64,000 nt of DNA from Dehalococcoidia bacterium. GTDB taxonomy: Bacteria > Chloroflexota > Dehalococcoidia > Lucifugimonadales > Australimonadaceae. Made by a program: the position numbers and the translations under genes. The stretch covers positions 491,039-555,038 of the forward strand of contig DAOUJO010000001.1 in assembly GCA_034422595.1 (NCBI GenBank). Reading direction: 5' to 3'. The notes beneath the pieces were generated by a model. The model ran no database searches. It was not told where the DNA came from and saw only the letters and a list, made by a program, of their open reading frames with translations. Of this stretch, positions 1 to 64,000 are shown one piece after another (positions within the stretch are counted from its first letter, which is position 1; every line of letters starts with the position of its first letter).

Positions 1-1201
1 GGAGGCCGTCGGGCAGCGTGGGCGGCGCGATGTCCGCCCGCGGCAACAGGATGCGGGCGCCCCGGATGTCGAGCGATGCGAACGAGTCGGCGACGGAGCG
101 CGTCGTGTACGCCGCGGGCATGAGGTCGGCGATGATGCCGTGGCCCAGGAGCGCAGCCGCCGTGGCCGGCCCGATAGCCGCCACCCTGGTCTGCGAGAAC
201 GCTCTCGCGTCCCTTCCGGCTGCCTCCAGGCGACCAAACACGGCGTCCACGCCGTTCGTGCTCGTCAGGACGACCCAGTCGAAACCGGTGAGGTCAGCCA
301 GCGCAGCGTCCAGCGCCGACGTATCGGAGAGCGGTTTCACCGCGATCGTGGGGAGTTCCACCGCCTCGGCGCCGTGCGCGGTGAGCAGGGCGCTGAGAGT
401 GCCGGCCTGCGTTCGCGAGCGGGTGACCAGCACGCGCTTGCCGAAGAGCGGGGTGCGGTCGAACCAGCGGAGAGCGGGCCGCAGGGCGGCGGTCCCGCCG
501 ATGACGGTGACAACCGGAGACGCGATCCCGGCCTCGTTGCCCTTCGCCACGATGTCCGCAAGCGTGCCGCTGACGGTGCGCTGGTTCGGAAGCGTCCCCC
601 ACTGGGTCACCGTGGCGGGAGTGTCCGCAGAGCGTCCTTCCGCAAGCAGCGTCCGGACGATCGCCGGGAGACTCTGCCACCCCATCAGCACCACGAGCGT
701 TCCGCCCACGTTCGCGAGCGCCTTCCAGTCCACCTGGGGGTCCGGCTTGGCAGGGTCTTCAGAGCCCGTAACGACCGTGAACGCCGCCGCGACATCCCGG
801 TGCGTGACCGGCACACCGGCATAAGCGGGCACCGCTATAGCAGACGTAACGCCGGGCACGACCTCGAACCGCACTCCTGCCTCGGCGAGAGCCATCGCCT
901 CCTCGCCGCCACGCCCGAACACGAACGGGTCGCCGCCCTTCAAGCGGACCACCGTCTTCCCTGCCGACGCGGCCACCACGAGCCGCTCATTGATGAACGT
1001 CTGGAACTCGCTGGGCGTGTCCGGTTCCTTGCCTACGTAGACGAGCTCGGCATCCGCCGCAAGCGCGAGCACTGCAGGCGAGACGAGACGGTCGTACACC
1101 ACCACGTCCGCCTTCCGCAGGAGTTCCGCGCCCCTAGCCGTGATGAGGCCGGGGTCTCCGGGGCCGGCCCCCACGAGGTAGACCGCGCCGCTCGTCGTCA
1201 T
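1..1201 (-). CDS. cobA: Fused uroporphyrinogen-III C-methyltransferase / uroporphyrinogen-III synthase (CobA-HemD type). The 3-prime end runs off the window.
   Basis: Hand translation of the minus strand from ATG at 1199-1201 gives MTTSGAVYLVGAGPGDPGLIT...RLKGGDPFVFGRGGEE...VPGVTSA (tetrapyrrole methylase motifs). After about 250 aa a HemD-like part follows (GKRVLVTRSR...). The frame is open to position 1, so it is absent from the ORF track. ATGA overlap with the hemC stop. Confidence 0.85.
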   Translation of the reverse strand, partial: MTTSGAVYLVGAGPGDPGLITARGAELLRKADVVVYDRLVSPAVLALAADAELVYVGKEPDTPSEFQTFINERLVVAASAGKTVVRLKGGDPFVFGRGGEEAMALAEAGVRFEVVPGVTSAIAVPAYAGVPVTHRDVAAAFTVVTGSEDPAKPDPQVDWKALANVGGTLVVLMGWQSLPAIVRTLLAEGRSADTPATVTQWGTLPNQRTVSGTLADIVAKGNEAGIASPVVTVIGGTAALRPALRWFDRTPLFGKRVLVTRSRTQAGTLSALLTAHGAEAVELPTIAVKPLSDTSALDAALADLTGFDWVVLTSTNGVDAVFGRLEAAGRDARAFSQTRVAAIGPATAAALLGHGIIADLMPAAYTTRSVADSFASLDIRGARILLPRADIAPPTLPDGL

Positions 1202-2118
1202 CGGCCTGCCTCCTCGAGCAGCGCGGAAGCGCCCTGTTCCAGGAACGCCTGGTATGCGGCCCTGCCCAGCAGGTCGGGCTCGGACGCGCTCCCCGTCACC
1301 TCAACCCGGTAGCTCGTGGAGCCGTCCGGCGGCGTCACCGTCGCGAACAGCCGCATCCGGTCGCCCTCCACCTCCGCGAACGCCCCCAGCGGCAGGCGGC
1401 AGCCGCTGCCCGCCGCCCGCAGCAGGGCGCGTTCCGCCTCGACCGCGGCCTCGGTCGGCTCGTGCACGAGCCGGCGCAGGAGCGCGAGCAGTTCACGATC
1501 GTCGGAGCGCGCCTCGGCAGCCAGCGCGGCCTGTCCGGGAGCGGGTGTGCAGACGTGCGGCGAGAGGCGCTCCGCTATGCGCTCCGTCATACCCAGACGC
1601 TCCACCCCTGCCGCCGCGACGATAACGCCGTCGTAGTCCGGCCCCTCCGACTTCCGGATGCGCGTCTCCACGTTCCCACGGATAGGGAGCAGCGAGATGT
1701 CCTTGCGTCCGTGAGCGATCTGCGCGGCGCGGCGCGGGCTGCTCGTGCCGATGCGCGCTCCTTCCGGCAGATCGAGCAGGCCTACATTCCAGCGGTCTAT
1801 CAACACGTCGCGGGGGTCTTCCCGCTCCAGCACCGGCACAGCGGTCAGGCCGTCCGGCTGGCTGGTCGGGAGGTCTTTCAAGCTGTGCACGGCAAGGTCT
1901 ACCCGCTCGTCGAGCAACGCCCGTTCGATGGCGGACGTGAACACGCCGAGTCCCAGCGTCTCGATGGCGGCCTCCGGCTGCTCATCCCCTGTCGACGCGA
2001 TGGTCTCGATACGGACGTCCCAGCCAGGAGCAACGGATGCGAGCGCGTCGGCGACCGCGTGTGTCTGCGCAAGCGCCAGCCTGCTCCCGCGTGTCCCGAT
2101 AGTGAGCGTGCGCGGCAT
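1198..2118 (-). CDS. hemC: Porphobilinogen deaminase (hydroxymethylbilane synthase)
   Basis: Within ORF 1198..2382. Conserved start MPRTLTIGTRGSRLALAQT at ATG 2118. The upstream 88 aa of the track ORF is Arg-rich junk. Confidence 0.9.
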   Translation of the reverse strand: MPRTLTIGTRGSRLALAQTHAVADALASVAPGWDVRIETIASTGDEQPEAAIETLGLGVFTSAIERALLDERVDLAVHSLKDLPTSQPDGLTAVPVLEREDPRDVLIDRWNVGLLDLPEGARIGTSSPRRAAQIAHGRKDISLLPIRGNVETRIRKSEGPDYDGVIVAAAGVERLGMTERIAERLSPHVCTPAPGQAALAAEARSDDRELLALLRRLVHEPTEAAVEAERALLRAAGSGCRLPLGAFAEVEGDRMRLFATVTPPDGSTSYRVEVTGSASEPDLLGRAAYQAFLEQGASALLEEAGR

Positions 2119-2129
2119 GGCCAGGCGCG

Positions 2130-3377
2130 CTACTCGTCCAGTCCGAAGAGCTGACGAGCGGACTGGGTCACGGATTCGTCGTTGCGCTCGCGCAGGTGTG
2201 CCGTCGGCTGGTGCAGGAGCTTCTTCACCAGCGCCCTGGTCATCTGCTCGATGCGCCGGGCATCCTCCTCCGACAGTCCGTCCATGCGTTCCACGGTCCG
2301 AGCGACCTCGGCTGCGCGTATCTCTTCGGCGTCGTGGCGTATCGCTGCGATGGTCGGGGTAACGCCGCGCGCCTTCCACCACTGCCGAAACTTCGCCGTC
2401 TCCTCGGCAACTATGGCCTCCACCTGACGGGCCTCGGACTCGCGCTGCTGTCGATTGGCCTCCGCCAGCGACTCCACGTCGTCAAGCGTATAGACGTGGA
2501 CGCCCGGAACCGCCGCGGCGACAGGATCGACGTCACGCGGGACAGCCATGTCCATGATCGCGAGCGGGGTCCCGTTCCTTCCGGCTGCCGCCTCCTCGAT
2601 GAGCGACGCGGACAGGATGAAGTCCGGCGCGGCAGTCGCGGTAACGGCGAGGTCGGCCTGCGCAAGCAACGAGGCAAGGTTGTCCAGCGGCGCTACTTCC
2701 GCATCCAACTCCCGTGCGAGCTCAGCAGCATTCGCGGGAGTCCGGTTGGCGATGACGATGCTTGCGGCTCCGGCGTCCCGCAGCGCGAGACCGGCGAGGC
2801 GGGAGGCTTCTCCCACGCCGATGATGAGCACGCGCTTACCCTCCGGCGTCCCGATCGCCCGCCGCGCCAGCGCGATGCACGCACGGCTCAGCGAGAGGGC
2901 GTTGCGGCCGATGGCCGTCTCCGTGCGAGCGCGCTTGCCGGTGCGGAGCGCGCTGTGGAACAGGTGCGCCATCGCTCCGCCGGAGGCGCCCTGCTGCCTC
3001 GCTGCGCTGAACGCGCTCCGCACCTGCCCGAGCACCTCCGACTCGCCGAGGATCTGCGAGTCGAGTCCCGACGCGACGCGGAAGAGATGCGCTACCGCCT
3101 CGCTCTGGTCCAGGGTGTACAGATGCTTGCGGACGGACTCCACGTCGACCTCGAACTGCTCTTCGATGAACCCTTCGATGGCGCGCTCTCCGCGCTCGAG
3201 GGACGGCGCGAGCGTGTATATCTCCGTGCGGTTGCAGGTGCCGACGATGACGCCGTGCTCTGCGTGGCGCTGCAGCGTCTCGAGCGCAGCGGGCAGCGTC
3301 TCGCTCGTGACGCTCAACCGCTCCCGCGTTTCCAGCGGCGCGGTGTGATGGCTCAGGCCGGTCATGACGATGCGCAT
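2130..3377 (-). CDS. hemA: Glutamyl-tRNA reductase
   Basis: ORF 2130..3377: MRIVMTGLSHHTAPLETRERL, GTCNRTEIY, NAD-binding LIIGVGE. Sits in the heme operon. Confidence 0.92.
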   Translation of the reverse strand: MRIVMTGLSHHTAPLETRERLSVTSETLPAALETLQRHAEHGVIVGTCNRTEIYTLAPSLERGERAIEGFIEEQFEVDVESVRKHLYTLDQSEAVAHLFRVASGLDSQILGESEVLGQVRSAFSAARQQGASGGAMAHLFHSALRTGKRARTETAIGRNALSLSRACIALARRAIGTPEGKRVLIIGVGEASRLAGLALRDAGAASIVIANRTPANAAELARELDAEVAPLDNLASLLAQADLAVTATAAPDFILSASLIEEAAAGRNGTPLAIMDMAVPRDVDPVAAAVPGVHVYTLDDVESLAEANRQQRESEARQVEAIVAEETAKFRQWWKARGVTPTIAAIRHDAEEIRAAEVARTVERMDGLSEEDARRIEQMTRALVKKLLHQPTAHLRERNDESVTQSARQLFGLDE

Positions 3378-3380
3378 CGC

Positions 3381-4055
3381 CTACGACTCCGCGCCCGACA
3401 GCAGCACGGCACGCAGCCGCTGCCGCGCCTCGCTGCTCTTTCCCGCCCGGACCAGCTCCAGCAACTCCTCGTCCATCGCCTCCTGCCATGCCTCCGCCGG
3501 CGCGTTCCTGTCCTGCGCTTTCAGCTCCGCACGAACGTCCGCAAGCGCGTCTGCCGCATCTGCCCACTCGATACACCGGCAGAACGCGTCGTGGTCATAG
3601 TGCGCAGGGTTCTGGTCGCCGCCCATCAGCTCCCGCAGCTTCCGTGCGAGCGCCGGGCTCGCCCCACCCGTGGAGATCGCCACCGTAACGGGTCCGCGCT
3701 GGACGATGGACGGCGCGATGAACCCGCACAGCTCGGTAACGTCCACCACGTTCAGCAATGTTTTCTCACGTTCCGCTTCCGCATGGATGGAACGATGCAG
3801 GCCGGCGTCGTCGGTCGCGGCGATGGCCAACCACGCTCCGGCAAGGTCGCCGGGAGCGTATGACCGGCGTACCCAGCGCACACCGCTTTCCGACGCCAAG
3901 CGTTCCAGTCCGGGCGTGGCATCGGGGCTGACGAGCGTGACGTCCGCGCCGGAGGCGACGAGCTGCGCGGTCTTGCGCTCAGCGACCTCACCACCGCCGA
4001 TAACGACCGCGCGGCGTCCCGTGATGTTCAGATAGGCAGGGTAGTACTGCGTCAA
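3381..4055 (-). CDS. Precorrin-2 dehydrogenase / sirohydrochlorin ferrochelatase (siroheme synthase N-terminal-domain type)
   Basis: ORF 3381..4055: YPAYLNITGRRAVVIGGGEVAERK (Rossmann fold). Located directly upstream of hemA. Confidence 0.8.
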   Translation of the reverse strand: MTQYYPAYLNITGRRAVVIGGGEVAERKTAQLVASGADVTLVSPDATPGLERLASESGVRWVRRSYAPGDLAGAWLAIAATDDAGLHRSIHAEAEREKTLLNVVDVTELCGFIAPSIVQRGPVTVAISTGGASPALARKLRELMGGDQNPAHYDHDAFCRCIEWADAADALADVRAELKAQDRNAPAEAWQEAMDEELLELVRAGKSSEARQRLRAVLLSGAES

Positions 4056-4165
4056 ATGCGGGCCTCTGCAAGCGTTCTCGGTGTACTAGCGTACAGCACC
4101 AGCCTCCCGTTGCGTACTGCTTCAGGCGTCTGCGGAGCGTCAAGGACACACGTACCCGCTCCGAT

Positions 4166-4194
4166 TTGACGCACCCGCTCCCGTGCTCTATATC
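4166..4194 (+). promoter_or_regulatory. Candidate sigma-70-type promoter for the moxR operon (TTGACG-N17-TATATC)
   Basis: Hexamers read directly at 4166-4171 and 4189-4194, about 40 nt upstream of the GTG start at 4232. Confidence 0.3.
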
Positions 4195-4231
4195 ATGCGG
4201 TGTTTACGAGTCAGCCGCACAGGAGGAGACG

Positions 4232-5209
4232 GTGACAGTTTCCGAACGTACCTCGGACCCAACGAAGGCGCGGGAAGTCGCCGAGAGGCTGCTGGACAAC
4301 CTCGGCAAGGTGATCCTCGGCAAGGGGGACGAGGAGCGACTGGCCGTGATGGCGCTGATGTGCCGCGGCCACCTCCTCATAGAGGACGTGCCGGGCGTAG
4401 GCAAGACGATGCTTGCGCGCAGCATCGCGCGCTCCATCGGCGGCACCTTCCGGCGTATCCAGTTCACGCCCGACCTGCTCCCCGCCGACATCACCGGCGT
4501 ATCCGTCTTCAACCAGAAGAACGGCGAGTTCGAATACAGGGAGGGCCCCATCGTTGCGCAGGTCGTCCTCGCGGACGAGATCAACCGCGCGTCGCCCAAG
4601 ACTCAGGCAGCGCTCCTGGAGGCGATGGAGGAGCGCCAGGTCACCGTCGACGGCATCGCGCACCCCATGCCGGAGCCCTTCATAGTCATGGCGACGCAGA
4701 ACCCCATCGAGTACGAGGGCACCTTCCCGCTGCCCGAGACCGAGCTGGACCGGTTCCTCGTACGCCTGCACCTCGGCTATCCGGACAGAGAGGACGAGAT
4801 CCGCGTGCTGGAAGCGCAGCAGTACGCACACCCGGTAGAGCGGTTGGAGGCAGTGGTCGATGAAAGCGACCTCGTCGCGCTTCAGAACGCGGTTCGCGGC
4901 ATCCACGTCTCGGACGACGTGAAGGAGTACATCGTCGCGATAGCGGATGCGACGCGGAACCACGGCAGCCTCTATCTCGGCGCATCGCCAAGAGGCTCGC
5001 TGGCGCTCTTCCGGCTCGTCCAGGCCAAGGCGCTGCTCGAAGAACGAGACTACGCACTGCCGGACGACGTGAAGGCGCTGGCATATCCGGCGCTCGGGCA
5101 CCGCGTCATCCTCAGCTCGGCGGCGCGTATCCAGGGCACCACGTCCGCAGACGCGATAGCGGATGTGCTGGAACAGACACCGGTAGCAGGAGCGCTCCCC
5201 GGCGCATGA
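4232..5209 (+). CDS. MoxR-family AAA+ ATPase
   Basis: ORF 4166..5209. Preferred start is GTG 4232, preceded by AGGAGGAG at 4221-4228. Walker A GVPGVGKT, Walker B VLADEINRA. Confidence 0.9.
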   Translation: MTVSERTSDPTKAREVAERLLDNLGKVILGKGDEERLAVMALMCRGHLLIEDVPGVGKTMLARSIARSIGGTFRRIQFTPDLLPADITGVSVFNQKNGEFEYREGPIVAQVVLADEINRASPKTQAALLEAMEERQVTVDGIAHPMPEPFIVMATQNPIEYEGTFPLPETELDRFLVRLHLGYPDREDEIRVLEAQQYAHPVERLEAVVDESDLVALQNAVRGIHVSDDVKEYIVAIADATRNHGSLYLGASPRGSLALFRLVQAKALLEERDYALPDDVKALAYPALGHRVILSSAARIQGTTSADAIADVLEQTPVAGALPGA

Positions 5210-5245
5210 CGCGCCGGGGCAGCGTCCGACAGCGGGGATGCCGCG

Positions 5246-6481
5246 GTGAAAACGCGAGTCGTGTGGGCAAGCGTGGGGGCGCTGCTGCTGATCCTGGCGT
5301 TCTCCACCGGTGGGGCGCTCTACTACCGCCTCTTCCTCGGCCTGCTCGTCGTTCCGGCCCTCGGTTTCTTGTCCAGTGTGCTTGCAGCGCGCCGCATAGA
5401 AGGCGGCGTGCAGCGGCTCACTTCCTATCTCCAGGTGGGCGATACCCTGGAAGAGCGCATCGTCCTGCGCAACACCCACTGGTGGCCGAAGCTGCTGCTG
5501 GAGGTGCAGCACGATACGCAGCCCTTCGGACGCGCCGGGCGCATCGCCACCCTCTGGCCGTACGGCTCGGCTGTCTGGACGTCGTCCAGTCACTGTGAGC
5601 GCCGCGGCATCTACCGGTTCGGGGAGCTGGAGATAACCAGCCGCGACCCGTTCGGCCTCTTCAGCAGGACCATGCGCCTGGGGAGCCCGCAGACGGCGCT
5701 CATCTACCCCGCTACCGTGGACCTCTCCGATTTCTTCGTGCTCTCCGGCAGAGGCTGGACGGAGGGCATCATCCACGGGCGCACCTTCACTCCCAGCCCT
5801 ATCGCGTCCACCGTGCGCGAGTACACATCGCACGACGCCGTGAGCAGGGTGCACTGGCCCGCCACCGCGCATACCGGCAGGCTCATGGTGAAGGAGTTCG
5901 ACCGCGAACCGTCCGGGCCGGCCGACGCCATATGGGTCGTGCTCGACCTCGACGAGCGCGTCCAGGAGGGAGAAGGCACCGAGAGCACCGTGGAGTACAG
6001 CGTGACGACTGCCGCCTCGGTAGCGAAGCGCTTCCTGGACTCGGGGCGGAGCGTCGGCGCGGTGTTCTCCGGGCAGGAGCAACTCATCATCCCCGCCGCC
6101 CCAGGCATCGCGCAGATGGGGCGCATCTTCCAGGCGCTCGCGCTGATCGAACCCGGCAGCGCAGGAGGCGTGCAGGAGGTGTCGGAAGCGGTCAAGAACG
6201 AGCTGAGCACGGGCGCAAGCATCGTGCTTATCACCGCCGCGCCTCCCGCCTCCGTCTCTTCCGCCGTGGAGATGTTGCGCGCCACCGGCGCGGCGGTCGT
6301 TCCGGTGCTCCTGGACGCTCCCAGCTTCAAGGCAGGACGCGGCACCTCCATGGCGCGAGGCGCCGGATTCGACGCCTACGTCATCCGCATGGGGGATGAG
6401 ATCGGCCAGCGGCTGGACTACCACACCGCCCCGCCGGGGCTCGCGGTGCCGGCCCGGGAGCTGCAGGGTGCGTTGCCGTGA
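5246..6481 (+). CDS. DUF58-family protein with N-terminal TM helices (MoxR partner)
   Basis: ORF 5246..6481. Contains VREYTSHDAVSRVHWPATAHTGRLMVKEFD, a typical DUF58 core. Confidence 0.85.
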   Translation: MKTRVVWASVGALLLILAFSTGGALYYRLFLGLLVVPALGFLSSVLAARRIEGGVQRLTSYLQVGDTLEERIVLRNTHWWPKLLLEVQHDTQPFGRAGRIATLWPYGSAVWTSSSHCERRGIYRFGELEITSRDPFGLFSRTMRLGSPQTALIYPATVDLSDFFVLSGRGWTEGIIHGRTFTPSPIASTVREYTSHDAVSRVHWPATAHTGRLMVKEFDREPSGPADAIWVVLDLDERVQEGEGTESTVEYSVTTAASVAKRFLDSGRSVGAVFSGQEQLIIPAAPGIAQMGRIFQALALIEPGSAGGVQEVSEAVKNELSTGASIVLITAAPPASVSSAVEMLRATGAAVVPVLLDAPSFKAGRGTSMARGAGFDAYVIRMGDEIGQRLDYHTAPPGLAVPARELQGALP

Positions 6482-8691
6482 CCACGCTCATCGCACGCGC
6501 CCAGGCTGTCGACGTCATCTCCCTGTGGGAGCGTTTCATCGGGGGGATGGGGCTGACGCTCACGCTGGTGGGACTCGTGCTGTTCTCCGTCGTCATGCCC
6601 CTGCAGGAGGGGAACTGGGTGCCGGGGATGCCGGCGCCGCTCCTCATCGGCGTGCTGGGTGGCGCCGCAGGCTGGGCGATGCACCAGCGGGGCTGGACCG
6701 CCCGCCGCGCGATCGTCGCTACCGCCGCCGCCGGTCTGGTGTTGTCGGCGTATGCGGGCACGACCGCGGCCGAGGGGTTCGCGATCACGGCCCGTGCCGT
6801 CAACGCGATCGAGGACATCGCGCAGTGGATAGCGGCCATCTCCACGGACGAGACGCAGGCCGGAACGATCGAGTTCGCCATGTTCCTCTCATTCGCCGTC
6901 TGGCTGTTGTGCGTGTCCAGCGTCTGGCTGGCGCTCCGCAGCGCGCACGGCTGGTCGACGGTGCTGTTCGGCGGAGTGGTGCTCGCCTTCGCCCTCTCCA
7001 ATCTGCCGGGAAGCCTGGGCTGGCGACTCGGCATCTTCATGGCGACAGGCGTCATGCTCCTCATACATCTCAGCACGGTCCGGCGGATAGAAGGATGGCG
7101 CGGACGCGGCGCAGTGTTCGACGCTCGAACGGTGCTTACGCAGTCCGGTATCGTGCTCGCCGTCGGGATGCTGGTGACTGCGGCGATCGCAGCGCTCCCG
7201 ACGCCCCAGGTCGCCCCGCTCGGAGTGGTCTCACGCGCGGTGGACGACACGGCCCAAGAGATAGGAGCGCACTTCAGCAGGCTGTTCAGCGCGCTGCCGT
7301 CCCGCCGGGACTACAAGACCATCACGTTCGAGCAGGAGACCCGGTTCCAGGGAAACCCGGAGCTCACCGACGAACTGCTCTTCCTCGTGAGCGGCCCCCG
7401 GGGGTACTGGCGCGCCCGCTCCTACGCGGTCTACACCGGCAGCGGATGGGAGACCGCCGAGGAATCCGAGTTCGTTCCGTTCGAGGACGTCCCTCCTTCC
7501 GACGAAAGCCGCCTTGCGCCCCGGACCAACGCGTTCCGCATCGCCGCCGCAACCGACACGCTCTTCTCCGGCGGGTTGCCTGTCGACTTCGACGAGCCCG
7601 CCGAGGCGTTGACGACTCCCACGTCCGGCCCCGGCGCGGTGCAGGTGCGCTTCTCCAAGGGCCGTGAGTACTTCCCGACGCGCGTCAACATGAGCTACAT
7701 CAGCACCGGGCTCGAATCCATCGCCACACCGTTCGAACTGCGAAGGGCGGGCGAGGAGTACCCGGAGTGGACAGAGGCCTACCTCCAGCTGCCCGACACG
7801 CTGCCCGACCGCGTGCGCGTGCTCGCCGAGACCCTCGTCACGAACGAAGAGAACCCGTTCGACAAGGCGGTGGCCATCCGCAACTACCTCCGCCGGGTGC
7901 CGTACAACCTGGACATCGCCGCTCCGGCCGACGACGCGGACGGCGTGGACCATTTCCTCTTCGTGCTGCAGCAGGGGTACTGCGACTACTACGCCTCCGC
8001 GGCTGCGGTACTGATGCGCACCGTGGGCATACCTGCCCGATACGTCCTCGGCTACGCTCCCGGACGCCTCAACACCATCCTCGGCGCGTACGAGGTGCTG
8101 GAGCTCAACTACCACGCTTGGGTCGAGGCGTACTTCCCGGGCTACGGCTGGGTGAGCTTCGAACCGACGCCCCCCAACGCCATCGAGTTCGGCGGGGTGG
8201 ACTTCGGTGAGTCTCCCCTGCTGACGGAAGACATCGACATCGGCGAGTTGGGGGAGATACTCGAGGACGAGGAAGAGGATGCGTTCGACGTCGACTTCAC
8301 CCCGCGCAGGGAGATGCCCGCATGGCTCGTTGCGCTGCTTGCGCTCGCGGGCGCCGTGGCGGTCTCCACGCCCGTGCTGCTGTGGCGCGAGTGGTGGTGG
8401 AAGCTGGGTTCGCTCCCGCGCTCAGGCGAGCTGTTCGCCAAGATGTGCCGCCTCGGCGCAGCGCTCGGCCTGCGGAAACGGCCCGACCAGACCCCCTCGG
8501 AGTACGCAGCGATGCTGTCGGAAGCGCTGCCGGAGCAGCGCCGGCAGATCCGGCGCATCACACACGCGTACATCCTGCACCGCTACGCGCCGGGAAGAGT
8601 GCCGCTCAGCGACCTGCGGGACGCGGAATGGTCATGGAGCAGCCTGCGCTGGGCCATGATTCGGCGACTCTTCCGCGTGCGGCCTGCCTAG
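6478..8691 (+). CDS. Transglutaminase-like multi-pass membrane protein
   Basis: ORF 6478..8691. GTGA start/stop overlap with the DUF58 gene. Cys-His-Asp core region QQGYCDYYASAAAVLMRTVGIPARYVLGY ... NYHAWVEAYFPGYGWVSFEPTP. Confidence 0.85.
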   Translation: MTTLIARAQAVDVISLWERFIGGMGLTLTLVGLVLFSVVMPLQEGNWVPGMPAPLLIGVLGGAAGWAMHQRGWTARRAIVATAAAGLVLSAYAGTTAAEGFAITARAVNAIEDIAQWIAAISTDETQAGTIEFAMFLSFAVWLLCVSSVWLALRSAHGWSTVLFGGVVLAFALSNLPGSLGWRLGIFMATGVMLLIHLSTVRRIEGWRGRGAVFDARTVLTQSGIVLAVGMLVTAAIAALPTPQVAPLGVVSRAVDDTAQEIGAHFSRLFSALPSRRDYKTITFEQETRFQGNPELTDELLFLVSGPRGYWRARSYAVYTGSGWETAEESEFVPFEDVPPSDESRLAPRTNAFRIAAATDTLFSGGLPVDFDEPAEALTTPTSGPGAVQVRFSKGREYFPTRVNMSYISTGLESIATPFELRRAGEEYPEWTEAYLQLPDTLPDRVRVLAETLVTNEENPFDKAVAIRNYLRRVPYNLDIAAPADDADGVDHFLFVLQQGYCDYYASAAAVLMRTVGIPARYVLGYAPGRLNTILGAYEVLELNYHAWVEAYFPGYGWVSFEPTPPNAIEFGGVDFGESPLLTEDIDIGELGEILEDEEEDAFDVDFTPRREMPAWLVALLALAGAVAVSTPVLLWREWWWKLGSLPRSGELFAKMCRLGAALGLRKRPDQTPSEYAAMLSEALPEQRRQIRRITHAYILHRYAPGRVPLSDLRDAEWSWSSLRWAMIRRLFRVRPA

Positions 8692-9956
8692 GTGTTCGCC
8701 GTCTCTCCGACGTACCAGGACTCGACGGCGTAGCGGATGTCGTCCTCGGCGCCGCTGATGCCGGCTTCCAGCGGGATGAACTTGATCCGCGGCACCTTGT
8801 CCCTGCCGAGCGCCATGTGCTCCGTCGGAACGTTGATGGTCTCCGCCGCTTCCTTACTCCGGAACACGTTCATCGGCTCCCCGCCGTCGGCGACGATCTG
8901 CATCTGCTCGGTCAGCAGCCTGCGGTAGAGGATGATGCCGACGTCGGACTTGCCGAGCCGCTCCAGGTAGCGCTTCGCCACGGGTCCCTGCGTCTCCCAG
9001 GCCATCTTGTCCTGGTCCACCGTGAAGGTGGTGTCGTAGCGGCCTGAGGCGTCGCGGTGCGGGACGTACTTGTAGGGGATGCGCTCCTGCTTCGGCACCG
9101 GCTGCCCCGGCGCGACCCGCCATGAGTAGTAGATGAAGTGCAGCGTGTGCGTGTCGTCTATCGGCACGCGGTACTGGAGCGTCTTGGACTGGAAGCCGCC
9201 CACGTAGAGGATCTGTGGGAAGAGGATGGGGTGGCCGACCTTCCAGTCGTCGTGCTCCCTGGTGTAGCCCTCCAGCACGCGGCGCTTGATGATGCCGTGG
9301 TCGAAGACGTCGAACCCGATCTCCTGGTGCGGGATGCGCGGCGGCATCGTCGCGATGAGGTCGGCCGAGATCGCCTGCTGGTAGTTCGTGTAGAAGCGGT
9401 GCAGCCACTCGACGTGCACCGGGTCCAGCGAGTTCTCCATGCACTGGAGCCAGTTGCAGTCGAGCGTCGTGATGCCCACGTCGTGCACGGCGTCGTCCCA
9501 CTGGAACGGGTCCCAGACGGGCAGGAACGGCGCGGGCGCAGGGCCCATGTACGCGAAGATGAGCCCGCCCATCTCCTGCACCGGGTAGCCGGCGACCTTC
9601 ACCTTCTCCTTGAAGCGTCCGTCCGGGTGGACGGTCTCCTCGAAGGGCTGCTCGATGCACTGGCCGGTCTCATCCATCATCCAGCCGTGGTACATGCAGC
9701 GCAGACCGTGCTCTTCCGGTATGCCGTAGGAGAGGTCGACGCGGCGGTGGGGGCAGAAGCGGTCGATGAGGCCGAGCGTGCCCGACCTGTCCTTGTAGAG
9801 GACGAGGTCCTCGCCGAGGATGCGCACCGCCTTGGTGGGGCGGTCGTCGAGCTCGGCGGTGGCGGCGACGGGATGCCAGTAACGGCGCATCAGTTCGCCC
9901 ATGGGCGTTCCGGCCCCGACCTGCGTGAGGCGTTCGTTCTCCTGCTGGTTCAGCAT
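8688..9956 (-). CDS. Rieske [2Fe-2S] non-heme iron oxygenase, alpha-subunit type
   Basis: Within ORF 8688..10253. Start at ATG 9956 (MLNQQENERLTQVGAGTPMGELMRRYWHPV). Rieske motif CPHRRVDLSYG...CMYHGW. Confidence 0.85.
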   Translation of the reverse strand: MLNQQENERLTQVGAGTPMGELMRRYWHPVAATAELDDRPTKAVRILGEDLVLYKDRSGTLGLIDRFCPHRRVDLSYGIPEEHGLRCMYHGWMMDETGQCIEQPFEETVHPDGRFKEKVKVAGYPVQEMGGLIFAYMGPAPAPFLPVWDPFQWDDAVHDVGITTLDCNWLQCMENSLDPVHVEWLHRFYTNYQQAISADLIATMPPRIPHQEIGFDVFDHGIIKRRVLEGYTREHDDWKVGHPILFPQILYVGGFQSKTLQYRVPIDDTHTLHFIYYSWRVAPGQPVPKQERIPYKYVPHRDASGRYDTTFTVDQDKMAWETQGPVAKRYLERLGKSDVGIILYRRLLTEQMQIVADGGEPMNVFRSKEAAETINVPTEHMALGRDKVPRIKFIPLEAGISGAEDDIRYAVESWYVGETANT

Positions 9957-10017
9957 GACGCGTCCTCCTGTTCTGGCGGGATTGTAGCACCTGGGGTTGG
10001 GGTCAACCCGCCGATGG

Positions 10018-10833
10018 TCACGGTTTGAAGGCGACGGCCTCCCCGAAGCCGATGGCGCCAACCGACCCGGGATGGTCCCGCCACCGGTCCGTGGCAACGC
10101 GCCAGGCCTCGAACTGCTCCTGGGTCGCCAGCCCGTACTTCGTCGCTGCTCCAATGACCTCGTCCGAGAAGAACCAGCCCGTGGCGACGGCGTGGAAGAA
10201 GGCGACGTCCTCCCGGGTGCCGAAGAAATCGAAGGATGCGCCTGCGCGGACATCCGTGAACCCGGCCTCCAACAGGACGTCTGTCAGCTCCTTCCCCATC
10301 TGGGGGTGTCCTCTGTTGGCGGCGATGAGCTGCACGAACGCAGCCCATGCCTCGCTGCTTCCGAAGTCGGGCTCCATGAACGATGCCGTACCGATCATCT
10401 CGCGGCTGGCGATCATGCCGCCGGGCTTCAGCACCCGCTTCACTTCGGCCAGGACCGCCTGCGTGTCCGGAACGTGCATCAGCACCGCGTGGCAGTGGGC
10501 GACGTCGAACGAGTCGTCCTCGAACGGCAGCGCCGTGACGTCGCCGACGTGGAACGTCGCGTTGGCGTGTCCCCCCGCCCCGGCAGCGGCACGCGCCATG
10601 AGGATCTGCGACTCTTCGAGGTCGATCCCGTGCAACTCGCCGGGCTCGATCGCCTTCGCGAGACCGACCGAGATGGTGCCCGGCCCGCAGCCGAAGTCCA
10701 GCAGGCGCATGCCCGGTCCGAGGTGCGGGAGCAGGTATGCGGCGTGGCTCTGCGCGCTGCGCCGGTGCAGCATCCGCAGGAACTCTTCGCTGTAGCCCAT
10801 CGTGTACTCGGGGGTCTGTGGGTCGTCTGCCAT
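10018..10833 (-). CDS. Class I SAM-dependent methyltransferase
   Basis: ORF 10018..10833. Motif I LLDFGCGPG. AGGAG lies upstream of the ATG. Confidence 0.8.
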   Translation of the reverse strand: MADDPQTPEYTMGYSEEFLRMLHRRSAQSHAAYLLPHLGPGMRLLDFGCGPGTISVGLAKAIEPGELHGIDLEESQILMARAAAGAGGHANATFHVGDVTALPFEDDSFDVAHCHAVLMHVPDTQAVLAEVKRVLKPGGMIASREMIGTASFMEPDFGSSEAWAAFVQLIAANRGHPQMGKELTDVLLEAGFTDVRAGASFDFFGTREDVAFFHAVATGWFFSDEVIGAATKYGLATQEQFEAWRVATDRWRDHPGSVGAIGFGEAVAFKP

Positions 10834-10860
10834 CGAACGTACTCCTGTTCCGGGTTTAGC

Positions 10861-10920
10861 CCTGAGAGATGTTTCGACTCCGCCTCAGGCTGCGCCTTCG
10901 GCTACGCTCAACATGACAGG
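10861..10920. repeat. Short GC-rich interspersed repeat (GAGAGAT...TCGACTCCGC...CTCAACATGACA family)
   Basis: cctgagagatgtttcgactccgcctcaggctgcgccttcggctacgctcaacatgacagg shares its cores with the units at 19582-19615 and 19641-19686. Confidence 0.6.
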
Positions 10921-10923
10921 GCC

Positions 10924-11640
10924 CTACGCATCTTCCACGGCGATGCGGAGGCGCTTGTTGATGCGACCCTTGCTCTCGTGGCCCACGACGCGGATGCGGC
11001 CGACCTCCGAGGTGTCGGCGACGTGCGTGCCGCCGTCCGCCTGCACGTCCAGCCCGGCGATGTCGACGACGCGCACCTCGCTGATGCCCTCCGGCAGCAG
11101 GTTGATCTTCGTGCGGATGAGGTCCGGGTGCGCCATCGCCTCCTCACGCGGCAGGAAGCGGACGCCGATCTCCCGGGCGAGCGCGATCTCCGCGTTCGCC
11201 AGCTCCTCGACGCGCTCGGCGAAGTCGGCGCTCATGCTCTCCAGCTCGAAGTCCATCCGGGCGGCGAGCGGCGTCATGTTGCCGCCCGTGACGTGGGCGC
11301 CGAAGTCGCGCCAGATGACGCCGCAGAGGATGTGCAACGCCGTGTGCGTCCGCATCAGCTCGTGCCGGTGCTGCCAGTTCAGCGTACACATCGCCGCCTC
11401 GCCAACGGCGGGCGCGGAGCCGTCCAGCTCGTGCCAGATGTCGCCGTCGCGGCGCTTCACGGCCACGACCCGCCGCTCGATGCCGCTCTCGCACGCGATC
11501 GTTCCCACGTCGCACGGCTGACCGCCGCCTCCGGGGAAGAACGCCGTCCTGTCGAAAGTCACCGCGTTGTCGTCCGACGCCGTGACCTGCGCGTTGAACC
11601 TGCGCACGTACGCGTCGTGATGGAAGATCTCCTCAGTCAT
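10924..11640 (-). CDS. alaX: AlaX-type alanyl-tRNA editing protein (Thr/Ala-tRNA synthetase second additional domain)
   Basis: ORF 10924..11640. Zinc-binding motifs HTALHIL and GGTHV. Confidence 0.8.
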   Translation of the reverse strand: MTEEIFHHDAYVRRFNAQVTASDDNAVTFDRTAFFPGGGGQPCDVGTIACESGIERRVVAVKRRDGDIWHELDGSAPAVGEAAMCTLNWQHRHELMRTHTALHILCGVIWRDFGAHVTGGNMTPLAARMDFELESMSADFAERVEELANAEIALAREIGVRFLPREEAMAHPDLIRTKINLLPEGISEVRVVDIAGLDVQADGGTHVADTSEVGRIRVVGHESKGRINKRLRIAVEDA

Positions 11641-11644
11641 CGGC

Positions 11645-12991
11645 TCACCCCTCCGCCTTCGTCATGAGGCGCGCTACCTGCTCGACGTTCGGCGCCGAGT
11701 CCAGTTCCCACACCGCGCCGAGCAACTCTTCCACCTGGCTCGCGGGGAGCGCCTCGCCCGCGAGGGAGCGGTACTTCGCCTCGAGCGCCGAGTCGGTCAT
11801 CGGGTTCTCCGGCGACCCGGTCGCGTGCTCAACGTAGATGGAGTGCACCTGCCCGCTCGTGAGCGTGATGGAGAGGCGGACCTCGTCCTCGCGCATCGAT
11901 CCGACGATCGTCGCACTGACCTTCGAGCGCACCGCGCTGATGACCGGGTCGGCGACGCGGGCGTCGGAGAACTGCGCGTCGTGCCCCGCGCCGTCCACGA
12001 GCGCCGCGGCGGCGCAGTGCTGGAACGAGAACTTGCCCTCCAGTCCACGCCTCGGCTCCGCGCGGTTCATCAACTCCAGCACCAGCGGGTTGACCTCCGC
12101 ATCGATGGAGGCCACGTCCTCCGGCGCGATGCCGTGCTCGTTGCGCAGGGTGATCACCGCGTCCTGTATCGGGTGCGAGACGACGCCGTTGGCGTACGGC
12201 TTGAGGCCGTTGTTCGCCAGCTCCCAGCGCGAGCCCAGGCCGGCGAGCAGGGCTTCCTCGCTGTGCCCGTTCGGCGACAGCACCTGCCAGAAGCCGCGTC
12301 GACCGCCCAGGATGTCGTCCGCGCCGGTGAAGCCCTGCGTCGCGAGGCGCGCGGACTGCACCCCGTTGCTGGCCGCCTTCGCGGGGTGCATCGCCTTCGC
12401 GTGGCTGCCGAACACCTCCCGCACGCCGGCCGCGAACGTCCCGGCGATGCCGAGCGCCGTGTTCATGTCGTCCGCGCCGAGCCCGAGCACCCTGCCCGCG
12501 CCCGCCGCGGCGCCGAACACGCCGGCCGTGCCCGTGATGTGCCAGCCCATGTCATAGTGCCACGGGTGCACGGACATCGCCACACGGCACGCCGCCTCGG
12601 CGCCCAGCACGAACGCCGCGAGCGTCTCCCTGCCGGACGTTCCGCGCTCCTCGGCGACGGCGAGCACCGCGGGCCAGACCGGCGCGGTCGGGTGCAGCAC
12701 GGTCGGGAAGTGGGTGTCATCGTAGTCCTGCAGGTGCGCGAGGAAGCCGTTGACCATCGCGGCGTTGAACGCGCTCGTCCGCAGCGACGAGCCGACGACG
12801 GACGCCTTCGGGGCTGCGCCCTCATCGCGCGCCCAGTCGATCAGGGCGTGGCTGCCGGAGTCTGCGGAAGCGGATAGTGAGACTGCGAGTATGTTGACGA
12901 GCGTGCGCTTCGCCTCGTGGAGCATCGACGGAGGCAGGTCCTCCGTGTTCGCGCTCGCGACGTAAGCGGCCAGGGATCGTGTGGCAGACAT
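11645..12991 (-). CDS. MmgE/PrpD family protein (2-methylcitrate dehydratase-like)
   Basis: Within ORF 11645..13072. Start ATG 12991 (MSATRSLAAYVAS...) with GGAGG upstream. Family-typical N-terminus and length. Confidence 0.85.
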   Translation of the reverse strand: MSATRSLAAYVASANTEDLPPSMLHEAKRTLVNILAVSLSASADSGSHALIDWARDEGAAPKASVVGSSLRTSAFNAAMVNGFLAHLQDYDDTHFPTVLHPTAPVWPAVLAVAEERGTSGRETLAAFVLGAEAACRVAMSVHPWHYDMGWHITGTAGVFGAAAGAGRVLGLGADDMNTALGIAGTFAAGVREVFGSHAKAMHPAKAASNGVQSARLATQGFTGADDILGGRRGFWQVLSPNGHSEEALLAGLGSRWELANNGLKPYANGVVSHPIQDAVITLRNEHGIAPEDVASIDAEVNPLVLELMNRAEPRRGLEGKFSFQHCAAAALVDGAGHDAQFSDARVADPVISAVRSKVSATIVGSMREDEVRLSITLTSGQVHSIYVEHATGSPENPMTDSALEAKYRSLAGEALPASQVEELLGAVWELDSAPNVEQVARLMTKAEG

Positions 12992-13152
12992 GAGTATCGG
13001 GCCTCCGTAGGAGAAAGTACGGAGGGGAGTATAGCGGGTGCAGTGATGAACAGTGGCGAGCGCGTAGACCAACGCTCACAGACGCGCACGCCTCTCCCCC
13101 GCCGCTTACCGGCAGGGAGAGGGGCGCGTTTCCGGAGGAGGAATCGAGGCGC

Positions 13153-13644
13153 TTAGCGGGACAGGCTGACCGCAGGCAGCAGGGCGCGCTGGCCCGCGTG
13201 GATCTCGTTCAGCATGTTGGAGACGTGCTCTTCCAGCGTGTGGAGGCAGTCGCGGCTGTAGTCGTCCGCGCCGTCGCGGCGCCGCTGGGCCTCCTGCTCC
13301 GCGAGGCTGATGATCCGGTCGGCCTTGCTGTTGGCGTCCTGGATGATCTCCTCCGAGCGCTGCTGGGCAGCCTTCACCAACTCCGTCTCATCGACGAGCA
13401 GCCGGGCGTCGCCCTCGGCGGTGGAGCGGATGCGGCGGGCGTCGATCATCGTCTGGTTGACGATCTGCTCGCGGCGCTCGATCAGCTCCTGCGCCTCGTG
13501 GATGCTGCGGGGCACCGCCACGCGGAGCTGGTCGATCATGCTGAGCATCTGCTCCGTGTCCACCATGGACATGCTCGTCATCGGCATCTTCTTGGACTGA
13601 GCCGCCATGCTCTCCAGCCGGTCCACCAGGTCCAGTAACTCCAT
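13153..13644 (-). CDS. Coiled-coil protein of unknown function (DivIVA-like or ATP-synthase-b-like heptads)
   Basis: ORF 13153..13644. AGGAGG upstream. Highly charged helical sequence. Function not recognised. Confidence 0.55.
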   Translation of the reverse strand: MELLDLVDRLESMAAQSKKMPMTSMSMVDTEQMLSMIDQLRVAVPRSIHEAQELIERREQIVNQTMIDARRIRSTAEGDARLLVDETELVKAAQQRSEEIIQDANSKADRIISLAEQEAQRRRDGADDYSRDCLHTLEEHVSNMLNEIHAGQRALLPAVSLSR

Positions 13645-13671
13645 GACTTCCTCCTTGGTTCCTTGATCCTG

Positions 13672-14157
13672 TTATCTCTGTTGTCCGAAGCGCTCCGCGA
13701 GCGCTGCGATCACGTTGTCCGGTGCAAGTCCCCGTATGTCGCCGCCGAGCATGGCCACCTCCTTGAGCAGAGAGGCCCGCACGAACTGGTAGCGTCCGTC
13801 CGTCATCAGGCAGACCACGTCCACGTTGGGCGCGAGCTTCCGGTTCATCAGCGCCATCTCGAACTCCGACTCGAAGTCCGCGTGCATCCTGATGCCCCGC
13901 ACGATGGCCGTCGCTCCCTGGGCCTGCGCGTAGTCCACGACGAGGCCGCTGAAGCTCCGCACCTCCACGTTCGACAGCCCGGCGGCGGCTTCCCGTATCA
14001 GCTGGACGCGCTCCTCCGTGGAGAACATCGTCTGCTTCTGCGGCGCCTCGAACACCGCCATGACGACCTTCTCGAAGAGATAGGAGGCCCGCTGGAGGAT
14101 GTCCAGGTGTCCCGCGGTGACCGGGTCGAAGCGGCCGGGGTAGATCGCCGTCGTCAT
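13672..14157 (-). CDS. coaD: Phosphopantetheine adenylyltransferase
   Basis: Within ORF 13672..14220. Start ATG 14157: MTTAIYPGRFDPVTAGHLDIL. Confidence 0.92.
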   Translation of the reverse strand: MTTAIYPGRFDPVTAGHLDILQRASYLFEKVVMAVFEAPQKQTMFSTEERVQLIREAAAGLSNVEVRSFSGLVVDYAQAQGATAIVRGIRMHADFESEFEMALMNRKLAPNVDVVCLMTDGRYQFVRASLLKEVAMLGGDIRGLAPDNVIAALAERFGQQR

Positions 14158-14690
14158 GCCGCAGCCTCCGCGCGGCTGTAGAACGCCAGCGACACGTCGC
14201 CGTAGCGGCGGTCGTCCCACTTCAGGAGCGTGCCGCAGCGGTCGTCCGCGGCGGTACGGCTGGAGTGGCCGCAGACCAGGATGCCTTCATCCCGCAGCAG
14301 ACCGGCCTCGCCGATGCGCGTGATGAGGGCGACGGGGAACGGCTGCGTGTACGGCGGGTCCATCAGCAGGAAGTCGCAGCGGCCCAAACGGTCGAGGGCG
14401 TCCTCGGCGCGCGCCGCGTGAACGTCCGCCCTGTCCGCGAACCCCGCTGTCTGCAGGTTGGCCTTGATCACTGCTATCTGCCTCCGGTCTGCCTCGACGA
14501 ACCCGGAACGGGCCGCTCCCCGGCTGAGAGCCTCGATGCCCAGGGAGCCTGTTCCCGCGAAGAGGTCTGCGACGTGAGAGTCCTCGATCCCGTACCGAGC
14601 GAGGATGTTGAACAACGCGCTCCGCACTCTGTCGGTCGTGGGTCTCACGCCGGGCGCCCTGGGCGAACTCAGCGGTACGCCTCTTGCCAT
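14154..14690 (-). CDS. rsmD: 16S rRNA (guanine966-N2)-methyltransferase
   Basis: ORF 14154..14690: RPTTDRVRSALFNIL, DLFAGTGSLGIEALSRGA, LMDPPY. 4-nt overlap with coaD. Confidence 0.88.
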   Translation of the reverse strand: MARGVPLSSPRAPGVRPTTDRVRSALFNILARYGIEDSHVADLFAGTGSLGIEALSRGAARSGFVEADRRQIAVIKANLQTAGFADRADVHAARAEDALDRLGRCDFLLMDPPYTQPFPVALITRIGEAGLLRDEGILVCGHSSRTAADDRCGTLLKWDDRRYGDVSLAFYSRAEAAA

Positions 14691-14845
14691 TCCGCCCGTT
14701 ATCCGCAGCGCCGCTCCCCTGTCCGGCAGGTCGTCCTGCCGCCTGAAACTCTTGGCACAAAGTCTAGACTTCGTTTGAATCTCTGTTCAATGAAACTAGC
14801 TCGCAGGGTTAGGGGGGTTTCCCGCAGCGCTTCCGCGCGCTGACG

Positions 14846-14874
14846 TTTACTTACCCGCGGGCTACGGATAGAAT
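14846..14874 (+). promoter_or_regulatory. Candidate promoter for greA-lysS-serS (TTTACT-N17-TAGAAT)
   Basis: Hexamers read at 14846-14851 and 14869-14874 in the 259-nt divergent intergenic region. Confidence 0.3.
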
Positions 14875-14949
14875 AGGCGGGCCGGGCGCCTCGCAGCGGG
14901 AACCCCCACGAGCGCCCGGCTTTCTCCCAACATACCGGAGGGCTGCTCC

Positions 14950-15429
14950 ATGGCCTTAGAAGGGACCTACCTGACGACCGCCGGGCTCCACGAGCTCGAA
15001 GAGGAGCTCGACCAGCTCCGCAGCGTGCGGCGCCAGGAAGTGGCCGAACGCATCCAGGACTCCAAGGAAGTCGGAGAGCTGGAGAACGCCGAGTACGAGG
15101 AAGCGAAGAACGAGCAGGCGTTCGTGGAAGGCCGTATCCAGGAGCTGGAGATGATGATCGCGAACGCCGTCATCATCCCCGACCACACCCAGGCCGGGGC
15201 CAGTTCCGACATCGTCGAGCTCGGCTCCATCGTCGCGGTACAGATGGGGAAGGGGAAGAAGGCCGACACCTACACCATCGTCGGCAGCACGGAAGCCTCC
15301 CCCACGGACGGGCGCATCTCCAACGAGTCCCCGCTGGGGAAGGCGCTCCTCGGCAAGAAGGCCGGGCAGAAGGTGGAGTTCAAGACGCCTTCCGGCTCTC
15401 AGTCCATCACCATCGTCTCCGTTCAGTAG
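14950..15429 (+). CDS. greA: Transcription elongation factor GreA
   Basis: ORF 14950..15429. Coiled-coil N-terminus with ENAEYEEAK. GGAGGG upstream. Confidence 0.93.
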   Translation: MALEGTYLTTAGLHELEEELDQLRSVRRQEVAERIQDSKEVGELENAEYEEAKNEQAFVEGRIQELEMMIANAVIIPDHTQAGASSDIVELGSIVAVQMGKGKKADTYTIVGSTEASPTDGRISNESPLGKALLGKKAGQKVEFKTPSGSQSITIVSVQ

Positions 15430-15456
15430 AACGGAACCTCTCAACCGGAGACGCCG

Positions 15457-16947
15457 ATGCCCCAACGCGGAGACGAGTTGCTCGCCAGCCGCCGAGCCAA
15501 GCTGGAGCGGCTGCGCCAGCGCGACATAGACCCCTACCCCGCCCGCTTCCACCGAACACACACGACGGCTGAGGCCGCGCGCGCCTTCACCGACGCCGAA
15601 GCCGCCGGCAGCGACGGCCCCGCCGCCACCATCGCCGGACGCATCGTGCGCCTGCGCCGCATGGGCAAGGCGTCGTTCGCGGACGTCGAGGACTCGGAGG
15701 GGCGGCTGCAGCTGTTCATCCGCAGCGACGCGCTCGGCGGCGACTACGCGCTGGTGGACGACCTCGACCTCGGCGACTTCGCGGGCGCGTCCGGCACGCT
15801 GATCCGCACGAAGATGGGCGAGATATCGCTCGCCGTGGAGAGCCTCACACTGCTGGCGAAGGCGCTCCGGCCCCCGCCGGAGAAGTTCCACGGCCTGCGC
15901 GACGTGGAGCAGCGCTACCGCCAGCGCTACCTGGACCTGATCTCCAACCGCGAGGTGCACGAGACGATGCGCGCGCGCAGCCGCATCATCTCCGCCATCC
16001 GCGCCTTCTTCGACGCGCGCGGCTTCCTGGAGGTGGACACGCCGGTGCTCGTGCCCATCCCCGCCGGAGCGATGGCCCAGCCGTTCGTCACCCGGCACAA
16101 CGCGCTCGACCGCGAGATCTACCTGCGCATCGCGACGGAGCTCTACCTGAAGCGCCTCATCGTCGGGGGCATGGACAAGGTCTACGAGATAGGCCGCGTC
16201 TTCCGGAACGAGGGCATCGACGCCTCCCACAACCCGGAGTTCACCTCGCTCGAATCGTACGAGGCGTACGCCGACTACAACGACGTGATGCGGCTGGTCG
16301 AGACGCTCGTGCCGCAGGTCGCCCTCGAGGTCACCGGCGGCACGAACATCGAGTACGGCGGCGAGGTCATCCGGCTGACCGGGCCGTGGCCGCGCGTTTC
16401 GCTCCATGACGCCATCGAGCAGTACGCGGGCGTGAACCTCGACGACCACCCGGACGCCGCATCGCTCGCGGACCGGATGCGCGCCATCGGTGTCGCCGCC
16501 ACCTACGCGGAGAGCCGGGGCAGGCTCATCGACAAGCTCGTCGGCACGTTCGTCGAGCCGAAGCTGGTGCAGCCCGCGTTCCTCGTCGACTACCCGGTCG
16601 AGATGTCGCCGCTCGCGAAGGCGAGCCCGGACAATCCGCGCTACACCGAGCGCTTCGAGGCGTTCGCCGCCGGCATGGAGATCGCCAACTCGTTCACCGA
16701 GCTGAACGACCCGGACGTGCAGCGCGACCGCCTCGCCGAACAGGAGGAGATGCGGAAGCAGTACCAGGGCGAGGACCTGGACCGGATGGACGAGGACTTC
16801 CTCACCGCGCTGGAGCACGGCATGCCGCCCACCGGCGGGCTCGGCATCGGCATCGACCGGCTCGTCATGATCCTCACCGGCCAGACGACGATACGGGACG
16901 TGATGCTCTTTCCGCAGGTGCGCCACACGGGAGAGGCGGATGCTTAG
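15457..16947 (+). CDS. lysS: Lysyl-tRNA synthetase, class II
   Basis: ORF 15457..16947: YEIGRVFRNEGID, class II motifs, 496 aa. Confidence 0.95.
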   Translation: MPQRGDELLASRRAKLERLRQRDIDPYPARFHRTHTTAEAARAFTDAEAAGSDGPAATIAGRIVRLRRMGKASFADVEDSEGRLQLFIRSDALGGDYALVDDLDLGDFAGASGTLIRTKMGEISLAVESLTLLAKALRPPPEKFHGLRDVEQRYRQRYLDLISNREVHETMRARSRIISAIRAFFDARGFLEVDTPVLVPIPAGAMAQPFVTRHNALDREIYLRIATELYLKRLIVGGMDKVYEIGRVFRNEGIDASHNPEFTSLESYEAYADYNDVMRLVETLVPQVALEVTGGTNIEYGGEVIRLTGPWPRVSLHDAIEQYAGVNLDDHPDAASLADRMRAIGVAATYAESRGRLIDKLVGTFVEPKLVQPAFLVDYPVEMSPLAKASPDNPRYTERFEAFAAGMEIANSFTELNDPDVQRDRLAEQEEMRKQYQGEDLDRMDEDFLTALEHGMPPTGGLGIGIDRLVMILTGQTTIRDVMLFPQVRHTGEADA

Positions 16948-18226
16948 CACGAACCTGCTGCGACGCAGTCCGCAGACCATCGCCCGCTCGCTGGAGCGCC
17001 GCGGTGAGGACTCCGGCGTCGTGGCCGATCTGGCGCGGACGGACGAGCAGTGGCGGCAGGCGCTGAGCGAACTCGAAGACTTGCGCGCGCGCCGGAACGA
17101 GGCGAGCCGCGCCATCGGCGACCTGATGAAGAGCGGCGCGCGCGAGGAAGCCGACGCCCGCAAGGAGGAGGTGCGCGTCCTCGGCGAACGTCTCAAGACG
17201 CTGGAGGACGAGTCACGCACGCTGGAGACCTCGTTCCGCGACACGATGCTCACGCTCCCCAACATCGTCTCGGACGGTGTGCCGGACGGTGAGGACGAGA
17301 CCGGCAACGTGGTCGTCCGGGAGGAGGGCGAGCAGCGCTCCTACGACTTCGAACTGAAGCCGCACTGGGAGCTGTCCGAGTCGCTCGGCGTCACCGACTT
17401 CGAGCGCGGCGCGAAGCTCTCCGGTCGCATGTTCTACGCGCTCGGCGAGGCGGGCGCGCGGCTGCAGCGCGCCGTCGTGCAGTGGATGCTCGACCTGCAC
17501 CGCGAGCGCCACGGCTACGAGGAGCGCGGCGTGCCGTTCCTCGTCCTCGGGCAGACGATGGTGAACAGCAGCAACCTGCCGAAGTTCGCCGACGCGCTCT
17601 ACCGCGACGCGGAAGAGGACCTGTGGCTCATCCCCACGGCGGAGGTGCCGCTCACGAGCCTGCACGCCGACGAGATACTGCCGCCGGGGTCGCTGCCCAT
17701 CAAGTACATGGCGCACACGCCCTGTTTCCGTCGCGAGCGCGCAGCCGCGGGCTCCCAGGTGCGGGGCCTCAAGCGCCTCCACCAGTTCGAGAAGGTGGAG
17801 ATGTACCAGTTCGTCGAGCCGGAGCAGTCGCCCGCCGCGCTGGACGAACTCGTCGAGCACGCGTCGGACATCGTGCGCGGGCTCGGCCTGCCGTTCCGCA
17901 TCCTCCAACTGTGCAGCGGCGACCTCGGTTTCGCGTCGACGCTGAGCTACGACGTGGAGATATGGACACCCGCCAGCGAGGAGTGGCTGGAGGTCAGCTC
18001 GTGCTCGAACTGTACGGACTTCCAGGCGCGGCGCGCCAACATCCGCTACCGGAAGGAGCACGGCGCGCGGCCCGACCTCGTGCACACGCTCAACGGCTCC
18101 GGCCTCGCTCTGCCGCGCGTGCTCATCGCCCTGCTGGAGACGTACCAGCAGCCGGACGGCTCCGTCCGCCTGCCGGACGTACTCGTGCCCTACATGGGCG
18201 GCCAGCAGACGATCGACCCGCTCTGA
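16940..18226 (+). CDS. serS: Seryl-tRNA synthetase
   Basis: ORF 16940..18226. N-terminal coiled coil, TPCFRRE, 428 aa. 8-nt overlap with lysS. Confidence 0.95.
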   Translation: MLSTNLLRRSPQTIARSLERRGEDSGVVADLARTDEQWRQALSELEDLRARRNEASRAIGDLMKSGAREEADARKEEVRVLGERLKTLEDESRTLETSFRDTMLTLPNIVSDGVPDGEDETGNVVVREEGEQRSYDFELKPHWELSESLGVTDFERGAKLSGRMFYALGEAGARLQRAVVQWMLDLHRERHGYEERGVPFLVLGQTMVNSSNLPKFADALYRDAEEDLWLIPTAEVPLTSLHADEILPPGSLPIKYMAHTPCFRRERAAAGSQVRGLKRLHQFEKVEMYQFVEPEQSPAALDELVEHASDIVRGLGLPFRILQLCSGDLGFASTLSYDVEIWTPASEEWLEVSSCSNCTDFQARRANIRYRKEHGARPDLVHTLNGSGLALPRVLIALLETYQQPDGSVRLPDVLVPYMGGQQTIDPL

Positions 18227-18283
18227 CACTCGCCGATTGCCCTCCCGCGACGGCTCGGAGTAGCATCGTCTCGAGGAGGATCG

Positions 18284-19549
18284 ATGTACGAACGCACTGT
18301 CCTGCCCAACGGCCTCCGGGTGCTCTCCAGCACCATGCCGCACGTCCGCTCCGTCGCCACCGGCATCTTCGTCGGCGCGGGGTCCCGGTACGAGGACGAC
18401 GACATCGCCGGGGCCTCCCACTTCCTGGAGCACATGCTCTTCAAGGGCACGGAGAAGCGCCCCGAGCCGCAGATGATCTCCCGCGCCATCGAGTCCGTCG
18501 GCGGCATCCTCAACGCCAGCACCGACCGCGAGGCCACGCTCTACTACACGAAGGTCGCGCGCGACCACTTCGACATCGCGCTCGACGTGCTCACCGACAT
18601 GTACAACTCCCCGCTGTTCGTGCCGGACGAGGTCGAGCGCGAGCGCGGCGTCATCCTCGAAGAGCTGGCGATGACCTACGACCACCCGGACTCCCTCGCC
18701 GACCTGCTCATCGACCACGCGCTCTGGCCCGACCAGCCGATGGGGCGCGACGTCGGCGGCACGCGCGAGTCCGTCGGCGGCATCACGAAGGAGCAATTGG
18801 CCGCCTACCACGCGCGGCAGTACGTCCCCTCGAACACCGTCGTTGCAGTCGCCGGGAACGTCGAGCACGGGGAGGTCGTCGAACGCGTCGGGGCGCTGCT
18901 CGGGTACGAGCGAGCGCGCGAGACGCTCACGATGCGCCCGGTGCTTCCGGACGAGGACAGCGGCGTGCGCGTGCAGATCGGGAACCGCAAGACGGACCAG
19001 GCGCACATCTGCCTCGCCGTCGACGGCCCCGCCACGAACTCCGACGACCGGTACGCCGTGGACATGATGAACACCGTGCTCGGCGAGGGAATGAGCAGCC
19101 GCCTGTTCGTGGAGCTTCGCGAGCGTCGCGGCCTCGCCTACGACGTGCACAGCAGCGCGATGCACTACCACGACTGTGGCGCGCTCCTCGTGAGTTGCGG
19201 CGTGGACACCTCGAACGCCGACGAGGCGGTGCGGGCCATCCTGCGCGAGCAGTACGGGATGCAGGAGGGCGTCACGGAGGATGAGCTGTCGCGCGCCGTG
19301 GAGTACGCGGTGGGACGGCTCGGCCTGCGGCTGGAGGACACGCGCGCGGTCATGGGGTGGATGGGCGGCCAGGAGCTGCTGCGGAACGAGGTGCGGACGC
19401 CCGAGCAGGTGGTCGCCAGCATCCGCGACATCACGACGGACGAGGTCACGGAGGCGGCGCGGCGGTACTTCGGTCCCGGCGTGTACCGGCTCTCGGTCGT
19501 GGGTCCGTACCGCTCGCAGGCGCGGTTCGAGAAGCTGCTGGCGGCGTAA
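18284..19549 (+). CDS. M16-family zinc peptidase (pitrilysin-like)
   Basis: ORF 18284..19549. Inverted zinc motif HFLEHMLFKGT. Confidence 0.88.
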   Translation: MYERTVLPNGLRVLSSTMPHVRSVATGIFVGAGSRYEDDDIAGASHFLEHMLFKGTEKRPEPQMISRAIESVGGILNASTDREATLYYTKVARDHFDIALDVLTDMYNSPLFVPDEVERERGVILEELAMTYDHPDSLADLLIDHALWPDQPMGRDVGGTRESVGGITKEQLAAYHARQYVPSNTVVAVAGNVEHGEVVERVGALLGYERARETLTMRPVLPDEDSGVRVQIGNRKTDQAHICLAVDGPATNSDDRYAVDMMNTVLGEGMSSRLFVELRERRGLAYDVHSSAMHYHDCGALLVSCGVDTSNADEAVRAILREQYGMQEGVTEDELSRAVEYAVGRLGLRLEDTRAVMGWMGGQELLRNEVRTPEQVVASIRDITTDEVTEAARRYFGPGVYRLSVVGPYRSQARFEKLLAA

Positions 19550-19581
19550 GCAACCCTCGGGGCACCGCGGCACCGGTGCAG

Positions 19582-19686
19582 TGTCATGTTGAGCGAAGCC
19601 GAAACATCTCTCAGGTGACGTCCCGCTCGATGAGGCGTCCCCCGAGAGATTCCTCGACTCCGCTGCGCTCCGCTCGGAATGACACG
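19582..19686. repeat. Two adjacent, oppositely oriented copies of the short GC-rich repeat family
   Basis: Unit A at 19582-19615 is tgtcatgttgagcgaagccgaaacatctctcagg. Unit B at 19641-19686 is cccgagagattcctcgactccgctgcgctccgctcggaatgacacg, whose reverse complement starts GTCATTCCGAGCGGAGCG. Confidence 0.6.
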
Positions 19687-19691
19687 TCTCC

Positions 19692-19979
19692 TCAGACGAT
19701 GCGTAGCCCGATCTCGACGAAGAGCCAGATGAGCGAGGTGATGCCGGCGCTGCCGCTGATGATCATGAGATCGCGGCGGTGCAGGCGCCAGCCCTCGTAG
19801 ATGTCGGCGTCGTGGGCGGGCGTGTCGAGCAGGAAGCGCTCGATGCCGCGCAGGCGGGCGTCGATCGCGTCGAGCTTGGCCGACCAGACGCGCTCGGTCA
19901 GTTCGTGCTCCCGAGCGTGCGCCTCGCTCTCCGCTTCCAGCGCGGCGAGCCGTTCCTTCTGTGTCAGCACCGTGGTCAT
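19692..19979 (-). CDS. Small coiled-coil protein with a C-terminal TM helix (tail-anchored). Function unknown.
   Basis: Last 95 codons of ORF 19692..20513, from ATG 19979 (MTTVLTQKERLAALEAE...ISGSAGITSLIWLFVEIGL). ATGA overlap with the upstream gene. Confidence 0.55.
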   Translation of the reverse strand: MTTVLTQKERLAALEAESEAHAREHELTERVWSAKLDAIDARLRGIERFLLDTPAHDADIYEGWRLHRRDLMIISGSAGITSLIWLFVEIGLRIV

Positions 19980-20797
19980 GCCACACCTCCCAGGCGATAG
20001 GGTTCGAGCAGCAGGCGGACGTCCGTGTCGAGGTCCGCGTCGACGTAGAACGGCTCGAAGGCGGGCGCGCGCGTCCACAGGCGCGCCGCGTTGATGAGCG
20101 CCGCCCGCTCCACCGGCGCGGGCCACCGCACAATGTAGAGCGTGCCGTTGAGCTGGTGCTGCTGCGGGGACGAGCCGTTCAGCCCGCGCGTCACCGTGAG
20201 CCGGTTGGATGAGACGGTGCGCACGAGCATCCGCTCGGAGCCTGCGGCTATCGTCTGCCCCACCGCGAAGTCGGAGCCGTTGCTCACGTCCAGCAGCGTC
20301 GCGGTCTCGCTCAGGCTGCTCCGGAGCCGAGAGCGCGCATGCTCCAGCCGCTCGCCGAAGCCCCACCTGCCGCGCACCTCGTAGCGGGCGGGGCCGCGCT
20401 CGAACCGCTGCCGCGGGCCGTTGCCGCGCACCCGGAGCGTGTGGTACGGCCTGCCCCAGTGCTCCTCCGGCGACGCGTTCAGGGGCAGCAGGTGGTACTC
20501 CGACGACTGCCACGAGGTGCGGTAGTCGCCGGTCTCGTCGTCGTCCGAGCGCACCGACGAGACCGCGATGGTGTCCGGCAGCGGGAGCACGGCCTCGCCG
20601 GTGCCGTCGAACCAGCGCGTCTCGGTGAGCGCGTAGAAGTGGCGGTTGCAGTGACTGTCGACCGCCTCCGACACCGCGAGCAGCAGGTTGAGCAGCGCAA
20701 CGTCGGCGCCGCTGCCGCCGGCCGGATTGTCCAGCAGCGACGCATCCTTCAACTTGGTCAGGTCTCCGTACAGCGAGCGGTATGCCTCCGTGCCCAT
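19976..20797 (-). CDS. Phage-like protein with a gp6-type head-tail connector-like N-terminus
   Basis: Within ORF 19976..20914, start ATG 20797. N-terminus LTKLKDASLL...LLNLLLAVSEAVDSHCNRHF resembles the connector/adaptor family. A C-terminal ...LTVTRGLNGSSPQQH motif resembles phage structural proteins. This is recollection, not a search. Confidence 0.55.
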   Translation of the reverse strand: MGTEAYRSLYGDLTKLKDASLLDNPAGGSGADVALLNLLLAVSEAVDSHCNRHFYALTETRWFDGTGEAVLPLPDTIAVSSVRSDDDETGDYRTSWQSSEYHLLPLNASPEEHWGRPYHTLRVRGNGPRQRFERGPARYEVRGRWGFGERLEHARSRLRSSLSETATLLDVSNGSDFAVGQTIAAGSERMLVRTVSSNRLTVTRGLNGSSPQQHQLNGTLYIVRWPAPVERAALINAARLWTRAPAFEPFYVDADLDTDVRLLLEPYRLGGVA

Positions 20798-20799
20798 GA

Positions 20800-21261
20800 T
20801 CAGCGCTCCTCCGTGTATTCGACGATGAACTTGTGCGACGTGGTCGGCCGCGTTATCCAGCGGAAGCTGAGCGGCTCGTTCCTCGCGCCCGCCGGGCCCG
20901 CTCCCCGTCCCCACGTGCGGGTCGAGCCCGAGCCGTGGTCCGGCACGCGCACGTAGTCGATAGCCTTGCGCGGGCTCGACGCGATGGTTGCGCCCGAGCC
21001 GAAGTAGACCTCGCAGAAGTGGAGGTTGTCGGATGTCGGCTGGTGGACGGTGATGTTGATGAGGCGCAGCCGCTTGCCCGTGCCGGGGCGCAGCAGGGTG
21101 ACGCGGCTCGTTGAGCGCCGTGTATCGCTGAAGAACATCGTCTGCGTGTCCGACAGGTCGACCAGGTAGCCGGGCGTGTAGCGCCGCAGGCCGTCCTGCC
21201 GCGCCGCCCTCGGACGCACCGTTGGCGCGTAGTCGCTTCTCCTTCGTTGCTCGTCTGCCAT
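20800..21261 (-). CDS. Hypothetical beta-rich protein, first gene of the phage-like cassette
   Basis: Within ORF 20800..21291. Start ATG 21261 preceded by GGAGGAG. Two-nt gap to the next gene. Confidence 0.5.
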   Translation of the reverse strand: MADEQRRRSDYAPTVRPRAARQDGLRRYTPGYLVDLSDTQTMFFSDTRRSTSRVTLLRPGTGKRLRLINITVHQPTSDNLHFCEVYFGSGATIASSPRKAIDYVRVPDHGSGSTRTWGRGAGPAGARNEPLSFRWITRPTTSHKFIVEYTEER

Positions 21262-21295
21262 CGCTCCTCCTTCTGCTCGCGCCGGAGACACAACA

Positions 21296-21326
21296 AGCCC
21301 CCGGCCTCGTCTGATGACCGGGGGCT
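21296..21326 (-). terminator. GC-rich hairpin (9-bp stem), followed on the minus strand by cttgttgtgt. Possible terminator or attenuator.
   Basis: Arms agcccccgg (21296-21304) and ccgggggct (21318-21326). Lies 35 nt upstream of the start at 21261. Confidence 0.35.
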
Positions 21327-21688
21327 CGTCCCTCGCGCAGTACCGTGGGTCACCCCACGCCGTATAGGTTATGCAACCAGCCTACATCCGCCCTGCCCGA
21401 CCTCGAAAGGGGCCGGTGTCACAATCTCCAAGCCGGGTTTCCTATTACATTATGTGTGTCGCAGAGTGTCGCATCCCGTCGCTTCCACTCGTGGTCCCGG
21501 CGGCCCGCCTGCGACCCGATCGCGACGTTTTGCGCCTGCGACGAGACGGGATGCGCCGTGAGTGAGACATAACGCGACAAGTCCCGGAGGGATCGAGGAG
21601 GGGAAGGCTGCCGGCCGCTCGCGTCACGGAGACAGCGTACGCGGTCGCGGGGCGATGGGGGAAGGGGCGGGTGTCAGCAACGTATCGC

Positions 21689-22621
21689 CTAGCCGTCAAC
21701 CTCAACCTTGTCCACCGCGAATCGCTCACCCTCGGGGGGAGAAGCCTGCCCTTCATTATCCCATCCCCAGCAGACAGCAAAGCCATCTGGACGCAGGCCG
21801 CACGTGTGTGCTCCTCCACTGCTGATGGAGACGAATCTCTCTTCCGGAGGCGATGCCTGTCCATACTCGTCGTCCCCCCAACAGACCGCAGTGCCATCTG
21901 GACGCAGGCCGCACGTATGTCCTCCTCCACTGCTGATGGAAGTCAACTCTTCGTCTGGAGGAGACGTCTGCCCGTGAATGTTGTTGCCCCAACAGACAGC
22001 AGAACCATCCGGACGCAGGCCGCATGTATGCCATACACCAGTACTGATGGAAGTCAACTGTTCGTCCGGAGGGGCAGCACGCCCATCCTGGTCATCTCCC
22101 CAGCAGACGGCACGGCCATCCTCACGCAGACCGCACGTGTGAAACACGCCACTACTGACCAAGACGAACCGCTCTCCACCAGGAGGCTTTCCAAGTCTCA
22201 TCTGGCGGATATCCCAGCAGACGGGGCGACCGTCCTCACGCAGACCGCACGTGTGAAACGCGCCACTACTGATGAAGGCCAACCCTTCGTAAGGAGCATT
22301 CGTCTGCCCGTATCTGTCGCTTCCCCAGCACACGACGCGACCGTCATCGCGCAGGCCGCACGCATGCCCTCCCCCACTGCTGACGGATACCCACTTTTCG
22401 TCCGCAGGAGGCCTCAGGCCAATCCTGCGGGTACCCCAACAGACCGCAACGCCATCCGGACGTAAGCCACACGTATGTGCCAGACCGCTGCTGAGCGTAG
22501 TGAACTGCTCCGACACATGGAAGTCAGCCGGGGCAGAGTCACACCCTCCAAGTGCAAGCGCAAGGAAAGTGAGGGCAGTGAGCGCAGGAACTCGCCGCAC
22601 CATTAGCCAGAAGTACCTCAT
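21689..22621 (-). CDS. RCC1-repeat (seven-blade beta-propeller type) putative lipoprotein
   Basis: ORF 21689..22621. Signal peptide ending LALGGC. Seven units of SSGxxHTCGLRxDGxxVCWG at about 37-aa spacing. Confidence 0.8.
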   Translation of the reverse strand: MRYFWLMVRRVPALTALTFLALALGGCDSAPADFHVSEQFTTLSSGLAHTCGLRPDGVAVCWGTRRIGLRPPADEKWVSVSSGGGHACGLRDDGRVVCWGSDRYGQTNAPYEGLAFISSGAFHTCGLREDGRPVCWDIRQMRLGKPPGGERFVLVSSGVFHTCGLREDGRAVCWGDDQDGRAAPPDEQLTSISTGVWHTCGLRPDGSAVCWGNNIHGQTSPPDEELTSISSGGGHTCGLRPDGTAVCWGDDEYGQASPPEERFVSISSGGAHTCGLRPDGFAVCWGWDNEGQASPPEGERFAVDKVEVDG

Positions 22622-22751
22622 AGACCATCTGAGAATCTACAACCGTATGAATGACATAGGGGTGACGTTCTGGCCGATATTCGATTACGTTATGGTGACG
22701 TTATCCTGCGTTCCGCTCCCATCCCCCCACCCCACGTGCGCTGCCCGCGCA

Positions 22752-22780
22752 CCCTGGATTCCAGCCGGTGCTGGAATGAC
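22752..22780. repeat. Hairpin repeat element of the GTCATTCC...GGAATCCAGG type
   Basis: ccctggattccagccggtgctggaatgac. Arms attccagc and gctggaat. Shares the ggaatgac end with unit B at 19641-19686. Confidence 0.5.
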
Positions 22781-22821
22781 GAGGCTTGCCAGCGAGCGCC
22801 CGTCTTCGAAGCAACGACGAG

Positions 22822-24333
22822 TCACCCCCCAAACCTGCTGCGCAGCTCATTCTTGAGCACCTTGCCGAGGGCGTTGCGCGGGAGCTCCGGCACGAAGGCC
22901 ACCTGCTCCGGGCGCTTGAAGCGCGCGAGGGTGTGGCAGGCGTCGAGCAGCGACTCCTCCGACGGCTCCGCGCCCGATGTCGGCACGACGACCGCCATGA
23001 CGCGCTCGCCCCAGGTCTCGTCCGGCACGCCGATGACGGCGCACTCCTCGACGCCGGGACAGGCGTGCAGCAACTGCTCCACCTCCTCCGGCGCGACCAT
23101 CTCGCCGCCGCGCTTGATGAAGTCCTTCGCGCGCCCGGTGAGGTAGATGTAGCCGTCCTCGTCCATGTAGCCGAGGTCGCCGGTGAAGAGCCAGCCGCCA
23201 TGCACCGTCTGCGCGGTCGCCTCCGGCTGCCCCCAGTAGCCGCGCATCAGGCGGGGGCCGCGCGCCGCGATCTCGCCCTGCCCGCCAGCCGGGAGCTCGT
23301 GGCCGTCCTCGTCGACGATGCGCACCTCGACGTCCGGCAGCGGCCTGCCGATGCTCCGCAGGTGGCGGCGGCGCTTCTCGACAACCTCCGGCGGCCCCTC
23401 CAGGACGTGGTCCTCGGGCGGCACCATCGCGATGGTCGAGCCGGTCTCCGTCTGGCCGAACGCGTTGATGAACTGCACGCCCGGCATCGACGCGACCGCC
23501 CGCTCGATCACGGGCGGCGGCATCGACGCTCCGCCGTAGGTCAGCACGCGCAGGCTGGAGAGGTCGTGGGCCGGGAACTCCGGGTGGTCGAGCAGCTGCT
23601 TGAGCATCGTGGGGACGATGAGCGCGCGCTCGATGCGGTGCTCCTGCACCAGCGCCATCCACTCGCGCGGCTCGAACTGGCGCTGCAGGACGACGGTGCG
23701 TCCGCCGAAGACGCCCGCGAGCGCCGCCTGCAGCCCGGCGATGTGGTAGAGCGGCAGCGTCAGCAGCGTGCGCTCCTCCACGTCCGGGTCCGGCGGCTCC
23801 ATGTTCGCGAGCATGAACGACGTGAAGCTGTCGTGGGAGAGCATCACCGCCTTCGGCTGTCCGGTCGTCCCGGCCGTGAAGAGCAGCACCGCCGTGTCCT
23901 CGGGCGAACCCTCCGGAAAGAGCATCTCGTCCTCGCCGCCCTCCGCGAGCAACGCCTCGTACGAGCGCCAGCCGTCCTGCGGCGTGCCGTCGACGGCGAG
24001 GACGCTCGTAGATGCGGCGTCGGCGCCGAGCCCCGCGATGAGCGGCGCGTACCGCTCGCCAGCGACGATCACCTTCGGCGACGCATGGCGCAGCGGGTAG
24101 CCGACCTCCTCGCCGTGGCCCCGGAAGTTCAGCGGCACGTAGACGGCGTCCAGCCGCGCGGCGGCGAAGTACGCCTCGAAGTGCACAGGCGTGTTGACGT
24201 CCATGACGGCGACGCGGTCTCCCTGCCCGACGCCCTGTGCGGCGAGCGCGTTGGCGAGCCGGTTCGCGCGGTCGGCGAGCCCGGCGTACGTGAGCGTGAC
24301 GCCGTCGTGGACGAGCGCGGCGCGCTCCGGCAC
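22822..24333 (-). CDS. AMP-dependent acyl-CoA synthetase/ligase
   Basis: ORF 22822..24333 (GTG start). FTAGTTGQPKAV AMP-binding motif. The in-frame upstream LHTHDILTIAAAI also looks coding, so the true start may lie upstream at a non-canonical codon. Confidence 0.9.
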   Translation of the reverse strand: MPERAALVHDGVTLTYAGLADRANRLANALAAQGVGQGDRVAVMDVNTPVHFEAYFAAARLDAVYVPLNFRGHGEEVGYPLRHASPKVIVAGERYAPLIAGLGADAASTSVLAVDGTPQDGWRSYEALLAEGGEDEMLFPEGSPEDTAVLLFTAGTTGQPKAVMLSHDSFTSFMLANMEPPDPDVEERTLLTLPLYHIAGLQAALAGVFGGRTVVLQRQFEPREWMALVQEHRIERALIVPTMLKQLLDHPEFPAHDLSSLRVLTYGGASMPPPVIERAVASMPGVQFINAFGQTETGSTIAMVPPEDHVLEGPPEVVEKRRRHLRSIGRPLPDVEVRIVDEDGHELPAGGQGEIAARGPRLMRGYWGQPEATAQTVHGGWLFTGDLGYMDEDGYIYLTGRAKDFIKRGGEMVAPEEVEQLLHACPGVEECAVIGVPDETWGERVMAVVVPTSGAEPSEESLLDACHTLARFKRPEQVAFVPELPRNALGKVLKNELRSRFGG

Positions 24334-24407
24334 GATGGCGGCGGCGATGGTGAGGATGTCGTGGGTGTGCAGGGCAACTCTCCGGCGGGCGGAACGCGCC
24401 CGTCAGG

Positions 24408-25124
24408 TTAGCGTAGCCGAGCGGCGAGCCGCCGTTCAAGCCGCAGGCCGTCGGCGAGCGTCATGTCGGCGCCCTCGTTGACGGCGCGCTTCGCCAGCGC
24501 GAGCGCCCCGGCGGGCGCGGATGCGACCTCCCGCAGGCGGGCCTCCGCCACTATCTTGAGCTGCTCGCGGGGCACGAGCCAGTCGACGAACCCGGCGCGC
24601 ACCGCCTCGCCCGACGTCATCCGCCTGCCCGTGAGCGCGAGCTCCATCGCGCGCGACAGCCCGACGATGCGCGGGAGCGACTGCGTACCGCCCGCGGCAG
24701 GGATGAGGCCGAGCGACGCCTCCGGCAGCGCGAAGACGGCGTCCTGCGATGCGATGCGGAGGTCGCAGAGGGCGGCGATCTCGAGGCCGGATCCGAAGCA
24801 GTAGCCGTGTACGGCGGCCATCGTGGGCTTTGGCAGCTCCGCCAGGGCGCTCCAGAGGTCGCGCGCCCACCGCACGTAGCGGGCGACGGCCTGTGACGGG
24901 GCGGTGCCGAACTCGGTGAGGTCCGCGCCCGCGCAGAAGCCGCGCTCGCCGTCGCCGGCGATGAGCAGGCCCCGCACCTCGGCGTCGTCGCGCACCGCGC
25001 TCAGCGCATCGGAGAGCTCGTCGCGCATCCGCACGTTGAAGGCGTTGACCGCATCGGGACGGCACAGCGCGACGACTGCGACGCCGTCCCGTTTCTCGTA
25101 GCGCAGGGTGTCGAAGCCGCTCAT
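24408..25124 (-). CDS. Enoyl-CoA hydratase/isomerase (crotonase)
   Basis: ORF 24408..25124: GDGERGFCAGADL, HGYCFGSGLEIA. Confidence 0.88.
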   Translation of the reverse strand: MSGFDTLRYEKRDGVAVVALCRPDAVNAFNVRMRDELSDALSAVRDDAEVRGLLIAGDGERGFCAGADLTEFGTAPSQAVARYVRWARDLWSALAELPKPTMAAVHGYCFGSGLEIAALCDLRIASQDAVFALPEASLGLIPAAGGTQSLPRIVGLSRAMELALTGRRMTSGEAVRAGFVDWLVPREQLKIVAEARLREVASAPAGALALAKRAVNEGADMTLADGLRLERRLAARLR

Positions 25125-25139
25125 CGCCCCTCGAACCCC

Positions 25140-25817
25140 TTACTGACCCTCGAACCGGGGCTTGCGCTTCTCGGCGAAGGCTCGCAGCCCCTCGGCGCGG
25201 TCGGCGGTCGAGTGCAGCAGGATGCTCAGGTCGGACTCCAGCCGCATACCGTTGCGCAGGGGGAGGTCGGCGGACGCGGCGATGGCCTCCTTCACGTACT
25301 GCGCGGCGATGGGACCCGCGTCAGCGATCGCCGCAGCGAGTTCCTCGGCGTCCTCCACGACGCCAACGTCGTGCACGAGCCCGGTGCGGAACGCTTCGTC
25401 GGCGTCGAGCGTTTCGCCGGTGAGCAGCAGGCGCAGCGCCTGCCCCCGGCCCACCGCTCGCGTGAGCCGTTGAGTCCCGCCGTTCGAGGGGATGCGTCCC
25501 TCGCGCACGTGTCCCATGCGGAATGCCGCCGACTCGCCCGCGAGCCGGATGTCGGCTGCCAGCGCCAGTTCGAGCGCCTCGTCGTGGCAGTCGCCGTCGA
25601 CCCACGCAACGACAGGGATGCGCAGGGCCGCCAGGGCGGCGACGGGGTCGTCGTCGGATGCGTTGCGCAGGCTGGCGCCAATGGCGCTCCAGTCGCCCGA
25701 CAGCAGCAGAACGCGCGCCCCGGTATCGGCGTCCAATGCGAGCAGCGCGGCGGTCAGGGCGGCCGGGTCCGCGTCGAGCGTCAGCCGTGCGATGGGGTTG
25801 GGGTTGTCGGTGGTCAT
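25140..25817 (-). CDS. Enoyl-CoA hydratase/isomerase family protein (divergent)
   Basis: ORF 25140..25817: GGTQRLTRAVGRGQALRLLLTGETLDADEA. Confidence 0.8.
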   Translation of the reverse strand: MTTDNPNPIARLTLDADPAALTAALLALDADTGARVLLLSGDWSAIGASLRNASDDDPVAALAALRIPVVAWVDGDCHDEALELALAADIRLAGESAAFRMGHVREGRIPSNGGTQRLTRAVGRGQALRLLLTGETLDADEAFRTGLVHDVGVVEDAEELAAAIADAGPIAAQYVKEAIAASADLPLRNGMRLESDLSILLHSTADRAEGLRAFAEKRKPRFEGQ

Positions 25818-25860
25818 GCGATCTCCTACTCACATTCTACGCGCCCTTGCCACGCAACCC

Positions 25861-25890
25861 TTGACAGCCCCAGCCGGTTGCCCGTACGAT
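25861..25890 (+). promoter_or_regulatory. groESL promoter candidate (TTGACA-N18-TACGAT)
   Basis: TTGACA at 25861-25866 and TACGAT at 25885-25890, immediately upstream of the CIRCE-like element. Confidence 0.5.
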
Positions 25891-25900
25891 GCGCGGTGGA

Positions 25901-25927
25901 TTAGCAGTCAGGCTATTCGACTGCTAA
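25901..25927 (+). promoter_or_regulatory. CIRCE-like HrcA operator (TTAGCAGTC-N9-GACTGCTAA)
   Basis: Perfect 9-bp inverted repeat with a 9-nt spacer. It differs from the TTAGCACTC-N9-GAGTGCTAA consensus by one compensated position per arm. Lies 60 nt upstream of groES. Confidence 0.7.
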
Positions 25928-25986
25928 CAGACGATTAAAGCGAGTGCTAGCAGATGCACCCGCTGAATGCCGAGAAGGAGGTAATC

Positions 25987-27953
<1,967 letters not shown>

Positions 27954-27976
27954 TCCAACGCCAACACGGCTCACGT

Positions 27977-28013
27977 GAAGAAGCCCCTGCGAACGCAGGG
28001 GCTTCTTTGCTTC
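27977..28013 (+). terminator. Rho-independent terminator of groESL
   Basis: Stem gaagcccctgc (27980-27990) pairs with gcaggggcttc (27995-28005). Loop gaac, followed by tttgcttc. Confidence 0.7.
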
Positions 28014-28031
28014 AGCGGGGAGGCAGCCTGC

Positions 28032-28571
28032 TCACTCCCGCAATCTCCGCAACCCGGCGGTTACGGACGCGAGGCCGCTCGCCAGGGCGTCCTGATGCTC
28101 CACGACCTGGTCATGAGTGAGCGTCCGCCCCCCGCCGTTCTCGCCGTCGAACGTGATCCTCTCTCCGAAAGAGAAATAGCCGGCCCACCTGCTCATGACG
28201 TCGTTCAGCCGTTCGTTGCCGTAGTCGGGGTATGCGGCGCCGAATGAGAAGTCCCGGAGCCCCGCCCGGTAGACCCTGCCCGGCTCCGGGAAGAACCATG
28301 CAACCGCTACAGGGGTATTCCATATCTCCTTTGGCACGTCTACCTGTATCGACAGTCCCTCCCCACGCCGGGCAACCTTCGCGCCACTCTCACGGGCAAC
28401 ATCGAAAAGGTGCTTGGCGGCCGCGCGTACGGGTTCCCTGGGAAGCCGGCCATAGAATCCCTCCGTTACGCTTGTCCGTGTTCGCATGGGCAGGTCCTTA
28501 ACCGGCAGGACAGAAATGGCTCCGATGCCCTTCCTCACAAAGATCTGCTCAGCCATGCGCAGCACCTCCAT
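28032..28571 (-). CDS. Hypothetical protein (no family recognised)
   Basis: ORF 28032..28571. Non-junk composition. An alternative start is ATG 28556 (MAEQIFV...). Confidence 0.5.
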   Translation of the reverse strand: MEVLRMAEQIFVRKGIGAISVLPVKDLPMRTRTSVTEGFYGRLPREPVRAAAKHLFDVARESGAKVARRGEGLSIQVDVPKEIWNTPVAVAWFFPEPGRVYRAGLRDFSFGAAYPDYGNERLNDVMSRWAGYFSFGERITFDGENGGGRTLTHDQVVEHQDALASGLASVTAGLRRLRE

Positions 28572-28661
28572 TGGGCTGCACTATACCAACGGCAGGCCCA
28601 CTCCCATCCTGTCCATCCCTGATGAATCCATCCCCCCTCCGAAATCCGTTATCCTGTATGT

Positions 28662-29291
28662 ATGAACGGATCCCCACTGAAACGCGTCTTGCTGGCAGCC
28701 GCCGCGATGGCGGCGCTGCTGGCGCTCGCCGCGTGCGGCGGCGGTGACGACCCGGTTGCGCCCGGCTCGTCGTCCGGCTCCGTCGCGTTGGAAGTGCCGG
28801 ACATCGAGATCAGCGCCTACCAGGGGCAGGACGCGCTCGGCGGCGAGGACACGACGCTGTCGGCGGTCGTCGGCCAGGGCAAGCCAGTGGTGCTGAACTT
28901 CTGGGCCGCGCTCTGCCCGCCCTGCCGAGCCGAGTTGCCGGAGTTCGAGCGCGTCCACCACGAACGCAGCGACGAGGTCACGATCCTCGGCATCGACATC
29001 GGCCCGCAGCAGTTCCTCGGCACGCGCGAGGAAGGACAGGAACTCCTCGCCGAGCTCGGCGTCTCCTTCCCCGCGGGCACGACGTTCGACGACTCGGTCG
29101 TGCGCGGGTTCGAGGTCTTCAGCATGCCGACCACGTTCTTCATCGGGGCCGACGGCAGCGTCATGCGGAAGTGGAGCGGCATCCTCGACGAAGAGAAACT
29201 GAACGACCTCATCGACGAACTGCTGGGCGGAGCGCCCGTGGCGTCAGAAGAGGCGAGCGCGTCCAGCCTGCCTGACGACGACTTCGTCTGA
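28662..29291 (+). CDS. TlpA/ResA-like thiol:disulfide oxidoreductase lipoprotein
   Basis: ORF 28662..29291. Lipobox LALAACGG. Thioredoxin motif FWAALCPPC. Confidence 0.85.
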   Translation: MNGSPLKRVLLAAAAMAALLALAACGGGDDPVAPGSSSGSVALEVPDIEISAYQGQDALGGEDTTLSAVVGQGKPVVLNFWAALCPPCRAELPEFERVHHERSDEVTILGIDIGPQQFLGTREEGQELLAELGVSFPAGTTFDDSVVRGFEVFSMPTTFFIGADGSVMRKWSGILDEEKLNDLIDELLGGAPVASEEASASSLPDDDFV

Positions 29292-29335
29292 CCGTTCGAG
29301 GACGCGGCCGTGACGCCGCTGCAGGAGACGTAGCG

Positions 29336-30391
29336 ATGAATGACATGCCGGCTGCCGACGGCGACGGCCACGTTCTGGAGAACGCGAAGCGGATCGCCGA
29401 ACTGCTGGACGAGCCGTACCGCGGCTACCGCGTCGGCAGCAATGCCTCCCCTGACGTGATGCCCATCGAACCGCTCACCCCGCTGGACGGCATGCCGCGG
29501 AGTCTCGGCGCAAGCCGCGTCGGCGGACGCGCCTACACCGCCGAGGACTGGCTCGCCGCGCTGGACCGCGGGCCGCTGGAGTGGTCGGCGGTCTACCCCA
29601 CGCTCGGCCTCTACGCCGGCTACGTGAGGGACCCCGCCTACCAGGCCACCCTCTGCCGCGCCTACAACGATTGGCTCGCCGAGACGTTCTACCCGCACTG
29701 CGACGGACGCATCCTCGGCGTGGCCCTGCTCCCGACGCTCGACCCCGCAGCCGCAGCGGCCGAGCTGCGCCGCGCCGCCGGACTCGGCCACGCGGGCGTC
29801 ATGTTCCCGGCGGACGGCACGCACCTCCTCGGCCACGCTCGCTACGACGTCGTCTACGAGGCCGCGCGTGAGGCGCGCCTCCCGGTCGCGGTGCACGCCT
29901 CCGGCTCGCCGTTCGCCCCCGGCGCGGAGATCTTCCCCACGTTCATCCAGGCGCACTCGGTCGCCCACCCGTACGGCATCATCCGGCAGTTCACGAGCAT
30001 GATGTTCGAGGGCGTCTTCGAACGCTTCCCGGAGGTCAACTTCGGATTCCTGGAAGCGGGCGCGACGTGGCTCCCCTGGTGGCTCGACCGCATGGACGAG
30101 GAGTACGAGTCGCGCGGCGCAGCCGAGGCCCCGCTCCTCACGCGCGCGCCGAGCACGTTCGTCCACAAGGGCGGCAACGTCTTCGTCGGCTGCGAGCCGA
30201 ACGAGCGCATGCTCGGGCAGGTGCTCGACCTCGTCGGCGACGACGTGGTGATGTACGCGTCGGACTACCCGCACTGGGACTCGGACTACCCCGGCTCGCT
30301 CCAGCACATGCGCTCCCGGGAGGACCTCACCGACGCCCAGCGGCGCGGCGTCCTCTACGAGGCCGCCAACCGCTTCTACTACCGCTCGTAG
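29336..30391 (+). CDS. Amidohydrolase-2 family protein (ACMSD-like metal-dependent hydrolase or decarboxylase)
   Basis: ORF 29336..30391: VAVHASG, YASDYPHWDSDYP. Confidence 0.8.
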   Translation: MNDMPAADGDGHVLENAKRIAELLDEPYRGYRVGSNASPDVMPIEPLTPLDGMPRSLGASRVGGRAYTAEDWLAALDRGPLEWSAVYPTLGLYAGYVRDPAYQATLCRAYNDWLAETFYPHCDGRILGVALLPTLDPAAAAAELRRAAGLGHAGVMFPADGTHLLGHARYDVVYEAAREARLPVAVHASGSPFAPGAEIFPTFIQAHSVAHPYGIIRQFTSMMFEGVFERFPEVNFGFLEAGATWLPWWLDRMDEEYESRGAAEAPLLTRAPSTFVHKGGNVFVGCEPNERMLGQVLDLVGDDVVMYASDYPHWDSDYPGSLQHMRSREDLTDAQRRGVLYEAANRFYYRS

Positions 30392-30819
30392 TCCCCGGCC
30401 GGCCCGAACTTCTCCAGCGCCCAGCGCGCCTTCTCGCGCGGGACGCCGCACCGTGCGGCCAGCCGGACCTCGCCCACGCCGTTCATCGCCTGCGGCGGCA
30501 GCAGCAGCCCGGCGGCGAACTCCTCCGCCTGCCGCTCGGCCTTCACCCGGTTCACCCACTGCCACGACGCCAGGTAGAGGCTCGTGCCCGTGTGCAGCGC
30601 GTGATGACCGACGGCGTGCGCCGTGAGCCACCGCTGCCAGCTCTCCGGCAGCGACTCTTCGATGCCGATGGCGCCCTCGAAGATCACCTCGCGCAGACGG
30701 CCGCGGAACCGCCACGGGACGACCTCGAGGCCGAGGCCCTGCAGCACCGGGGTGAGGTCGCCGCCGGGTTGGATGGCGTAGCGCTCCGCAAGGTCGCGCC
30801 CCAGCCGGAATGCGCGCAT
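30379..30819 (-). CDS. ImmA/IrrE-like (COG2856-type) protein with a degenerate metalloprotease motif HAVGH
   Basis: Within ORF 30379..30867. ATG 30819 preceded by AGGAGGAG. WLTAHAVGHHALH occupies the position where the family carries HExxH. The codon for the second residue is GCC. Confidence 0.6.
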   Translation of the reverse strand: MRAFRLGRDLAERYAIQPGGDLTPVLQGLGLEVVPWRFRGRLREVIFEGAIGIEESLPESWQRWLTAHAVGHHALHTGTSLYLASWQWVNRVKAERQAEEFAAGLLLPPQAMNGVGEVRLAARCGVPREKARWALEKFGPAGDYER

Positions 30820-30922
30820 GACAACTCCTCCTGCGCGGGGGATACGCTCATTCTCGCAACCCGGCATCGCATCCCGCGACGGGCGCGTGTCAGCATTGCC
30901 ACGCCATTACGAACAGAGCCGA

Positions 30923-30972
30923 GGGATCTCTGAGCAGGAGATCGGGTGTAGGGGCGCCCCTTGTGGGTGCCC
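30923..30972. repeat. GC-rich composite repeat (gatctc-N7-gagatc hairpin plus gtaggggcgcccc-ttgt-gggtgccc)
   Basis: Read directly. Lies between the ImmA-like start and the XRE stop. Resembles a widespread GGGCxCCCACAAGGGxCGCCCCTAC-type element (recollection). Confidence 0.45.
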
Positions 30973-31002
30973 TTCGCGCCAGCGGAGAGAAGCGCCTGTT
31001 CC

Positions 31003-31374
31003 CTACGTCAGCGGACGCGGCTTGCGCTTGCTCCGCACGTAGCGCGCGAAGTCCCGCACCTGCTCCCACTCGTCGGAGTCGAGGTCGCCGACCTCGTAGA
31101 GCCGCGCGAGGTCGGACTCCTTGATGGGAGTCTCGTACTCTTCCTCGTTCAGGTGTCCCGCGAGCACGAGCAGGCGTCCCAGCGGCACGCCCATCGCCTC
31201 CGCGACCTTCCGCAGGGTCGAGGGCATCGGGACCGTCCCGTGGTTGAACAGGACGCTGAGCGATGCGTGCGGCACTCCCGCGCGGCGCGCGAGCGCCAAC
31301 TGCGAGACCTCACGCTCCGTGAGCCAGCGTCTGATGTATGCGGCGAGCGTATCGCCCGGCTGTTGCGTTGTCAT
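31003..31374 (-). CDS. XRE-family helix-turn-helix transcriptional regulator
   Basis: Within ORF 31003..31536, start ATG 31374. HTH region LTEREVSQLALARRAGVPHASLSVLFNHG. Confidence 0.8.
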   Translation of the reverse strand: MTTQQPGDTLAAYIRRWLTEREVSQLALARRAGVPHASLSVLFNHGTVPMPSTLRKVAEAMGVPLGRLLVLAGHLNEEEYETPIKESDLARLYEVGDLDSDEWEQVRDFARYVRSKRKPRPLT

Positions 31375-31480
31375 GGCGTGATTGTACACGCTAACGGCAG
31401 CACCGGACATGATTCCTGTGACACTGCCCCGTTGCGCAACTGACACGTCTGCCGCCATCATGTCATAGGAGAAACATCGT

Positions 31481-31500
31481 TCTGACGCTGCAGCGTCAGA
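31481..31500. promoter_or_regulatory. Perfect 20-nt palindrome TCTGACGCTGCAGCGTCAGA, a candidate XRE operator
   Basis: Self-complementary over all 20 nt. It ends 1 nt before the AGGAGGAG of the divergent zinc-ribbon ORF. Confidence 0.5.
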
Positions 31501-31515
31501 CAGGAGGAGCGACCG

Positions 31516-31739
31516 ATGGCAGAGCCGACCGTCCATGAGCAGGTGCGTTGTCCGCGTTGCGCGGCGCGCGGGAGCTGACCAGCCTCCCGGAAGAGGGGCA
31601 CCCGATCTTCATGTGCCCGTTCTGCAGGCACACGTGGTGCGAGCAGGGGCGCATCCGCACGTCCCGCGCCGTGCCCCAACGGCCGGTCGGCGCGCGGTCC
31701 GCATCCTTCCCGGTGCGGAAGCAGGAGGACATCGGATGA
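31516..31739 (+). pseudogene. Small zinc-ribbon protein split by an apparent 1-nt frameshift near 31570-31575
   Basis: AGGAGGAG (31502-31509) followed by ATG 31516 encodes MAEPTVHEQVRCPRCAARGS, stop 31576-31578. The -1 frame continues ELTSLPEEGHPIFMCPFCRHTWCEQ... to 31739. Joined, this reads CPRC-x18-CPFC. Confidence 0.45.
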
Positions 31740-31909
31740 AGAGAACGCTGTCCGAACTGGGTACCGTGTTCGCGGCGCTGGGCGTGCTGCCGCTCGGTCC
31801 GCTGCTCGCGTCGAGCTACGCCGGGCTCGCATGGGAGGCGCTTGCGCTGGCAGCGGCGTGGGCGCTCAGCTGGTACGTCTGGCTCGCCTCGCGCCTCCGC
31901 CGGGAGTGA
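31736..31909 (+). CDS. 57-aa predicted two-TM membrane peptide
   Basis: ATG 31736 preceded by AGGAGG. ATGA overlap with the zinc-ribbon ORF stop. MKRTLSELGTVFAALGVLPLGPLLASSYAGLAWEALALAAAWALSWYVWLASRLRRE. Confidence 0.5.
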   Translation: MKRTLSELGTVFAALGVLPLGPLLASSYAGLAWEALALAAAWALSWYVWLASRLRRE

Positions 31910-31997
31910 CCCCCTTGCGCCCCGTACCCGCCTTGACCCGCGAGCGGGGCGCTGCTAGCCTTCCAAGGAAGAAGTCCGCCACCAAGGAGCAGACGGC

Positions 31998-32429
31998 ATG
32001 ACGAACATCAACATTGGCACGGCAGGCACGGAGACCGGCGAGCCCGCCATCACCGTGACCGACCTCGCGGCGGAGAAGCTGGCCGGGGTGCTGGCCGAAG
32101 AGGGACAGCCCGAGGCCATGCTGCGCGTCATCGTCGTTCCCAACGGGCACGGCGCGCAGTACATGCTCTCGCTCGAGGACAAGCTCGCAGAGGACGACCT
32201 CGTGCTGTACGAGTCCGGCATCCGCGTCATCGCCGACGAGGACAGCGCCCCGCTCCTGCAAGGCGCCTCCATCGACTACTCGGAGGGGCTGATGCGCAGC
32301 GGGTTCGTTATCGAGAACCCCAACATCGCCCCCAGTAGCGGCGGCGGGTGCGGCTCCGGCGCGTGCGGTTGCGGCTCCGGCGGCGGTGGGGGATGCGGCT
32401 CCGGAGGCTGCGGTTGCGGCGGCCAATAG
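31998..32429 (+). CDS. HesB/IscA-like Fe-S cluster assembly protein with a Cys/Gly-rich C-terminal tail
   Basis: ORF 31998..32429. IscA-like core (ITVTDLAAEKL...LRVIVVP...IDYSEGLMRSGFVIENPN). Tail is SSGGGCGSGACGCGSGGGGGCGSGGCGCGGQ. Confidence 0.8.
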   Translation: MTNINIGTAGTETGEPAITVTDLAAEKLAGVLAEEGQPEAMLRVIVVPNGHGAQYMLSLEDKLAEDDLVLYESGIRVIADEDSAPLLQGASIDYSEGLMRSGFVIENPNIAPSSGGGCGSGACGCGSGGGGGCGSGGCGCGGQ

Positions 32430-32456
32430 CCCACGCCGCGGAAACAGGTATGCATG

Positions 32457-32492
32457 GAAGCGCCCCGCTTGAGTGGGGCGCTTCTCTTTCTC
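32457..32492. terminator. Bidirectional terminator hairpin between convergent genes
   Basis: gaagcgcccc (32457-32466) pairs with ggggcgcttc (32475-32484), followed by tctttctcc. Confidence 0.65.
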
Positions 32493-34793
32493 CTACGGCT
32501 CGGCGCGGTCGAGCGACCACACCCGGAAGTCGTTGAACTGCGTCTGCTGCCCCGGCAGTCTGCCGCCCTCGAAGAATCCTGAGCCGATGCCGACGCTGCC
32601 GTGCGGCGCGCCATCCTGAAGGTCCAGCACCGACACCTGTTCCCCGTTCACGTAGAGCAGACCCGTTTCGCCGACCACCACGAGCATCAGCGTATTCTGA
32701 GCACCTTCCCTGGTGTTCAGGTTGAGCACTCTGCCCGACCTGCCGGATGCAGTCCCGCCTCCTCCTCCCCGGAGGAAGTGGTTCCACTCCCTGTTGCTGC
32801 CGACGTAGACGCCGTGGTAGCTGTCCGGCCCTGACCCGCGGAACGTGAAGCCGTAGTCCCACCAGCCCGCGCTGCCCTCGTTCGGATTGGTGAACGTCGC
32901 AACCGCGATGAAGTCGCTCGGGCTGCCCGCGGCGAGTGACCGCTCGATGAAACCGTCCTCCGTGTGGTCGAGAACACCCGACCGGTTGCCGATCGGCTGA
33001 GGCTCGTGCACCGAGAACTCGCGGAAGCGCGTCGACCGGCCGGTCACCTCGTTACCGTCGTGATACCCGGTGATCACGGAGATATTGCCTTCCGCCGGGC
33101 CGCCGCTCAGGTCCAGCGTCCCGATCGCTCTGCCGTTGAGGAAGAGCCAGCCCTGGTCTCCCAGAACGGCGAGGCGCAGGTCGTTCACTCCTTCCGAACC
33201 CAGCCACAATCCGGAGGCATCGCCGCTGCCGACGAGCCGGGCCTCGTCGGCGCCGTCCCGCAGGTAGTGGAACCACATCCCGCTGACGTTCTCGACGATG
33301 ACCGCGTGGAAGTTGTTCTGCCCTGCGTCCCTGAACAGGAAGCCGTAGTCCCATCCGCTGATCACGGCGGGATAGGGATTGTGCAACTCCGCTGCAGCAA
33401 CGAAGTCGCTCCGCAGGAGCCCCGCGCCATGCTCTTCGATGAACTCATCCTCGTCATGGTGCAGATAGCCCTCGATCGGCCCGAACGGTCCGGGCGTGTC
33501 GACCACTGTGTCCCGTCCTGTGCCGGGGTCGTCCACCCGCGCGCCCGCCTTCAACGTGGGCAGCACCGCGAGCACCGTCTCCGAACCTATCGCGAAGCCG
33601 ACGCCCTCGACGGGAACTCCCGTGCCCGACTCCCGGATGACGAACGCGGTGATCCCCACGACCTCCCCGCCTGCAGTGAACAGCGCGCCGCCGCTGTTGC
33701 CCACGTTGAGCGAGGCGTCCGTCTGCACCTCCCACCGCTCCAGCGACGCCTCGAAGTTCACGCCGGAGACGATGCCGCGCGTCATCACCGCCGAGTCGCT
33801 GTCCAGCGGGTAGCCCATCGTGAACACGTCGGCCCCCTGCGCCGGACGCGTTGCGCTCAGCTCCACCGCCTGGAACGACTCCGAACAGCAGACGCTCAGC
33901 GCAGCGAGGTCCTTCGTGCCGTCCGAGCCCAGGAGGGTTGCGTCGTACGAACCGCCGTCCTCGGCGAGCACCCGGACGTTGCCGGGGTCGTCCTCGATGA
34001 CGTGGAAGTTCGTCACGACGACCGCCTTACCCGAGTCGTCCACCTCCACGATGACGCCGGAGCCGACGGCACTACCGGTCGCCACCTTCACCACGCTCGG
34101 ACGCACCAGCGCAGCGAGCGCCACGAGGTCGATGGGCTCCGGGGTCGGCGTGGCCGTGTTCTCGGGCGTGGGGTCGGCCGTCGGCGCGGGAGTCGGGGTC
34201 GGCGTGGGTGCCGGACTCGGCGTCGGGGTCGGCGTTGGTATCGGGGTGGCCGTTGCCGTTGGCGTCGGGGTGGGCGTCAGCGTCGGCGTCGCAGTGGGCA
34301 CAAGAGTGGGCGTCGGCGTCGGCGCCGGCTGCGTCGGCGTGGGTGTCGGTCCCGGCAGTTCGCCGCCGAACCCCAGGTAGAAGACGGCTGCCGCTCCGCC
34401 CGCTGCCGCAGCGACCAGAAGCCCAACGATCATGAGGACCAGCGCGACGGTGCAGCAACGTCCGCGCCCATGACGTCGTCCGCCTCCGCCTTCCCCGTCG
34501 CCGTCACCCCCGCCACCGTCGTCCCCGCCGTCTTCGCCCTCTCCGTCGTCGGAGCCGCTCTCCGGAGGTTGCCCCGACAGCGCCCGGAGGCGTGCCTCTT
34601 CATACTGCCTCGCACGCTCGATCTCCATGCGCCGCCGTTCGTTGAGCCGCCGCTCCTCCTCGCGGCGGTGGGCTACGCCCTCCTCTATCTCGCGGCGCAG
34701 TTCCGAGCGGTGCCGGTACTCGGCAAGCTGCTCCTCTTCCGTTGGGCGGTCCCCGTTCGATGTCATGCTCCTCGCTCGATGCCTCCGCGCCAA
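32493..34793 (-). CDS. Membrane-anchored trypsin-like (S1) serine protease with a PT-rich linker and two C-terminal jelly-roll-like domains
   Basis: ORF 32493..34793 (TTG start; ATG 34766 is an alternative). TM helix [21 protein letters not shown]. Protease motifs VVTNFHV and GNSGGALF. Duplicated GWDYGFLFR / WWDYGFTFR domains. Confidence 0.8.
34134..34352 (-). repeat. Coding low-complexity Pro/Thr linker (aa 148-220 of the protease)
   Basis: [62 protein letters not shown]. Confidence 0.8.
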
Positions 34794-34883
34794 AGGAGTG
34801 CCTATCGCAAGACACAGCGTTTAACGCTAACACGAGCCCTGCGGTTTACTGACCGAGGTTGGGCTGCATGCTTTGCCGTACGT

Positions 34884-36740
34884 CTACCGCACGGGTTGGG
34901 TTACGGAGAGTTTGATCAGGAGATCCGAGTTGTCTCTAAACACCACAACGGTATAGACCCCCGGCTTGGTCGCACGGTTTCCCAGGGAAGCAGTGAATCT
35001 GAAAGATGAAGTGTTCTCATCCCATCTGTCAGCCTCTACGTAGACGGCACCGAGATTCGAGTATGAGGAGCCAGCCGGAGCAGGCGGGATGATACCCGCA
35101 ATACGTTCGCCGCACGTCTCGATGAACCCAACGCCGCCGATGCATGCCCCAGAGTTGAGGAACTCTATCTCGCCTATAGTCAGAGGAGCATTGGGCGGTG
35201 TGTAGTAGATATCGATAGTTCTGTGAACGCGAACCCCCGATTCCCGCTTTGATAGAGACAGTGCGAAAGCGCCGCCAAGCGATAAGGACGGCCCGTCGTC
35301 GGCCTCAGCAGCCCCACCTCCGAAGAGTTGAGCAAATGTATATCGCCTACCATCGTACGCAATCCCAATGTTCAGGGTCTGATGTGCCGGATCGAGGATG
35401 TTGCGTCGGTGCCCGGGAGAACCCATGAGACCCTGTTGGAGGCGTACGATGGCATCCCGAGGAGGGGCAAGCCGACAATTCGTAAGAGAAACGCACCCCC
35501 AGTCGGCAGTGTTCTCTTGTGCGTAGCTCGTTCCACCTGTCTCGGAATAAACCTGTGTCGGGTCGCGTCCGTCTATCCACCAATGACCGCTGTAGTTGTG
35601 TTCAAGCATGTCCTCGGCATGGAGTTGTGCTGCTGGATTCGAGCCAAGGGTTACGGGCCGCAGACCGTGTCCTGCTCTGTCCTTGTTCACAAGTTCGAGC
35701 GCGAGCAAGCGCAACTCCTCTACCTCGGAAGCACTCAGCCTCTGCTTACCCACTAACGGCGTCGATGTCGCAGTAGGTCGTGGTCGTAGTGTTGGCGTGG
35801 CAGTCGGTGTTGGACGCGGGGTCGCCGTAGCCGTTGGGGTTGCTGCAGGTGGCGGCGTGGGTGTCGCTGTGGGACAAGGCGGGAGCGGCGTAGAGGTAGG
35901 CGGCCCGAGCGTGGGTGTCACCGTGGGCGGCTCTGGGGTGGGGGTAGGCGTCGGCGTCAGTGGGGCAAGCAGACTCCGGCACTCCGCAACCGGCGCATGG
36001 TTCTGAACTGCCTCGGTGAACAGGCCGCGCTGGTGGCGCAGCCAGATCATCCACGAGAGTGCAGCAGCGCCCTGGCCGGGAACAGGTTCCCGCTCCAGCC
36101 GGTGCGCGTCTACCAGGAACTCGGCGGTCTCGAGGTGCACCTCGAACACGGCCACCCGGCGGCACGCGTCAACCGGCAGCAGGCTGCCCAGGTCGTCCAG
36201 TCCGGTGTCGAACACGGCGAAACTCTCCGCGAGCGCGGCGTCCACCTGCTCCCTGCTCCAGTCGCCTGCCCGCTCGCGCCACTCGTCCGAGAGCGGTTCC
36301 GGCGCCTCCCAGGCGGGCGTTGGTGTTGCTCCGGGAATGGGCGTTGCCAACAGCGCGGGGGTTGGCGTTGCGCCTGGAGCGTCAGGCGTGGGCGTGGGAT
36401 CGGCGCACGGGTATGGCGTCGGAGTGGGCCCAGCGAGCACTGGCGCAGGCGTTGGTGTGGGAGCGCCTTCCTGCCCGGCCTGGGGAGTGGGAGTCGGGGT
36501 CGACAGGAACTCGAACTCGACTGGCAGCCCGTGTTGCGTGTACCAGTAGTAGCCCCCGCCGATGGCCGCGATGAGCAGCAGCAGGGCGAGCCAGCAGCAC
36601 CCGTGCCCGCCCGACGAACCGCCTCCGGGACTGACGACAGTAGCAGTGCGTCCTCTACCACCCCCGCGTGACCGGCCCCCCTGCGGTCCGGGAGCCATAC
36701 CCCGGCGCTCCCGGTAGTACTCCCTGTCCTGGATCGGCAT
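34884..36740 (-). CDS. Membrane-anchored CAP/SCP (PR-1, YkwD-like) domain protein with two PT-rich linkers
   Basis: ORF 34884..36740. TM helix CCWLALLLLIAAIGGG. CAP-type motifs NKDRAGHGLRPV, YSGHWW, GSPGHRRNIL. Confidence 0.8.
   Translation of the reverse strand: MPIQDREYYRERRGMAPGPQGGRSRGGGRGRTATVVSPGGGSSGGHGCCWLALLLLIAAIGGGYYWYTQHGLPVEFEFLSTPTPTPQAGQEGAPTPTPAPVLAGPTPTPYPCADPTPTPDAPGATPTPALLATPIPGATPTPAWEAPEPLSDEWRERAGDWSREQVDAALAESFAVFDTGLDDLGSLLPVDACRRVAVFEVHLETAEFLVDAHRLEREPVPGQGAAALSWMIWLRHQRGLFTEAVQNHAPVAECRSLLAPLTPTPTPTPEPPTVTPTLGPPTSTPLPPCPTATPTPPPAATPTATATPRPTPTATPTLRPRPTATSTPLVGKQRLSASEVEELRLLALELVNKDRAGHGLRPVTLGSNPAAQLHAEDMLEHNYSGHWWIDGRDPTQVYSETGGTSYAQENTADWGCVSLTNCRLAPPRDAIVRLQQGLMGSPGHRRNILDPAHQTLNIGIAYDGRRYTFAQLFGGGAAEADDGPSLSLGGAFALSLSKRESGVRVHRTIDIYYTPPNAPLTIGEIEFLNSGACIGGVGFIETCGERIAGIIPPAPAGSSYSNLGAVYVEADRWDENTSSFRFTASLGNRATKPGVYTVVVFRDNSDLLIKLSVTQPVR
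35757..35963 (-). repeat. Coding low-complexity Pro/Thr linker (aa 260-328 of the CAP protein)
   Basis: [68 protein letters not shown]. Confidence 0.8.
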
Positions 36741-36755
36741 GAACCCTGACTACTC

Positions 36756-37781
36756 CTACCCCAGCGACACCCGTGAGCCCGTGCGCGACGACTCCACCAT
36801 CGCGAGCGTGATCTCGACGACGCGCAGGCCGTCGAGGCCGGTCGCGAGCGGCTCGCCGTTGCCCTCGACTGCGGCGTCGAACGCCTGCACCTGCCTCGTG
36901 TAGAGCGAGAAGGGGTGCTCCGGGTACGCCTCGTCCTCCGTCAGCGCGTCGGTGCGGACCGCGAACGCTCCGGCCTGGTTCATGTCGATGCTGGAATGGA
37001 GTCCGGCGCGTCCGAGCGTGCCGTAGACCGTGACGTCGTTGCGCTCGTAGTCCGGCGTGCGGCGCCCCGTCAGCACCGTCGCGATGATCCCGCTCCTGAA
37101 GCGCAGCGCCAGCGTCACCAGCTCCTCCAACGGCTTCTCCGGGGTGGCGTCGCTCACGGCGGAGACCTCCACAACGTCGTCGTCGAGCACGTAGCGGAGC
37201 AGGTCGGCGCAGTGCACTCCGGTCGCCATGAATGCGCCCGCGCCGATGAGCGACGGATCGTCCCACCACGCCTGCAGGCCCTCACGCGGCGGCGGCGCCT
37301 CCTGGCCCCGCACGCCCCGGCACCAGTCGGCGTGCGCGAACGACACCCTGCCGAGCACGCCGTCAGCCACGAGCGTCCGCAGGCGCCGGTGCCCCTCGTG
37401 CGCACGCAGGTGGAAGCCGACGCCGAGCCGCACGCCCGCCGTGTCGCACGCGTCGATCATGCGCTGCGCATCGTCCACGGAGAGCGCCATCGGCTTCTCG
37501 ACCAGCACGTACTTGCCCGCCTCAGCCGCGCGGACGGTCTGCTCCGCGTGGAGCGCGTTCGGCGAGGCGATGTACACCACGTCCACGGCGGGGTCGCGCA
37601 GCAGCGCGTCGAGGTCGTCGTAGGCGCTGGCCGAGCCGTGCTTCTGCGCGAACGCCTCGGCGCGCCCCATGTCCCGGCTCATCACGGCGGCGAGCGATGC
37701 CCCCTCCGCCTGGTTGATGGCGGGCGCCATCTTGGTGTCCGGGTGCCTTCCTGTGCTGACGATGCCCCAACCGATGGTCAT
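36756..37781 (-). CDS. Gfo/Idh/MocA family NAD(P)-dependent oxidoreductase
   Basis: ORF 36756..37781: IGWGIVSTGRH..., EKPMALS. Confidence 0.88.
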   Translation of the reverse strand: MTIGWGIVSTGRHPDTKMAPAINQAEGASLAAVMSRDMGRAEAFAQKHGSASAYDDLDALLRDPAVDVVYIASPNALHAEQTVRAAEAGKYVLVEKPMALSVDDAQRMIDACDTAGVRLGVGFHLRAHEGHRRLRTLVADGVLGRVSFAHADWCRGVRGQEAPPPREGLQAWWDDPSLIGAGAFMATGVHCADLLRYVLDDDVVEVSAVSDATPEKPLEELVTLALRFRSGIIATVLTGRRTPDYERNDVTVYGTLGRAGLHSSIDMNQAGAFAVRTDALTEDEAYPEHPFSLYTRQVQAFDAAVEGNGEPLATGLDGLRVVEITLAMVESSRTGSRVSLG

Positions 37782-37838
37782 GCGCTATCCCTCCTCCAAG
37801 TTGCGTGGGAGGCAAGGATAGCAGGGGTGACAGTTGGG

Positions 37839-38108
37839 TCAGACGACGCCCTTGGCGCGGAGGAGGGCTATGTAGTCCTCGCGCCCAAGCGTGCAGGCAA
37901 TGGACCTGCGTAGCTCTTCCTCGCTCAAACGCAACTGCTGCCGGATGCTATGGAACATCGGGAGGTCGCCCGAACTCTTCTTTGAACGTCTCGTCCGGAC
38001 GACGCGCTTGCCGTCGACCTCGAGCCAGGCCAGCAGGTCTCTGCTGTCTCTGGTCTCGAAGCCGAACTTCCTGATGATCAGGTCGAACTCACGGGCGGTG
38101 AGGGGCAT
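37839..38108 (-). CDS. HicA-like (YcfA family) putative toxin
   Basis: ORF 37839..38108. REFDLIIRKFGFETRDS...DGKRVVRTRRS pattern. The usual catalytic His context was not seen. Confidence 0.5.
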   Translation of the reverse strand: MPLTAREFDLIIRKFGFETRDSRDLLAWLEVDGKRVVRTRRSKKSSGDLPMFHSIRQQLRLSEEELRRSIACTLGREDYIALLRAKGVV

Positions 38109-38418
38109 CGGCTCTGCGCAACTTGCGGACGAGCGTCGCGTGGACGGCCTGCAGGTCGGAACCGAGCCGTTCCTTGTCCGCGTCGAGGGTGAAGTAGAGC
38201 TCCGCGATGGCCGCCTGCAGGTCGGCGAGCGCCTCCGGGAGCGTGTCGCCGTAACCGAACTCGTTGATCTCCGGCGCTTCCAGGACGACTTGGCCTGCCT
38301 CGGTCATGCTCTTGACTGCGACAGGCTCAACGACGAACAGCCGGTCATCCTCCAGCCCATCAAGCGTGAACTCGGCTGGGGTCGCCGACGTAGCGGTCTG
38401 TTTGCCTGTCTGTGTCAA
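38089..38418 (-). CDS. HicB-like (UPF0150-type) putative antitoxin
   Basis: C-terminal part of ORF 38089..39015. TTG 38418 preceded by GGGAGG. VLEAPEINEFGYGDTLPEALADLQAAIAELY. 20-nt overlap with the downstream gene. Confidence 0.45.
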   Translation of the reverse strand: MTQTGKQTATSATPAEFTLDGLEDDRLFVVEPVAVKSMTEAGQVVLEAPEINEFGYGDTLPEALADLQAAIAELYFTLDADKERLGSDLQAVHATLVRKLRRADAPHRP

Positions 38419-38504
38419 CGCCCTGCCTCCCACCGGCTGCGGCACCCGGTCTGCACACACGCTACATCCGTGGCGCGGCCGTGGCAATGCGCTCGTGTCG
38501 CAGC

Positions 38505-39428
38505 CTACCCCTCGATGTAGCGATAGGCCGCGAGGGCTGCCGCAACACCGTCGCCGACGGCGTTGGCGAGCTGACGGTCCGAGAACTGCCGCACGTCGCC
38601 TGCCGCGAACACGCCCGGAACGTTCGTCTCCATCTGGAGGTTGGTCAGCACGTGGCCTGCCGCATCGAGCTCCAGCACGCCCTGCATGAACTCGTTCACC
38701 GGGTGGAAGCCGATGAAGATGAACACGCCCTGCGTGGTGTGCTCCGTGACCTCGCCCGTCTTGAGATTGCGCAGCACCGCGCTGTTCACGTCGCCGTTGC
38801 CCCTGATCTCGTCGACCACCGTGTCCCAGACGAACTCCATCTTCGGGTTGTCGAACGCCCGCTGCTGCAGGATCCTGCTCGCGCGCAGCGCGTCCCGGCG
38901 GTGCACGACCGTCACCTTGTTCGTCATGCGCGTCAGGTACAGCCCCTCGTCGATCGCGGCATCGCCGCCGCCCACCACCGTCACGTCCATGCCACGGAAG
39001 AAGTTGCCGTCGCACGTCGCGCAGTAGGAGACGCCCTTCCCCCAGTACTCCACCTCGCCCGGCACGCCGAGCTGGTTGTGCTCACCGCCGGTCGCGATGA
39101 TGACCGCCTTGCCCGTGTACTCGGCGTCCTCGCAGACGACGTGCTTCACGTCGCCCGCCACGTCGAGGCTGACGACGGTGTCGTACTCGAACTCGACGCC
39201 GAAGCGCTCGGCCTGCTTCTCGTACAGCATCGCCAGCTCTGGGCCGTCGATCGGCTCCGGGAAGCCGGGGTAGTTCTCGATCTCGCCGGTGAGCAGGATC
39301 TGCCCGCCCACCGCCTTCTTCTCGATGATGAGCGTCTTGAGCATCGCCCGCACCGAGTAGATGGACGCGGCGAGGCCGGCTGCGCCTCCGCCGATGATGA
39401 TGACGTCGTATTGCGGTTCGTTGGACAT
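38505..39428 (-). CDS. trxB: Thioredoxin-disulfide reductase
   Basis: Within ORF 38505..39440, ATG 39428. DVIIIGGGAAGLAA, CATCDG. Confidence 0.93.
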   Translation of the reverse strand: MSNEPQYDVIIIGGGAAGLAASIYSVRAMLKTLIIEKKAVGGQILLTGEIENYPGFPEPIDGPELAMLYEKQAERFGVEFEYDTVVSLDVAGDVKHVVCEDAEYTGKAVIIATGGEHNQLGVPGEVEYWGKGVSYCATCDGNFFRGMDVTVVGGGDAAIDEGLYLTRMTNKVTVVHRRDALRASRILQQRAFDNPKMEFVWDTVVDEIRGNGDVNSAVLRNLKTGEVTEHTTQGVFIFIGFHPVNEFMQGVLELDAAGHVLTNLQMETNVPGVFAAGDVRQFSDRQLANAVGDGVAAALAAYRYIEG

Positions 39429-39441
39429 ATTCACCCCCATC

Positions 39442-39483
39442 CTAGACGCGGTAGCGGAACCGCCCCTCCAGTTGGTCGCGGTT
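39442..39483. repeat. Left 42-bp direct repeat, an orphan copy of the AAA+ gene 3-prime end
   Basis: ctagacgcggtagcggaaccgcccctccagttggtcgcggtt is 40/42 identical to 43542-43583. It would encode NRDQLEGRFRYRV followed by a stop on the minus strand. Confidence 0.8.
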
Positions 39484-39532
39484 GAAGTTCTCTATTCCCA
39501 TCATACTCCCCACGGTACCCACTCGAAGCCAA

Positions 39533-42385
39533 TCATGAACGAATGAGACCCCTATCCAGTTCCTTGAGCTGATGGTCCGGGGCAGTAAGGCGAGCACGAG
39601 CCCAATCTCGAACGTCTTCCTCGTGCGTGAACAAAATCACTTGGATGTCCTTGTCCTCACTAATCACGAGCAGCGTGTCGAGAATGGCCTTCTTTCGCTG
39701 GGCATCGCAGGCAGCGACCGCATCGTCCAAGATGAGCGGACAAGGCTCCTCACGAGTGAGGTGTTGCGCCAGTGCGAGTCTAAGGAGGAGGTATATCTGC
39801 TCGGCGGTTCCTCTTGAGAGGAGGGCTGCATTTCGCCAGCGTTTGTTAGCACCAGCCAAGTCAACGGCCAACGACTTCGGGTTGACTCGGCAATCGACAT
39901 ATCGTTCGTCCGTTACAAACGGGAGCCATTGGAGGACAGTTTCTCTGAGAATGGGGGCTATGTCGCGGTGAACACGCTCCTGAGCAGATTCAAGGAACTT
40001 AGCGGTGAGTTGGATGGTGCTGCTAAGTTCTGCGAGTCGGCGGTGGTCACGCTCGGCATTCGCAAGCGCGTCTTCGGCATCAGCGACGCTTGATACTGTA
40101 CGCGCGAACTCGGTGAGCTCTCCGGTCGCTTCTGTGTGATTGGACATAGCCTCGTGCAACTCTCCCAGAGCACTCTTTAAGTCACTTTGGGTGGGCTGCT
40201 CGGCACGAGCATACGCAAGCGCCTCACTCGCGACACGAGGTGCGACTGATTGCGCCTCCTGCAGTAGACGTTCGACCTCGTCCTCCACATCCTGAAGCGA
40301 TCGTTCGCCCAACATCTGCTGCAGCACATCCCACTGTTGCATTCGTTCATTTGCTTCAGTAACGCTCTGCGACCGGCGCAGAAGCCATTGGTTGAGCGCT
40401 GCCACAGTGGCGTCAGGTTCATCTGCATCAGCGCCGATTGCTGCAACTGCCGCCCGCAACCTGGCATGTGCTATATCAACCCTGCGGCTGTCTTCCAAGA
40501 AGAGTTTGTCAGCGCTGTTGCGTTCGGCCCGTTGCCGCTCCCAGTCAATGCGTTGCCCACTTGTACGATCCTCCAGTCCTGCCAGTTGTTCCCGTGTGAG
40601 GTTCCTTGTCCGAGCGGCGGCAAGTAGATTTTCGTCGGTTCCCGCAACAAGTCGGGTTGCTACTTCAGCAGACCTCCTGGCCTCGCCTTCAATGACCCCA
40701 AGTGATTGTTGCGCTAACAGTCCCTGGAGTTTGTCCCACAGCAAAGAGAGCCTTCCATACTCACCGAGTCGAGCTTCCCGGACTTGCAGCCAATCGTGCA
40801 ACGTCTTAACTGCTGTGTGATCGTCGGATGCGGTCGCACCGCATTCGGCCGCAGTTTCGTGGAGCCTAGTCAGTACAGTTTCTCTGCGCAGGACGTCATC
40901 CTGGTAGCGACGTTCCTCCTCCATGCGGACATTCAAGCGTTGTTCGATGCTGCGACGGTTCGTTTCAAAGAGGAATTGATCGTGGGCGGGGGGCCGCATA
41001 CCCACGAGGGCGACGACCCCGGCCGCGGCCCCCGCGGCCATAAGCCCTGCACCCAGTATGAGGAGGTCAGGCAGGATGAACGCTATCCCGAGACCTGCCG
41101 CTATGGCGACCCCTGACAGTATGAGTAGAGGCAGTCTGCGGCCACCCGGGGCCGACCGGGCAGCATTAGTCCGCGCGTCAAATGCGGTGAGTTCCTCGCG
41201 TATCTCTGCCGAATTTTGGCCGACAGGTTCCTGGGGCCTTGCAAGCGATTCGAAGTCCTTCAGCACATCGCGGACACGATTGGCCAAGTGTTCTTCGTCA
41301 GGAGAAGTTCGCGGGGGGCCGTCCGGGAACTGACTGCTTAGTTCCCTCGCACTCATGTAGCGTTCCTTCGCAGCCTCTGCCTCCTTCTCAGCAACAGCGG
41401 CGCGCAGTGCGGCCAATTCTCGTTCGGCATTCTCAATATGCCGAGTGAGTGCATCTGCAGTAAGCCCACCGGGTTCGATCGGTTGGGGCCGAGAACTCCA
41501 TGCCTCTAAGGCAGTGGTTACCTGCTCAAACAGCGCATCATGCCCGGGGGAAGGATGTGGCGGACCATCGGGAAACAGGTTGCTCAGCCGGCGAATCTCT
41601 TCAAGGCGCTCCCGCGCATGAGCAGCAGCCGCCTCAGCAATCACAGCACTTATCGCATCCGCTTCGCTCTGGAGCTCCTGTGCTCTTCGTTCCAAGAGGT
41701 CTACTGCCGTGCGCCGCCTGATGTACTCCTCGCGTTGCGCTCTCGCATCATCCAATGCCCTACGAGCCTGCTGTTCCGCAACTTGTGATTGTCGGAGTGG
41801 TTTGGTCGGCGACCGACTCGTGCCAACAACATCTCGCAGATAGCGGTCTAGACGTTGAAGGGCGGCAGCTGCCGTGGAGTCTGCGCCGGCAGTCGCTGCA
41901 GCTCGTTGCATATCGTCCTGAAGCATCGCCGGGTTATCGAGGATGCCTAATATGTCGGCTTGCCGAACGCATGCCGTATTGAGGAACGTACGACGGTTCA
42001 GTCCGAGCCAACGCGATCCGTCAGGTGCGCCCTCAAATAGTATCTCGTTCCTGTAGTCCCGGCCTGCAAGATGCGTGTCCCTCACAGTGCTCGATCTGTT
42101 CACCAAGTCATGCCTGAGTTCCACGCTGCGACCATCGGCGAGGGTGATTACGACGTTGACTTCCCAGGCTGTACCATCCCAAGGCTTGTGGCGTTCCGCG
42201 AACTCGCGTACATCTTTGCTGTTGCCCTGAGCGCGGCGCATCCCGCAGAGTCCCGCGTAAAGAGCGGCGTGCCAGGAGGACTTCCCCGCCTCGTTGGGGC
42301 CATAGATGATGTTCATCCCAGGGGCGAGTTCTAATACATCTCTTAGCGGACCAAATGCAGGAGCATCTATCTTGTCGAAGCGCAT
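39533..42385 (-). CDS. Rad50/SbcC-like AAA ATPase with long coiled coils and two central TM helices (YhaN-like architecture)
   Basis: ORF 39533..42385. Walker A GPNEAGKSS, signature LSRGTAEQ, Walker B PLILDDA, H-loop LFTHEED. Mid-protein LPLLILSGVAIAAGLGIAFILPDLLILGAGLMAAGAAAGVVALVG. Confidence 0.85.
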   Translation of the reverse strand: MRFDKIDAPAFGPLRDVLELAPGMNIIYGPNEAGKSSWHAALYAGLCGMRRAQGNSKDVREFAERHKPWDGTAWEVNVVITLADGRSVELRHDLVNRSSTVRDTHLAGRDYRNEILFEGAPDGSRWLGLNRRTFLNTACVRQADILGILDNPAMLQDDMQRAAATAGADSTAAAALQRLDRYLRDVVGTSRSPTKPLRQSQVAEQQARRALDDARAQREEYIRRRTAVDLLERRAQELQSEADAISAVIAEAAAAHARERLEEIRRLSNLFPDGPPHPSPGHDALFEQVTTALEAWSSRPQPIEPGGLTADALTRHIENAERELAALRAAVAEKEAEAAKERYMSARELSSQFPDGPPRTSPDEEHLANRVRDVLKDFESLARPQEPVGQNSAEIREELTAFDARTNAARSAPGGRRLPLLILSGVAIAAGLGIAFILPDLLILGAGLMAAGAAAGVVALVGMRPPAHDQFLFETNRRSIEQRLNVRMEEERRYQDDVLRRETVLTRLHETAAECGATASDDHTAVKTLHDWLQVREARLGEYGRLSLLWDKLQGLLAQQSLGVIEGEARRSAEVATRLVAGTDENLLAAARTRNLTREQLAGLEDRTSGQRIDWERQRAERNSADKLFLEDSRRVDIAHARLRAAVAAIGADADEPDATVAALNQWLLRRSQSVTEANERMQQWDVLQQMLGERSLQDVEDEVERLLQEAQSVAPRVASEALAYARAEQPTQSDLKSALGELHEAMSNHTEATGELTEFARTVSSVADAEDALANAERDHRRLAELSSTIQLTAKFLESAQERVHRDIAPILRETVLQWLPFVTDERYVDCRVNPKSLAVDLAGANKRWRNAALLSRGTAEQIYLLLRLALAQHLTREEPCPLILDDAVAACDAQRKKAILDTLLVISEDKDIQVILFTHEEDVRDWARARLTAPDHQLKELDRGLIRS

Positions 42386-43503
42386 CAGAGCACGTCCAAG
42401 TCTTCGCGCCCATCAAGGGCGCGAAGGCCAGTAATCAGAAGTCTGCGCTCAACTTCGGGGTCAAGACGCGCACTTAGCACATCTCTCACAAACTGACCGC
42501 GTACGGTAGCCTCTTCGCGGATTACCTCCACCTCATATCCCTGCCGGAGTTCCTCGGTGTGTATCTGTGTCGCATCGAAGAACTGACTCAGCACATCGCG
42601 CAGAGCAACCTCTGGCAAGTCTAGGGCTGGCGCCAGATCGCCTGTAACGGCAAGCCGAGCAATGCCCTTCAGCCCCTGCGCCACCTCGGCAAGCCTTTCG
42701 CGCACGTCCTGCTGGGACGTGCAGCCGGTAACGTCGAGGGTGATGTCATGAACCTGGGTAACTGCCACGGAGCGCCTCTCCCGTGTGACCCTGCCATTCG
42801 ACGCAATCGTAGCCAAGACCGGCCCACGCACGAGGCTAGCAGTCCTATCCTCTCCGAATTGCAGTGGGGCAGGGTTGCCCGGATATGTATGGCGTTCAGC
42901 GTCCTTGGGACGATGGTAGTGACCAAGGAAGGCGTGATCTAGTCCCGCATTTACGATGTCTTCGGTGTCAAAGGCAGCGTGAGGTTCTTTGCCGCTTCCT
43001 TGTTCGGAGAGCCACGAGAGCTCTGCTCCGTGGAAGAGCGCCACATGGACTCCAATACCTTCCGTCCGAAAGCCACTTAGGAAGTTACCGGTGTTGGCAG
43101 GCGCGCAATGGGCAGCCCCCCAGAGCGTGAGCCGATCAGCGAGAGGTAGAGGCTGCAGGCACGACTCTTTGAAAACGTGGACGTTGCTGCTCCACTCGCA
43201 GGTCGAGTAGACGCTGCCAGGCGCGTAGTAGTCATGGTTCCCAGGAGCAATATAGACCCGAACGGGACTAAGGTCGCTGAAGACTGTCTTGAGGAATTCG
43301 GCGGTGTCGGGCGTTACTCGGTCGTGTTCGTAGAGGTCTCCGGCACAGAAAAGGGCCTCTGCGTTAGTCTCACGGACCAATCCTGCTATGGAGAGCAGGG
43401 TCTCGCGAAGAGCCTGTCGCCTTCCGCGAGCAACGTCGCCCGTAGCGCCGCTCCAAGCGAATGCCGAATCAAGATGAAGGTCAGCAAAGTGGACAATCCT
43501 CAT
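42385..43503 (-). CDS. Mre11/SbcD-like calcineurin-type metallophosphoesterase (YhaO-like)
   Basis: ORF 42385..43503: FADLHLD, GDLYEH, GNHD, GHYH. Its stop overlaps the start of the ATPase gene. Confidence 0.85.
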   Translation of the reverse strand: MRIVHFADLHLDSAFAWSGATGDVARGRRQALRETLLSIAGLVRETNAEALFCAGDLYEHDRVTPDTAEFLKTVFSDLSPVRVYIAPGNHDYYAPGSVYSTCEWSSNVHVFKESCLQPLPLADRLTLWGAAHCAPANTGNFLSGFRTEGIGVHVALFHGAELSWLSEQGSGKEPHAAFDTEDIVNAGLDHAFLGHYHRPKDAERHTYPGNPAPLQFGEDRTASLVRGPVLATIASNGRVTRERRSVAVTQVHDITLDVTGCTSQQDVRERLAEVAQGLKGIARLAVTGDLAPALDLPEVALRDVLSQFFDATQIHTEELRQGYEVEVIREEATVRGQFVRDVLSARLDPEVERRLLITGLRALDGREDLDVL

Positions 43504-43541
43504 TGTGAAACCCTATCACCGGAACCAAGCTTGAATAGGGT

Positions 43542-43583
43542 CTAGACGCGGTAGCGGAACCGTCCCTCCAGCTGGTCGCGGTT
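43542..43583. repeat. Right 42-bp direct repeat, the functional 3-prime end of the AAA+ gene
   Basis: ctagacgcggtagcggaaccgtccctccagctggtcgcggtt. Exactly 4100 bp from the left copy. Confidence 0.8.
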
Positions 43584-44981
43584 CAGGCGGCGGTTCAGGT
43601 GCAGCCCCTCCAGCACGAACTCGGCCGCCGACGCCGCCTCCGGCCCGCTGCTGCCCGTGCCGAGTTTGCTCAGCGCGCCCGCGAACCCCTCCAACTGACC
43701 CATCTCCTCCAGGTAGACGCTGGCCGGCAGGTCCGCGCCGGTGTCGAACGTCTGCCCGGCCTCGAACGCCATCACGAGCTCGTCGAGTTCGTGCGGCTCG
43801 AAGTGGCGGTCGAACACGTTGAGCAGGGCGCGCTTGATGAGCTCGTCGACGATCTTGGCCTCGCGCCCCTCCTCCATCGTCTCCAACTCCACCTTGCCGA
43901 GCGTCGAGGCGATGATGAACGCGAAGTCCGTGATGCGCGGGACGGCCTGCCCCTCGCCCTGCGAGATGGCGCGCCGCAGCGCGTTGGCCGCGACCGTTTC
44001 GTAGTTGGCGATGGAGACGCGCACGCTCACGCCGGAGCGCTGGTTGATCTCCGGGTGCCTGCGCGCGAGCCCTGTGAACTCCGCGATGAGCTCCTTGATG
44101 TACTCCGGCACGACGATGGGCTCCTCCGCGCCCGGGAACTCGTTCCGCTCCTCGTCCATGATGGAGATCTCCTGTGCGATCTCCCTGGGGTAGTGCGTGC
44201 GTATCTGCGCGCCGTAGCGGTCCTTCAGCGGCGTGATGATGCGCCCCCGGTTCGTGTAGTCCTCCGGGTTCGCGCTCGCGACCACGAGCACGTCGAGCGA
44301 CAGCCGCACGAGGTAGCCCTTGATCTGGACGTCGCGCTCCTCCATCAGGTTGAAGAGTCCCACCTGGATGCGCTCCGCGAGGTCCGGCAGCTCGTTGATG
44401 CAGAAGATGCCCCGGTTGGTGCGCGGGATGAGCCCGTAGTGGATGGCGAGCTCGTCCGAGAGGTAGCGCCCCTCCGCGATGCGGATCGGGTCGACGTCGC
44501 CCACGAGGTCCGCGATCGAGATGTCGGGCGTCGCGAGCTTCTCGCCGTAGCGCCGGTCGCGCCCGATCCACTCGATGGGCGTGTCGTCGCCCTCCTCCTC
44601 GATGAGCTCGATGGCGTAGCGCGAGATGGGGGCGAGCGGGTCGTCGTTCACCTCGCTGCCCCGCACGATGGGTATCTCGTCGTCGAGCAGCTCCACGAGC
44701 GCGCGGATCATGCGCGACTTCGCCTGTCCGCGCTCGCCGAGCAGGATGATGTCCTGCCCCGCGAGGATGGCGTTCTCCACCTGCGGGATGACCGTGTCCT
44801 CGTAGCCCACGATGCCGGGGAAGACCGGCTCGCCGTTGCGCAGACGGCTCATGAGATTGCGGCGCAGTTCGTCGCGGACGGACGTGACGGCGTAGCCGCT
44901 CTCGCGCAGCGCGCCGAGCGTCGACGGTCGTCCGTTCCTGGAGGGTTTCCTGGTCGCGGGCTTCTTTCGCGTGGTAGCCAT
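43542..44981 (-). CDS. ChlI/MoxR-like AAA+ ATPase (magnesium-chelatase-like)
   Basis: Within ORF 43542..45245, ATG 44981 (MATTRKKPATRK...). Walker A LLGERGQAKS, Walker B IFCINELPDL. Confidence 0.8.
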   Translation of the reverse strand: MATTRKKPATRKPSRNGRPSTLGALRESGYAVTSVRDELRRNLMSRLRNGEPVFPGIVGYEDTVIPQVENAILAGQDIILLGERGQAKSRMIRALVELLDDEIPIVRGSEVNDDPLAPISRYAIELIEEEGDDTPIEWIGRDRRYGEKLATPDISIADLVGDVDPIRIAEGRYLSDELAIHYGLIPRTNRGIFCINELPDLAERIQVGLFNLMEERDVQIKGYLVRLSLDVLVVASANPEDYTNRGRIITPLKDRYGAQIRTHYPREIAQEISIMDEERNEFPGAEEPIVVPEYIKELIAEFTGLARRHPEINQRSGVSVRVSIANYETVAANALRRAISQGEGQAVPRITDFAFIIASTLGKVELETMEEGREAKIVDELIKRALLNVFDRHFEPHELDELVMAFEAGQTFDTGADLPASVYLEEMGQLEGFAGALSKLGTGSSGPEAASAAEFVLEGLHLNRRLNRDQLEGRFRYRV

Positions 44982-45061
44982 GGGCGCTCCTGGGGAGGGA
45001 TCGCGCCGGAGACCGGCGCCTCCTCTCATTCTACACAAGCGAGGGTGGGCGGCGGCGCGGG

Positions 45062-47089
45062 CTAGCTGACGATGCGGCGCTTGCGGTTGTTGAGGTAGTC
45101 GACCAGCACGTACTGGCCCAGCTTGCCGGGCGAAGTGTAGAGCGCGCGGCCATTGTTGATGCGGGTGACGCGGTCGATGAAGTCCAGCAGGTAGTAGCTC
45201 GTCTCCAGCATGAAGGTGTTGATGGTGATGCCTTCGGCGGTGCAACGGCGGACCTCGCGCAGCGTCTCATGGATGGTGCGGTAGGTCGGGGGGTAGTTGA
45301 AGTAGGAGCGCGTCCCTTCCAGGTGGGCCGTGGGCTCGCCGTCCGTGATCATCAGGATCTGCCGCGAGCAGTTCTTGTAGGGGGCGAGCAGCTTCCGCGA
45401 CATGGCGAAGGCGTGCTGCATGTTCGTGCCGGAGACCCACATGTTCCACGTGAGCGTCGGGAGGTCGTCGGTCTTGATGGGAACGGCGTAGTCGGAGAAG
45501 CCCACCATCCAGAAGCGGTCGCGGGGGAACTTCCCGCGGATGAGCGCTTCCAGTGCGAGCGCGACGCGCTTGGCGGCGCCCCATGAGCCGAACATCCCCA
45601 TCGACTTGCTCTGGTCGATGAGCAGGACCGTGGCGGCCTGCACCACGTGCTCGGTGCGCTTCACCTCGAAGTCCTGGATGCCGACCTTCACCGGCGTGCC
45701 GACGCCCTGCCGCTCGATGGCGTTCATCACGGTGCGGTGCAGGTGTATCTCGAACGGATCGCCGAACTCGTAGGGCTTGGTCTCGTCCGTGTGCTCGCCG
45801 CCGGTGCCCCGCACCGCCAGCTCGTGGTCGCCGGCGCGGCCCTTGCGAAGGTCGCCGAAGAGGTCGCGCAGCACCTTCTGGCCTATCTTCCGCACGGCTG
45901 CGGGCGTCAGCTCCAGCCGGTCGCCGTCGCGGCGCAGGTAGCCCGCCTCCTCCAGCCGCTTCGCGATTTCGGCGAGCCGGTCCAGGTCCTGGCGGGCCTC
46001 CTCGCCGAGCAGCGCTTCGAGCATCTCCGCGTCGAGTTCGTCGAGGTCGCCCCGGCGCATCGCCTGCCTGATCTGCGCCTCGAGGTCGTCCATCGACTGC
46101 AGCTCGCCCATGACGTTCATCGCTTCTTCCAGGGTCATGTTCTCCTCGCCCTGGAAGAGACGCTGCTCGGCGAACTCGTTGAACGGGAGCATCTGGCCGA
46201 GGTTCGCGGCGAGCTCGGCCAGCTCGTCGGCGGTCTCGGGGTCCATGGCGGCGTTCATCGCCTCGAACAGTTCGCGCCGCTGCCCCGGCGACATGCTGTC
46301 GAGCAGGCTCTGCATCTGCCCCATCTGGCGGGCGAGCATCTCCATGAGCTCGTCGAAGCTGCGCGGCGGGTCGTCGCCGAACATGGCGCCCCACTTGTCC
46401 ATGAAGCCCTCGAAGTCCGGCTCCAGGCCGTCGAGCTTGTCCCGGATCATCTGGTTGAGGTCGCGCAGCATCTCGCGCATCAGGGCCATCTGCTGCGGGT
46501 CCATGTTCTCTATCTGCTGCCGCATCTCCGAGGCGACGGAGCCGAGCATCTCCTTGCGCAACTCGTCCATGAGCTCCTGGAACTTGCGCTGCGCCTCGGG
46601 GTCGATGAAGTCGAAGTCCTGGAGTTCGCGGAGCGCGCCCGCCGTGCTCTCGGGGAGCTGGTCGAGCCGTTCGCGGTTGCGGTCGGCCCGCTGCTTGAAG
46701 AGGTCGCGCAGCCGACCGGCCTGCTCCGCCTCCTCGCCGCTCATGTTCGCGAGGTTGTCCTCGATCTCGCCGAGGCGGCGCTCCATCCCTGCGCGCTCGG
46801 TCTGGAGCACGTCGTCGAGCCGCTCCTTGAGGTCGCGCATGACGGAGTCGGGGTCGTAGCGGTCGAGCGTCTGGTTGCGGCGCGAGCGCAGGCGTTCGAG
46901 GAGGTCGTCGAGTCCGGGAAGGCGGGTATCGTCGCCGCTGGCGCCGCGGCGGATGAGGTCGCGGAGTGCGCGGCGGATGTCGCCGTGGTCGATGACGTCC
47001 TCGGCCAGTGCGTCGAGGAGCGCATCGGCGTCGGCTTCGAACGGCTCCTGCGAGCCGTCCCACTGCGAGTACCGGTAGAGCCTTGCCAC
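45062..47089 (-). CDS. von Willebrand factor A (VWA) domain protein with a long acidic helical N-terminal region
   Basis: ORF 45062..47089. MIDAS-type LLIDQSKSMG near the C-terminus. Paired with the AAA+ gene. Confidence 0.8.
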   Translation of the reverse strand: MARLYRYSQWDGSQEPFEADADALLDALAEDVIDHGDIRRALRDLIRRGASGDDTRLPGLDDLLERLRSRRNQTLDRYDPDSVMRDLKERLDDVLQTERAGMERRLGEIEDNLANMSGEEAEQAGRLRDLFKQRADRNRERLDQLPESTAGALRELQDFDFIDPEAQRKFQELMDELRKEMLGSVASEMRQQIENMDPQQMALMREMLRDLNQMIRDKLDGLEPDFEGFMDKWGAMFGDDPPRSFDELMEMLARQMGQMQSLLDSMSPGQRRELFEAMNAAMDPETADELAELAANLGQMLPFNEFAEQRLFQGEENMTLEEAMNVMGELQSMDDLEAQIRQAMRRGDLDELDAEMLEALLGEEARQDLDRLAEIAKRLEEAGYLRRDGDRLELTPAAVRKIGQKVLRDLFGDLRKGRAGDHELAVRGTGGEHTDETKPYEFGDPFEIHLHRTVMNAIERQGVGTPVKVGIQDFEVKRTEHVVQAATVLLIDQSKSMGMFGSWGAAKRVALALEALIRGKFPRDRFWMVGFSDYAVPIKTDDLPTLTWNMWVSGTNMQHAFAMSRKLLAPYKNCSRQILMITDGEPTAHLEGTRSYFNYPPTYRTIHETLREVRRCTAEGITINTFMLETSYYLLDFIDRVTRINNGRALYTSPGKLGQYVLVDYLNNRKRRIVS

Positions 47090-47123
47090 GGCGGGATTGT
47101 AACCCGCCGCGCAACGGGAGCGC

Positions 47124-47615
47124 CTACCCGCCGTCCGGCGGGAACGGGTCGTCCTCGCTCGCCCGCGCCTGCGACTCCACTATGGAGATGCCCCGGCTCG
47201 TCTTGTCGCCCCAGAGGCTCTTGACGTACGTGAGCACCGCGACGATCTCGTCGTGGCTGAGCCGGTCGCCGAACGCCGGCATGGCGCTCTTGAAGCTGCT
47301 GAAGCGCGGGTCTTCGAACTCCTGCCCGCCCTTGCTGACGACGCGGTAGAGGAGGCCGTCGCCGTGGTGCCAGGTGTGGCCGTCGCCGTTCAGGGGCGGC
47401 GGGGGCAGCGTGCCGTCGTCCTTCTCGATGTGCCAGTTCGCCTGGCCCTCGCCTCCGGCGCCGTGACACGTGGCGCAGTTCGCCGCGAACAGCTCCTGCC
47501 CCCTCGACACGACCGCAGGATCGTAGGGAGACGACGACGTGCAGGCGGTCATCAGGAGGAAGGCGAGCGGGAGCGCGGCGAATGCGACGAGACGGGCGCG
47601 AGCCACGTTAACCAA
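47124..47615 (-). CDS. Class I c-type cytochrome, putative lipoprotein
   Basis: ORF 47124..47615. Signal peptide with LLMTAC. Heme site CATCHG. Confidence 0.8.
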   Translation of the reverse strand: MVNVARARLVAFAALPLAFLLMTACTSSSPYDPAVVSRGQELFAANCATCHGAGGEGQANWHIEKDDGTLPPPPLNGDGHTWHHGDGLLYRVVSKGGQEFEDPRFSSFKSAMPAFGDRLSHDEIVAVLTYVKSLWGDKTSRGISIVESQARASEDDPFPPDGG

Positions 47616-47633
47616 CGCTGTCCCCGCGACCCC

Positions 47634-48905
47634 CTACACCTTCGACACCATGTGCTCCCGGCCGCCTTCCTCGATGGCGACCGTCTTCGGGAGCACGATG
47701 TCGAGCGAGCGGACGCGGAACGCTCCGCCGTTGCGGGCCTCCGGCGGCTCCTGGCCTTCCATCAATTGCCGCACGGAGCGCATCAGCCGCCGTCGCACCT
47801 GGATGATGGCCGTGTCGCTGCTCACGAGATGCTCGCGCGTGCGGTCGGACACCGGCCCGCCGTGCTGCACCTCCGTCACTGCGAAGTCCTGCGCCGGTAT
47901 CGACTTGATGCCCGTGAACGAGTAGTGCCGCTGCGTGGCACGGTCGAGCAGGTAGTCGTTCGACCTGTTCTCCTTCGTGCGGAACGTGCCGGGGATCATC
48001 TCAGGGAAGAGGACGCCCTTGTCGCGGTAGATGGAGAGCTCCTCCGGCGTCAGCGGACGCTCGGCGTGCCAGCGCACACGGAAGGCGACGGCGTGCTCGT
48101 CGTCCACCGGCACCTTCACCTGGCAGAGGACGGGGTCGCCGGGGCGCGCCGCGATCATCGTATAGAACGGGAGCATCCACTGGTTCACGCGCCAGTAGTA
48201 GTTCTCGCCCGCGTCGCGCCGAGCGGTCAGCATCACGCCGTACTCGGTGTCGGTCACCGTCCACACGGGCGCCTTGTCGGCGGCGGTCAGGTCCTCGATG
48301 CCGTTCGCGCGGCCGTCTATCACTGTCCCGCTCTTGACGTAGCTGTGCAGGAAGCCGAGGTGGCTGGAGTCGATGTCGGCCTCCATCGTCTGGAGGTAGT
48401 TGCAGTCCAGGAACATCTTGGAGATGTAGCGCTGGTCGTTCGGGACGCGCGTCCACTCCATCTCCGGGAACTCCGGCACGCCGTTCTCACGCGGACCGAG
48501 ATATGCCCAGATGACCCCGCCGCGCTCGACCGCCGGGTACGCGCGGGCGCGTATCTTCTCTTTGAACGTCGCGCCCTCCGGCGCGTTCGGCACGTCGACG
48601 CACGTACCCTCGACGTCGTACTTCCAGCCGTGGTAGACGCAGCGCAGGCCCTCCTCCTCGTTCCGCCCGTAGAAGAGGTCCGCGCCTCGGTGCGCGCACC
48701 ACGGCTCCAGCACGCCGATGCGGCCCTTGCTGTCCTTGAACGCGACGAGGTCCTCGCCGAGTATCCGCGCGCGGACGGGGTCGCAATCGGGCGCGGGCAG
48801 CTCCTCCGCGAGCAGGATGGGCGTCCAGAGGCGTCGCGCGAGTTCGCCCATCGGCGTGCCCCGCCCAACCTTCGTGATGAGTTCGTTCTCTTCAGCGCTG
48901 AGCAT
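47634..48905 (-). CDS. Rieske [2Fe-2S] non-heme iron oxygenase (paralog of 8688-9956)
   Basis: ORF 47634..48905: ENELITKVGRGTPMGEL, CAHRGADLFYG...CVYHGW. Confidence 0.85.
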   Translation of the reverse strand: MLSAEENELITKVGRGTPMGELARRLWTPILLAEELPAPDCDPVRARILGEDLVAFKDSKGRIGVLEPWCAHRGADLFYGRNEEEGLRCVYHGWKYDVEGTCVDVPNAPEGATFKEKIRARAYPAVERGGVIWAYLGPRENGVPEFPEMEWTRVPNDQRYISKMFLDCNYLQTMEADIDSSHLGFLHSYVKSGTVIDGRANGIEDLTAADKAPVWTVTDTEYGVMLTARRDAGENYYWRVNQWMLPFYTMIAARPGDPVLCQVKVPVDDEHAVAFRVRWHAERPLTPEELSIYRDKGVLFPEMIPGTFRTKENRSNDYLLDRATQRHYSFTGIKSIPAQDFAVTEVQHGGPVSDRTREHLVSSDTAIIQVRRRLMRSVRQLMEGQEPPEARNGGAFRVRSLDIVLPKTVAIEEGGREHMVSKV

Positions 48906-49017
48906 CGCTGCCCTCCCCGCGTTCCGTGTGGTTGCGCTGGGCGCATTCTACCGTGAGGCGCAAGCACGCGCAGTGCGTGATACGCTCACGCCGAACACAA
49001 ACGGCGGGGAGGTACCC

Positions 49018-50190
49018 ATGGGCGAACTGGACACGTTGCGCGTCGACAACATCGGCAGCCTCCGCAGGCCGGACTCCTTGCTCGACATGCGCGCCCGCTT
49101 CGAGAGCGGCGACGCCACGTCCGAGGAACTGGCGGAGCTGGAGGACGAACTCATCAAGGAAGTCATCGCGCACCAGGAGCGGGTCGGCTTCCCCATCGTG
49201 ACCGACGGCGAGTTCCGCCGCAGCAACTTCCAGGACAGCTTCGGCGCCGCCGTCTCCGGCTATGCAACGCCCGAGAGCCGCGAGGAGTACGAGCGCTGGC
49301 GGGAGGGCAGCCGCTCCGAACGGCAGGAGCGCGTCGAGTCCGGCCCGCAGGTCGCGGGGCCGCCCGTCGTGTCCCGCATCCCGGCGGTCGAGCGGCTCAC
49401 GCTGACGCGTAACCTGCCGCTGGAGGAGTACGTGTTCGCTGCGAGCGTCGCGCGCGCATCCGCCAAGGTGACGCTCATCGGGCCGGACCGGGTCGCGCAG
49501 CGCTTCGACTGGCAGGCGTCGGAAGGCGTCTACGAGGACCTGGACGACTTCAGAAAGCACGTCGCGGAGATACAACGCGAGATGGTGCGCCAGCTGGTCG
49601 ATGCGGGCTGCCCCTACGTCCACATCGACGCACCGGGCTACACGGCCTATGTCGACGAGCCGTCGCTCGCGGCGATGCAGTCGCGCGGCGAGGACCCGGC
49701 GGAGAACCTGACGCGGTCCATCGCTGCCGACAACCGCGTCATCGAGGGCGTCGAGGCCACGTGCGGCATCCACCTCTGCCGCGGCAACTCGCGCGCCATC
49801 GACCCGCTCACCGGCAGGATGGTCGCGCAGTGGCACCGCGAGGGGCACTACGACCCCATCGCGGAGCAGCTCTTCACCCAGCTCAACCACAAGCGTCTGA
49901 TGCTGGAGTACGACAGCGAGCGCGCGGGCAGTTTCGAGCCGCTGCGCTTCGTGCCGAAGGACAAGATCGTCGTGCTCGGCCTCGTCACCACGAAGAGCAC
50001 GGACGTCGAGACGATGGATGACCTGAAGCGCCGCATCGACGAGGCGTCGCGCTACATCGACGGCGACCAGCTCGCGCTCAGCCCCCAGTGCGGGTTCGCC
50101 AGCGGCGGAGGCGGCGAGACGGTGCCCGAGGACGTGCAGTGGCGCAAGCTGGACGTGATACTGGAGACTGCCGCTCGCGTCTGGGGCTAG
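49018..50190 (+). CDS. Cobalamin-independent methionine synthase (MetE C-terminal-like) family protein
   Basis: Within ORF 48718..50190, ATG 49018 preceded by GGGGAGG. VGFPIVTDGEFRR..., LSPQCGF. Confidence 0.8.
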   Translation: MGELDTLRVDNIGSLRRPDSLLDMRARFESGDATSEELAELEDELIKEVIAHQERVGFPIVTDGEFRRSNFQDSFGAAVSGYATPESREEYERWREGSRSERQERVESGPQVAGPPVVSRIPAVERLTLTRNLPLEEYVFAASVARASAKVTLIGPDRVAQRFDWQASEGVYEDLDDFRKHVAEIQREMVRQLVDAGCPYVHIDAPGYTAYVDEPSLAAMQSRGEDPAENLTRSIAADNRVIEGVEATCGIHLCRGNSRAIDPLTGRMVAQWHREGHYDPIAEQLFTQLNHKRLMLEYDSERAGSFEPLRFVPKDKIVVLGLVTTKSTDVETMDDLKRRIDEASRYIDGDQLALSPQCGFASGGGGETVPEDVQWRKLDVILETAARVWG

Positions 50191-50205
50191 GCCCCGAACA
50201 CGCTG

Positions 50206-50523
50206 CTAGAGGCCGGACTGGCCTGTCCGCAGCGTGTAGGCGGCCTCGACGTCGGTGACGAACGCCCTCCCGTCGCCCGGGAACCCGGTCGCGGCTGCCG
50301 CCTGTATCGTGTCGGCGACGGTCTGGACCTGGTCGTCCTCGACAACGATCATCATCATGGACTTCGCCAGTTCGTCGTATATCTGACCGCCCACCTGCAC
50401 ACCCTGCTGCTTGCCCCGGCCGAGCACGTCCCACTTCGTCATCGCGGGGAAACCGCTCTTCGCAAGAGCGGAGGCGACCGCGTCTTCCTTCTCCGGCCGG
50501 ATCACTGCGCGTACCATCTTCAT
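50206..50523 (-). CDS. P-II family nitrogen regulatory protein (105 aa)
   Basis: ORF 50206..50523: MKMVRAVIRPEK..., GDGRAFV. Confidence 0.85.
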   Translation of the reverse strand: MKMVRAVIRPEKEDAVASALAKSGFPAMTKWDVLGRGKQQGVQVGGQIYDELAKSMMMIVVEDDQVQTVADTIQAAAATGFPGDGRAFVTDVEAAYTLRTGQSGL

Positions 50524-50550
50524 GTTTCGTCTCCCTTCTGGGCCTGTGGT

Positions 50551-52089
50551 TCAGCTGACCGGCACCATCAGTACGCGGTCCTCAGCGGGCTGTTCCCGTC
50601 TGATCTTCTTCAGCGTGGCCAGGTTGTCGATGACAACGGGCATCAGTTCGTCGAGCATGCTCACTGGAACGAGGTCCATGATCTTCTCTCCGGGGCGCGG
50701 ATCGGTCCCGGTGCGGCCTCCGACGAAGATGCTGACCGCGTCCACAACCTCTCCGTCGACACGGGCCTTGGCCCCCTGGAAGCCGATGTCGGCTGCGTGG
50801 TGGTTGCCGCAGCCCGCGGGGCAGCCCGACCAGTTCATCGTGAGCGGAGCGGCGTCCGGGAACCGGGCCGCCAGGCTCTCGGCGAGCTGCTTCCCGAGCG
50901 CTTTCGTCTCGATCAGCGCCAGGTTGCAGTAGTCCTTTCCGGTGCAGCTCACCAGGCCGCGCGTGAATGCGGGCGGCGAAGGAGAGAACCGGGTGAGGAG
51001 GGGGTCGTCGAGGAGCGGCTGGACGTCCTCTTCCGGCACGCCCACGACGATCGCGTTCTGGCCGGTCGTAAGACGTACGGCCCCCGCGCCGTAGACCTCG
51101 GCGAGCCGGGCGAGTTCCATCATGTCGGCGGCCTGCGTCCTGCCGGTGGGAACGCAGAGCCCCACCGAGTAGAGGCCATCCTGACGCTGTGCGGCGACGC
51201 CGAGGTGGTCCGTTGTGTGTTGCATCCGCACGTCCCGGCCTGCGGACGTGAACGGAGCTCCCCATCGCTCCTCCAGCCGCTGCCGGAAGAGCTCGGCGCC
51301 CCACTCCTGCACGAGGAAGGCGAGGCGGGTCTTCGTGCGCTGCTCACGGGCGCCCTCGTCGCGGAACAGCAGCGTGATCGTTGCCGCGAGCCGGGACGCC
51401 TCTTCGGGTGCAACGAATATGTCCAGCGGCTGGGCGACGGTCATGCCGCCGGAACCCATCTTGCCCCCGACGGCGACGTTGAAGCCGTGCGTGGCCTGCG
51501 GGCCGATGGCGGGAGTGAGCGCGATGTCCTGCGTCTCGCTGTGCGTGCAGTTTTCGAGGCAGCCGGTGATGGTGACGTTCAGCTTGCGCGGGAGGTTGGT
51601 GTACTCGCGGTTGCCGAGGAACGTCTGCGTGAACTGTTCGCCGACCGGCGCGGCGTCGAACAGTTCGTAGGGCGTCAGGCCGGAGAGGGCGCAGGTATTG
51701 ACGCCGCGGATGTTGTCCATGCCGGTCTGCAGCGAGGTGAGGTCGACGCCCCGCAACGCTTCGAGGATGTCGGGGACGTCGCGTATCTGGACGGCCCGCA
51801 GTTCCAGTTGCTGCCGGGTGGTGATGTCGATAACACCGTTACCGAGGCGCTGCGCGAGCGAGGCCAGCGTGTGGAGCTGGCGCGAGGCAAGCTGACCGTT
51901 GGTGATGCGGATCCGCATCATGAAGCGTCCGGGAGTGGGCTTGCGGAAGAACGTGCCTATCCACTTCAACCGTTCGCGGTCGTCCGGTTCGAGCGTCTCC
52001 CAGCCGCCGTGCTGCGCGGCGAGTTCGTCTATCTCGTCCAGGATGTCGAGTCCGTTCTTCTCGTCCTTGATGCGCTCGATGGGGTTCAT
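50551..52089 (-). CDS. nirA: Ferredoxin-type nitrite (or sulfite) reductase, siroheme/[4Fe-4S]
   Basis: ORF 50551..52089. Cys cluster SCTGKDYC ... GCPAGC. Adjacent to narK. Confidence 0.85.
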   Translation of the reverse strand: MNPIERIKDEKNGLDILDEIDELAAQHGGWETLEPDDRERLKWIGTFFRKPTPGRFMMRIRITNGQLASRQLHTLASLAQRLGNGVIDITTRQQLELRAVQIRDVPDILEALRGVDLTSLQTGMDNIRGVNTCALSGLTPYELFDAAPVGEQFTQTFLGNREYTNLPRKLNVTITGCLENCTHSETQDIALTPAIGPQATHGFNVAVGGKMGSGGMTVAQPLDIFVAPEEASRLAATITLLFRDEGAREQRTKTRLAFLVQEWGAELFRQRLEERWGAPFTSAGRDVRMQHTTDHLGVAAQRQDGLYSVGLCVPTGRTQAADMMELARLAEVYGAGAVRLTTGQNAIVVGVPEEDVQPLLDDPLLTRFSPSPPAFTRGLVSCTGKDYCNLALIETKALGKQLAESLAARFPDAAPLTMNWSGCPAGCGNHHAADIGFQGAKARVDGEVVDAVSIFVGGRTGTDPRPGEKIMDLVPVSMLDELMPVVIDNLATLKKIRREQPAEDRVLMVPVS

Positions 52090-52098
52090 GCGTTTCCT

Positions 52099-53469
52099 TT
52101 ACGTATTGCTGTACAGGGCCATCGGGACACGCTTGGCGTACGCGGGAGCGATGGCGGCGGCCCCCCGTCCGAGGGCGCGCTCCATCGCGATGCGCTCCTC
52201 GGCCTCGCGTTCAGGCGAGAAACGCACCACGAGCACGAGCGCGGACATACCGGTAACGATGGCCGCGAGGTAGAGCAGCGCCTGTTCGGTTGAGAGCGAC
52301 TCGATGCGGAACAGGAACCCGGCTGCGACGGCCCCTGCATTGCCGCCCGCCCCCACGATGCCTGCCACGGCTCCCAGCGCGCGGCGGTTGATGAACGGGA
52401 CGACCGAGAACGTCGCGCCTTCCGACATCTGCACGAAGAGGCTGAACACGAGCATGGAGAGGATGGCCACGGGCAGGACGGCCATCTGCGAGAAGACAGC
52501 CAGCGCGAGGCCTTCCAGCAGGAGCACGGTGCCGAGGAAGAGCGTCCTGCCCCTGAGGCCGAAGCGTACCCCTGCGAGGTCGCCGAAGATGCCTCCGAGC
52601 GTGCGGGCGAAGAGGTTCATCAGCCCGAAGAGCCCGGCGATGAGGCCCGCCATCGCGACGCTGAGCCCGAAGCGGTCGTGGTAGTAGAGAGCGGCGATGT
52701 TGTTCATGGTGAGTTCCACGCCGAAGCAGGCGCCATAGACCAGGAAGAGCGCCCAGACGCGGTGGTCTCTGGCTGCCTCCAGGAACGCCCCCCTGGCGCT
52801 GGCGTCCTGCGTCTTCGACGCACGCGCTTCACCGTCCGGCGTGTCCTGGGTGAGCCGGTAGTAGGCGATGCCCATGAGGAAGAGCGCGATGCCCGGGAAC
52901 ACCATGGCGAGGCGCCAGCCGAGTACCTCGCTTGCGCCGAACCCGAGGATGGCCGCGAGGATCAGCGGCATCACCATCTGCGTGACGCCCCCTCCGAGAT
53001 TGCCCCAGCCCGCGGTCGTCGCGTTAGCGGTCCCGACGACGTTGGGCGCGAACATGACCGACGTGTGGTATTGCGTGATGACGAACGAGGCTCCGATCAC
53101 GCCGATGGCAAGGCGGAAGAGCAGGAAGGACTCGTAGCTGGTTGCGAGCCCGATGCTCATCACCGGGATGGATCCCACGATGAGCAGCCCGGTGTAGGTC
53201 CGGCGGGGGCCGATCCGGTCGCACAGCCACCCCGCGAACAGGCGGGCGGCGATGGTGACCGCGACGGATGCGATGACCGTGTTGCCGACCTGCGTTTTGG
53301 TCAACCCCAGGTCGTCGCGGACGATGGCCATCATCGGCGCGATGCCGAACCACCCGAAGAACGCGAGGAAGAAGGCGAACCAGCTCATGTGGAACGCGCG
53401 CATGTGCGGGCGGGCGAAACTGAAGAGGGAGATGCTCGCCGCCTTGTGGGTCTGGGGGTCTATCCTCAT
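52099..53469 (-). CDS. narK: Nitrate/nitrite transporter, NNP family MFS
   Basis: ORF 52099..53469. Nitrate signature motifs GWGNLGGG and GAGGNAG. Confidence 0.88.
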   Translation of the reverse strand: MRIDPQTHKAASISLFSFARPHMRAFHMSWFAFFLAFFGWFGIAPMMAIVRDDLGLTKTQVGNTVIASVAVTIAARLFAGWLCDRIGPRRTYTGLLIVGSIPVMSIGLATSYESFLLFRLAIGVIGASFVITQYHTSVMFAPNVVGTANATTAGWGNLGGGVTQMVMPLILAAILGFGASEVLGWRLAMVFPGIALFLMGIAYYRLTQDTPDGEARASKTQDASARGAFLEAARDHRVWALFLVYGACFGVELTMNNIAALYYHDRFGLSVAMAGLIAGLFGLMNLFARTLGGIFGDLAGVRFGLRGRTLFLGTVLLLEGLALAVFSQMAVLPVAILSMLVFSLFVQMSEGATFSVVPFINRRALGAVAGIVGAGGNAGAVAAGFLFRIESLSTEQALLYLAAIVTGMSALVLVVRFSPEREAEERIAMERALGRGAAAIAPAYAKRVPMALYSNT

Positions 53470-53517
53470 GCTCGCTCAGCCTCTGCGTTGGACTGGGACC
53501 GCGGCGTCCGGCTCGGC

Positions 53518-54168
53518 CTAGATGTCGGCCGACGCCTCACCGCTGCCGACCTTGGCCACGACGACGTGCGCCTTCTCCTGGCCGGGCGCTCCGAGGACGG
53601 ATGTCTTGCTCTGTCCCAGGAGCCGCTTGATGCCGTGAGGGTCCCGCACGAAGCACCGGACCTGGTGCAGCCACTTCACGCTCTTGTACCCCTGCAGGAA
53701 CGGCACCCAGAGACGGACCGGCCCGCCGAGCTCGTGCGGCAGCGCCTCTCCGTTGATCTCGTGGACCAAAAGCACCCTCGGGTCGCGGGCAAGGCTCTTG
53801 GGCAGGCTTTCGAAGTACATGCCGTCGGCTGAGTAGAAAGCGAGGTAACCCGCGGAGGCGAGGTCGATGCCCGCAGCCTCGAGCACTGACTGGAGCCGCA
53901 CGCCGGTCACCCGCGGCGTCTCCGACCAGTTGAAGATCTGGCAGACGAGCGGGGTAGGTTCGCAGACCACCGGCAAACGCTCGATGTCCTCCCACCGTAC
54001 GACGGTCGTCTTCCCGGTTACGTCCGTCAGGCTCATCTGCCAGTCAGCCAGCGACTGCGGCTCCGGCATGGGGAAGAGGGAGAGGATGGGCAGCGGCTCG
54101 GCCTCGAAGTCCATCGCCGCGAACTGATCCTTGAACTTCGGGTAGTTGACGTAGGGGCGCAGCACCAT
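53518..54168 (-). CDS. Sulfite-oxidase-fold molybdopterin-binding oxidoreductase domain protein (216 aa, no signal peptide)
   Basis: Within ORF 53518..54333, ATG 54168. LVCQIFNWSETPRVTGVRL (candidate Mo-ligand Cys), LLVHEINGEALPHELGGPVRLWVP, YKSVKWL. Confidence 0.8.
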   Translation of the reverse strand: MVLRPYVNYPKFKDQFAAMDFEAEPLPILSLFPMPEPQSLADWQMSLTDVTGKTTVVRWEDIERLPVVCEPTPLVCQIFNWSETPRVTGVRLQSVLEAAGIDLASAGYLAFYSADGMYFESLPKSLARDPRVLLVHEINGEALPHELGGPVRLWVPFLQGYKSVKWLHQVRCFVRDPHGIKRLLGQSKTSVLGAPGQEKAHVVVAKVGSGEASADI

Positions 54169-54170
54169 GA

Positions 54171-54527
54171 CTAGACCGCGCCCGCGCTCGCGAGCACTTG
54201 CTCGGGCTGCTCCGTGCAGATGACTTCCTGCAGTGGGCATATGAACACCTTGCCGTCGCCGTAGTTGTCGGACCTGTTGGCTGCGATCAGCGCGTTCGCG
54301 AGAGGCGTTGCGACCTCGTCCGGCACCGCCCATGCCAGCATCCGCTTCGGAAGGAACTGCATCACGCCGTCGTCCTCTCCGTTGATGGGTCGCATGTAGC
54401 GGAGACCTCGCTGGCGGCCCCGGCCCATAACGCGACGGTGCGTGTACGCGGATACGCCCAAGGCGAAGGCGGCATCAACGCTCGCCTGCCACTTCTCCGG
54501 CCGGATGACAGCTATGACTTCTTTCAA
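54171..54527 (-). CDS. P-II-like protein (divergent)
   Basis: Within ORF 54171..54560. Preferred start is TTG 54527, preceded by GGAGG at 8-nt spacing, giving MKEVIAVIRPEKW. GDGKVFI. Confidence 0.7.
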   Translation of the reverse strand: MKEVIAVIRPEKWQASVDAAFALGVSAYTHRRVMGRGRQRGLRYMRPINGEDDGVMQFLPKRMLAWAVPDEVATPLANALIAANRSDNYGDGKVFICPLQEVICTEQPEQVLASAGAV

Positions 54528-54586
54528 GGGGGGCGCCTCCTGCGGCATTGCTTGCATCAAGCGTAGACGCAGGGTGTATCGAGCCG

Positions 54587-54614
54587 GTTACGGAAGAGTT
54601 ACGCGGTTGTTACG
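54587..54614. promoter_or_regulatory. Three GTTACG direct repeats with exact 11-bp periodicity upstream of the nitrate operon
   Basis: GTTACG at 54587-54592, 54598-54603 and 54609-54614. On the coding strand these read CGTAAC. Confidence 0.35.
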
Positions 54615-54626
54615 TCCCGCGCACGG

Positions 54627-55697
54627 TCAGGACGCGAAGACTCCCGTCTCCTCCTGGTGCGGGGCGTCCATCGCCTCCTCGCGGTAGAGGTTGAGCGCCT
54701 GCAGGACGGGGCTGTCGTTGTAGGAGAAGAGGACGGCCTCCTCCTCGGCGGCGTGCTCGTGGAAGTACCACGACGGCACGACGAACGTGTCCTTCGGTCC
54801 CCAGTCGAACCGCGTGCCCGCGATGATGCTGCTCCCGCTGCCCTGGATGACGTGGTAGATCGTCCCGCCCACGTGCCTGTGCGCTTGCGTGCGCTGACCA
54901 GCACGCAGCAGCGTAGCGAAGCACGCGATGGTCGGCATCGCGGGCCCGCCGTTCAGCGGGTTCGTGTACTCGACCGTGATGCCGTCGTACGGGCTGCCGT
55001 CCGTATCCTCGGCCAGCGCCTTCAGGGCTGCGTACGTGCTCTCGAACTTGTAATTGAGGATGGGCGAGTTCGGCGAGTCGCGCCGCTCCCACGTCGGCGT
55101 CAGGCTTCCCGCGCCGAACATACGCAGCGAGAGGTCGTCCGGCTTCGTCAGCGGATGCGTGCTGTCCGGGTACTGCTCGTAGAAGTTCGCGTCGAGCGAC
55201 TGCACGAACGGCACGTCGAGGCCGTCCAGCCACACCATCGGCGCGTCGCCCTCGTTGCCGTGGTCGTGCCACGTCCAGCTCGGCGTCGTCACGAAGTCGC
55301 CGGGGTCCATGTAGCTCTTCTCGCCGTTGACGGCGGTGTACGCCCCCTGCCCTTCGATGACGAGCCGCAGCGCCGACGGCGAGTGGCGGTGCGACGGTGC
55401 GATCTCGCCCGGCTTGATGATCTGGAGGTTCGCGTACAGCGACGATGTCGCCGAGGGCTTTTCGATGCCGGGGTTGGTGAACACGAAGACGCGCCGCTCC
55501 GCGAGCTCCATCGGCACGAGGTCGGCCGCGCGGTACAGCAGGTCGCGGTAGTCGAGGTAACGCCAGAGGAACGGCTGCACGGTCGGCCTGCCGCGTTGGG
55601 CGTTCACCTCCCACAGCGGCATCGCGTTCCGGCTGCGCACCTCCTGCAGCAGCAGGTCCATCTCCTCGATGCGGCTCTCGCCCGCGCTGTTCGTCAT
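54627..55697 (-). CDS. Gentisate 1,2-dioxygenase-like bicupin
   Basis: Within ORF 54627..55844, ATG 55697 preceded by GGAGG. PGEIAPSHRHSPSALRLVIEG, TWHDHGN. Confidence 0.8.
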   Translation of the reverse strand: MTNSAGESRIEEMDLLLQEVRSRNAMPLWEVNAQRGRPTVQPFLWRYLDYRDLLYRAADLVPMELAERRVFVFTNPGIEKPSATSSLYANLQIIKPGEIAPSHRHSPSALRLVIEGQGAYTAVNGEKSYMDPGDFVTTPSWTWHDHGNEGDAPMVWLDGLDVPFVQSLDANFYEQYPDSTHPLTKPDDLSLRMFGAGSLTPTWERRDSPNSPILNYKFESTYAALKALAEDTDGSPYDGITVEYTNPLNGGPAMPTIACFATLLRAGQRTQAHRHVGGTIYHVIQGSGSSIIAGTRFDWGPKDTFVVPSWYFHEHAAEEEAVLFSYNDSPVLQALNLYREEAMDAPHQEETGVFAS

Positions 55698-55746
55698 GGC
55701 ACACCTCCGCCGGTTGCCGCAAAGGTACGCCGCACGCCGGACGGGG

Positions 55747-56976
55747 TCAAACGGCCGACAGCCCCTCCGGCGTGTCGCCGCGCGCGAGCAGATAAACGTT
55801 GATCGCGACCGCGCACACGACCGTGAGCGCCGCGACACCCGCAAGCATCACGAACACCCACTGTACGCCCGGCCCGTCTGCCAGGAACCCGCCTCCCAGT
55901 CCTGCGAACGCCCCGATGCCGAAGCCGGTGAACGAGGTGAGGCCGTACATGCGCCCCTGCAGCCGCTCGGCAGCGTAGTCCGAGATCATCGCGACCGCTG
56001 TCGGCTGCGCCAGGAAGTTGAAGAACACGAACGCCGACGCGCCGGCGAGCAACAGCCAGCCGTCCCACAGGCCCATCATAAGCAGCGGGGGCACCGTCAG
56101 CGCCGCAGCGGGCACCAGCAGACGCTCACGTCTGAAGCGCTCGCCCATCTCGCCGCCCGCGTACTGCCCCGCTACGCCGAATAGCAGCGCGACGGTAGCC
56201 GCCGCGCCGCCGATCACCACCGGCTCGAACCCGAACACGTCGAAACCCAGGTTCTTGCCCAGGTGCAGCGGCAGGAACAGCGTGAGCCCGCGGAAGACGA
56301 ACCCGAAGCAGCCGTTGATGACGAACATCAGCGCCAGCGGCACGAGCAGGCTCTGCGCGCGCAGGCGCGGGCGTGGACGTTGGCTGCTCCCTCCCACGTC
56401 GTCCGGCGGCGAGCGGAACGCCGAGATCGAGACGGCGATCGACAGCACCGCGAACACGACGAACGCCCCACGCCAGCTCCACGCGCCCGCCACGGCTGCC
56501 GTCAGCAGCGGCGCCAGCGCTGTCCCCAGGTTGCCGCCCGCCCCGTGGATGCCCAGCGCACGCGCCCGGCTCCGGACGCTGCGCGTGATGAGCGATAGCC
56601 CTGCGGGATGATAGAGGCCGCCCAATATCCCGATGAGCACGAGCGCAACGCCGAGCACCCACACGTTCGGGGCCGCCGCCGCGACCAGCGCCGCCACTCC
56701 CGCTCCGCCCATCGAGAGCGCCACGGTGCGCTGCGAGCCGAGCCGGTCGGCCATCTCTCCCGCGGGAACAGCCGTGAACGCATAGGCCAGCCAGGAAACC
56801 GTCGCCAGCGCCCCGAGCACGACCTCGGTGGTGCCGAACTCGATCAGGATGACGGCGAGCACCGTCCCGTAGACCAGGTCGACGGCGTGGTTCAGCCCGT
56901 GCGCGACGCCGGTCGACGCGACGATGCGGCGCTCCTCCGGCGTCATGCGGCCTGCGGCTTCGGTGTAGGTCGCCAT
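55747..56976 (-). CDS. MFS transporter
   Basis: ORF 55747..56976. 12-TM-like hydrophobic profile. GEMADRLGSQRT loop. Confidence 0.85.
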   Translation of the reverse strand: MATYTEAAGRMTPEERRIVASTGVAHGLNHAVDLVYGTVLAVILIEFGTTEVVLGALATVSWLAYAFTAVPAGEMADRLGSQRTVALSMGGAGVAALVAAAAPNVWVLGVALVLIGILGGLYHPAGLSLITRSVRSRARALGIHGAGGNLGTALAPLLTAAVAGAWSWRGAFVVFAVLSIAVSISAFRSPPDDVGGSSQRPRPRLRAQSLLVPLALMFVINGCFGFVFRGLTLFLPLHLGKNLGFDVFGFEPVVIGGAAATVALLFGVAGQYAGGEMGERFRRERLLVPAAALTVPPLLMMGLWDGWLLLAGASAFVFFNFLAQPTAVAMISDYAAERLQGRMYGLTSFTGFGIGAFAGLGGGFLADGPGVQWVFVMLAGVAALTVVCAVAINVYLLARGDTPEGLSAV

Positions 56977-57157
56977 CCCGCGCAGTATGCCACGAGCAGC
57001 CCCGGCTCACACGCGATTCCTGACGGGCACCCGTGAACGGAGTCGCATACGTTGACTTGCGGGGCATGGAGTGTTAGGTTGCGCGCCGCTTGTACGCTGC
57101 CGATAGCACGGCAGCTTTTCCGCGAAATTGGCGGAAACCGAAAGTGGGAGGGAAACC

Positions 57158-58486
57158 ATGCGCACACTGCATTGGGGAAGTAAGCAACTCTGGCTGGTTG
57201 TGGCTGTTCTGGGGCTCGTCGTTGGCCTCGCGGCATGTGGATCGGAGGATCCAACGCCGACTCCCGTGCCTCCCACACCCACGCCTACGGCCACGCCTGT
57301 GCCGGAGCCGGGTACAACGCCTGTGCCGGCGCCTGAACCTACGGCCACGCCTACGCCGGACGCGTCGTTCGAGGCGCAGTGGGAGCAGCTCGTTGCCGAC
57401 GCACAGGCCGAGGGCGAGATTGTCATCAGCCTGGGCGGGACGGACTCCCGGCACATCCGGGACACCCTCGCGCAGTTCCAGAAGAAGTTCGACATCAGGG
57501 TCATCGCCAGCACGGGCAGCGGTAACGCGAACACCACGCGTATCCTGGCCGAGCGCTCCCGCGGACGCTACACCGTTGACTACAGCGTCGCGGGCACGTC
57601 GTCGACGCAGCGGCTGATCGACGCCGAGGCCTTGGTCCCCGTCGCGCCGCTCGTCATCGAGCCGACGATCCTGAACCGGACCCCCGAACACTGGCACCTC
57701 TCGCCGAAGGTGTGGTGGTCCGACGTCTCCGCCACGTACTCGATGTCTGACAGCCTCAGCATCGACAACTTCACGGACCTCTGGTACAGCACCGACAGGC
57801 TGAGCCCGGCGGAAGCTGCCGAGATCACGTCGTGGTGGGACCTGGCCGACCCGAAGTGGGCCGGCGAGATCGCCATGACCGGCTTCGCTACTCAGGGCAC
57901 CGGAGCGACCGCCCGCGTGCGCGTGCACCGCGGCGTGGGACAGGACTTCTGGGAGGCCGTCACCAGGAACGCTGCCGTCGGCAACAACGTCCTGGACTTC
58001 TCGGCCGCCGACGGCTGCGCCGACCTGGTCGCTCGCGCGGTGGTGACCTTCGGCTTCGGCTGCGACGTTGCGTTGCGTCCGCTGGCAGCGTCGGGTCTGC
58101 CGGTTGCCTCCATCACCGACCACATCGTCATGGAGGAGGGCCTGTCGGCTGAGGTCGGCGGCACCGGCACCGTGCTCGACAAGGCGCCTCACCCCAAGGC
58201 TGCCCAGCTCTTCCTGAACTGGTGGTACAGCCAGGACGGCATGGAGACGGACGTCAACTTCACGCGCAACCTCTCGCCCTCTCCGAAACTGCGTTCGGAC
58301 GTCTCGCAAGGCAAGGTCGAGGACAGGTTGTGGGACCGCGTGGGGCAGCTGCAGAGCCTGCTTGAAGCGGACAAGGTGTTCGTGGTCGACCAGGGCGTCC
58401 CTGAGTACGATGACGACCGGACTCTGTCGCTCAACTACCTGCAGGCGCTCTACGACGAGCTCGGCATCCTGTACACGGCGAACTAG
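57158..58486 (+). CDS. ABC transporter substrate-binding lipoprotein (family-1 / iron(III)-type) with a PT linker
   Basis: Within ORF 57128..58486. ATG 57158 preceded by GGGAGGG. Lipobox GLAACG, then a PT-rich region at 57248-57361. Confidence 0.8.
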   Translation: MRTLHWGSKQLWLVVAVLGLVVGLAACGSEDPTPTPVPPTPTPTATPVPEPGTTPVPAPEPTATPTPDASFEAQWEQLVADAQAEGEIVISLGGTDSRHIRDTLAQFQKKFDIRVIASTGSGNANTTRILAERSRGRYTVDYSVAGTSSTQRLIDAEALVPVAPLVIEPTILNRTPEHWHLSPKVWWSDVSATYSMSDSLSIDNFTDLWYSTDRLSPAEAAEITSWWDLADPKWAGEIAMTGFATQGTGATARVRVHRGVGQDFWEAVTRNAAVGNNVLDFSAADGCADLVARAVVTFGFGCDVALRPLAASGLPVASITDHIVMEEGLSAEVGGTGTVLDKAPHPKAAQLFLNWWYSQDGMETDVNFTRNLSPSPKLRSDVSQGKVEDRLWDRVGQLQSLLEADKVFVVDQGVPEYDDDRTLSLNYLQALYDELGILYTAN

Positions 58487-58587
58487 AGAGCGATGCCGCG
58501 TCACGGCGGCCGGGGAGAGTACCTCCCTGGCCGTCGTGACGCGACAAGCCCAGCGCAAGGAACACCGGGTACCAGGAACCAGAGGAA

Positions 58588-60384
58588 GTGATGACATCGC
58601 CTGCGACGATTGCACGCCCTTCCGCCCTCAGGAGCTTCTTCAGGGCAGAGATGGGCACGTTCATCATGGCGCTCGTCATCATCTCCCTCAGCGTCTACCT
58701 GATCCTGCCGATGCTGATCCTCTTCTGGTTCAGCTTCGATGTTTCCACGGACGTATTCGTCCCACCCCGTGAGTTCGGCTTCGCCAACTGGACCGGCGCG
58801 TTCGACAATCCACGCATACCGACTGCGTTGTGGAACTCCTTCCTCGTCTGGTTCTTCGTGATGATCATCGCCTTCCCCATCTCCGTGGCGATCTCGATGG
58901 TCCTCGCGCGGACCAAGATCCCCTTCTCCCAGGGGCTGGAGTTCTTCTTCTGGATCGCCTACATGTTCCCCCCCCTCGCGAGCACCATCGGCTGGATGAT
59001 GATGCTCGCCCCCACCAGCGGCTTCATCAACGTGGCGCTGGAAGCGCTCCCGTTCGTCGACAGGGGGCCCTTCAACATCTTCAGCCTGGAGGGCATCGTG
59101 TTCGCGAGGATCATGGCGGACGGCATCGCCTACAAGGTGATCCTGTTCACGCCGGCCTTCCGCAACATGGACCAGGCGCTGGAGGAGGCCGGGCGCGTCT
59201 CGGGAGCGTCCAAGCTCGGCACCATCATCAAGGTGACACTGCCGGTGATGGCGGCGCCGCTGATGCTGGTGTTCGCCCTGCACCTCATCCGCGTCTTCCA
59301 GGGGTTCGAGACGGAGTGGCTGCTTGGGGCGCGATGGGGGTTCTACGTCTACTCCACCCTCATCTACCTGGATGCCCAGGCTTTCAACTACGCGCCCGCC
59401 GTCGTGACCGCGAGCCTCACGCTCGTCGTCATCGGCTTCATCTTCCCGATACAGCGCTGGGTGACGCGCCGCCGCCACTACACCACTATCACCGGTAAGT
59501 TCAGCCCGGGCCTTATCGAACTGGGCGGATGGAAGTGGGTCTTCTTCTCGGCCATCCTCGGGCTGCTCATCGTGCTGACCGCGCTGCCCATCCTGGTGCT
59601 GGTCGTCGGGAGCTTCATGAACCACGTGGGCTACTTCAACGCGATACCCACGTGGACGTTCGACCACTGGCGCGATACCTTCTCCGATGAACTCTTCTTC
59701 ACCGGGCTGCGGACCACCATCACGCTTGCCGTCGTGGCGGGCGTCGGCAGCCCCCTGCTCTTCTCCATCATCGCCTACCTCATCGTGCGCAGTAAGTGGC
59801 GATTGAGAACGACGCTGGACTCCATCATCTGGGTCTCGGCGGCCTTCCCCGGCATCCTGTCCTCCCTGGGCCTGCTGATGCTCTTCCTGAGCGTGCCGGG
59901 GCTGACGTGGCTGTACGGCTCCATCTGGGCGTTGGTCCTGGTGGTTATCATCTCGGGCAACACCACGGGCACCAACATCTTCAAGGGCGTGCTGGTGCAG
60001 TTGGGGGCCGACCTCGAAGAGGCCAGCCGCGTTTCAGGGGCTGGATGGTTCCGCACCTACTTCCGCATCGTCATCCCGGTCATCATGCCGACGATGGTGC
60101 TGATCGGGATGCTGAACTTCATATCGGCCGCGAACACCACGTCCAGCATCATCCTGCTCGCCTCGCGGGATACGATCACCCTCTCCATCCTTGCGCTGGA
60201 GTTGGGCTCCTCGGACCTTGGCCAGGTCGAGAGGGCAGGGATCATAACGCTGGTGATCATGACGATGACGATGGGTGTGGCGCTGGTGATGCGGGCCTTC
60301 GCGCTGCGCGTGGGGCTCCGGCAGGACATGCGCGCCCGCGACGTTCAGGGCAGATCGATCGCCGCAACGGAGAGGACGGCATGA
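58588..60384 (+). CDS. ABC transporter permease, fused two-domain type
   Basis: ORF 58588..60384 (GTG 58588 or ATG 58591). Two EAA-like loops (LEEAGRVSGAS and LEEASRVSGAG). Confidence 0.85.
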   Translation: MMTSPATIARPSALRSFFRAEMGTFIMALVIISLSVYLILPMLILFWFSFDVSTDVFVPPREFGFANWTGAFDNPRIPTALWNSFLVWFFVMIIAFPISVAISMVLARTKIPFSQGLEFFFWIAYMFPPLASTIGWMMMLAPTSGFINVALEALPFVDRGPFNIFSLEGIVFARIMADGIAYKVILFTPAFRNMDQALEEAGRVSGASKLGTIIKVTLPVMAAPLMLVFALHLIRVFQGFETEWLLGARWGFYVYSTLIYLDAQAFNYAPAVVTASLTLVVIGFIFPIQRWVTRRRHYTTITGKFSPGLIELGGWKWVFFSAILGLLIVLTALPILVLVVGSFMNHVGYFNAIPTWTFDHWRDTFSDELFFTGLRTTITLAVVAGVGSPLLFSIIAYLIVRSKWRLRTTLDSIIWVSAAFPGILSSLGLLMLFLSVPGLTWLYGSIWALVLVVIISGNTTGTNIFKGVLVQLGADLEEASRVSGAGWFRTYFRIVIPVIMPTMVLIGMLNFISAANTTSSIILLASRDTITLSILALELGSSDLGQVERAGIITLVIMTMTMGVALVMRAFALRVGLRQDMRARDVQGRSIAATERTA

Positions 60385-60490
60385 TGGATAGAGAACAAAG
60401 AACGGACGGGGCGACCGATGAGCGCACGGTGTGCGCCAGCGGCACGCCGCGCCGTTCCCCAGTAACGCATCGAAACCAGGAGGTGCTCTG

Positions 60491-61078
60491 ATGAGCAAGG
60501 TATTGACTATCACGTGGCTGCGTTCGAGGAGACTGCTGGTGAGCGCTGTTGCGCTGCTGGGGCTTGTCGCATTGATACTGGCGCTGCAGCCTGCGTTCCC
60601 GGCGAGCGGTTCGCCCGACGCCGCGACGAGGTCCCAGGCGATGGAGGAAGGCTCGAAGGCCACTGTCGTCTTCGAGGTCCATCCCACCTTCATCAAGTAC
60701 CCGGAGGACCGCATCCGCGACCACGGAGTCTGGTTCGTCGGCGCAGGGCTTGCGCCCGAACAGGAAGTCAAGATCCGCATGGTCTGGGGCGCCGCCGGAC
60801 TTGAAACCGACGTCACCTCCGTCCTGGACGTAGGCTACGACGAAGACCTCGGCGGTCTCTTCGCCAACGTGCACGGCGCGTTCGCTGTGGCGTTCGAGCG
60901 CGGCTTCCGGGGCACGTCCAGGGACTTCGTCTTCTACGGCGAGTGGGAGGCCGTTTCGTTCCGCCTCCACGACGCCATCACTGGTGACCTCCTGGCAGTG
61001 GCGCCTGCAGTGCTCTGTGGTCCCGCCCTGGAGGAGCCGTGGTGCAACTTCTCCTCTGAACTCGTTCCTATCGAGTGA
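60491..61078 (+). CDS. Secreted or anchored hypothetical protein
   Basis: Within ORF 60431..61078. ATG 60491 preceded by AGGAGG. N-terminal hydrophobic segment LLVSAVALLGLVALILAL. Confidence 0.55.
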   Translation: MSKVLTITWLRSRRLLVSAVALLGLVALILALQPAFPASGSPDAATRSQAMEEGSKATVVFEVHPTFIKYPEDRIRDHGVWFVGAGLAPEQEVKIRMVWGAAGLETDVTSVLDVGYDEDLGGLFANVHGAFAVAFERGFRGTSRDFVFYGEWEAVSFRLHDAITGDLLAVAPAVLCGPALEEPWCNFSSELVPIE

Positions 61079-61148
61079 TGTAGCGACACAGGTCTCGCCG
61101 CGGGTCGTGAACCGGCCCGCGGCATGACAACGCGGAAGGAGGGTTGCG

Positions 61149-62285
61149 ATGGCTACTGCGCCAACGGAGAGGCAGTCGACCAACAGCTGGTGGCAGTCCC
61201 CGTACGACCGCTGGCTCGTCTCGCAGGATGTGCCGGTGTTCACCGGGTACTACGTCGAGGACCTGCGCACGATCGAGCTCGGCTGGTGGAGCCTGCGCGG
61301 GTGTCCCGGCGCGGTGTTGAACCTCGTCGGCCACCAGGGCGTCACCGAGGCGCACGTCCTCCAGATACCTCCCGGCGAGACGATCCCCGCCTTCCGTATG
61401 GCTGCCGAGGAGATCGTCTACGTCGTCGAGGGGCAGGGCATCGCCACCGTCTGGGCGGAGGGCCACCCGCAGATCAACTTCGAATGGCAGAAGCGCAGCC
61501 TCTTCCGCATCCCGTCCAACTACTACTACCAGTTGAGCAACGCCCGGGGCGACCAGCCTGCGCTGACGCTCCACGTCAGCTACCTGCCGCTGATGATGAG
61601 CATCCAGCCGCGCGAGGATTTCTTCTTCAACAACGCGTACGTCGACCCGTCGGATCTGTACGGCGCCGAGGGTAACCCGTTCTCCTCCGAGGCATACGCG
61701 GTGCGGGAAACCGTGGACCGCGGCGGCGTGAAGCACGAGACCCACCAATGGCACGCCAACTTCTTCCCCGACCTCAACGTCTGGGACAAGCTCAGGGCCT
61801 ACGGGGGACCGAACCGGCGTGCTTTCGGCGCCGGCATCACCTTCCCCAACTCCGCCATCCGCACGGGGATGATGGTGCTGCCGCCCCAGCGCTACCGGGC
61901 AGCGCACCGCCACGGCCCCGGCGTCACCATCGTCGGCGTCTCGCCCGGCAACGGCTTCGCGGTCATGTACCCGGAGGGCGGCGAGAAGGTCGTCTGTCCG
62001 TGGACGGACGCGAGCGTCTTCGTTCCGCCGAACAACTGGTTCCACCAGCACCTCAACCCCGGTGGCACGCAGAACCGGCAACTGCGCGTCTTCCCGCCCA
62101 AGGCCCTCATGGGCTACGACGGCGGGCTGAACAAGGAGGTCCCGTTCATCGAGGAAGACCCTTGGGTGCGCGAGCAGTTCGAGGCCGCCCTTGCAGAGCA
62201 GGGCCTGCCGTCGCTCATGCCGTCCCAGCTGTTCGAGGACCCGGACTACGTCTGGGACGACCCGGAGATGGACGACAAGGACTAG
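61149..62285 (+). CDS. Bicupin-domain protein (dioxygenase-like)
   Basis: ORF 61149..62285. GGAGGG upstream. Cupin-like strands (EIVYVVEGQG and HRHGPGVTIVGV). Confidence 0.7.
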   Translation: MATAPTERQSTNSWWQSPYDRWLVSQDVPVFTGYYVEDLRTIELGWWSLRGCPGAVLNLVGHQGVTEAHVLQIPPGETIPAFRMAAEEIVYVVEGQGIATVWAEGHPQINFEWQKRSLFRIPSNYYYQLSNARGDQPALTLHVSYLPLMMSIQPREDFFFNNAYVDPSDLYGAEGNPFSSEAYAVRETVDRGGVKHETHQWHANFFPDLNVWDKLRAYGGPNRRAFGAGITFPNSAIRTGMMVLPPQRYRAAHRHGPGVTIVGVSPGNGFAVMYPEGGEKVVCPWTDASVFVPPNNWFHQHLNPGGTQNRQLRVFPPKALMGYDGGLNKEVPFIEEDPWVREQFEAALAEQGLPSLMPSQLFEDPDYVWDDPEMDDKD

Positions 62286-62331
62286 GGTTCCAGCGTTGAC
62301 CCACTAGCCGGACACTGGTTATCGTCTTTGC

Positions 62332-62535
62332 ATGGAATCTCCCTACGAAGACGATATTCAGAGTGGCGAGCAGCCCGCCATGCCTCCCCTGCCCACATGG
62401 AAGGGCGGGCCGTTCTTGGTGGATGTCGCCAACCCCGACGAGTTGTTCAGAATCTTCGACGAAGAGGACGAGACGTTGCGCCCGTTCTTCACCCGCGAAG
62501 ACCCGTCGCGACCCTCGGATTCGGAGAGAAAGTAG
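62332..62535 (+). CDS. Small acidic hypothetical protein (67 aa)
   Basis: ORF 62332..62535. Composition unlike the antisense junk ORFs. No family recognised. Confidence 0.35.
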   Translation: MESPYEDDIQSGEQPAMPPLPTWKGGPFLVDVANPDELFRIFDEEDETLRPFFTREDPSRPSDSERK

Positions 62536-62547
62536 CGGACTAGCCCC

Positions 62548-64000
62548 CTACCCCGCTGCCGCTTCCAGCTCCTCGCCCGACACCGGCGAGCCGTCGCGGT
62601 AGAGCACGCTGTTGCCGACCACTGACGGCACGCGCTGGCCCGGCGTGAGCACGCCAACGAGGTTCAGCGGGTCCGACCCCGATACGCGCACGACCTCGCC
62701 AGACGGCGCACGGCGGTGCACCGCTCGCAGCGCGTCGACCGCCTCCGGCAGCGCGAACTGCTCGCCCACCAGACCGGCGACGAACCGCCCTCCGCGCACC
62801 TCGCCCCGCGCCTCCGCGCGCCGGTACGTCCGCACGAGCGCGCCCCACGGCGGGGCCATCGGTTCGCGCGCCAGCAGCTCGCGCAGCATCACCCCGTAGC
62901 GCCGCAGCAGCTGCGCGGCTCTCGCCTCGACCACGTCCTCCCCCGGCTCGGCCACCGTCGACTGCAGCAGCGACCACCGGCTCCCCGCGCGGCCGAGCGC
63001 CGCCTGCGCCCGCACCCGCGACGCCCCCGCCCAGCGCGACCTCCGCTGCACGCGCTTCGCGACGCCGGAGACGAGCCCGCGCAACGCACCGAACCCGTCC
63101 GCCGTCACCCGCCCCGCAGCGACCAGCAGCCACAGCGCCTCCTCCACCTCCGACGGCAATCGGCGCGACCCGCGCACGATGTCCGGCATGAACGACGCGC
63201 CGCTCGACTCGAGGTACGCCAGTACGTCCGCCGCCGCCCCGGTGAATGTCGTGTCCTCGTCCGGCGGGTCGAGCAGCCACGGCACGTCCTCGCGCACCGC
63301 CAGCGTCACCGGCCCGTTCCGCGACAGCGCAGCCGACGGCGGAGGCCCGGCGCGGCGCGCGAACCGACCCCACGCCAGCTCGCCGCCGAGCGTCAGAGCG
63401 TCGAGCGTCGAGGCGTGGAAATCGGTCAGCCGGTTCATCAGCAGCCCGCTCTCCCACGCCGCCGCAGCCGCCTCAAACCCCTGCAACTGCTCGACAACCT
63501 CGATCAGCCCCGCGTCGCCCGCGAGCCGCGTCCCTGGTGTGGCGTGCTGCCACTCCAGCAGGAAGCGGATGAAGCTCGCGACCGGCACCGGCTCGATCTC
63601 CCGCCGCAGTCGCCCGATCGTGCTCCGGTGGATACGCGCGAGTATCCGGCGGTCGCAGAACTCCTCGTCCGTCGCGCCGGGGCGGAACTTGCCGCGCAGC
63701 AGCACGCCCTCCGACTCCAACCGGACCGCTGCCTGAGATACGACGCTCTCACTCAGCGCCAGCCGTTGTGCCAGACCGCCCACCGTGAACGGCCCCGACG
63801 ACTCCGCCCGTCCGCGCACGATCTCGGCCACTGCCTCGACGTCCCCGTCCTCGTACGCCCCGCGCACTACCTCAGCTCGCTCAACGGCGTACCACAGCAC
63901 GAGACCTGCCTGATCCCCTCTCCCTACAAGGGGAGAGGGCGAGGGTGAGGGTACTCCGGGGCTGGGGAGGCGGGGCGCCTCCAGCGTCCGTACCCTGCCC
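62548..64000 (-). CDS. lhr: Lhr-type large helicase, C-terminal region. The frame is open to the window edge.
   Basis: ORF 62548..63900 matches the Lhr C-terminal domain pattern (FCDRRILARIHR, RYGVMLRELLARE, GEVRGGRFVAG). The same frame has no stop from 63901 to 64000. Confidence 0.7.
   Translation of the reverse strand, partial: GRVRTLEAPRLPSPGVPSPSPSPLVGRGDQAGLVLWYAVERAEVVRGAYEDGDVEAVAEIVRGRAESSGPFTVGGLAQRLALSESVVSQAAVRLESEGVLLRGKFRPGATDEEFCDRRILARIHRSTIGRLRREIEPVPVASFIRFLLEWQHATPGTRLAGDAGLIEVVEQLQGFEAAAAAWESGLLMNRLTDFHASTLDALTLGGELAWGRFARRAGPPPSAALSRNGPVTLAVREDVPWLLDPPDEDTTFTGAAADVLAYLESSGASFMPDIVRGSRRLPSEVEEALWLLVAAGRVTADGFGALRGLVSGVAKRVQRRSRWAGASRVRAQAALGRAGSRWSLLQSTVAEPGEDVVEARAAQLLRRYGVMLRELLAREPMAPPWGALVRTYRRAEARGEVRGGRFVAGLVGEQFALPEAVDALRAVHRRAPSGEVVRVSGSDPLNLVGVLTPGQRVPSVVGNSVLYRDGSPVSGEELEAAAG
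63915..63952. repeat. GC-rich hairpin repeat (cccctctccc-tacaa-ggggagaggg followed by cgagggtgagggt)
   Basis: Read directly. Lies inside the open reading frame of the Lhr-type gene. Confidence 0.45.

Follow-up and report, generated by a model that had tools for sequence, protein, structure and literature searches.

Results

Gene content and composition of the insert

The window analysed here is the whole 64-kb stretch of DNA from a Chloroflexota bacterium, and all genes of the locus described below lie on its minus strand. A gene for a VWA-domain partner (45062..47089; Pfam matches of the orthologue: VWA_2, Mb0984_helical and Rv0959_3rd) is located upstream of a gene encoding an AAA+ ATPase of 479 aa (AAA_5, ChlI/MoxR-like; 43542..44981), the product of which is 99% identical to protein P0001 of L001, a contig with an empty site. 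The thioredoxin reductase gene trxB (38505..39428; Pfam Pyr_redox_2, E = 5e-48) is found 4.1 kb from the AAA+ stop codon. The insert between them contains two genes only, both of DNA-repair type. The first (42385..43503) encodes a 372-aa SbcD/Mre11/YhaO-like metallophosphoesterase (Pfam Metallophos, E = 3e-13) with an N-terminal part that matches TIGR00619 sbcd below the cut-off, and its stop codon overlaps the start of the second (39533..42385), which encodes a 950-aa SMC/Rad50-like ATPase of the YhaN/SbcE type. The ATPase scored 30.9 bits with AAA_27 (cut-off of 22 bits), also matched AAA_23 and SMC_N, and has a hydrophobic segment in its centre, while its Rad50/SMC-like matches in NCBIfam were below the cut-off and those in PADLOC were weak and limited to LmuB and mad3.

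In Bacillus subtilis, the SbcE/SbcF (YhaN/YhaO) pair is likewise arranged with the nuclease gene directly upstream of that for an SMC-like ATPase of about 950 aa (PMC2811018). The cargo ATPase and YhaN both have an AAA_27 N-terminus and coiled coils that flank a hydrophobic central domain, but the B. subtilis pair is chromosomal and serves in double-strand-break repair and competence, whereas the pair described here is accessory and horizontally mobile. Homologues of the cargo with 60-68% identity are present in other phyla, and a search among plasmids and phages found nothing closely related to the cargo. Some of the cargo homologues adjoin restriction-modification genes, transposases or toxin genes.

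The initial annotation had described a lower-GC insertion from hand counts, and our sliding-window GC and tetranucleotide analyses showed that the difference is large and significant. The GC content of the insert (39484-43541, 4058 bp) is 58.35% compared with 67.9% in the rest of the window, where the other 4-kb segments (n = 260) have a mean of 67.7% (sd 1.15) and a minimum of 64.0%. The tetranucleotide distance of the insert is 0.42 versus a maximum of 0.25 elsewhere in the window, and GC3 is 0.61 in the phosphoesterase gene and 0.58 in the ATPase gene versus 0.94-0.96 in the VWA, AAA+, trxB and GFO genes. The insert is of foreign composition.

The repeats and the empty sites

The insert is bracketed by two direct repeats of 42 nt (39442-39483 and 43542-43583), 40/42 identical (95%) and spaced by 4100 bp. 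This pair is the sole non-local direct repeat in the whole window (self-BLAST of the full window, E = 1.8e-11), and the likeness between the copies ends abruptly on either flank. The repeat search and self-BLAST agree with the repeats as first described. The resident, attL-like copy (43542..43583, minus strand) consists of the last 13 codons and the stop codon of the AAA+ gene and is its true 3' end, while the attR-like copy (39442..39483, minus strand) is an orphan with the same 13 codons and stop, after which come the native 13-nt spacer and trxB. Minus-strand translation of either copy gives NRDQLEGRFRYRV and a stop, and the two mismatches (CAG/CAA for Gln and GGA/GGG for Gly) are synonymous third-position changes, as had been noted. 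The inverted-repeat structure of the 42-mer is weak (six-mers AACCGC and GCGGTT, 14 nt apart). The conserved trxB start (ATG TCC at 39428) does lie 13 nt past the orphan stop; an alternative in-frame trxB ATG is present at 39440, 1 nt past this stop.

A search of related genomes found the AAA+ stop directly upstream of trxB in L001, L002, L168 and L170. L168 is the closest relative found (dS of 0.10 for AAA+ and 0.085 for trxB), and its site is exactly empty: the single AAA+ tail, a 42/42 match to our resident copy, runs directly into trxB through the spacer that follows the window orphan, a spacer also matched in L001. The 3' part of the AAA+ gene is 97% identical overall to that of L168 and, per 60-nt block up to the repeat, 93-100% identical to that of L001. 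AAA+, trxB and GFO are also contiguous in the distant relatives L089-L094 (69-76% protein identity). The exact empty sites and this gene order uphold the proposal that the ancestral order VWA-AAA+-trxB was split by an insertion. Since close relatives hold the exact empty site, the segment is confirmed as a real insertion between AAA+ and trxB. Among genomes about 95% identical in DNA, the locus is a mosaic of integrase-free insertions and deletions, with junctions at VWA|AAA+, AAA+|trxB and trxB|GFO, at a CAP gene and in the presence or absence of the VWA gene.

Occupied sites and the age of the cargo

The same type of cassette was found at the same site in L007, which shares both the left and right junctions with the window and has its own orphan, and the left junction is shared by L006; the occupied sites with both ends available are two only. 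Identity between the window and L007 is about 95% as far as the 42-mer, drops to 67-85% exactly there and is back at 95-100% at the trxB start. Between the same two loci, dS is 1.90 for the phosphoesterase and 2.48 for the ATPase, compared with 0.21 for AAA+ and 0.13 for trxB, and host order is discordant with cargo order, as are the two cargo genes with each other. Judged by dS (1.9-2.5 versus 0.13-0.21), the L007 cargo is far older than the host split. A cassette also occupies the same AAA+|trxB junction in L005 and L172, hosts as distant as 78% AAA+ identity. There its left junction differs. It also lacks an orphan, and the GC3 of its cargo is higher (0.70-0.82), both of which would be expected of older, fixed copies. 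These comparisons suggest a family of cassettes dedicated to the AAA+|trxB site.

The presence of a cassette at this junction in such distant hosts would also be expected if it had always stood between AAA+ and trxB and the relatives with empty sites had lost it, and a precise deletion between the 42-bp direct repeats would yield exactly the L168 sequence. We consider this improbable. AAA+-trxB-GFO is contiguous in most close relatives as well as in L089-L094, the GC3 of the cargo is about 0.6 in a host of about 0.95, and deletion leaves the origin of the duplication unexplained. Furthermore, the cargo dS is about ten times that of the host and the relationships are incongruent, so the copies of the window, L006 and L007 cannot descend vertically from one resident copy; in this small sample, occupied lineages seem to branch from among empty ones, and the trees of the cargo seem to differ from those of the host.

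Alleles of the repeat copies

Comparison of the orphans with living AAA+ tails showed that the window orphan is 41/42 identical to the tail of L002 and the L007 orphan 41/42 identical to that of L170, while the two orphans are 35/42 identical to each other. The window orphan thus looks like a foreign tail allele rather than a drifted local copy, which sustains the suggestion that one copy came from another lineage. Within each genome, both copies carry a lineage-specific 3' half (GRFRYRV/GTCTAG in the window and GGYRYRV/GTGTAG in L007).

This shared 3' half is what a target-site duplication would give, if a transposase, casposase or other nuclease had made staggered cuts 42 nt apart. Such an origin is very improbable: the two L007 copies differ at 5/42 positions in the pattern of the living L170 allele and not of drift, the orphans being allele-like; the insert has no transposase; and inspection of the cassette ends showed no terminal inverted repeats. 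A duplication of 42 bp is not known to us from any prokaryotic DNA transposon.

Other gene-end duplications were found, of 122 nt in L002 and of 184 nt in L010, the latter around the same cargo family, and neither shares a motif with the 42-mer. Duplications of differing length and without a common motif are better accounted for by homology-driven events than by a single recombinase.

Cassette ends and the trxB start

The right end of the cassette begins with a 28-nt block (GGGGAGTATGATGGGAATAGAGAACTTC; 39484..39511, minus strand) that has a GGAG, an in-frame ATGATG and a TATGAT hexamer, and any function of the block is putative. The block is 23/28 identical to its L007 counterpart (82-83% for the orphans and the adjoining 28 nt), compared with 40-57% at the third codon positions of the cargo, so that orphan and block are conserved to an unusual degree. 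The orphan would therefore be kept up rather than being a passive scar. Direct reading of the sequence gives a putative 20-codon mini-ORF (39442..39504, minus strand), MMGIENF followed by NRDQLEGRFRYRV, which ends at the orphan stop, 1 nt before the in-frame trxB ATG; its L007 equivalent is MMELESL followed by NRDELAGGYRYRV and a stop. A -10-like hexamer precedes trxB in every occupied site (TATGAT in the window and L007, TACAAT in L005 and L172), whereas empty sites leave just 13-34 nt between the AAA+ stop and the trxB start.

About 8 nt ahead of the phosphoesterase ATG, the left non-coding end (43504..43541, minus strand) has a TGATA(G/A)GGT motif. L006 and L007 have kept this motif block but not the first 20 nt or so of the left end, and the motif may serve as an extended -10 element of a transcript that is almost leaderless. 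A consensus promoter scan of the left and right ends gave no match, so a promoter at the left end is something we only infer.

Searches for a recombinase

In the 64-kb window, no scanned ORF matched an integrase or transposase family, and the loci fetched from relatives have none annotated up to 10 kb from the site. Inside the cassette, Pfam matches were limited to Metallophos and AAA_27/SMC_N, in agreement with the earlier statement that it has no mobility gene. No tRNA gene is present in the window. Viral contigs, scanned twice, gave no attP-like sequence or helper sharing the 42-mer or the end block, and no integrase-bearing sibling element was seen at or near the site in any relative examined. 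The same junctions occur in deeply diverged cassettes, with the recombinase absent in cis.

Discussion

Our verdict is that the segment is a gene-end-restoring integrative cassette without its own recombinase. The best reading, held with somewhat less than even confidence, is an att-flanked element resembling cis-mobilisable ones, for which the recombinase is supplied in trans. The cassette would enter by a crossover within the terminal 42 bp of the AAA+ gene. The incoming DNA would bring its own copy of the gene end, leaving AAA+ complete and the orphan on the far side, before the native spacer and trxB; the 42 bp would be the common core, as in tyrosine-integrase elements by which the 3' end of the target gene is restored. 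A trans-acting recombinase, from elsewhere in the genome or from a helper element, would insert and excise the cassette, and ordinary homologous recombination in the flanking AAA+ and trxB genes would carry cassettes from one lineage to another as well. We count the exact empty site, the foreign composition, the dedicated cassette family, the age and incongruence of the cargo, the apparent upkeep of the orphan and the precedent of the ssrA islands discussed below in favour of this reading. The initial annotation had offered a decayed element as one option, which is unlikely as the whole story because very divergent cassettes share the same junctions and the orphans have been preserved far better than neutral sites have.

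The reading of the repeats as attL and attR of a site-specific recombinase, also offered at the outset, fared less well: no integrase, helper or viral attP-like match was seen in the searches above, the inverted repeat of the 42-mer is weak, and L005 and L172 have no orphan. Strict site-specific exchange at a fixed point would moreover keep host alleles out of the element's arms, whereas each orphan differs from a living allele by a single base.

The main rival, possible but less probable in our estimate, is an origin and spread without any recombinase, the junction having been made once. It would have arisen by homology-facilitated illegitimate recombination ("end displacement"), with AAA+ as the anchor and an illegitimate join 42 nt before the recipient stop, or by Campbell-type integration of a circle through short tail homology. 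The cassette would then persist as an old recombining polymorphism, both of presence or absence and of alleles, moved by homologous recombination in AAA+ and trxB, and the orphan and 28-nt block would be retained as a promoter, leader or translational coupling for trxB. The lack of a recombinase in any ORF scanned, the integrase-free mosaic of the neighbourhood, the incongruence of host and cargo and within the cargo, the gene-end duplications of 42, 122 and 184 nt and the hexamers before trxB all agree with this rival, which accounts for most of the data about equally well. Precedents are the integrase-free orphaned 3' ends of T6SS and Rhs loci (PMC5361080) and the many transfer hotspots without mobile-element genes (PMC5635113). 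However, 42 bp is near the lower limit for RecA-dependent exchange, and a duplication that ends exactly at a stop codon with the gene rebuilt is the usual signature of an att site. The 3' part of AAA+ beside the insert has no visible donor-derived divergent tract, and the promoter scan of the right end was empty. A passive orphan would decay over a dS of about 2, so this rival needs a hypothetical selection on the orphan.

In T6SS effector-immunity and Rhs loci, C-terminal displacement occurs by homology-facilitated illegitimate recombination (PMC5361080). As here, the insertion is integrase-free, stands beside a conserved upstream gene and leaves the old gene end orphaned downstream of the newcomer, but there long variable toxin tips with immunity genes are displaced, while here only 42 nt are, the junction is common to cassettes that have diverged deeply and the gene, once rebuilt, is unaltered. 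Mobile-element-free hotspots, which are maintained by recombination in flanking core genes (PMC5635113), resemble our locus in presence/absence and allelic turnover between core genes, lack of mobility genes and incongruence; their model predicts no duplicated flanking gene end.

Elements of the type of mycobacteriophage L5, which has a tyrosine integrase and a 43-bp core in a tRNA gene, resemble the att-flanked reading of our cassette in a core of about 40 bp that reaches the gene end, a restored gene, a far-side orphan and an exact empty site in relatives. They differ in that our cassette has no integrase and no clear inverted pair of core-type binding sites, and its orphans track living host alleles. 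The ssrA islands of Dehalococcoides, from the same phylum, are low in GC and bounded by a 20-bp repeat of the gene 3' end that adjoins a conserved element-side motif, and 15 of them have no integration module and were proposed to be cis-mobilisable by a related element (PMC3146451). Our cassette shares with these islands and with CIMEs the phylum, low GC, a 3'-end direct repeat of a single-copy gene, an element-side motif and, for some of them, the lack of an integrase. Unlike the ssrA islands, it targets a protein-coding AAA+ gene instead of tmRNA, has a repeat of 42 bp instead of 20 bp and comprises two genes only, and no integrase-bearing sibling was seen in the relatives examined.

The 4.1-kb segment is a horizontally acquired cassette in which the genes of a nuclease and an SMC ATPase lie between two short conserved non-coding blocks, and as an insertion it is largely of a known type. 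The orphan and the 28-nt block would form a possible 20-codon leader ending at the native stop beside the trxB start, and this right-end leader probably keeps trxB expressed after its separation from the operon.

Structure and composition of the insert

The repeat search recovered the 42-nt direct repeats claimed in the initial annotation, at 39442-39483 and 43542-43583, which are 40/42 identical and lie 4100 bp apart, and a self-BLAST of the whole window returned them as its sole long-range repeat (E = 1.8e-11). Both copies encode NRDQLEGRFRYRV followed by a stop codon, the two mismatches being synonymous, as had been stated. The right copy, termed resident, is the 3' end of an AAA_5/ChlI-like AAA+ ATPase gene (43542-44981, minus strand), next to which is a VWA gene (45062-47089, minus strand). 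The left copy, termed the orphan, is followed by native spacer and by trxB (38505-39428, minus strand), so that an old gene end is left downstream of inserted DNA; the orphan stop lies 13 nt before the trxB start, again as claimed, and this start is the conserved one. A GFO/IDH/MocA oxidoreductase gene (36756-37781, minus strand) follows.

The 4058 bp between the copies (39484-43541) carry two minus-strand genes identified with Pfam, encoding a metallophosphoesterase of 372 aa (MP; 42385-43503; Metallophos, E = 3e-13) and an SMC-like ATPase of 950 aa (39533-42385; PF13514, AAA_27). Read-through of the ATPase gene into the orphan was ruled out from the coordinates, the frames differing by one. 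This segment is compositionally foreign, in agreement with the lower GC first noted by hand counting: its GC content is 58.35% versus 67.9% in the remaining window, the minimum among 260 other 4-kb windows is 64.0%, and its tetranucleotide distance is 0.42 versus a maximum of 0.25 elsewhere in the window. At third codon positions, the GC content (GC3) of the two cargo genes is 0.58-0.61, versus 0.94-0.96 for the four neighbouring genes.

Other segments of note were recorded in the window. About 670 nt between trxB and the GFO gene (37828-38498) are absent from the related locus L001. They contain two small ORFs that overlap on the minus strand (about 38089-38400 and 37839-38108), resemble a HicB/HicA-type antitoxin-toxin pair by eye and have no Pfam match; no flanking repeats were found around this insertion, and other small ORFs occupy this position in the related loci L168 and L169. 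A CAP-domain protein gene (34745-36755; GC3 0.67 overall, GC 0.56-0.58 at 34750-35750) is highly variable among relatives, with about 1.85 kb lacking an L001 counterpart and 73% identity to the related locus L003. A 310-aa RCC1-repeat protein gene (21689-22621), of atypically low GC3 (0.60), contains a tandem repeat of period 111 nt (21765-22478). Another neighbourhood indel is the stretch of about 2 kb at L001 5349-7414, where an ORF of 250 aa and a gene for a Trypsin_2 protein lie between the Rieske and cytochrome c genes; it is missing from the window at about 47568-47630.

Empty sites and direction of change

The initial annotation had proposed that an ancestral VWA-AAA+-trxB order was split by the insert, and comparison of the host, an uncultured Chloroflexota bacterium, with its relatives bore this out. 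The AAA+ gene is directly next to trxB in L001, L002, L168 and L170, in the order VWA-AAA+-trxB-GFO and with near-identical AAA+ proteins; L003, L004 and L169 are without the cassette and also without VWA. The closest relative found was L168 (dS of 0.10 for AAA+ and 0.085 for trxB), whose single tail is identical to the resident copy of the window (42/42), giving an empty site exact to the base. This tail is followed by GATGGGGGTGCATATG, in which 15 of 16 bases match the spacer behind the window orphan, and L168 thus represents either the site before insertion or the product of a precise excision. The AAA+, trxB and GFO genes are also contiguous in more distant relatives (AAA+ identity of 69-76%), so the insertion is the derived state. 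Vertical ancestry of the cassette with precise losses fits these data poorly, and we consider it very improbable.

An assembly artefact was rejected, as the structure recurs in independent assemblies (the occupied loci L006 and L007, and a 1.63-Mb contig carrying the protein P0121). Scans of genome contigs and metagenomes yielded no close relative of the host (best AAA+ identity of 75%, best cargo identity of 68%). Among 42-nt blocks, diversity is highest in the 3' tail of AAA+ (0.132 versus about 0.08); the reading of this as a recombination scar was set aside, the excess being only mild.

The VWA|AAA+ junction is itself variable, with two different large helicase cargos (L002 3139-9923 and L168 3709-9291), and the VWA gene is missing beside an intact AAA+ gene in four relatives (L003, L004, L169 and L170, in each case around 9900-10000). 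REP-like hairpins (TTCCCGC, 4 nt, GCGGGAA; often in arrays of about 38-41 nt) are scattered in the intergenic DNA of these Dehalococcoidia, as is a second hairpin type, CCCTCTCCC...GGGAGAGGG, with two copies within the AAA+|trxB gap of L169. Hairpin units were located in the fetched loci L009 (3594-3783, 10066-10119 and 12777-12970), L008 (4812 and 12307) and L169 (7400-7520 and 11488-11640).

Occupied sites and diversity of the cassettes

Occupied sites, which the initial annotation had envisaged with different cargo, were found in L005, L006, L007 and L172, and the cargo proved to be of the same two-gene type, deeply diverged (in L006, as far as it is assembled). In L007, AAA+ is followed by the two cargo genes, an orphan tail and trxB, with the junctions of the window and a repeat spacing of 4097 bp, and L006 has the same left junction on a contig that stops within the ATPase gene. 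The hosts of L005 and L172 are more distant (AAA+ identity of 78% in L005); the two cargo genes lie at the same junction, with no recognisable orphan, a different and shorter left spacer, and a cargo GC3 of 0.70-0.82. These look like older, fixed copies.

Comparison of the window with L007 showed an identity of about 95% along AAA+, of 67-85% starting exactly at the 42-mer, and of 95-100% from the trxB start on. The corresponding dS values were 0.21 for AAA+ and 0.13 for trxB versus 1.90 for MP and 2.48 for the ATPase gene. When L006 was included, the window was closer to L007 (0.20) than to L006 (0.32) in AAA+ dS and closer to L006 (1.0) than to L007 (1.9) in MP dS, while L006 and L007 paired in ATPase dS (1.28, with about 2.2-2.4 in the other comparisons). 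The host and cargo relationships thus disagree and cargo dS far exceeds host dS, which points to old, recombining cassette alleles pooled at this one site. The alleles are tied to the site and inherited separately from the host.

The cargo third codon positions are only 40-57% identical between cassettes, and the first 20 or so non-coding nucleotides at either end look saturated. In contrast, the orphans of the window and L007 are identical at 35 of 42 positions, and the 28-nt end block adjoining the orphan (39484-39511; GGGGAGTATGATGGGAATAGAGAACTTC in the window and GGAGAGTATGATGGAACTAGAGAGCTTG in L007) at 23 of 28. Each orphan is one base off the living tail allele of a lineage other than that of its host, L002 for the window and L170 for L007. 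Within each genome, both 42-mer copies share a lineage-specific 3' half and their differences are confined to the first 24 nt. From this pattern of conservation and likeness to living alleles, the orphan is more than a passive scar; the gene-end copy is either renewed at each move of the cassette, by a crossover within the tail, or under selection.

Cassette ends and expression of trxB

In empty sites, trxB starts 13-34 nt past the AAA+ stop, and in the sub-lineage of the window an in-frame ATG lies 1-6 nt past it. With this spacing, trxB probably shares a transcript with AAA+, and its translation may be coupled to that of AAA+. The end blocks of the window and L007 contain GGAG and an in-frame ATGATG, and end block and orphan together form an ORF of 20 codons whose stop is the native one. 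A TATGAT is present within the end block, a TACAAT lies upstream of trxB in L005 and L172, and a conserved TGATA(G/A)GGT is found at the left cassette end, about 8 nt ahead of the nuclease start. The scan of the right end for consensus promoters and terminators gave nothing above shuffled controls, no promoter candidate passed at either end, and RNA folding of the right end was unremarkable against the same kind of control. We infer from these motifs only a possible role of the right end in trxB expression.

Search for a recombinase and origin of the insertion

No integrase, resolvase or transposase family was detected by Pfam among the window ORFs with gene-like codon composition, which gave housekeeping and transport functions only (e.g., hemA, MoxR, tRNA synthetases, GroES/EL and nitrite reductase). 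The insert itself matched only Metallophos and AAA_27/SMC_N, in accordance with the claim that it has no integrase or transposase, and the cassettes of L005, L007 and L172, as well as the assembled part of that of L006, consist of the same two genes. The annotations of the fetched relatives showed no integrase-type gene up to 10 kb from the site, and a related element sharing the att sites and able to supply an integrase was found neither there nor in the 64-kb window. Two pattern scans of viral contigs gave no match to the 42-mer or the end block, and tblastn against plasmids and phages gave no close homologue of the cargo nuclease (at most 32% identity). A scan found no tRNA or tmRNA gene in the window and Rfam gave one chance-level match on 37500-45500, so the site is not an RNA-gene att site. 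Hijacking of Xer/dif was set aside because the 42-mer is unlike dif by eye and the site is not at the terminus.

A 42-bp target-site duplication made by a transposon or casposon also fits poorly, as Pfam finds no transposase or Cas1-like family in the insert and no inverted repeats were seen at the cassette ends; we regard this origin as hardly credible. The initial annotation had instead likened the repeats to attL and attR. The direct repeats duplicating the target and the empty site stood, the element encodes no tyrosine or serine recombinase, and an att/integrase mechanism is plausible and unproven. A site-specific element that restores a gene end fits the duplication, which ends with the stop codon so that the gene is rebuilt, the identical junctions of deeply diverged cassettes, and the conserved element-side block adjoining the repeat. 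A direct precedent in the same phylum is provided by the Dehalococcoides ssrA islands, 15 of which are without an integration module (PMC3146451). On the basis of these features and this precedent we rank first, at somewhat less than an even chance, a cis-mobilisable, att-flanked element served in trans. The excised circle of such an element would read end block, 42-mer, then ACCCTATTC.

The main rival, a recombinase-free origin, is possible but rather unlikely. The insertion would have arisen by homology-facilitated illegitimate recombination or a Campbell-type crossover via short homology; later exchange would have run through AAA+ and trxB, and the orphan would have been retained for the expression of trxB. 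A recombinase was found nowhere searched (the window, and up to 10 kb in relatives), the neighbourhood is a mosaic free of integrases, the duplicated gene ends vary in repeat length from case to case, and there are precedents (PMC5361080, PMC5635113), all of which argue for it. The orphaned old gene end downstream of the insert would be expected from displacement of the gene end, but no donor-derived tract is present in AAA+ next to the insert: in 60-nt blocks, the 3' part of this gene keeps 93-100% identity to L001 as far as the repeat, and it is 97% identical to L168 overall, a test that bears on the last transfer alone and not on the founding event. A small share of the probability was given to none of these origins.

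Other duplicated gene ends

A 184-nt direct repeat brackets the cargo family in L010, a Dehalococcoidia MAG (OZ251500.1), with copies at 5748-5931 and 9988-10171 that are 96.7% identical at a spacing of 4240 bp. What is repeated is the 5' end of an SbcC-like gene of 858 aa lying downstream, namely its 5' UTR and roughly its first 55 codons. Of the five mismatches in the coding part, three are synonymous, and the cargo ATPase gene has its final codons inside the repeat. The close relative L002 has an orphan 122-nt copy of the 5' UTR and first 40 or so codons of AAA+ (copies at 8606-8727 and 9979-10097, 92% identical with one 3-nt indel). This orphan lies 1.37 kb upstream of the real AAA+ start and forms a fusion with a new ORF of 81 aa immediately behind a 1703-aa DEAD/UvrD helicase, with a DUF2442/DUF4160 gene pair between it and the real AAA+ gene. 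The window 42-mer, the 122-nt and the 184-nt repeats share only chance-level 8-mers. Flanking repeats around the cargo were found in none of 30 other loci except L010; a 313-nt repeat of the cargo locus L013 is in a region that also has IS6 and IS110 transposases.

It is conceivable, although improbable, that the cassette is a recombinase-free, homology-guided mobile unit, in which a short copy of the target gene end serves as a homing arm and crossover there proceeds via host recombination, perhaps helped by the unit's own Mre11/Rad50-like nuclease-ATPase, while a mini-leader keeps the downstream essential gene expressed. If so, L010 would be a second instance of the strategy, with a copy of the 5' end of another gene.

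The cargo pair

The SbcD-like phosphoesterase gene is directly upstream of the ATPase gene, its stop overlapping the ATPase start at 42385, and the N-terminal head of the ATPase is of AAA_27 type (PF13514, 30.9 bits; cut-off of 22). Inspection of the translation by eye showed a hydrophobic stretch (...LPLLILSGVAIAAGLGIAFILPDLLILGAGLMAAGAAAGVVALVG...) in mid-protein. A hydrophobic central domain replacing the zinc hook is a feature of the SbcE/YhaN family (PMC2811018). In gene order, head type and central segment, the predicted products resemble SbcE/SbcF (YhaN/YhaO), and the cargo matches a pair of the YhaO/YhaN (SbcF/SbcE) type. PADLOC returned no full-length system match, only weak or partial ones (LmuB, 1.6e-14; mad3, 5.6e-13; a partial nuclease effector, 0.0018).

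Phosphoesterase homologues of 60-68% identity occur in MAGs of Dehalococcoidia, Gemmatimonadota (Candidatus Palauibacter), Gammaproteobacteria and Acidobacteriota. The cargo behaves as a discrete unit: in L009 and L010, a nucleotide similarity of 78.5% begins at the nuclease ATG and stops about 20 nt short of the end of the ATPase gene, and the flanks are unrelated. In other genomes it often lies beside mobile or defence-like genes. Its neighbours in L010 are a Fic gene and an Eco57I-type (type II restriction-modification) methylase. In L171 and L013, unrelated genomes with cargo homologues at 60-70% identity, the neighbours are, respectively, GmrSD, Macro domains and the transposases DDE_Tnp_1 and Transposase_mut (7164-12494; the cargo ATPase gene is broken), and two inverted IS6/IS240 copies, an IS110 and a ParE gene (1154-4846). 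The occurrence of YhaN/YhaO-type pairs as accessory, cross-phylum cargo in defence-island-like contexts is a lead on their function.

Significance

The observation made in the initial annotation and most of its inferences were right. The cassette is of interest for its missing recombinase, for alleles that are deeply diverse although their junctions are fixed, and for a gene-end copy that is maintained far better than neutral DNA. Gene-gain hotspots free of mobility genes are many, and the entry of DNA into them is poorly understood. The present case is tractable: the example is small, its empty site is exact, and several deeply diverged cassettes have the same base-precise junctions. It could show whether such cassettes rely on a hidden trans-acting recombinase or on short-homology recombination, and whether elements pay for their insertion by restoring the expression of the gene that they displace.

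Follow-up and report, generated by a model that had tools for sequence, protein, structure and literature searches.

A repeat-bounded cassette in a Chloroflexota genome carries a nuclease–ATPase gene pair of the SbcE/SbcF family with a predicted membrane hairpin

Cassette boundaries and gene content

Between two co-oriented host genes of the 64 kb window (the whole stretch of DNA analysed), encoding an AAA_5 ATPase and a TrxB-like protein, lies a cassette of 4,100 bp (Table 1). Its GC content is 0.585, 8–9 points lower than the 0.66–0.68 of the flanks, and its ends are formed by a 42 nt direct repeat, the two copies of which are identical at 40 of 42 positions and spaced exactly 4100 nt apart. 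No such repeat was expected by chance in 100 shuffles. The upstream copy falls at the very end of the AAA_5 ATPase gene, and the downstream copy, together with part of the right end of the cassette, makes up a mini-ORF of 20 codons that terminates at the native TAG, 13 nt ahead of the ATG of the TrxB-like gene. Four alleles share the motif found in the right end, that of the related locus L005 differing by one substitution. No promoter-like site was found in the spacer ahead of the first cassette gene, and transcription is probably by read-through from the host operon.

The two cassette genes, encoding a phosphoesterase of 372 aa and an ATPase of 950 aa, have exactly the coordinates and sizes given in the original prediction. 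They are translationally coupled, as the stop codon of the first and the start codon of the second overlap by a single base (cTGATGc), an overlap that had also been foreseen. The insert was thought to hold only these two genes and the mini-ORF is the one addition. No integrase or recombinase gene was found between the repeats, and there was no tRNA gene in the window. Three of the features of a site-specifically integrated mobile island, namely direct repeats, a change in base composition and relatives with the site empty (see below), are present and the fourth, an integrase of its own, is absent.

Table 1. Features of the cassette and its boundaries, in window coordinates
Feature	Position	Strand	Details
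Upstream copy of 42 nt repeat	43542..43583	(-)	Last 13 codons (ending NRDQLEGRFRYRV) and TAG stop of host AAA_5 ATPase gene
Cassette left end	43504..43541	(-)	38 nt spacer, host gene stop to phosphoesterase start
Phosphoesterase gene	42385..43503	(-)	Mre11/SbcD-like (SbcF/YhaO-like), 372 aa
Motif I, DLHLD	43468-43482	(-)	
Motif III, GNHD	43231-43242	(-)	
Motif V, GHYH	42913-42924	(-)	
ATPase gene	39533..42385	(-)	SbcE/YhaN-like, Rad50/SMC-type, 950 aa
Walker A	42278-42301	(-)	
Hydrophobic hairpin	41003..41137	(-)	Two helices, predicted transmembrane, aa 417-461
Signature, LSRGTAEQ	39797-39820	(-)	
Walker B, LILDDA	39719-39736	(-)	
H-loop, FTHEED	39614-39631	(-)	
Cassette right end	39484..39532	(-)	Contains GGGAGTATGATGG
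Mini-ORF	39442..39504	(-)	MMGIENFNRDQLEGRFRYRV and stop; cassette right end plus downstream repeat copy
Downstream copy of 42 nt repeat	39442..39483	(-)	

The phosphoesterase and the ATPase

All of the calcineurin-type motifs reported for the phosphoesterase were located, DLHLD at residue 8, GDL at 55, GNHD at 88 and GHYH at 194, and the protein matched the Pfam Metallophos family (E 3e-13). Its nuclease and capping domains are followed by a C-terminal helix-loop-helix. When the AlphaFold2 model (pLDDT 89) was compared with the PDB using Foldseek, the top 50 matches were all Mre11 or SbcD, with the best folds being 3tho_B (2.6e-14) and E. coli SbcD (7yzo_B, 6e-13). Phosphoesterase motifs I–V and an Mre11 fold complete with capping domain were thus found, and both the Mre11-type active site and the fold are intact. 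The SbcD model cutoffs were not reached (TIGR00619, 46.7 against 77.65; NF008206, 19 against 450), and to assign nuclease activity to the protein would be to extrapolate over a large distance from SbcD/Rad50.

In the ATPase, a bipartite ABC head (Walker A, Q-loop, signature, Walker B and H-loop) is split by a long coiled coil, as in Rad50 and SbcC. The motifs predicted for the split head, GPNEAGKS (residue 29), LSRG(TAEQ) (856), (P)LILDD (883) and (F)THE(ED) (920), were each found, and the head is intact. The helical arms comprise about 630 residues. A profile search matched Rad50 heads (3qku, 8.5e-11), and the best PDB match of the AlphaFold2 model was also Rad50 (7zr1_C, 5e-15). Motifs, profiles and structure models therefore agree with the proposal of a Rad50/SbcC-like ATPase coupled to an Mre11/SbcD-like nuclease, and the pair resembles SbcCD/Mre11-Rad50 in all of the nuclease features listed above, in the antiparallel coiled coil and in the coupling of the genes. 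It differs in that scores against the SbcD and Rad50 equivalog models are far below the cutoffs, in a Walker B motif that reads Asp-Asp rather than Asp-Glu, so that, judging from this sequence, ATP may be hydrolysed slowly or in a regulatory capacity, and in having a predicted membrane hairpin where the zinc hook would be.

The hairpin lies midway along the arms and consists of two neighbouring hydrophobic segments with arginines on both flanks. The Kyte-Doolittle peaks over 19 residues, 2.59 and 2.18, are well above the usual threshold of 1.6. In the AlphaFold2 model the segments form two helices (418-437 and 439-461) between the long helical arms, with a local confidence of only about 62. 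The turn is Pro-Asp and each helix has one near-invariant glycine (G431 and G452). Of 148 family representatives, 141 have a central hydrophobic segment and all lack a CxxC in the central third; the ATPase itself has no CxxC zinc hook anywhere in its sequence. This is in line with the two adjacent transmembrane helices that had been suggested at the zinc-hook position, and the hairpin is predicted to span the membrane and to replace the hook of Rad50/SbcC. A buried hydrophobic dimerisation bundle is possible as an alternative.

Membership of the SbcE/SbcF family

A resemblance to Bacillus YhaO/YhaN had been pointed out, and it extends to family membership. By sequence, the pair belongs to the SbcE/SbcF (YhaN/YhaO, Pfam PF13514 AAA_27) family and is not a new kind of system. 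The N-terminal AAA_27 domain of the ATPase scored 30.9 bits, above the Pfam gathering cutoff of 22. AAA_27 proteins of Bacillus sp. and Paenibacillus, which stood in for B. subtilis YhaN, matched the same model with E-values of 1e-17 to 1e-23, and hhalign aligned the ATPase with them over its full length (probability 99.9 %, E 9e-34, 901 columns) at an identity of only about 20 %. B. subtilis SbcE/SbcF (YhaN/YhaO) are, we take it, themselves assigned to PF13514. The ATPase thus has the AAA_27 score, the hydrophobic centre with a proline and without CxxC, the adjacent upstream phosphoesterase gene and the full-length Bacillota homology of this family.

The ATPase gene was recovered at 43 loci. 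At 37 of them, those of all close relatives included, an adjacent Metallophos gene was found on the same strand, and the other six loci are distant, truncated or fragmented copies. Many phyla share both the adjacency of the genes and the hydrophobic apex. The family comprises 1,412 clusters (50 % identity, E <= 1e-30), also from many phyla. Sequence searches of the PDB returned only distant Rad50 and Mre11 relatives and no solved structure of the family.

One functional study of the family was found in the literature (PMC2811018, Krishnamurthy et al. 2010). It describes B. subtilis SbcE as SbcC-like, with arms of about 300 residues, no CxxC and a central domain, hydrophobic and insoluble, in which a proline is conserved; the domain is not termed transmembrane. 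The SbcD-like yhaO gene adjoins yhaN, upstream of it, in the order yhaO-yhaN-yhaM. [quoted passage not shown] Phage and plasmid phenotypes are not covered. The pair described here shares the gene order, the SbcC-like heads, the arms and the centre with the B. subtilis proteins, and is distinguished by its occurrence in Chloroflexota on an exchangeable, low-GC cassette bounded by repeats instead of at a yhaO-yhaN-yhaM locus. The statement in the original prediction that no system of exactly this composition had been described is accurate for the defence catalogues, but as a gene pair it was already known as SbcEF.

The cassette in related genomes

In a related metagenome contig (L091), the two flanking genes are direct neighbours and only one copy of the repeat is present. 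Because of this empty site, we consider the cassette to be an acquired, non-core insert. The GC shift and the 42 nt repeat point the same way, and the proposal of a horizontally acquired islet in an unrelated operon was borne out. Alternatively, the site could once have been occupied and then emptied by a precise deletion between the repeats.

In other relatives the flanking proteins are 96–98 % identical in amino acid sequence (dS 0.17–0.25, pS 0.15–0.2). In the same relatives the ATPase is 59 % and the nuclease 79–83 % identical, and the cargo genes are saturated at synonymous sites (dS > 1.8, pS ~0.7; dN/dS 0.05–0.3), the well-conserved nuclease gene as much as the ATPase gene. Nucleotide identity drops sharply exactly at the repeat boundaries. 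The cassette is also a mosaic, as the nuclease of L005 groups with that of L007 and its ATPase with that of the window. Among the relatives, the cassette is therefore present, absent or represented by at least four deeply diverged alleles. What is new is this cassette genetics and not the protein family. Movement is likely to occur via homologous recombination between the near-identical flanks or a recombinase acting in trans, a mechanism that is conjecture since there is no recombinase on the cassette.

Uniformly core, syntenic homologs would speak for housekeeping genes, and this is only partly the case. Palauibacter fits, as its pair keeps synteny with the SSB, Rho and GyrA neighbours and diverges in step with them, but the pair of the Chloroflexota lineage is accessory and extremely diverse. 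The occurrence of empty, occupied and diverged-allele states in near-identical genomes argues that the selection acting on the pair in this lineage is not that of routine repair.

Gene neighbourhoods

The pair matched no PADLOC system or effector model. The ATPase gave partial matches, to LmuB (52 bits) and, in its C-terminal part only, to mad3. Among the neighbours at the 37 homologous loci, the commonest families serve metabolism or housekeeping, and the 25 commonest Pfams include no integrase or transposase family. Strong PADLOC matches were scattered among them (AbiE, MzaA, MkoA/C, SngAB, BrxD, IetA and mad genes), with defence matches making up no more than about 14 % of the neighbour proteins, a raw figure counted per protein and not per locus, and defence-gene neighbours apparently occurring at a minority of loci. 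One homolog (L010) has integrase, Mu-transposase and SLFN/HATPase genes to one side of it and TerB and BrxC genes to the other. It is a clear case of a location among defence and mobile-element genes; across the 37 loci the neighbours are mostly metabolic. No homolog of the pair was found in the plasmids of PLSDB.

Proposed mechanism and role

The pair is probably an ATP-gated DNA-end nuclease of the Mre11-Rad50 type and the SbcE/SbcF family, with a membrane hairpin at its apex and carried on an exchangeable cassette. The two proteins would form an (SbcF)2(SbcE)2 complex, with the nuclease and ATPase heads in the cytoplasm and the hairpins tying the arms together and fastening them to the membrane's inner face. 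ATP binding would shut the heads on a DNA end and permit cutting, as in SbcCD. With its arms tied to the membrane and its heads closing on ends, the enzyme would act on DNA ends located at the membrane. The default reading is repair or processing of DNA ends there, and by analogy with B. subtilis we tentatively suggest the processing of chromosomal breaks or of incoming DNA for recombination.

Destruction of foreign linear DNA at its point of entry is possible, if less probable. As a defence module, the membrane-tethered nuclease would clamp and degrade linear ends arriving by phage, conjugation or transformation; the chromosome would be spared by its location, and allele turnover would reflect frequency-dependent selection by phage inhibitors. 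This would suit a compositionally foreign, accessory cassette that begins and ends abruptly and has deeply split alleles in near-identical backgrounds, as well as the company kept by the L010 homolog and the strong PADLOC matches near some others. Rad50-like and SMC-like complexes have precedents in immunity in Lamassu, Wadjet and eukaryotic MRN (PMC10586767), and the polar position of SbcE in competent B. subtilis is also compatible. However, accessory status and allele diversity are not peculiar to defence genes, the PADLOC matches of the ATPase are partial, and the mostly metabolic neighbourhoods, the Palauibacter synteny, the lack of PLSDB homologs and the B. subtilis mutant phenotype all count against it. 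We regard a defence module as unlikely, and the phage or plasmid defence put forward in the original prediction is not established. It is more doubtful still that SbcE/SbcF complexes are a widespread, unrecognised form of innate immunity, in which a hairpin-tethered nuclease at the DNA-entry zone distinguishes self from non-self by location, here with hot-swappable alleles.

That these are ordinary, vertically inherited repair genes, diverged through fast evolution of the coiled coil, is very improbable. The coiled-coil middle is indeed the most diverged part of the ATPase everywhere, and in Palauibacter the ATPase protein sequence evolves about 2–3 times faster than those encoded by the neighbouring genes, at a similar dS. 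In the lineage studied here this reading is contradicted, because relaxed constraint cannot raise dS tenfold, as between flanks and cargo, and the conserved nuclease gene is equally saturated; the empty site and the GC gap also oppose it.

Least probable of all is Lamassu-type abortive infection, with an SMC-like LmuB sensor and a nuclease effector. The match to LmuB (PDLC03859, E 1.6e-14) and the LmuB structures among the fold matches of the ATPase (9uxh_F, 5.8e-8; 9hqx_B) speak for it. However, the LmuB match is partial and weaker than those to Rad50/SMC, the two-gene cassette has neither an LmuA-type effector, and so no LmuB-LmuA operon, nor LmuC, and the ATPase is partnered by a full Mre11/SbcD homolog whose C-terminus is of the Rad50-binding type, the arrangement of a repair complex.

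The pair does share with Lamassu and Wadjet (JetABCD) a coiled-coil ABC ATPase coupled to a nuclease, and accessory, horizontally mobile genes; it differs in its weak and partial HMM similarity and in having no counterparts of LmuA, LmuC or JetA/B/D. Lamassu and Wadjet are cytosolic. Many LmuB proteins have zinc hooks, and membrane anchoring of either system is not mentioned in a review (PMC10586767). A predicted membrane hairpin instead of a zinc hook is a hallmark of the whole SbcE/SbcF family, which is large and under-studied, and raises the question of why a DNA-end nuclease should be tied to the membrane. The cassette states amount to a natural experiment in which a role against foreign DNA becomes directly testable; if the role is plain repair, they provide a neat case of a repair module moving as exchangeable cargo.

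In marine-microbe population genomics, 'replacement' flexible genomic islands usually extend over tens of kb, with genes for surface polysaccharides as their cargo. The cassette is like them in occupying one shared locus with sharp boundaries, lower GC content and divergent alleles in near-identical genomes, and unlike them in being a 4.1 kb cassette of two genes for a DNA nuclease with ends formed by a 42 nt repeat.

The gene pair and its cassette

The original prediction described two overlapping genes, for a phosphoesterase and a large ATPase, on an islet inserted into an unrelated operon. Both open reading frames were found exactly where it had placed them, together with every motif it quoted. 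The genes are coupled, the overlap of the phosphoesterase stop and ATPase start codons amounting to one shared base (cTGATGc), and the catalytic motifs are intact in both proteins.

Positions of features in the window (nt) and in the two proteins (aa; domain and helix boundaries of the ATPase from its AlphaFold2 model)
Feature	Position	Strand	Remarks
Phosphoesterase gene	42385..43503	(-)	372 aa
ATPase gene	39533..42385	(-)	950 aa
42-nt direct repeat	39442-39483 and 43542-43583	(-)	40/42 identity; exactly 4,100 nt apart
Phosphoesterase motifs	aa 8, 55, 88, 194		DLHLD, GDL, GNHD, GHYH
ATPase motifs	aa 29, 856, 884, 919		GPNEAGKS, LSRGTAEQ, LILDDA, FTHEED
ATPase Walker B	39719-39736	(-)	LILDDA
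ATPase N-terminal head half	aa 1-190
ATPase helices	aa 196-410		broken by two FPDGPPxxSP motifs
ATPase hairpin helices	aa 418-437 and 439-461
ATPase helices	aa 468-824
ATPase C-terminal head half	aa 829-942
ATPase N-arm repeats	aa 258-306 / 340-388		FPDGPPxxSP breaks
ATPase C-arm repeats	aa 549-571 / 684-707		WDxLQxxLG motifs
Mini-ORF	39442-39504	(-)	20 codons
Host AAA_5 ATPase and VWA protein genes	43542-47089	(-)
CAP-domain gene	34884-36740	(-)	618 aa

The GC content is 0.585 across the pair, 0.66-0.68 on both sides and 0.673 in the whole window. The direct repeat that bounds the insert, of which none is expected by chance, consists of the final 13 codons and stop codon of the upstream host gene, encoding an AAA_5 ATPase. 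Upstream of the insert the host operon comprises genes for this ATPase, a VWA protein and a Rieske oxygenase, and downstream those for a TrxB-like flavoprotein and a GFO/IDH oxidoreductase. The low GC content, the repeat and the empty site found in a related metagenome contig (L091) bear out the description of an islet in an unrelated operon. No promoter-like site or minus-strand terminator-like site was found in the islet, no recombinase on the cassette and no tRNA within the 64-kb window. An integron attC-like end was rejected by eye: the sequence GTTGAAG departs from the GTTRRRY consensus, and the repeat duplicates the tail of the host gene.

The right end of the cassette and the downstream repeat copy together form a mini-ORF (MMGIENFNRDQLEGRFRYRV, then stop), of which the part contributed by the cassette is the conserved right end GGGAGTATGATGG. 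It is closed by the native TAG, 13 nt ahead of the ATG of the TrxB-like gene, and may keep this downstream host gene translationally coupled after insertion. A shortened form is retained in L003, an allele compared with the window below. By the precomputed Pfam annotation of the related contig L002, the products of the interrupted host operon include the AAA_5 ATPase and a VWA protein with Rv0959/Mb0984-type domains.

Identity and architecture of the two proteins

The 372-aa protein matched Metallophos in Pfam (E 3e-13) and, weakly, the sbcD subfamily model (46.7 bits, cutoff 77.65). The top structural matches of its AlphaFold2 model (58 homologs as input; pLDDT 89, pTM 0.81) were only to Mre11/SbcD, including Mre11 of T. 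maritima from the Mre11:Rad50 complex (2.6e-14) and SbcD of E. coli from the SbcCD head complex (6e-13), and the alignments cover its whole length. Two short helices at the C-terminus of the model (334-344 and 349-363) occupy the place of the Rad50-binding helix-loop-helix of Mre11. A match to the NCBIfam model 'DS9_1 anti-phage phosphoesterase' was irrelevant (18 bits, cutoff 420); DS-9 consists of an SMPDL3A-like phosphatase and a HAD enzyme (PMC13092281).

The 950-aa protein matched AAA_27 (30.9 bits, cutoff 22), AAA_23 and SMC_N in Pfam, and an ATPase profile of 12 sequences matched Rad50 head domains in PDB at 8.5e-11. Its AlphaFold2 model (83 sequences as input; pLDDT 79) was closest in structure to Rad50, followed by Smc5/6, MukB, LmuB and JetC. 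These matches support the earlier identification of the proteins as Mre11/SbcD-like and Rad50/SbcC-like. Two adjacent TM helices had also been predicted where Rad50 and SbcC carry the zinc hook, and two adjoining hydrophobic stretches are indeed seen at aa 417-461 (Kyte-Doolittle 19-residue maxima 2.59 and 2.18), flanked by arginines on each outer side and placed halfway along some 630 helical residues. Each helix contains one near-invariant glycine (G431 and G452), and the turn between them is Pro-Asp. The ATPase has six cysteines and no CxxC. The pair is of the Mre11/Rad50 type, with a hydrophobic helical hairpin in the zinc-hook position.

The Walker B motif of the ATPase ends in Asp-Asp rather than Asp-Glu, and is invariant in the close subfamily and in members from Bacillota. 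This form is reminiscent of RecF and points tentatively to slow or regulatory ATP hydrolysis. Both arms contain tandem or duplicated modules, and the lengths of ATPases in the family cluster in discrete classes (about 650-750, 900-930, 950-970 and 1,170 aa), which suggests that arm length has been altered through module gain or loss. Such changes apparently alter the reach from the membrane.

Membership of the SbcE/SbcF family

YhaN and YhaO of B. subtilis were named SbcE and SbcF in 2010, yhaO lying directly upstream of yhaN and being SbcD-like; SbcE was described as having a 'unique central domain' that is insoluble, hydrophobic in its first half and equipped with a conserved proline (PMC2811018). 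Six AAA_27 proteins stood in for B. subtilis YhaN itself in our comparison, drawn from a Bacillus sp., three Paenibacillus/Paenibacillaceae genomes, a Candidatus Udaeobacter MAG and an Acidobacteria MAG. A Metallophos-like gene adjoins the AAA_27 gene in all six (phmmer), and in the two comparators searched with Pfam, from Bacillus sp. and Paenibacillus faecalis, AAA_27 was matched at E 1e-17 and 1e-23, respectively, each with an adjoining Metallophos gene. Aligned with these six by hhalign, the present subfamily matched across 901 columns, the hydrophobic centre among them (probability 99.9%, E 9e-34). The likeness to YhaO/YhaN noted in the original prediction thus goes beyond resemblance: judged by sequence, the pair is a distant member of the SbcE/SbcF family, and so not a new kind of system.

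The family is large, with 1,412 representative clusters at E <= 1e-30 in a 50%-identity library. Among the fetched loci where the ATPase was recovered, 37 of 43 have a Metallophos gene on the same strand directly before it; the other six, with none detected, are distant, truncated or fragmented copies. Genes at high-GC loci were called with a self-trained codon-model caller and dynamic programming, which reproduced the reference calls. The 37 paired loci come from Chloroflexota, Gemmatimonadota, Acidobacteriota, Actinomycetota, Bacillota, Planctomycetota and Desulfobacterota. In 148 ATPase homologs, taken from the top 150 matches among 50%-identity cluster representatives, a central hydrophobic segment was present in 141 and a CxxC in the central third in none. 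The hydrophobic maximum usually lies at relative position 0.44-0.50, and a minority of homologs have a shorter, amphipathic apex. The predicted membrane hairpin is a hallmark of this large, neglected family. A literature search on Rv1277/Rv1278 turned up, judging by titles, incidental mentions only.

The two proteins would assemble as an M2R2-like complex with the heads in the cytoplasm. The hairpins would cross the membrane or dip into it, their two ends both lying inside, as the arginines on both sides and the loop of 1-2 residues suggest, and may pack through their small-residue faces, so dimerising the apex in place of the zinc hook. As in SbcCD, engagement of the heads driven by ATP would clamp a DNA end and let it into the nuclease.

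The cassette in related genomes

A search for the unoccupied junction with a degenerate pattern gave one match, the JGI metagenome contig L091, in which the AAA_5 gene (96% aa and 93.5% nt identity) lies directly before the TrxB-like gene (95% aa), with a single repeat copy and without any remnant of the pair. Six related contigs have this junction occupied.

Occupied junctions in related contigs (amino acid identity to the window)
Contig	Flanks	Nuclease	ATPase
L002/L003 (NCBI 'Chloroflexi bacterium' MAG GCA_009840345.1)	97-98%	83%	59%
L006 (Logan contig)	96-98%	79%	59%
L093 (ENA contig)	93%	85%	59%, N-terminal part only
L005 (Logan contig)	repeat alone visible	70%	64%
L007 (more distant lineage)	78-83%	69%	50%
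L092 (more distant lineage)	71-83%	70%	53%

Between the window and L003, dS is 0.17-0.25 in the flanks, while synonymous sites of the cargo are saturated (pS about 0.68-0.70, dS > 1.8). The dN/dS ratio is 0.05 for the nuclease and heads and about 0.2-0.3 for the arms, which indicates purifying selection rather than decay or positive selection. In a 100-nt profile of nucleotide identity, the flanks are at 0.91-0.98 and the fall begins exactly where the repeats bound the insert; values are 0.7-0.85 for the nuclease and N-head, 0.5-0.6 for the arms and hairpin and 0.8-0.87 for the C-head. The alleles at the junction formed one clade in neighbour-joining trees, beside a Dehalococcoidia homolog and Candidatus Palauibacter; the nuclease of L005 clustered with L007 and its ATPase with the window, so the cassette is itself mosaic. 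Allele GC is 0.58-0.61 in the window, L003, L005, L006 and L093 and 0.62-0.64 in L092; the L007 allele has host-level GC (0.68) and lacks the repeat.

In this Chloroflexota clade, the pair is an accessory cassette that is gained, lost or replaced, either whole or in large pieces, and its alleles greatly predate the genomes in which they now reside. Movement could occur by homologous recombination via the conserved flanks, or by a recombinase acting in trans with the repeat as att core; the empty site in L091 may just as well have arisen by precise deletion from one repeat to the other. The same 29 nt of repeat sequence stand at both ends of L005 (1-30 and 4087-4116), which is thus a repeat-bounded contig or a circle, and a short contig of the window's own (L001) ends immediately outside both repeats. 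Polymorphism at the junction within the sample may account for these contig ends. Another gene in the window that differs by presence or absence encodes a CAP-domain protein (cysteine-rich secretory family), where no boundary repeat was found; GC falls to 0.57 there, and the gene is missing from L002/L003 and partial in L091.

The situation is different in Candidatus Palauibacter (Gemmatimonadota), where the pair has the same neighbourhood in both genomes examined (L009 and L011), with MacB/FtsX and patatin genes upstream and Pyr_redox_2, SSB, Rho and GyrA genes downstream. Between these two, dS is 0.74 for the nuclease, 1.0 for the ATPase and 0.57-1.0 for the neighbours, and the ATPase alone is faster at the protein level (dN 0.29 versus about 0.1). 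Here the pair co-diverges with its neighbourhood and looks core. Homologs thus look core in Palauibacter, by synteny and shared dS, but not in the Chloroflexota clade, with its empty site and saturated cargo dS. The genomes of both groups, going by their sample labels, are probably those of sponge symbionts. The patatin gene, for a patatin-like phospholipase (7719-8879 in L009, 7822-8883 in L011), shares its strand with the phosphoesterase gene and precedes it by 4-9 nt, and the Pyr_redox_2 gene is just downstream of the pair in both, as at the Chloroflexota locus.

Repair or defence

The pair is probably a membrane-tethered nuclease that processes DNA ends. Its use in processing of the repair or recombination type falls slightly short of an even chance. 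Mutants of B. subtilis are sensitive to double-strand breaks and slightly reduced in transformation, and SbcE and SbcF gather at the pole of competent cells (PMC2811018).

The link to defence suggested in the original prediction, that the pair restricts incoming foreign DNA, is possible but rather unlikely. In its favour is the population pattern in the Chloroflexota clade, with a repeat-bounded cassette, deep alleles and an empty site. Repair complexes do not usually behave as replacement cassettes with ancient alleles, so that the idea of defence becomes concrete and testable, though not established. SMC-like and Rad50-like complexes have immunity roles (PMC10586767). The B. subtilis data indicate repair and an aid to transformation, not a block on it (PMC2811018). 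No defence system model in PADLOC, NCBIfam or Pfam fits the pair, the matches to LmuB and mad3 being partial, and the preprint on MADS shed no light on the similarity of the ATPase to mad3. Literature searches returned no membrane-anchored SMC/Rad50-like defence system, and SbcE is absent from the 2023 review of SMC immunity (PMC10586767). ATPase homologs were found in none of the 72,556 plasmids in PLSDB, and phage records contained only remote Mre11-like recombination exonucleases (24-32% identity).

The neighbourhood survey, covering 209 proteins within three genes on each side at 37 loci, was divided. Strong PADLOC matches included AbiE, MzaA, MkoA/C, SngAB, BrxD, IetA and mad genes, scattered over at most about 14% of the proteins. 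The commonest neighbour families were mostly metabolic or housekeeping (such as glycosyltransferases, GGDEF, Rieske oxygenases and acyl-CoA dehydrogenases), and no integrase or transposase was among the top 25 families. A clear mobile or defence-like setting was that of one homolog (L010, 1-22733), whose neighbours are a Mu transposase, an integrase, SLFN_AlbA_2, HATPase_c_4, ParA, an RNase_H_2-helicase, a DDE transposase, TerB and BrxC/BrxD. The ATPase there is a variant of 910 aa whose apex is short and amphipathic, and the phosphoesterase is truncated or degenerate.
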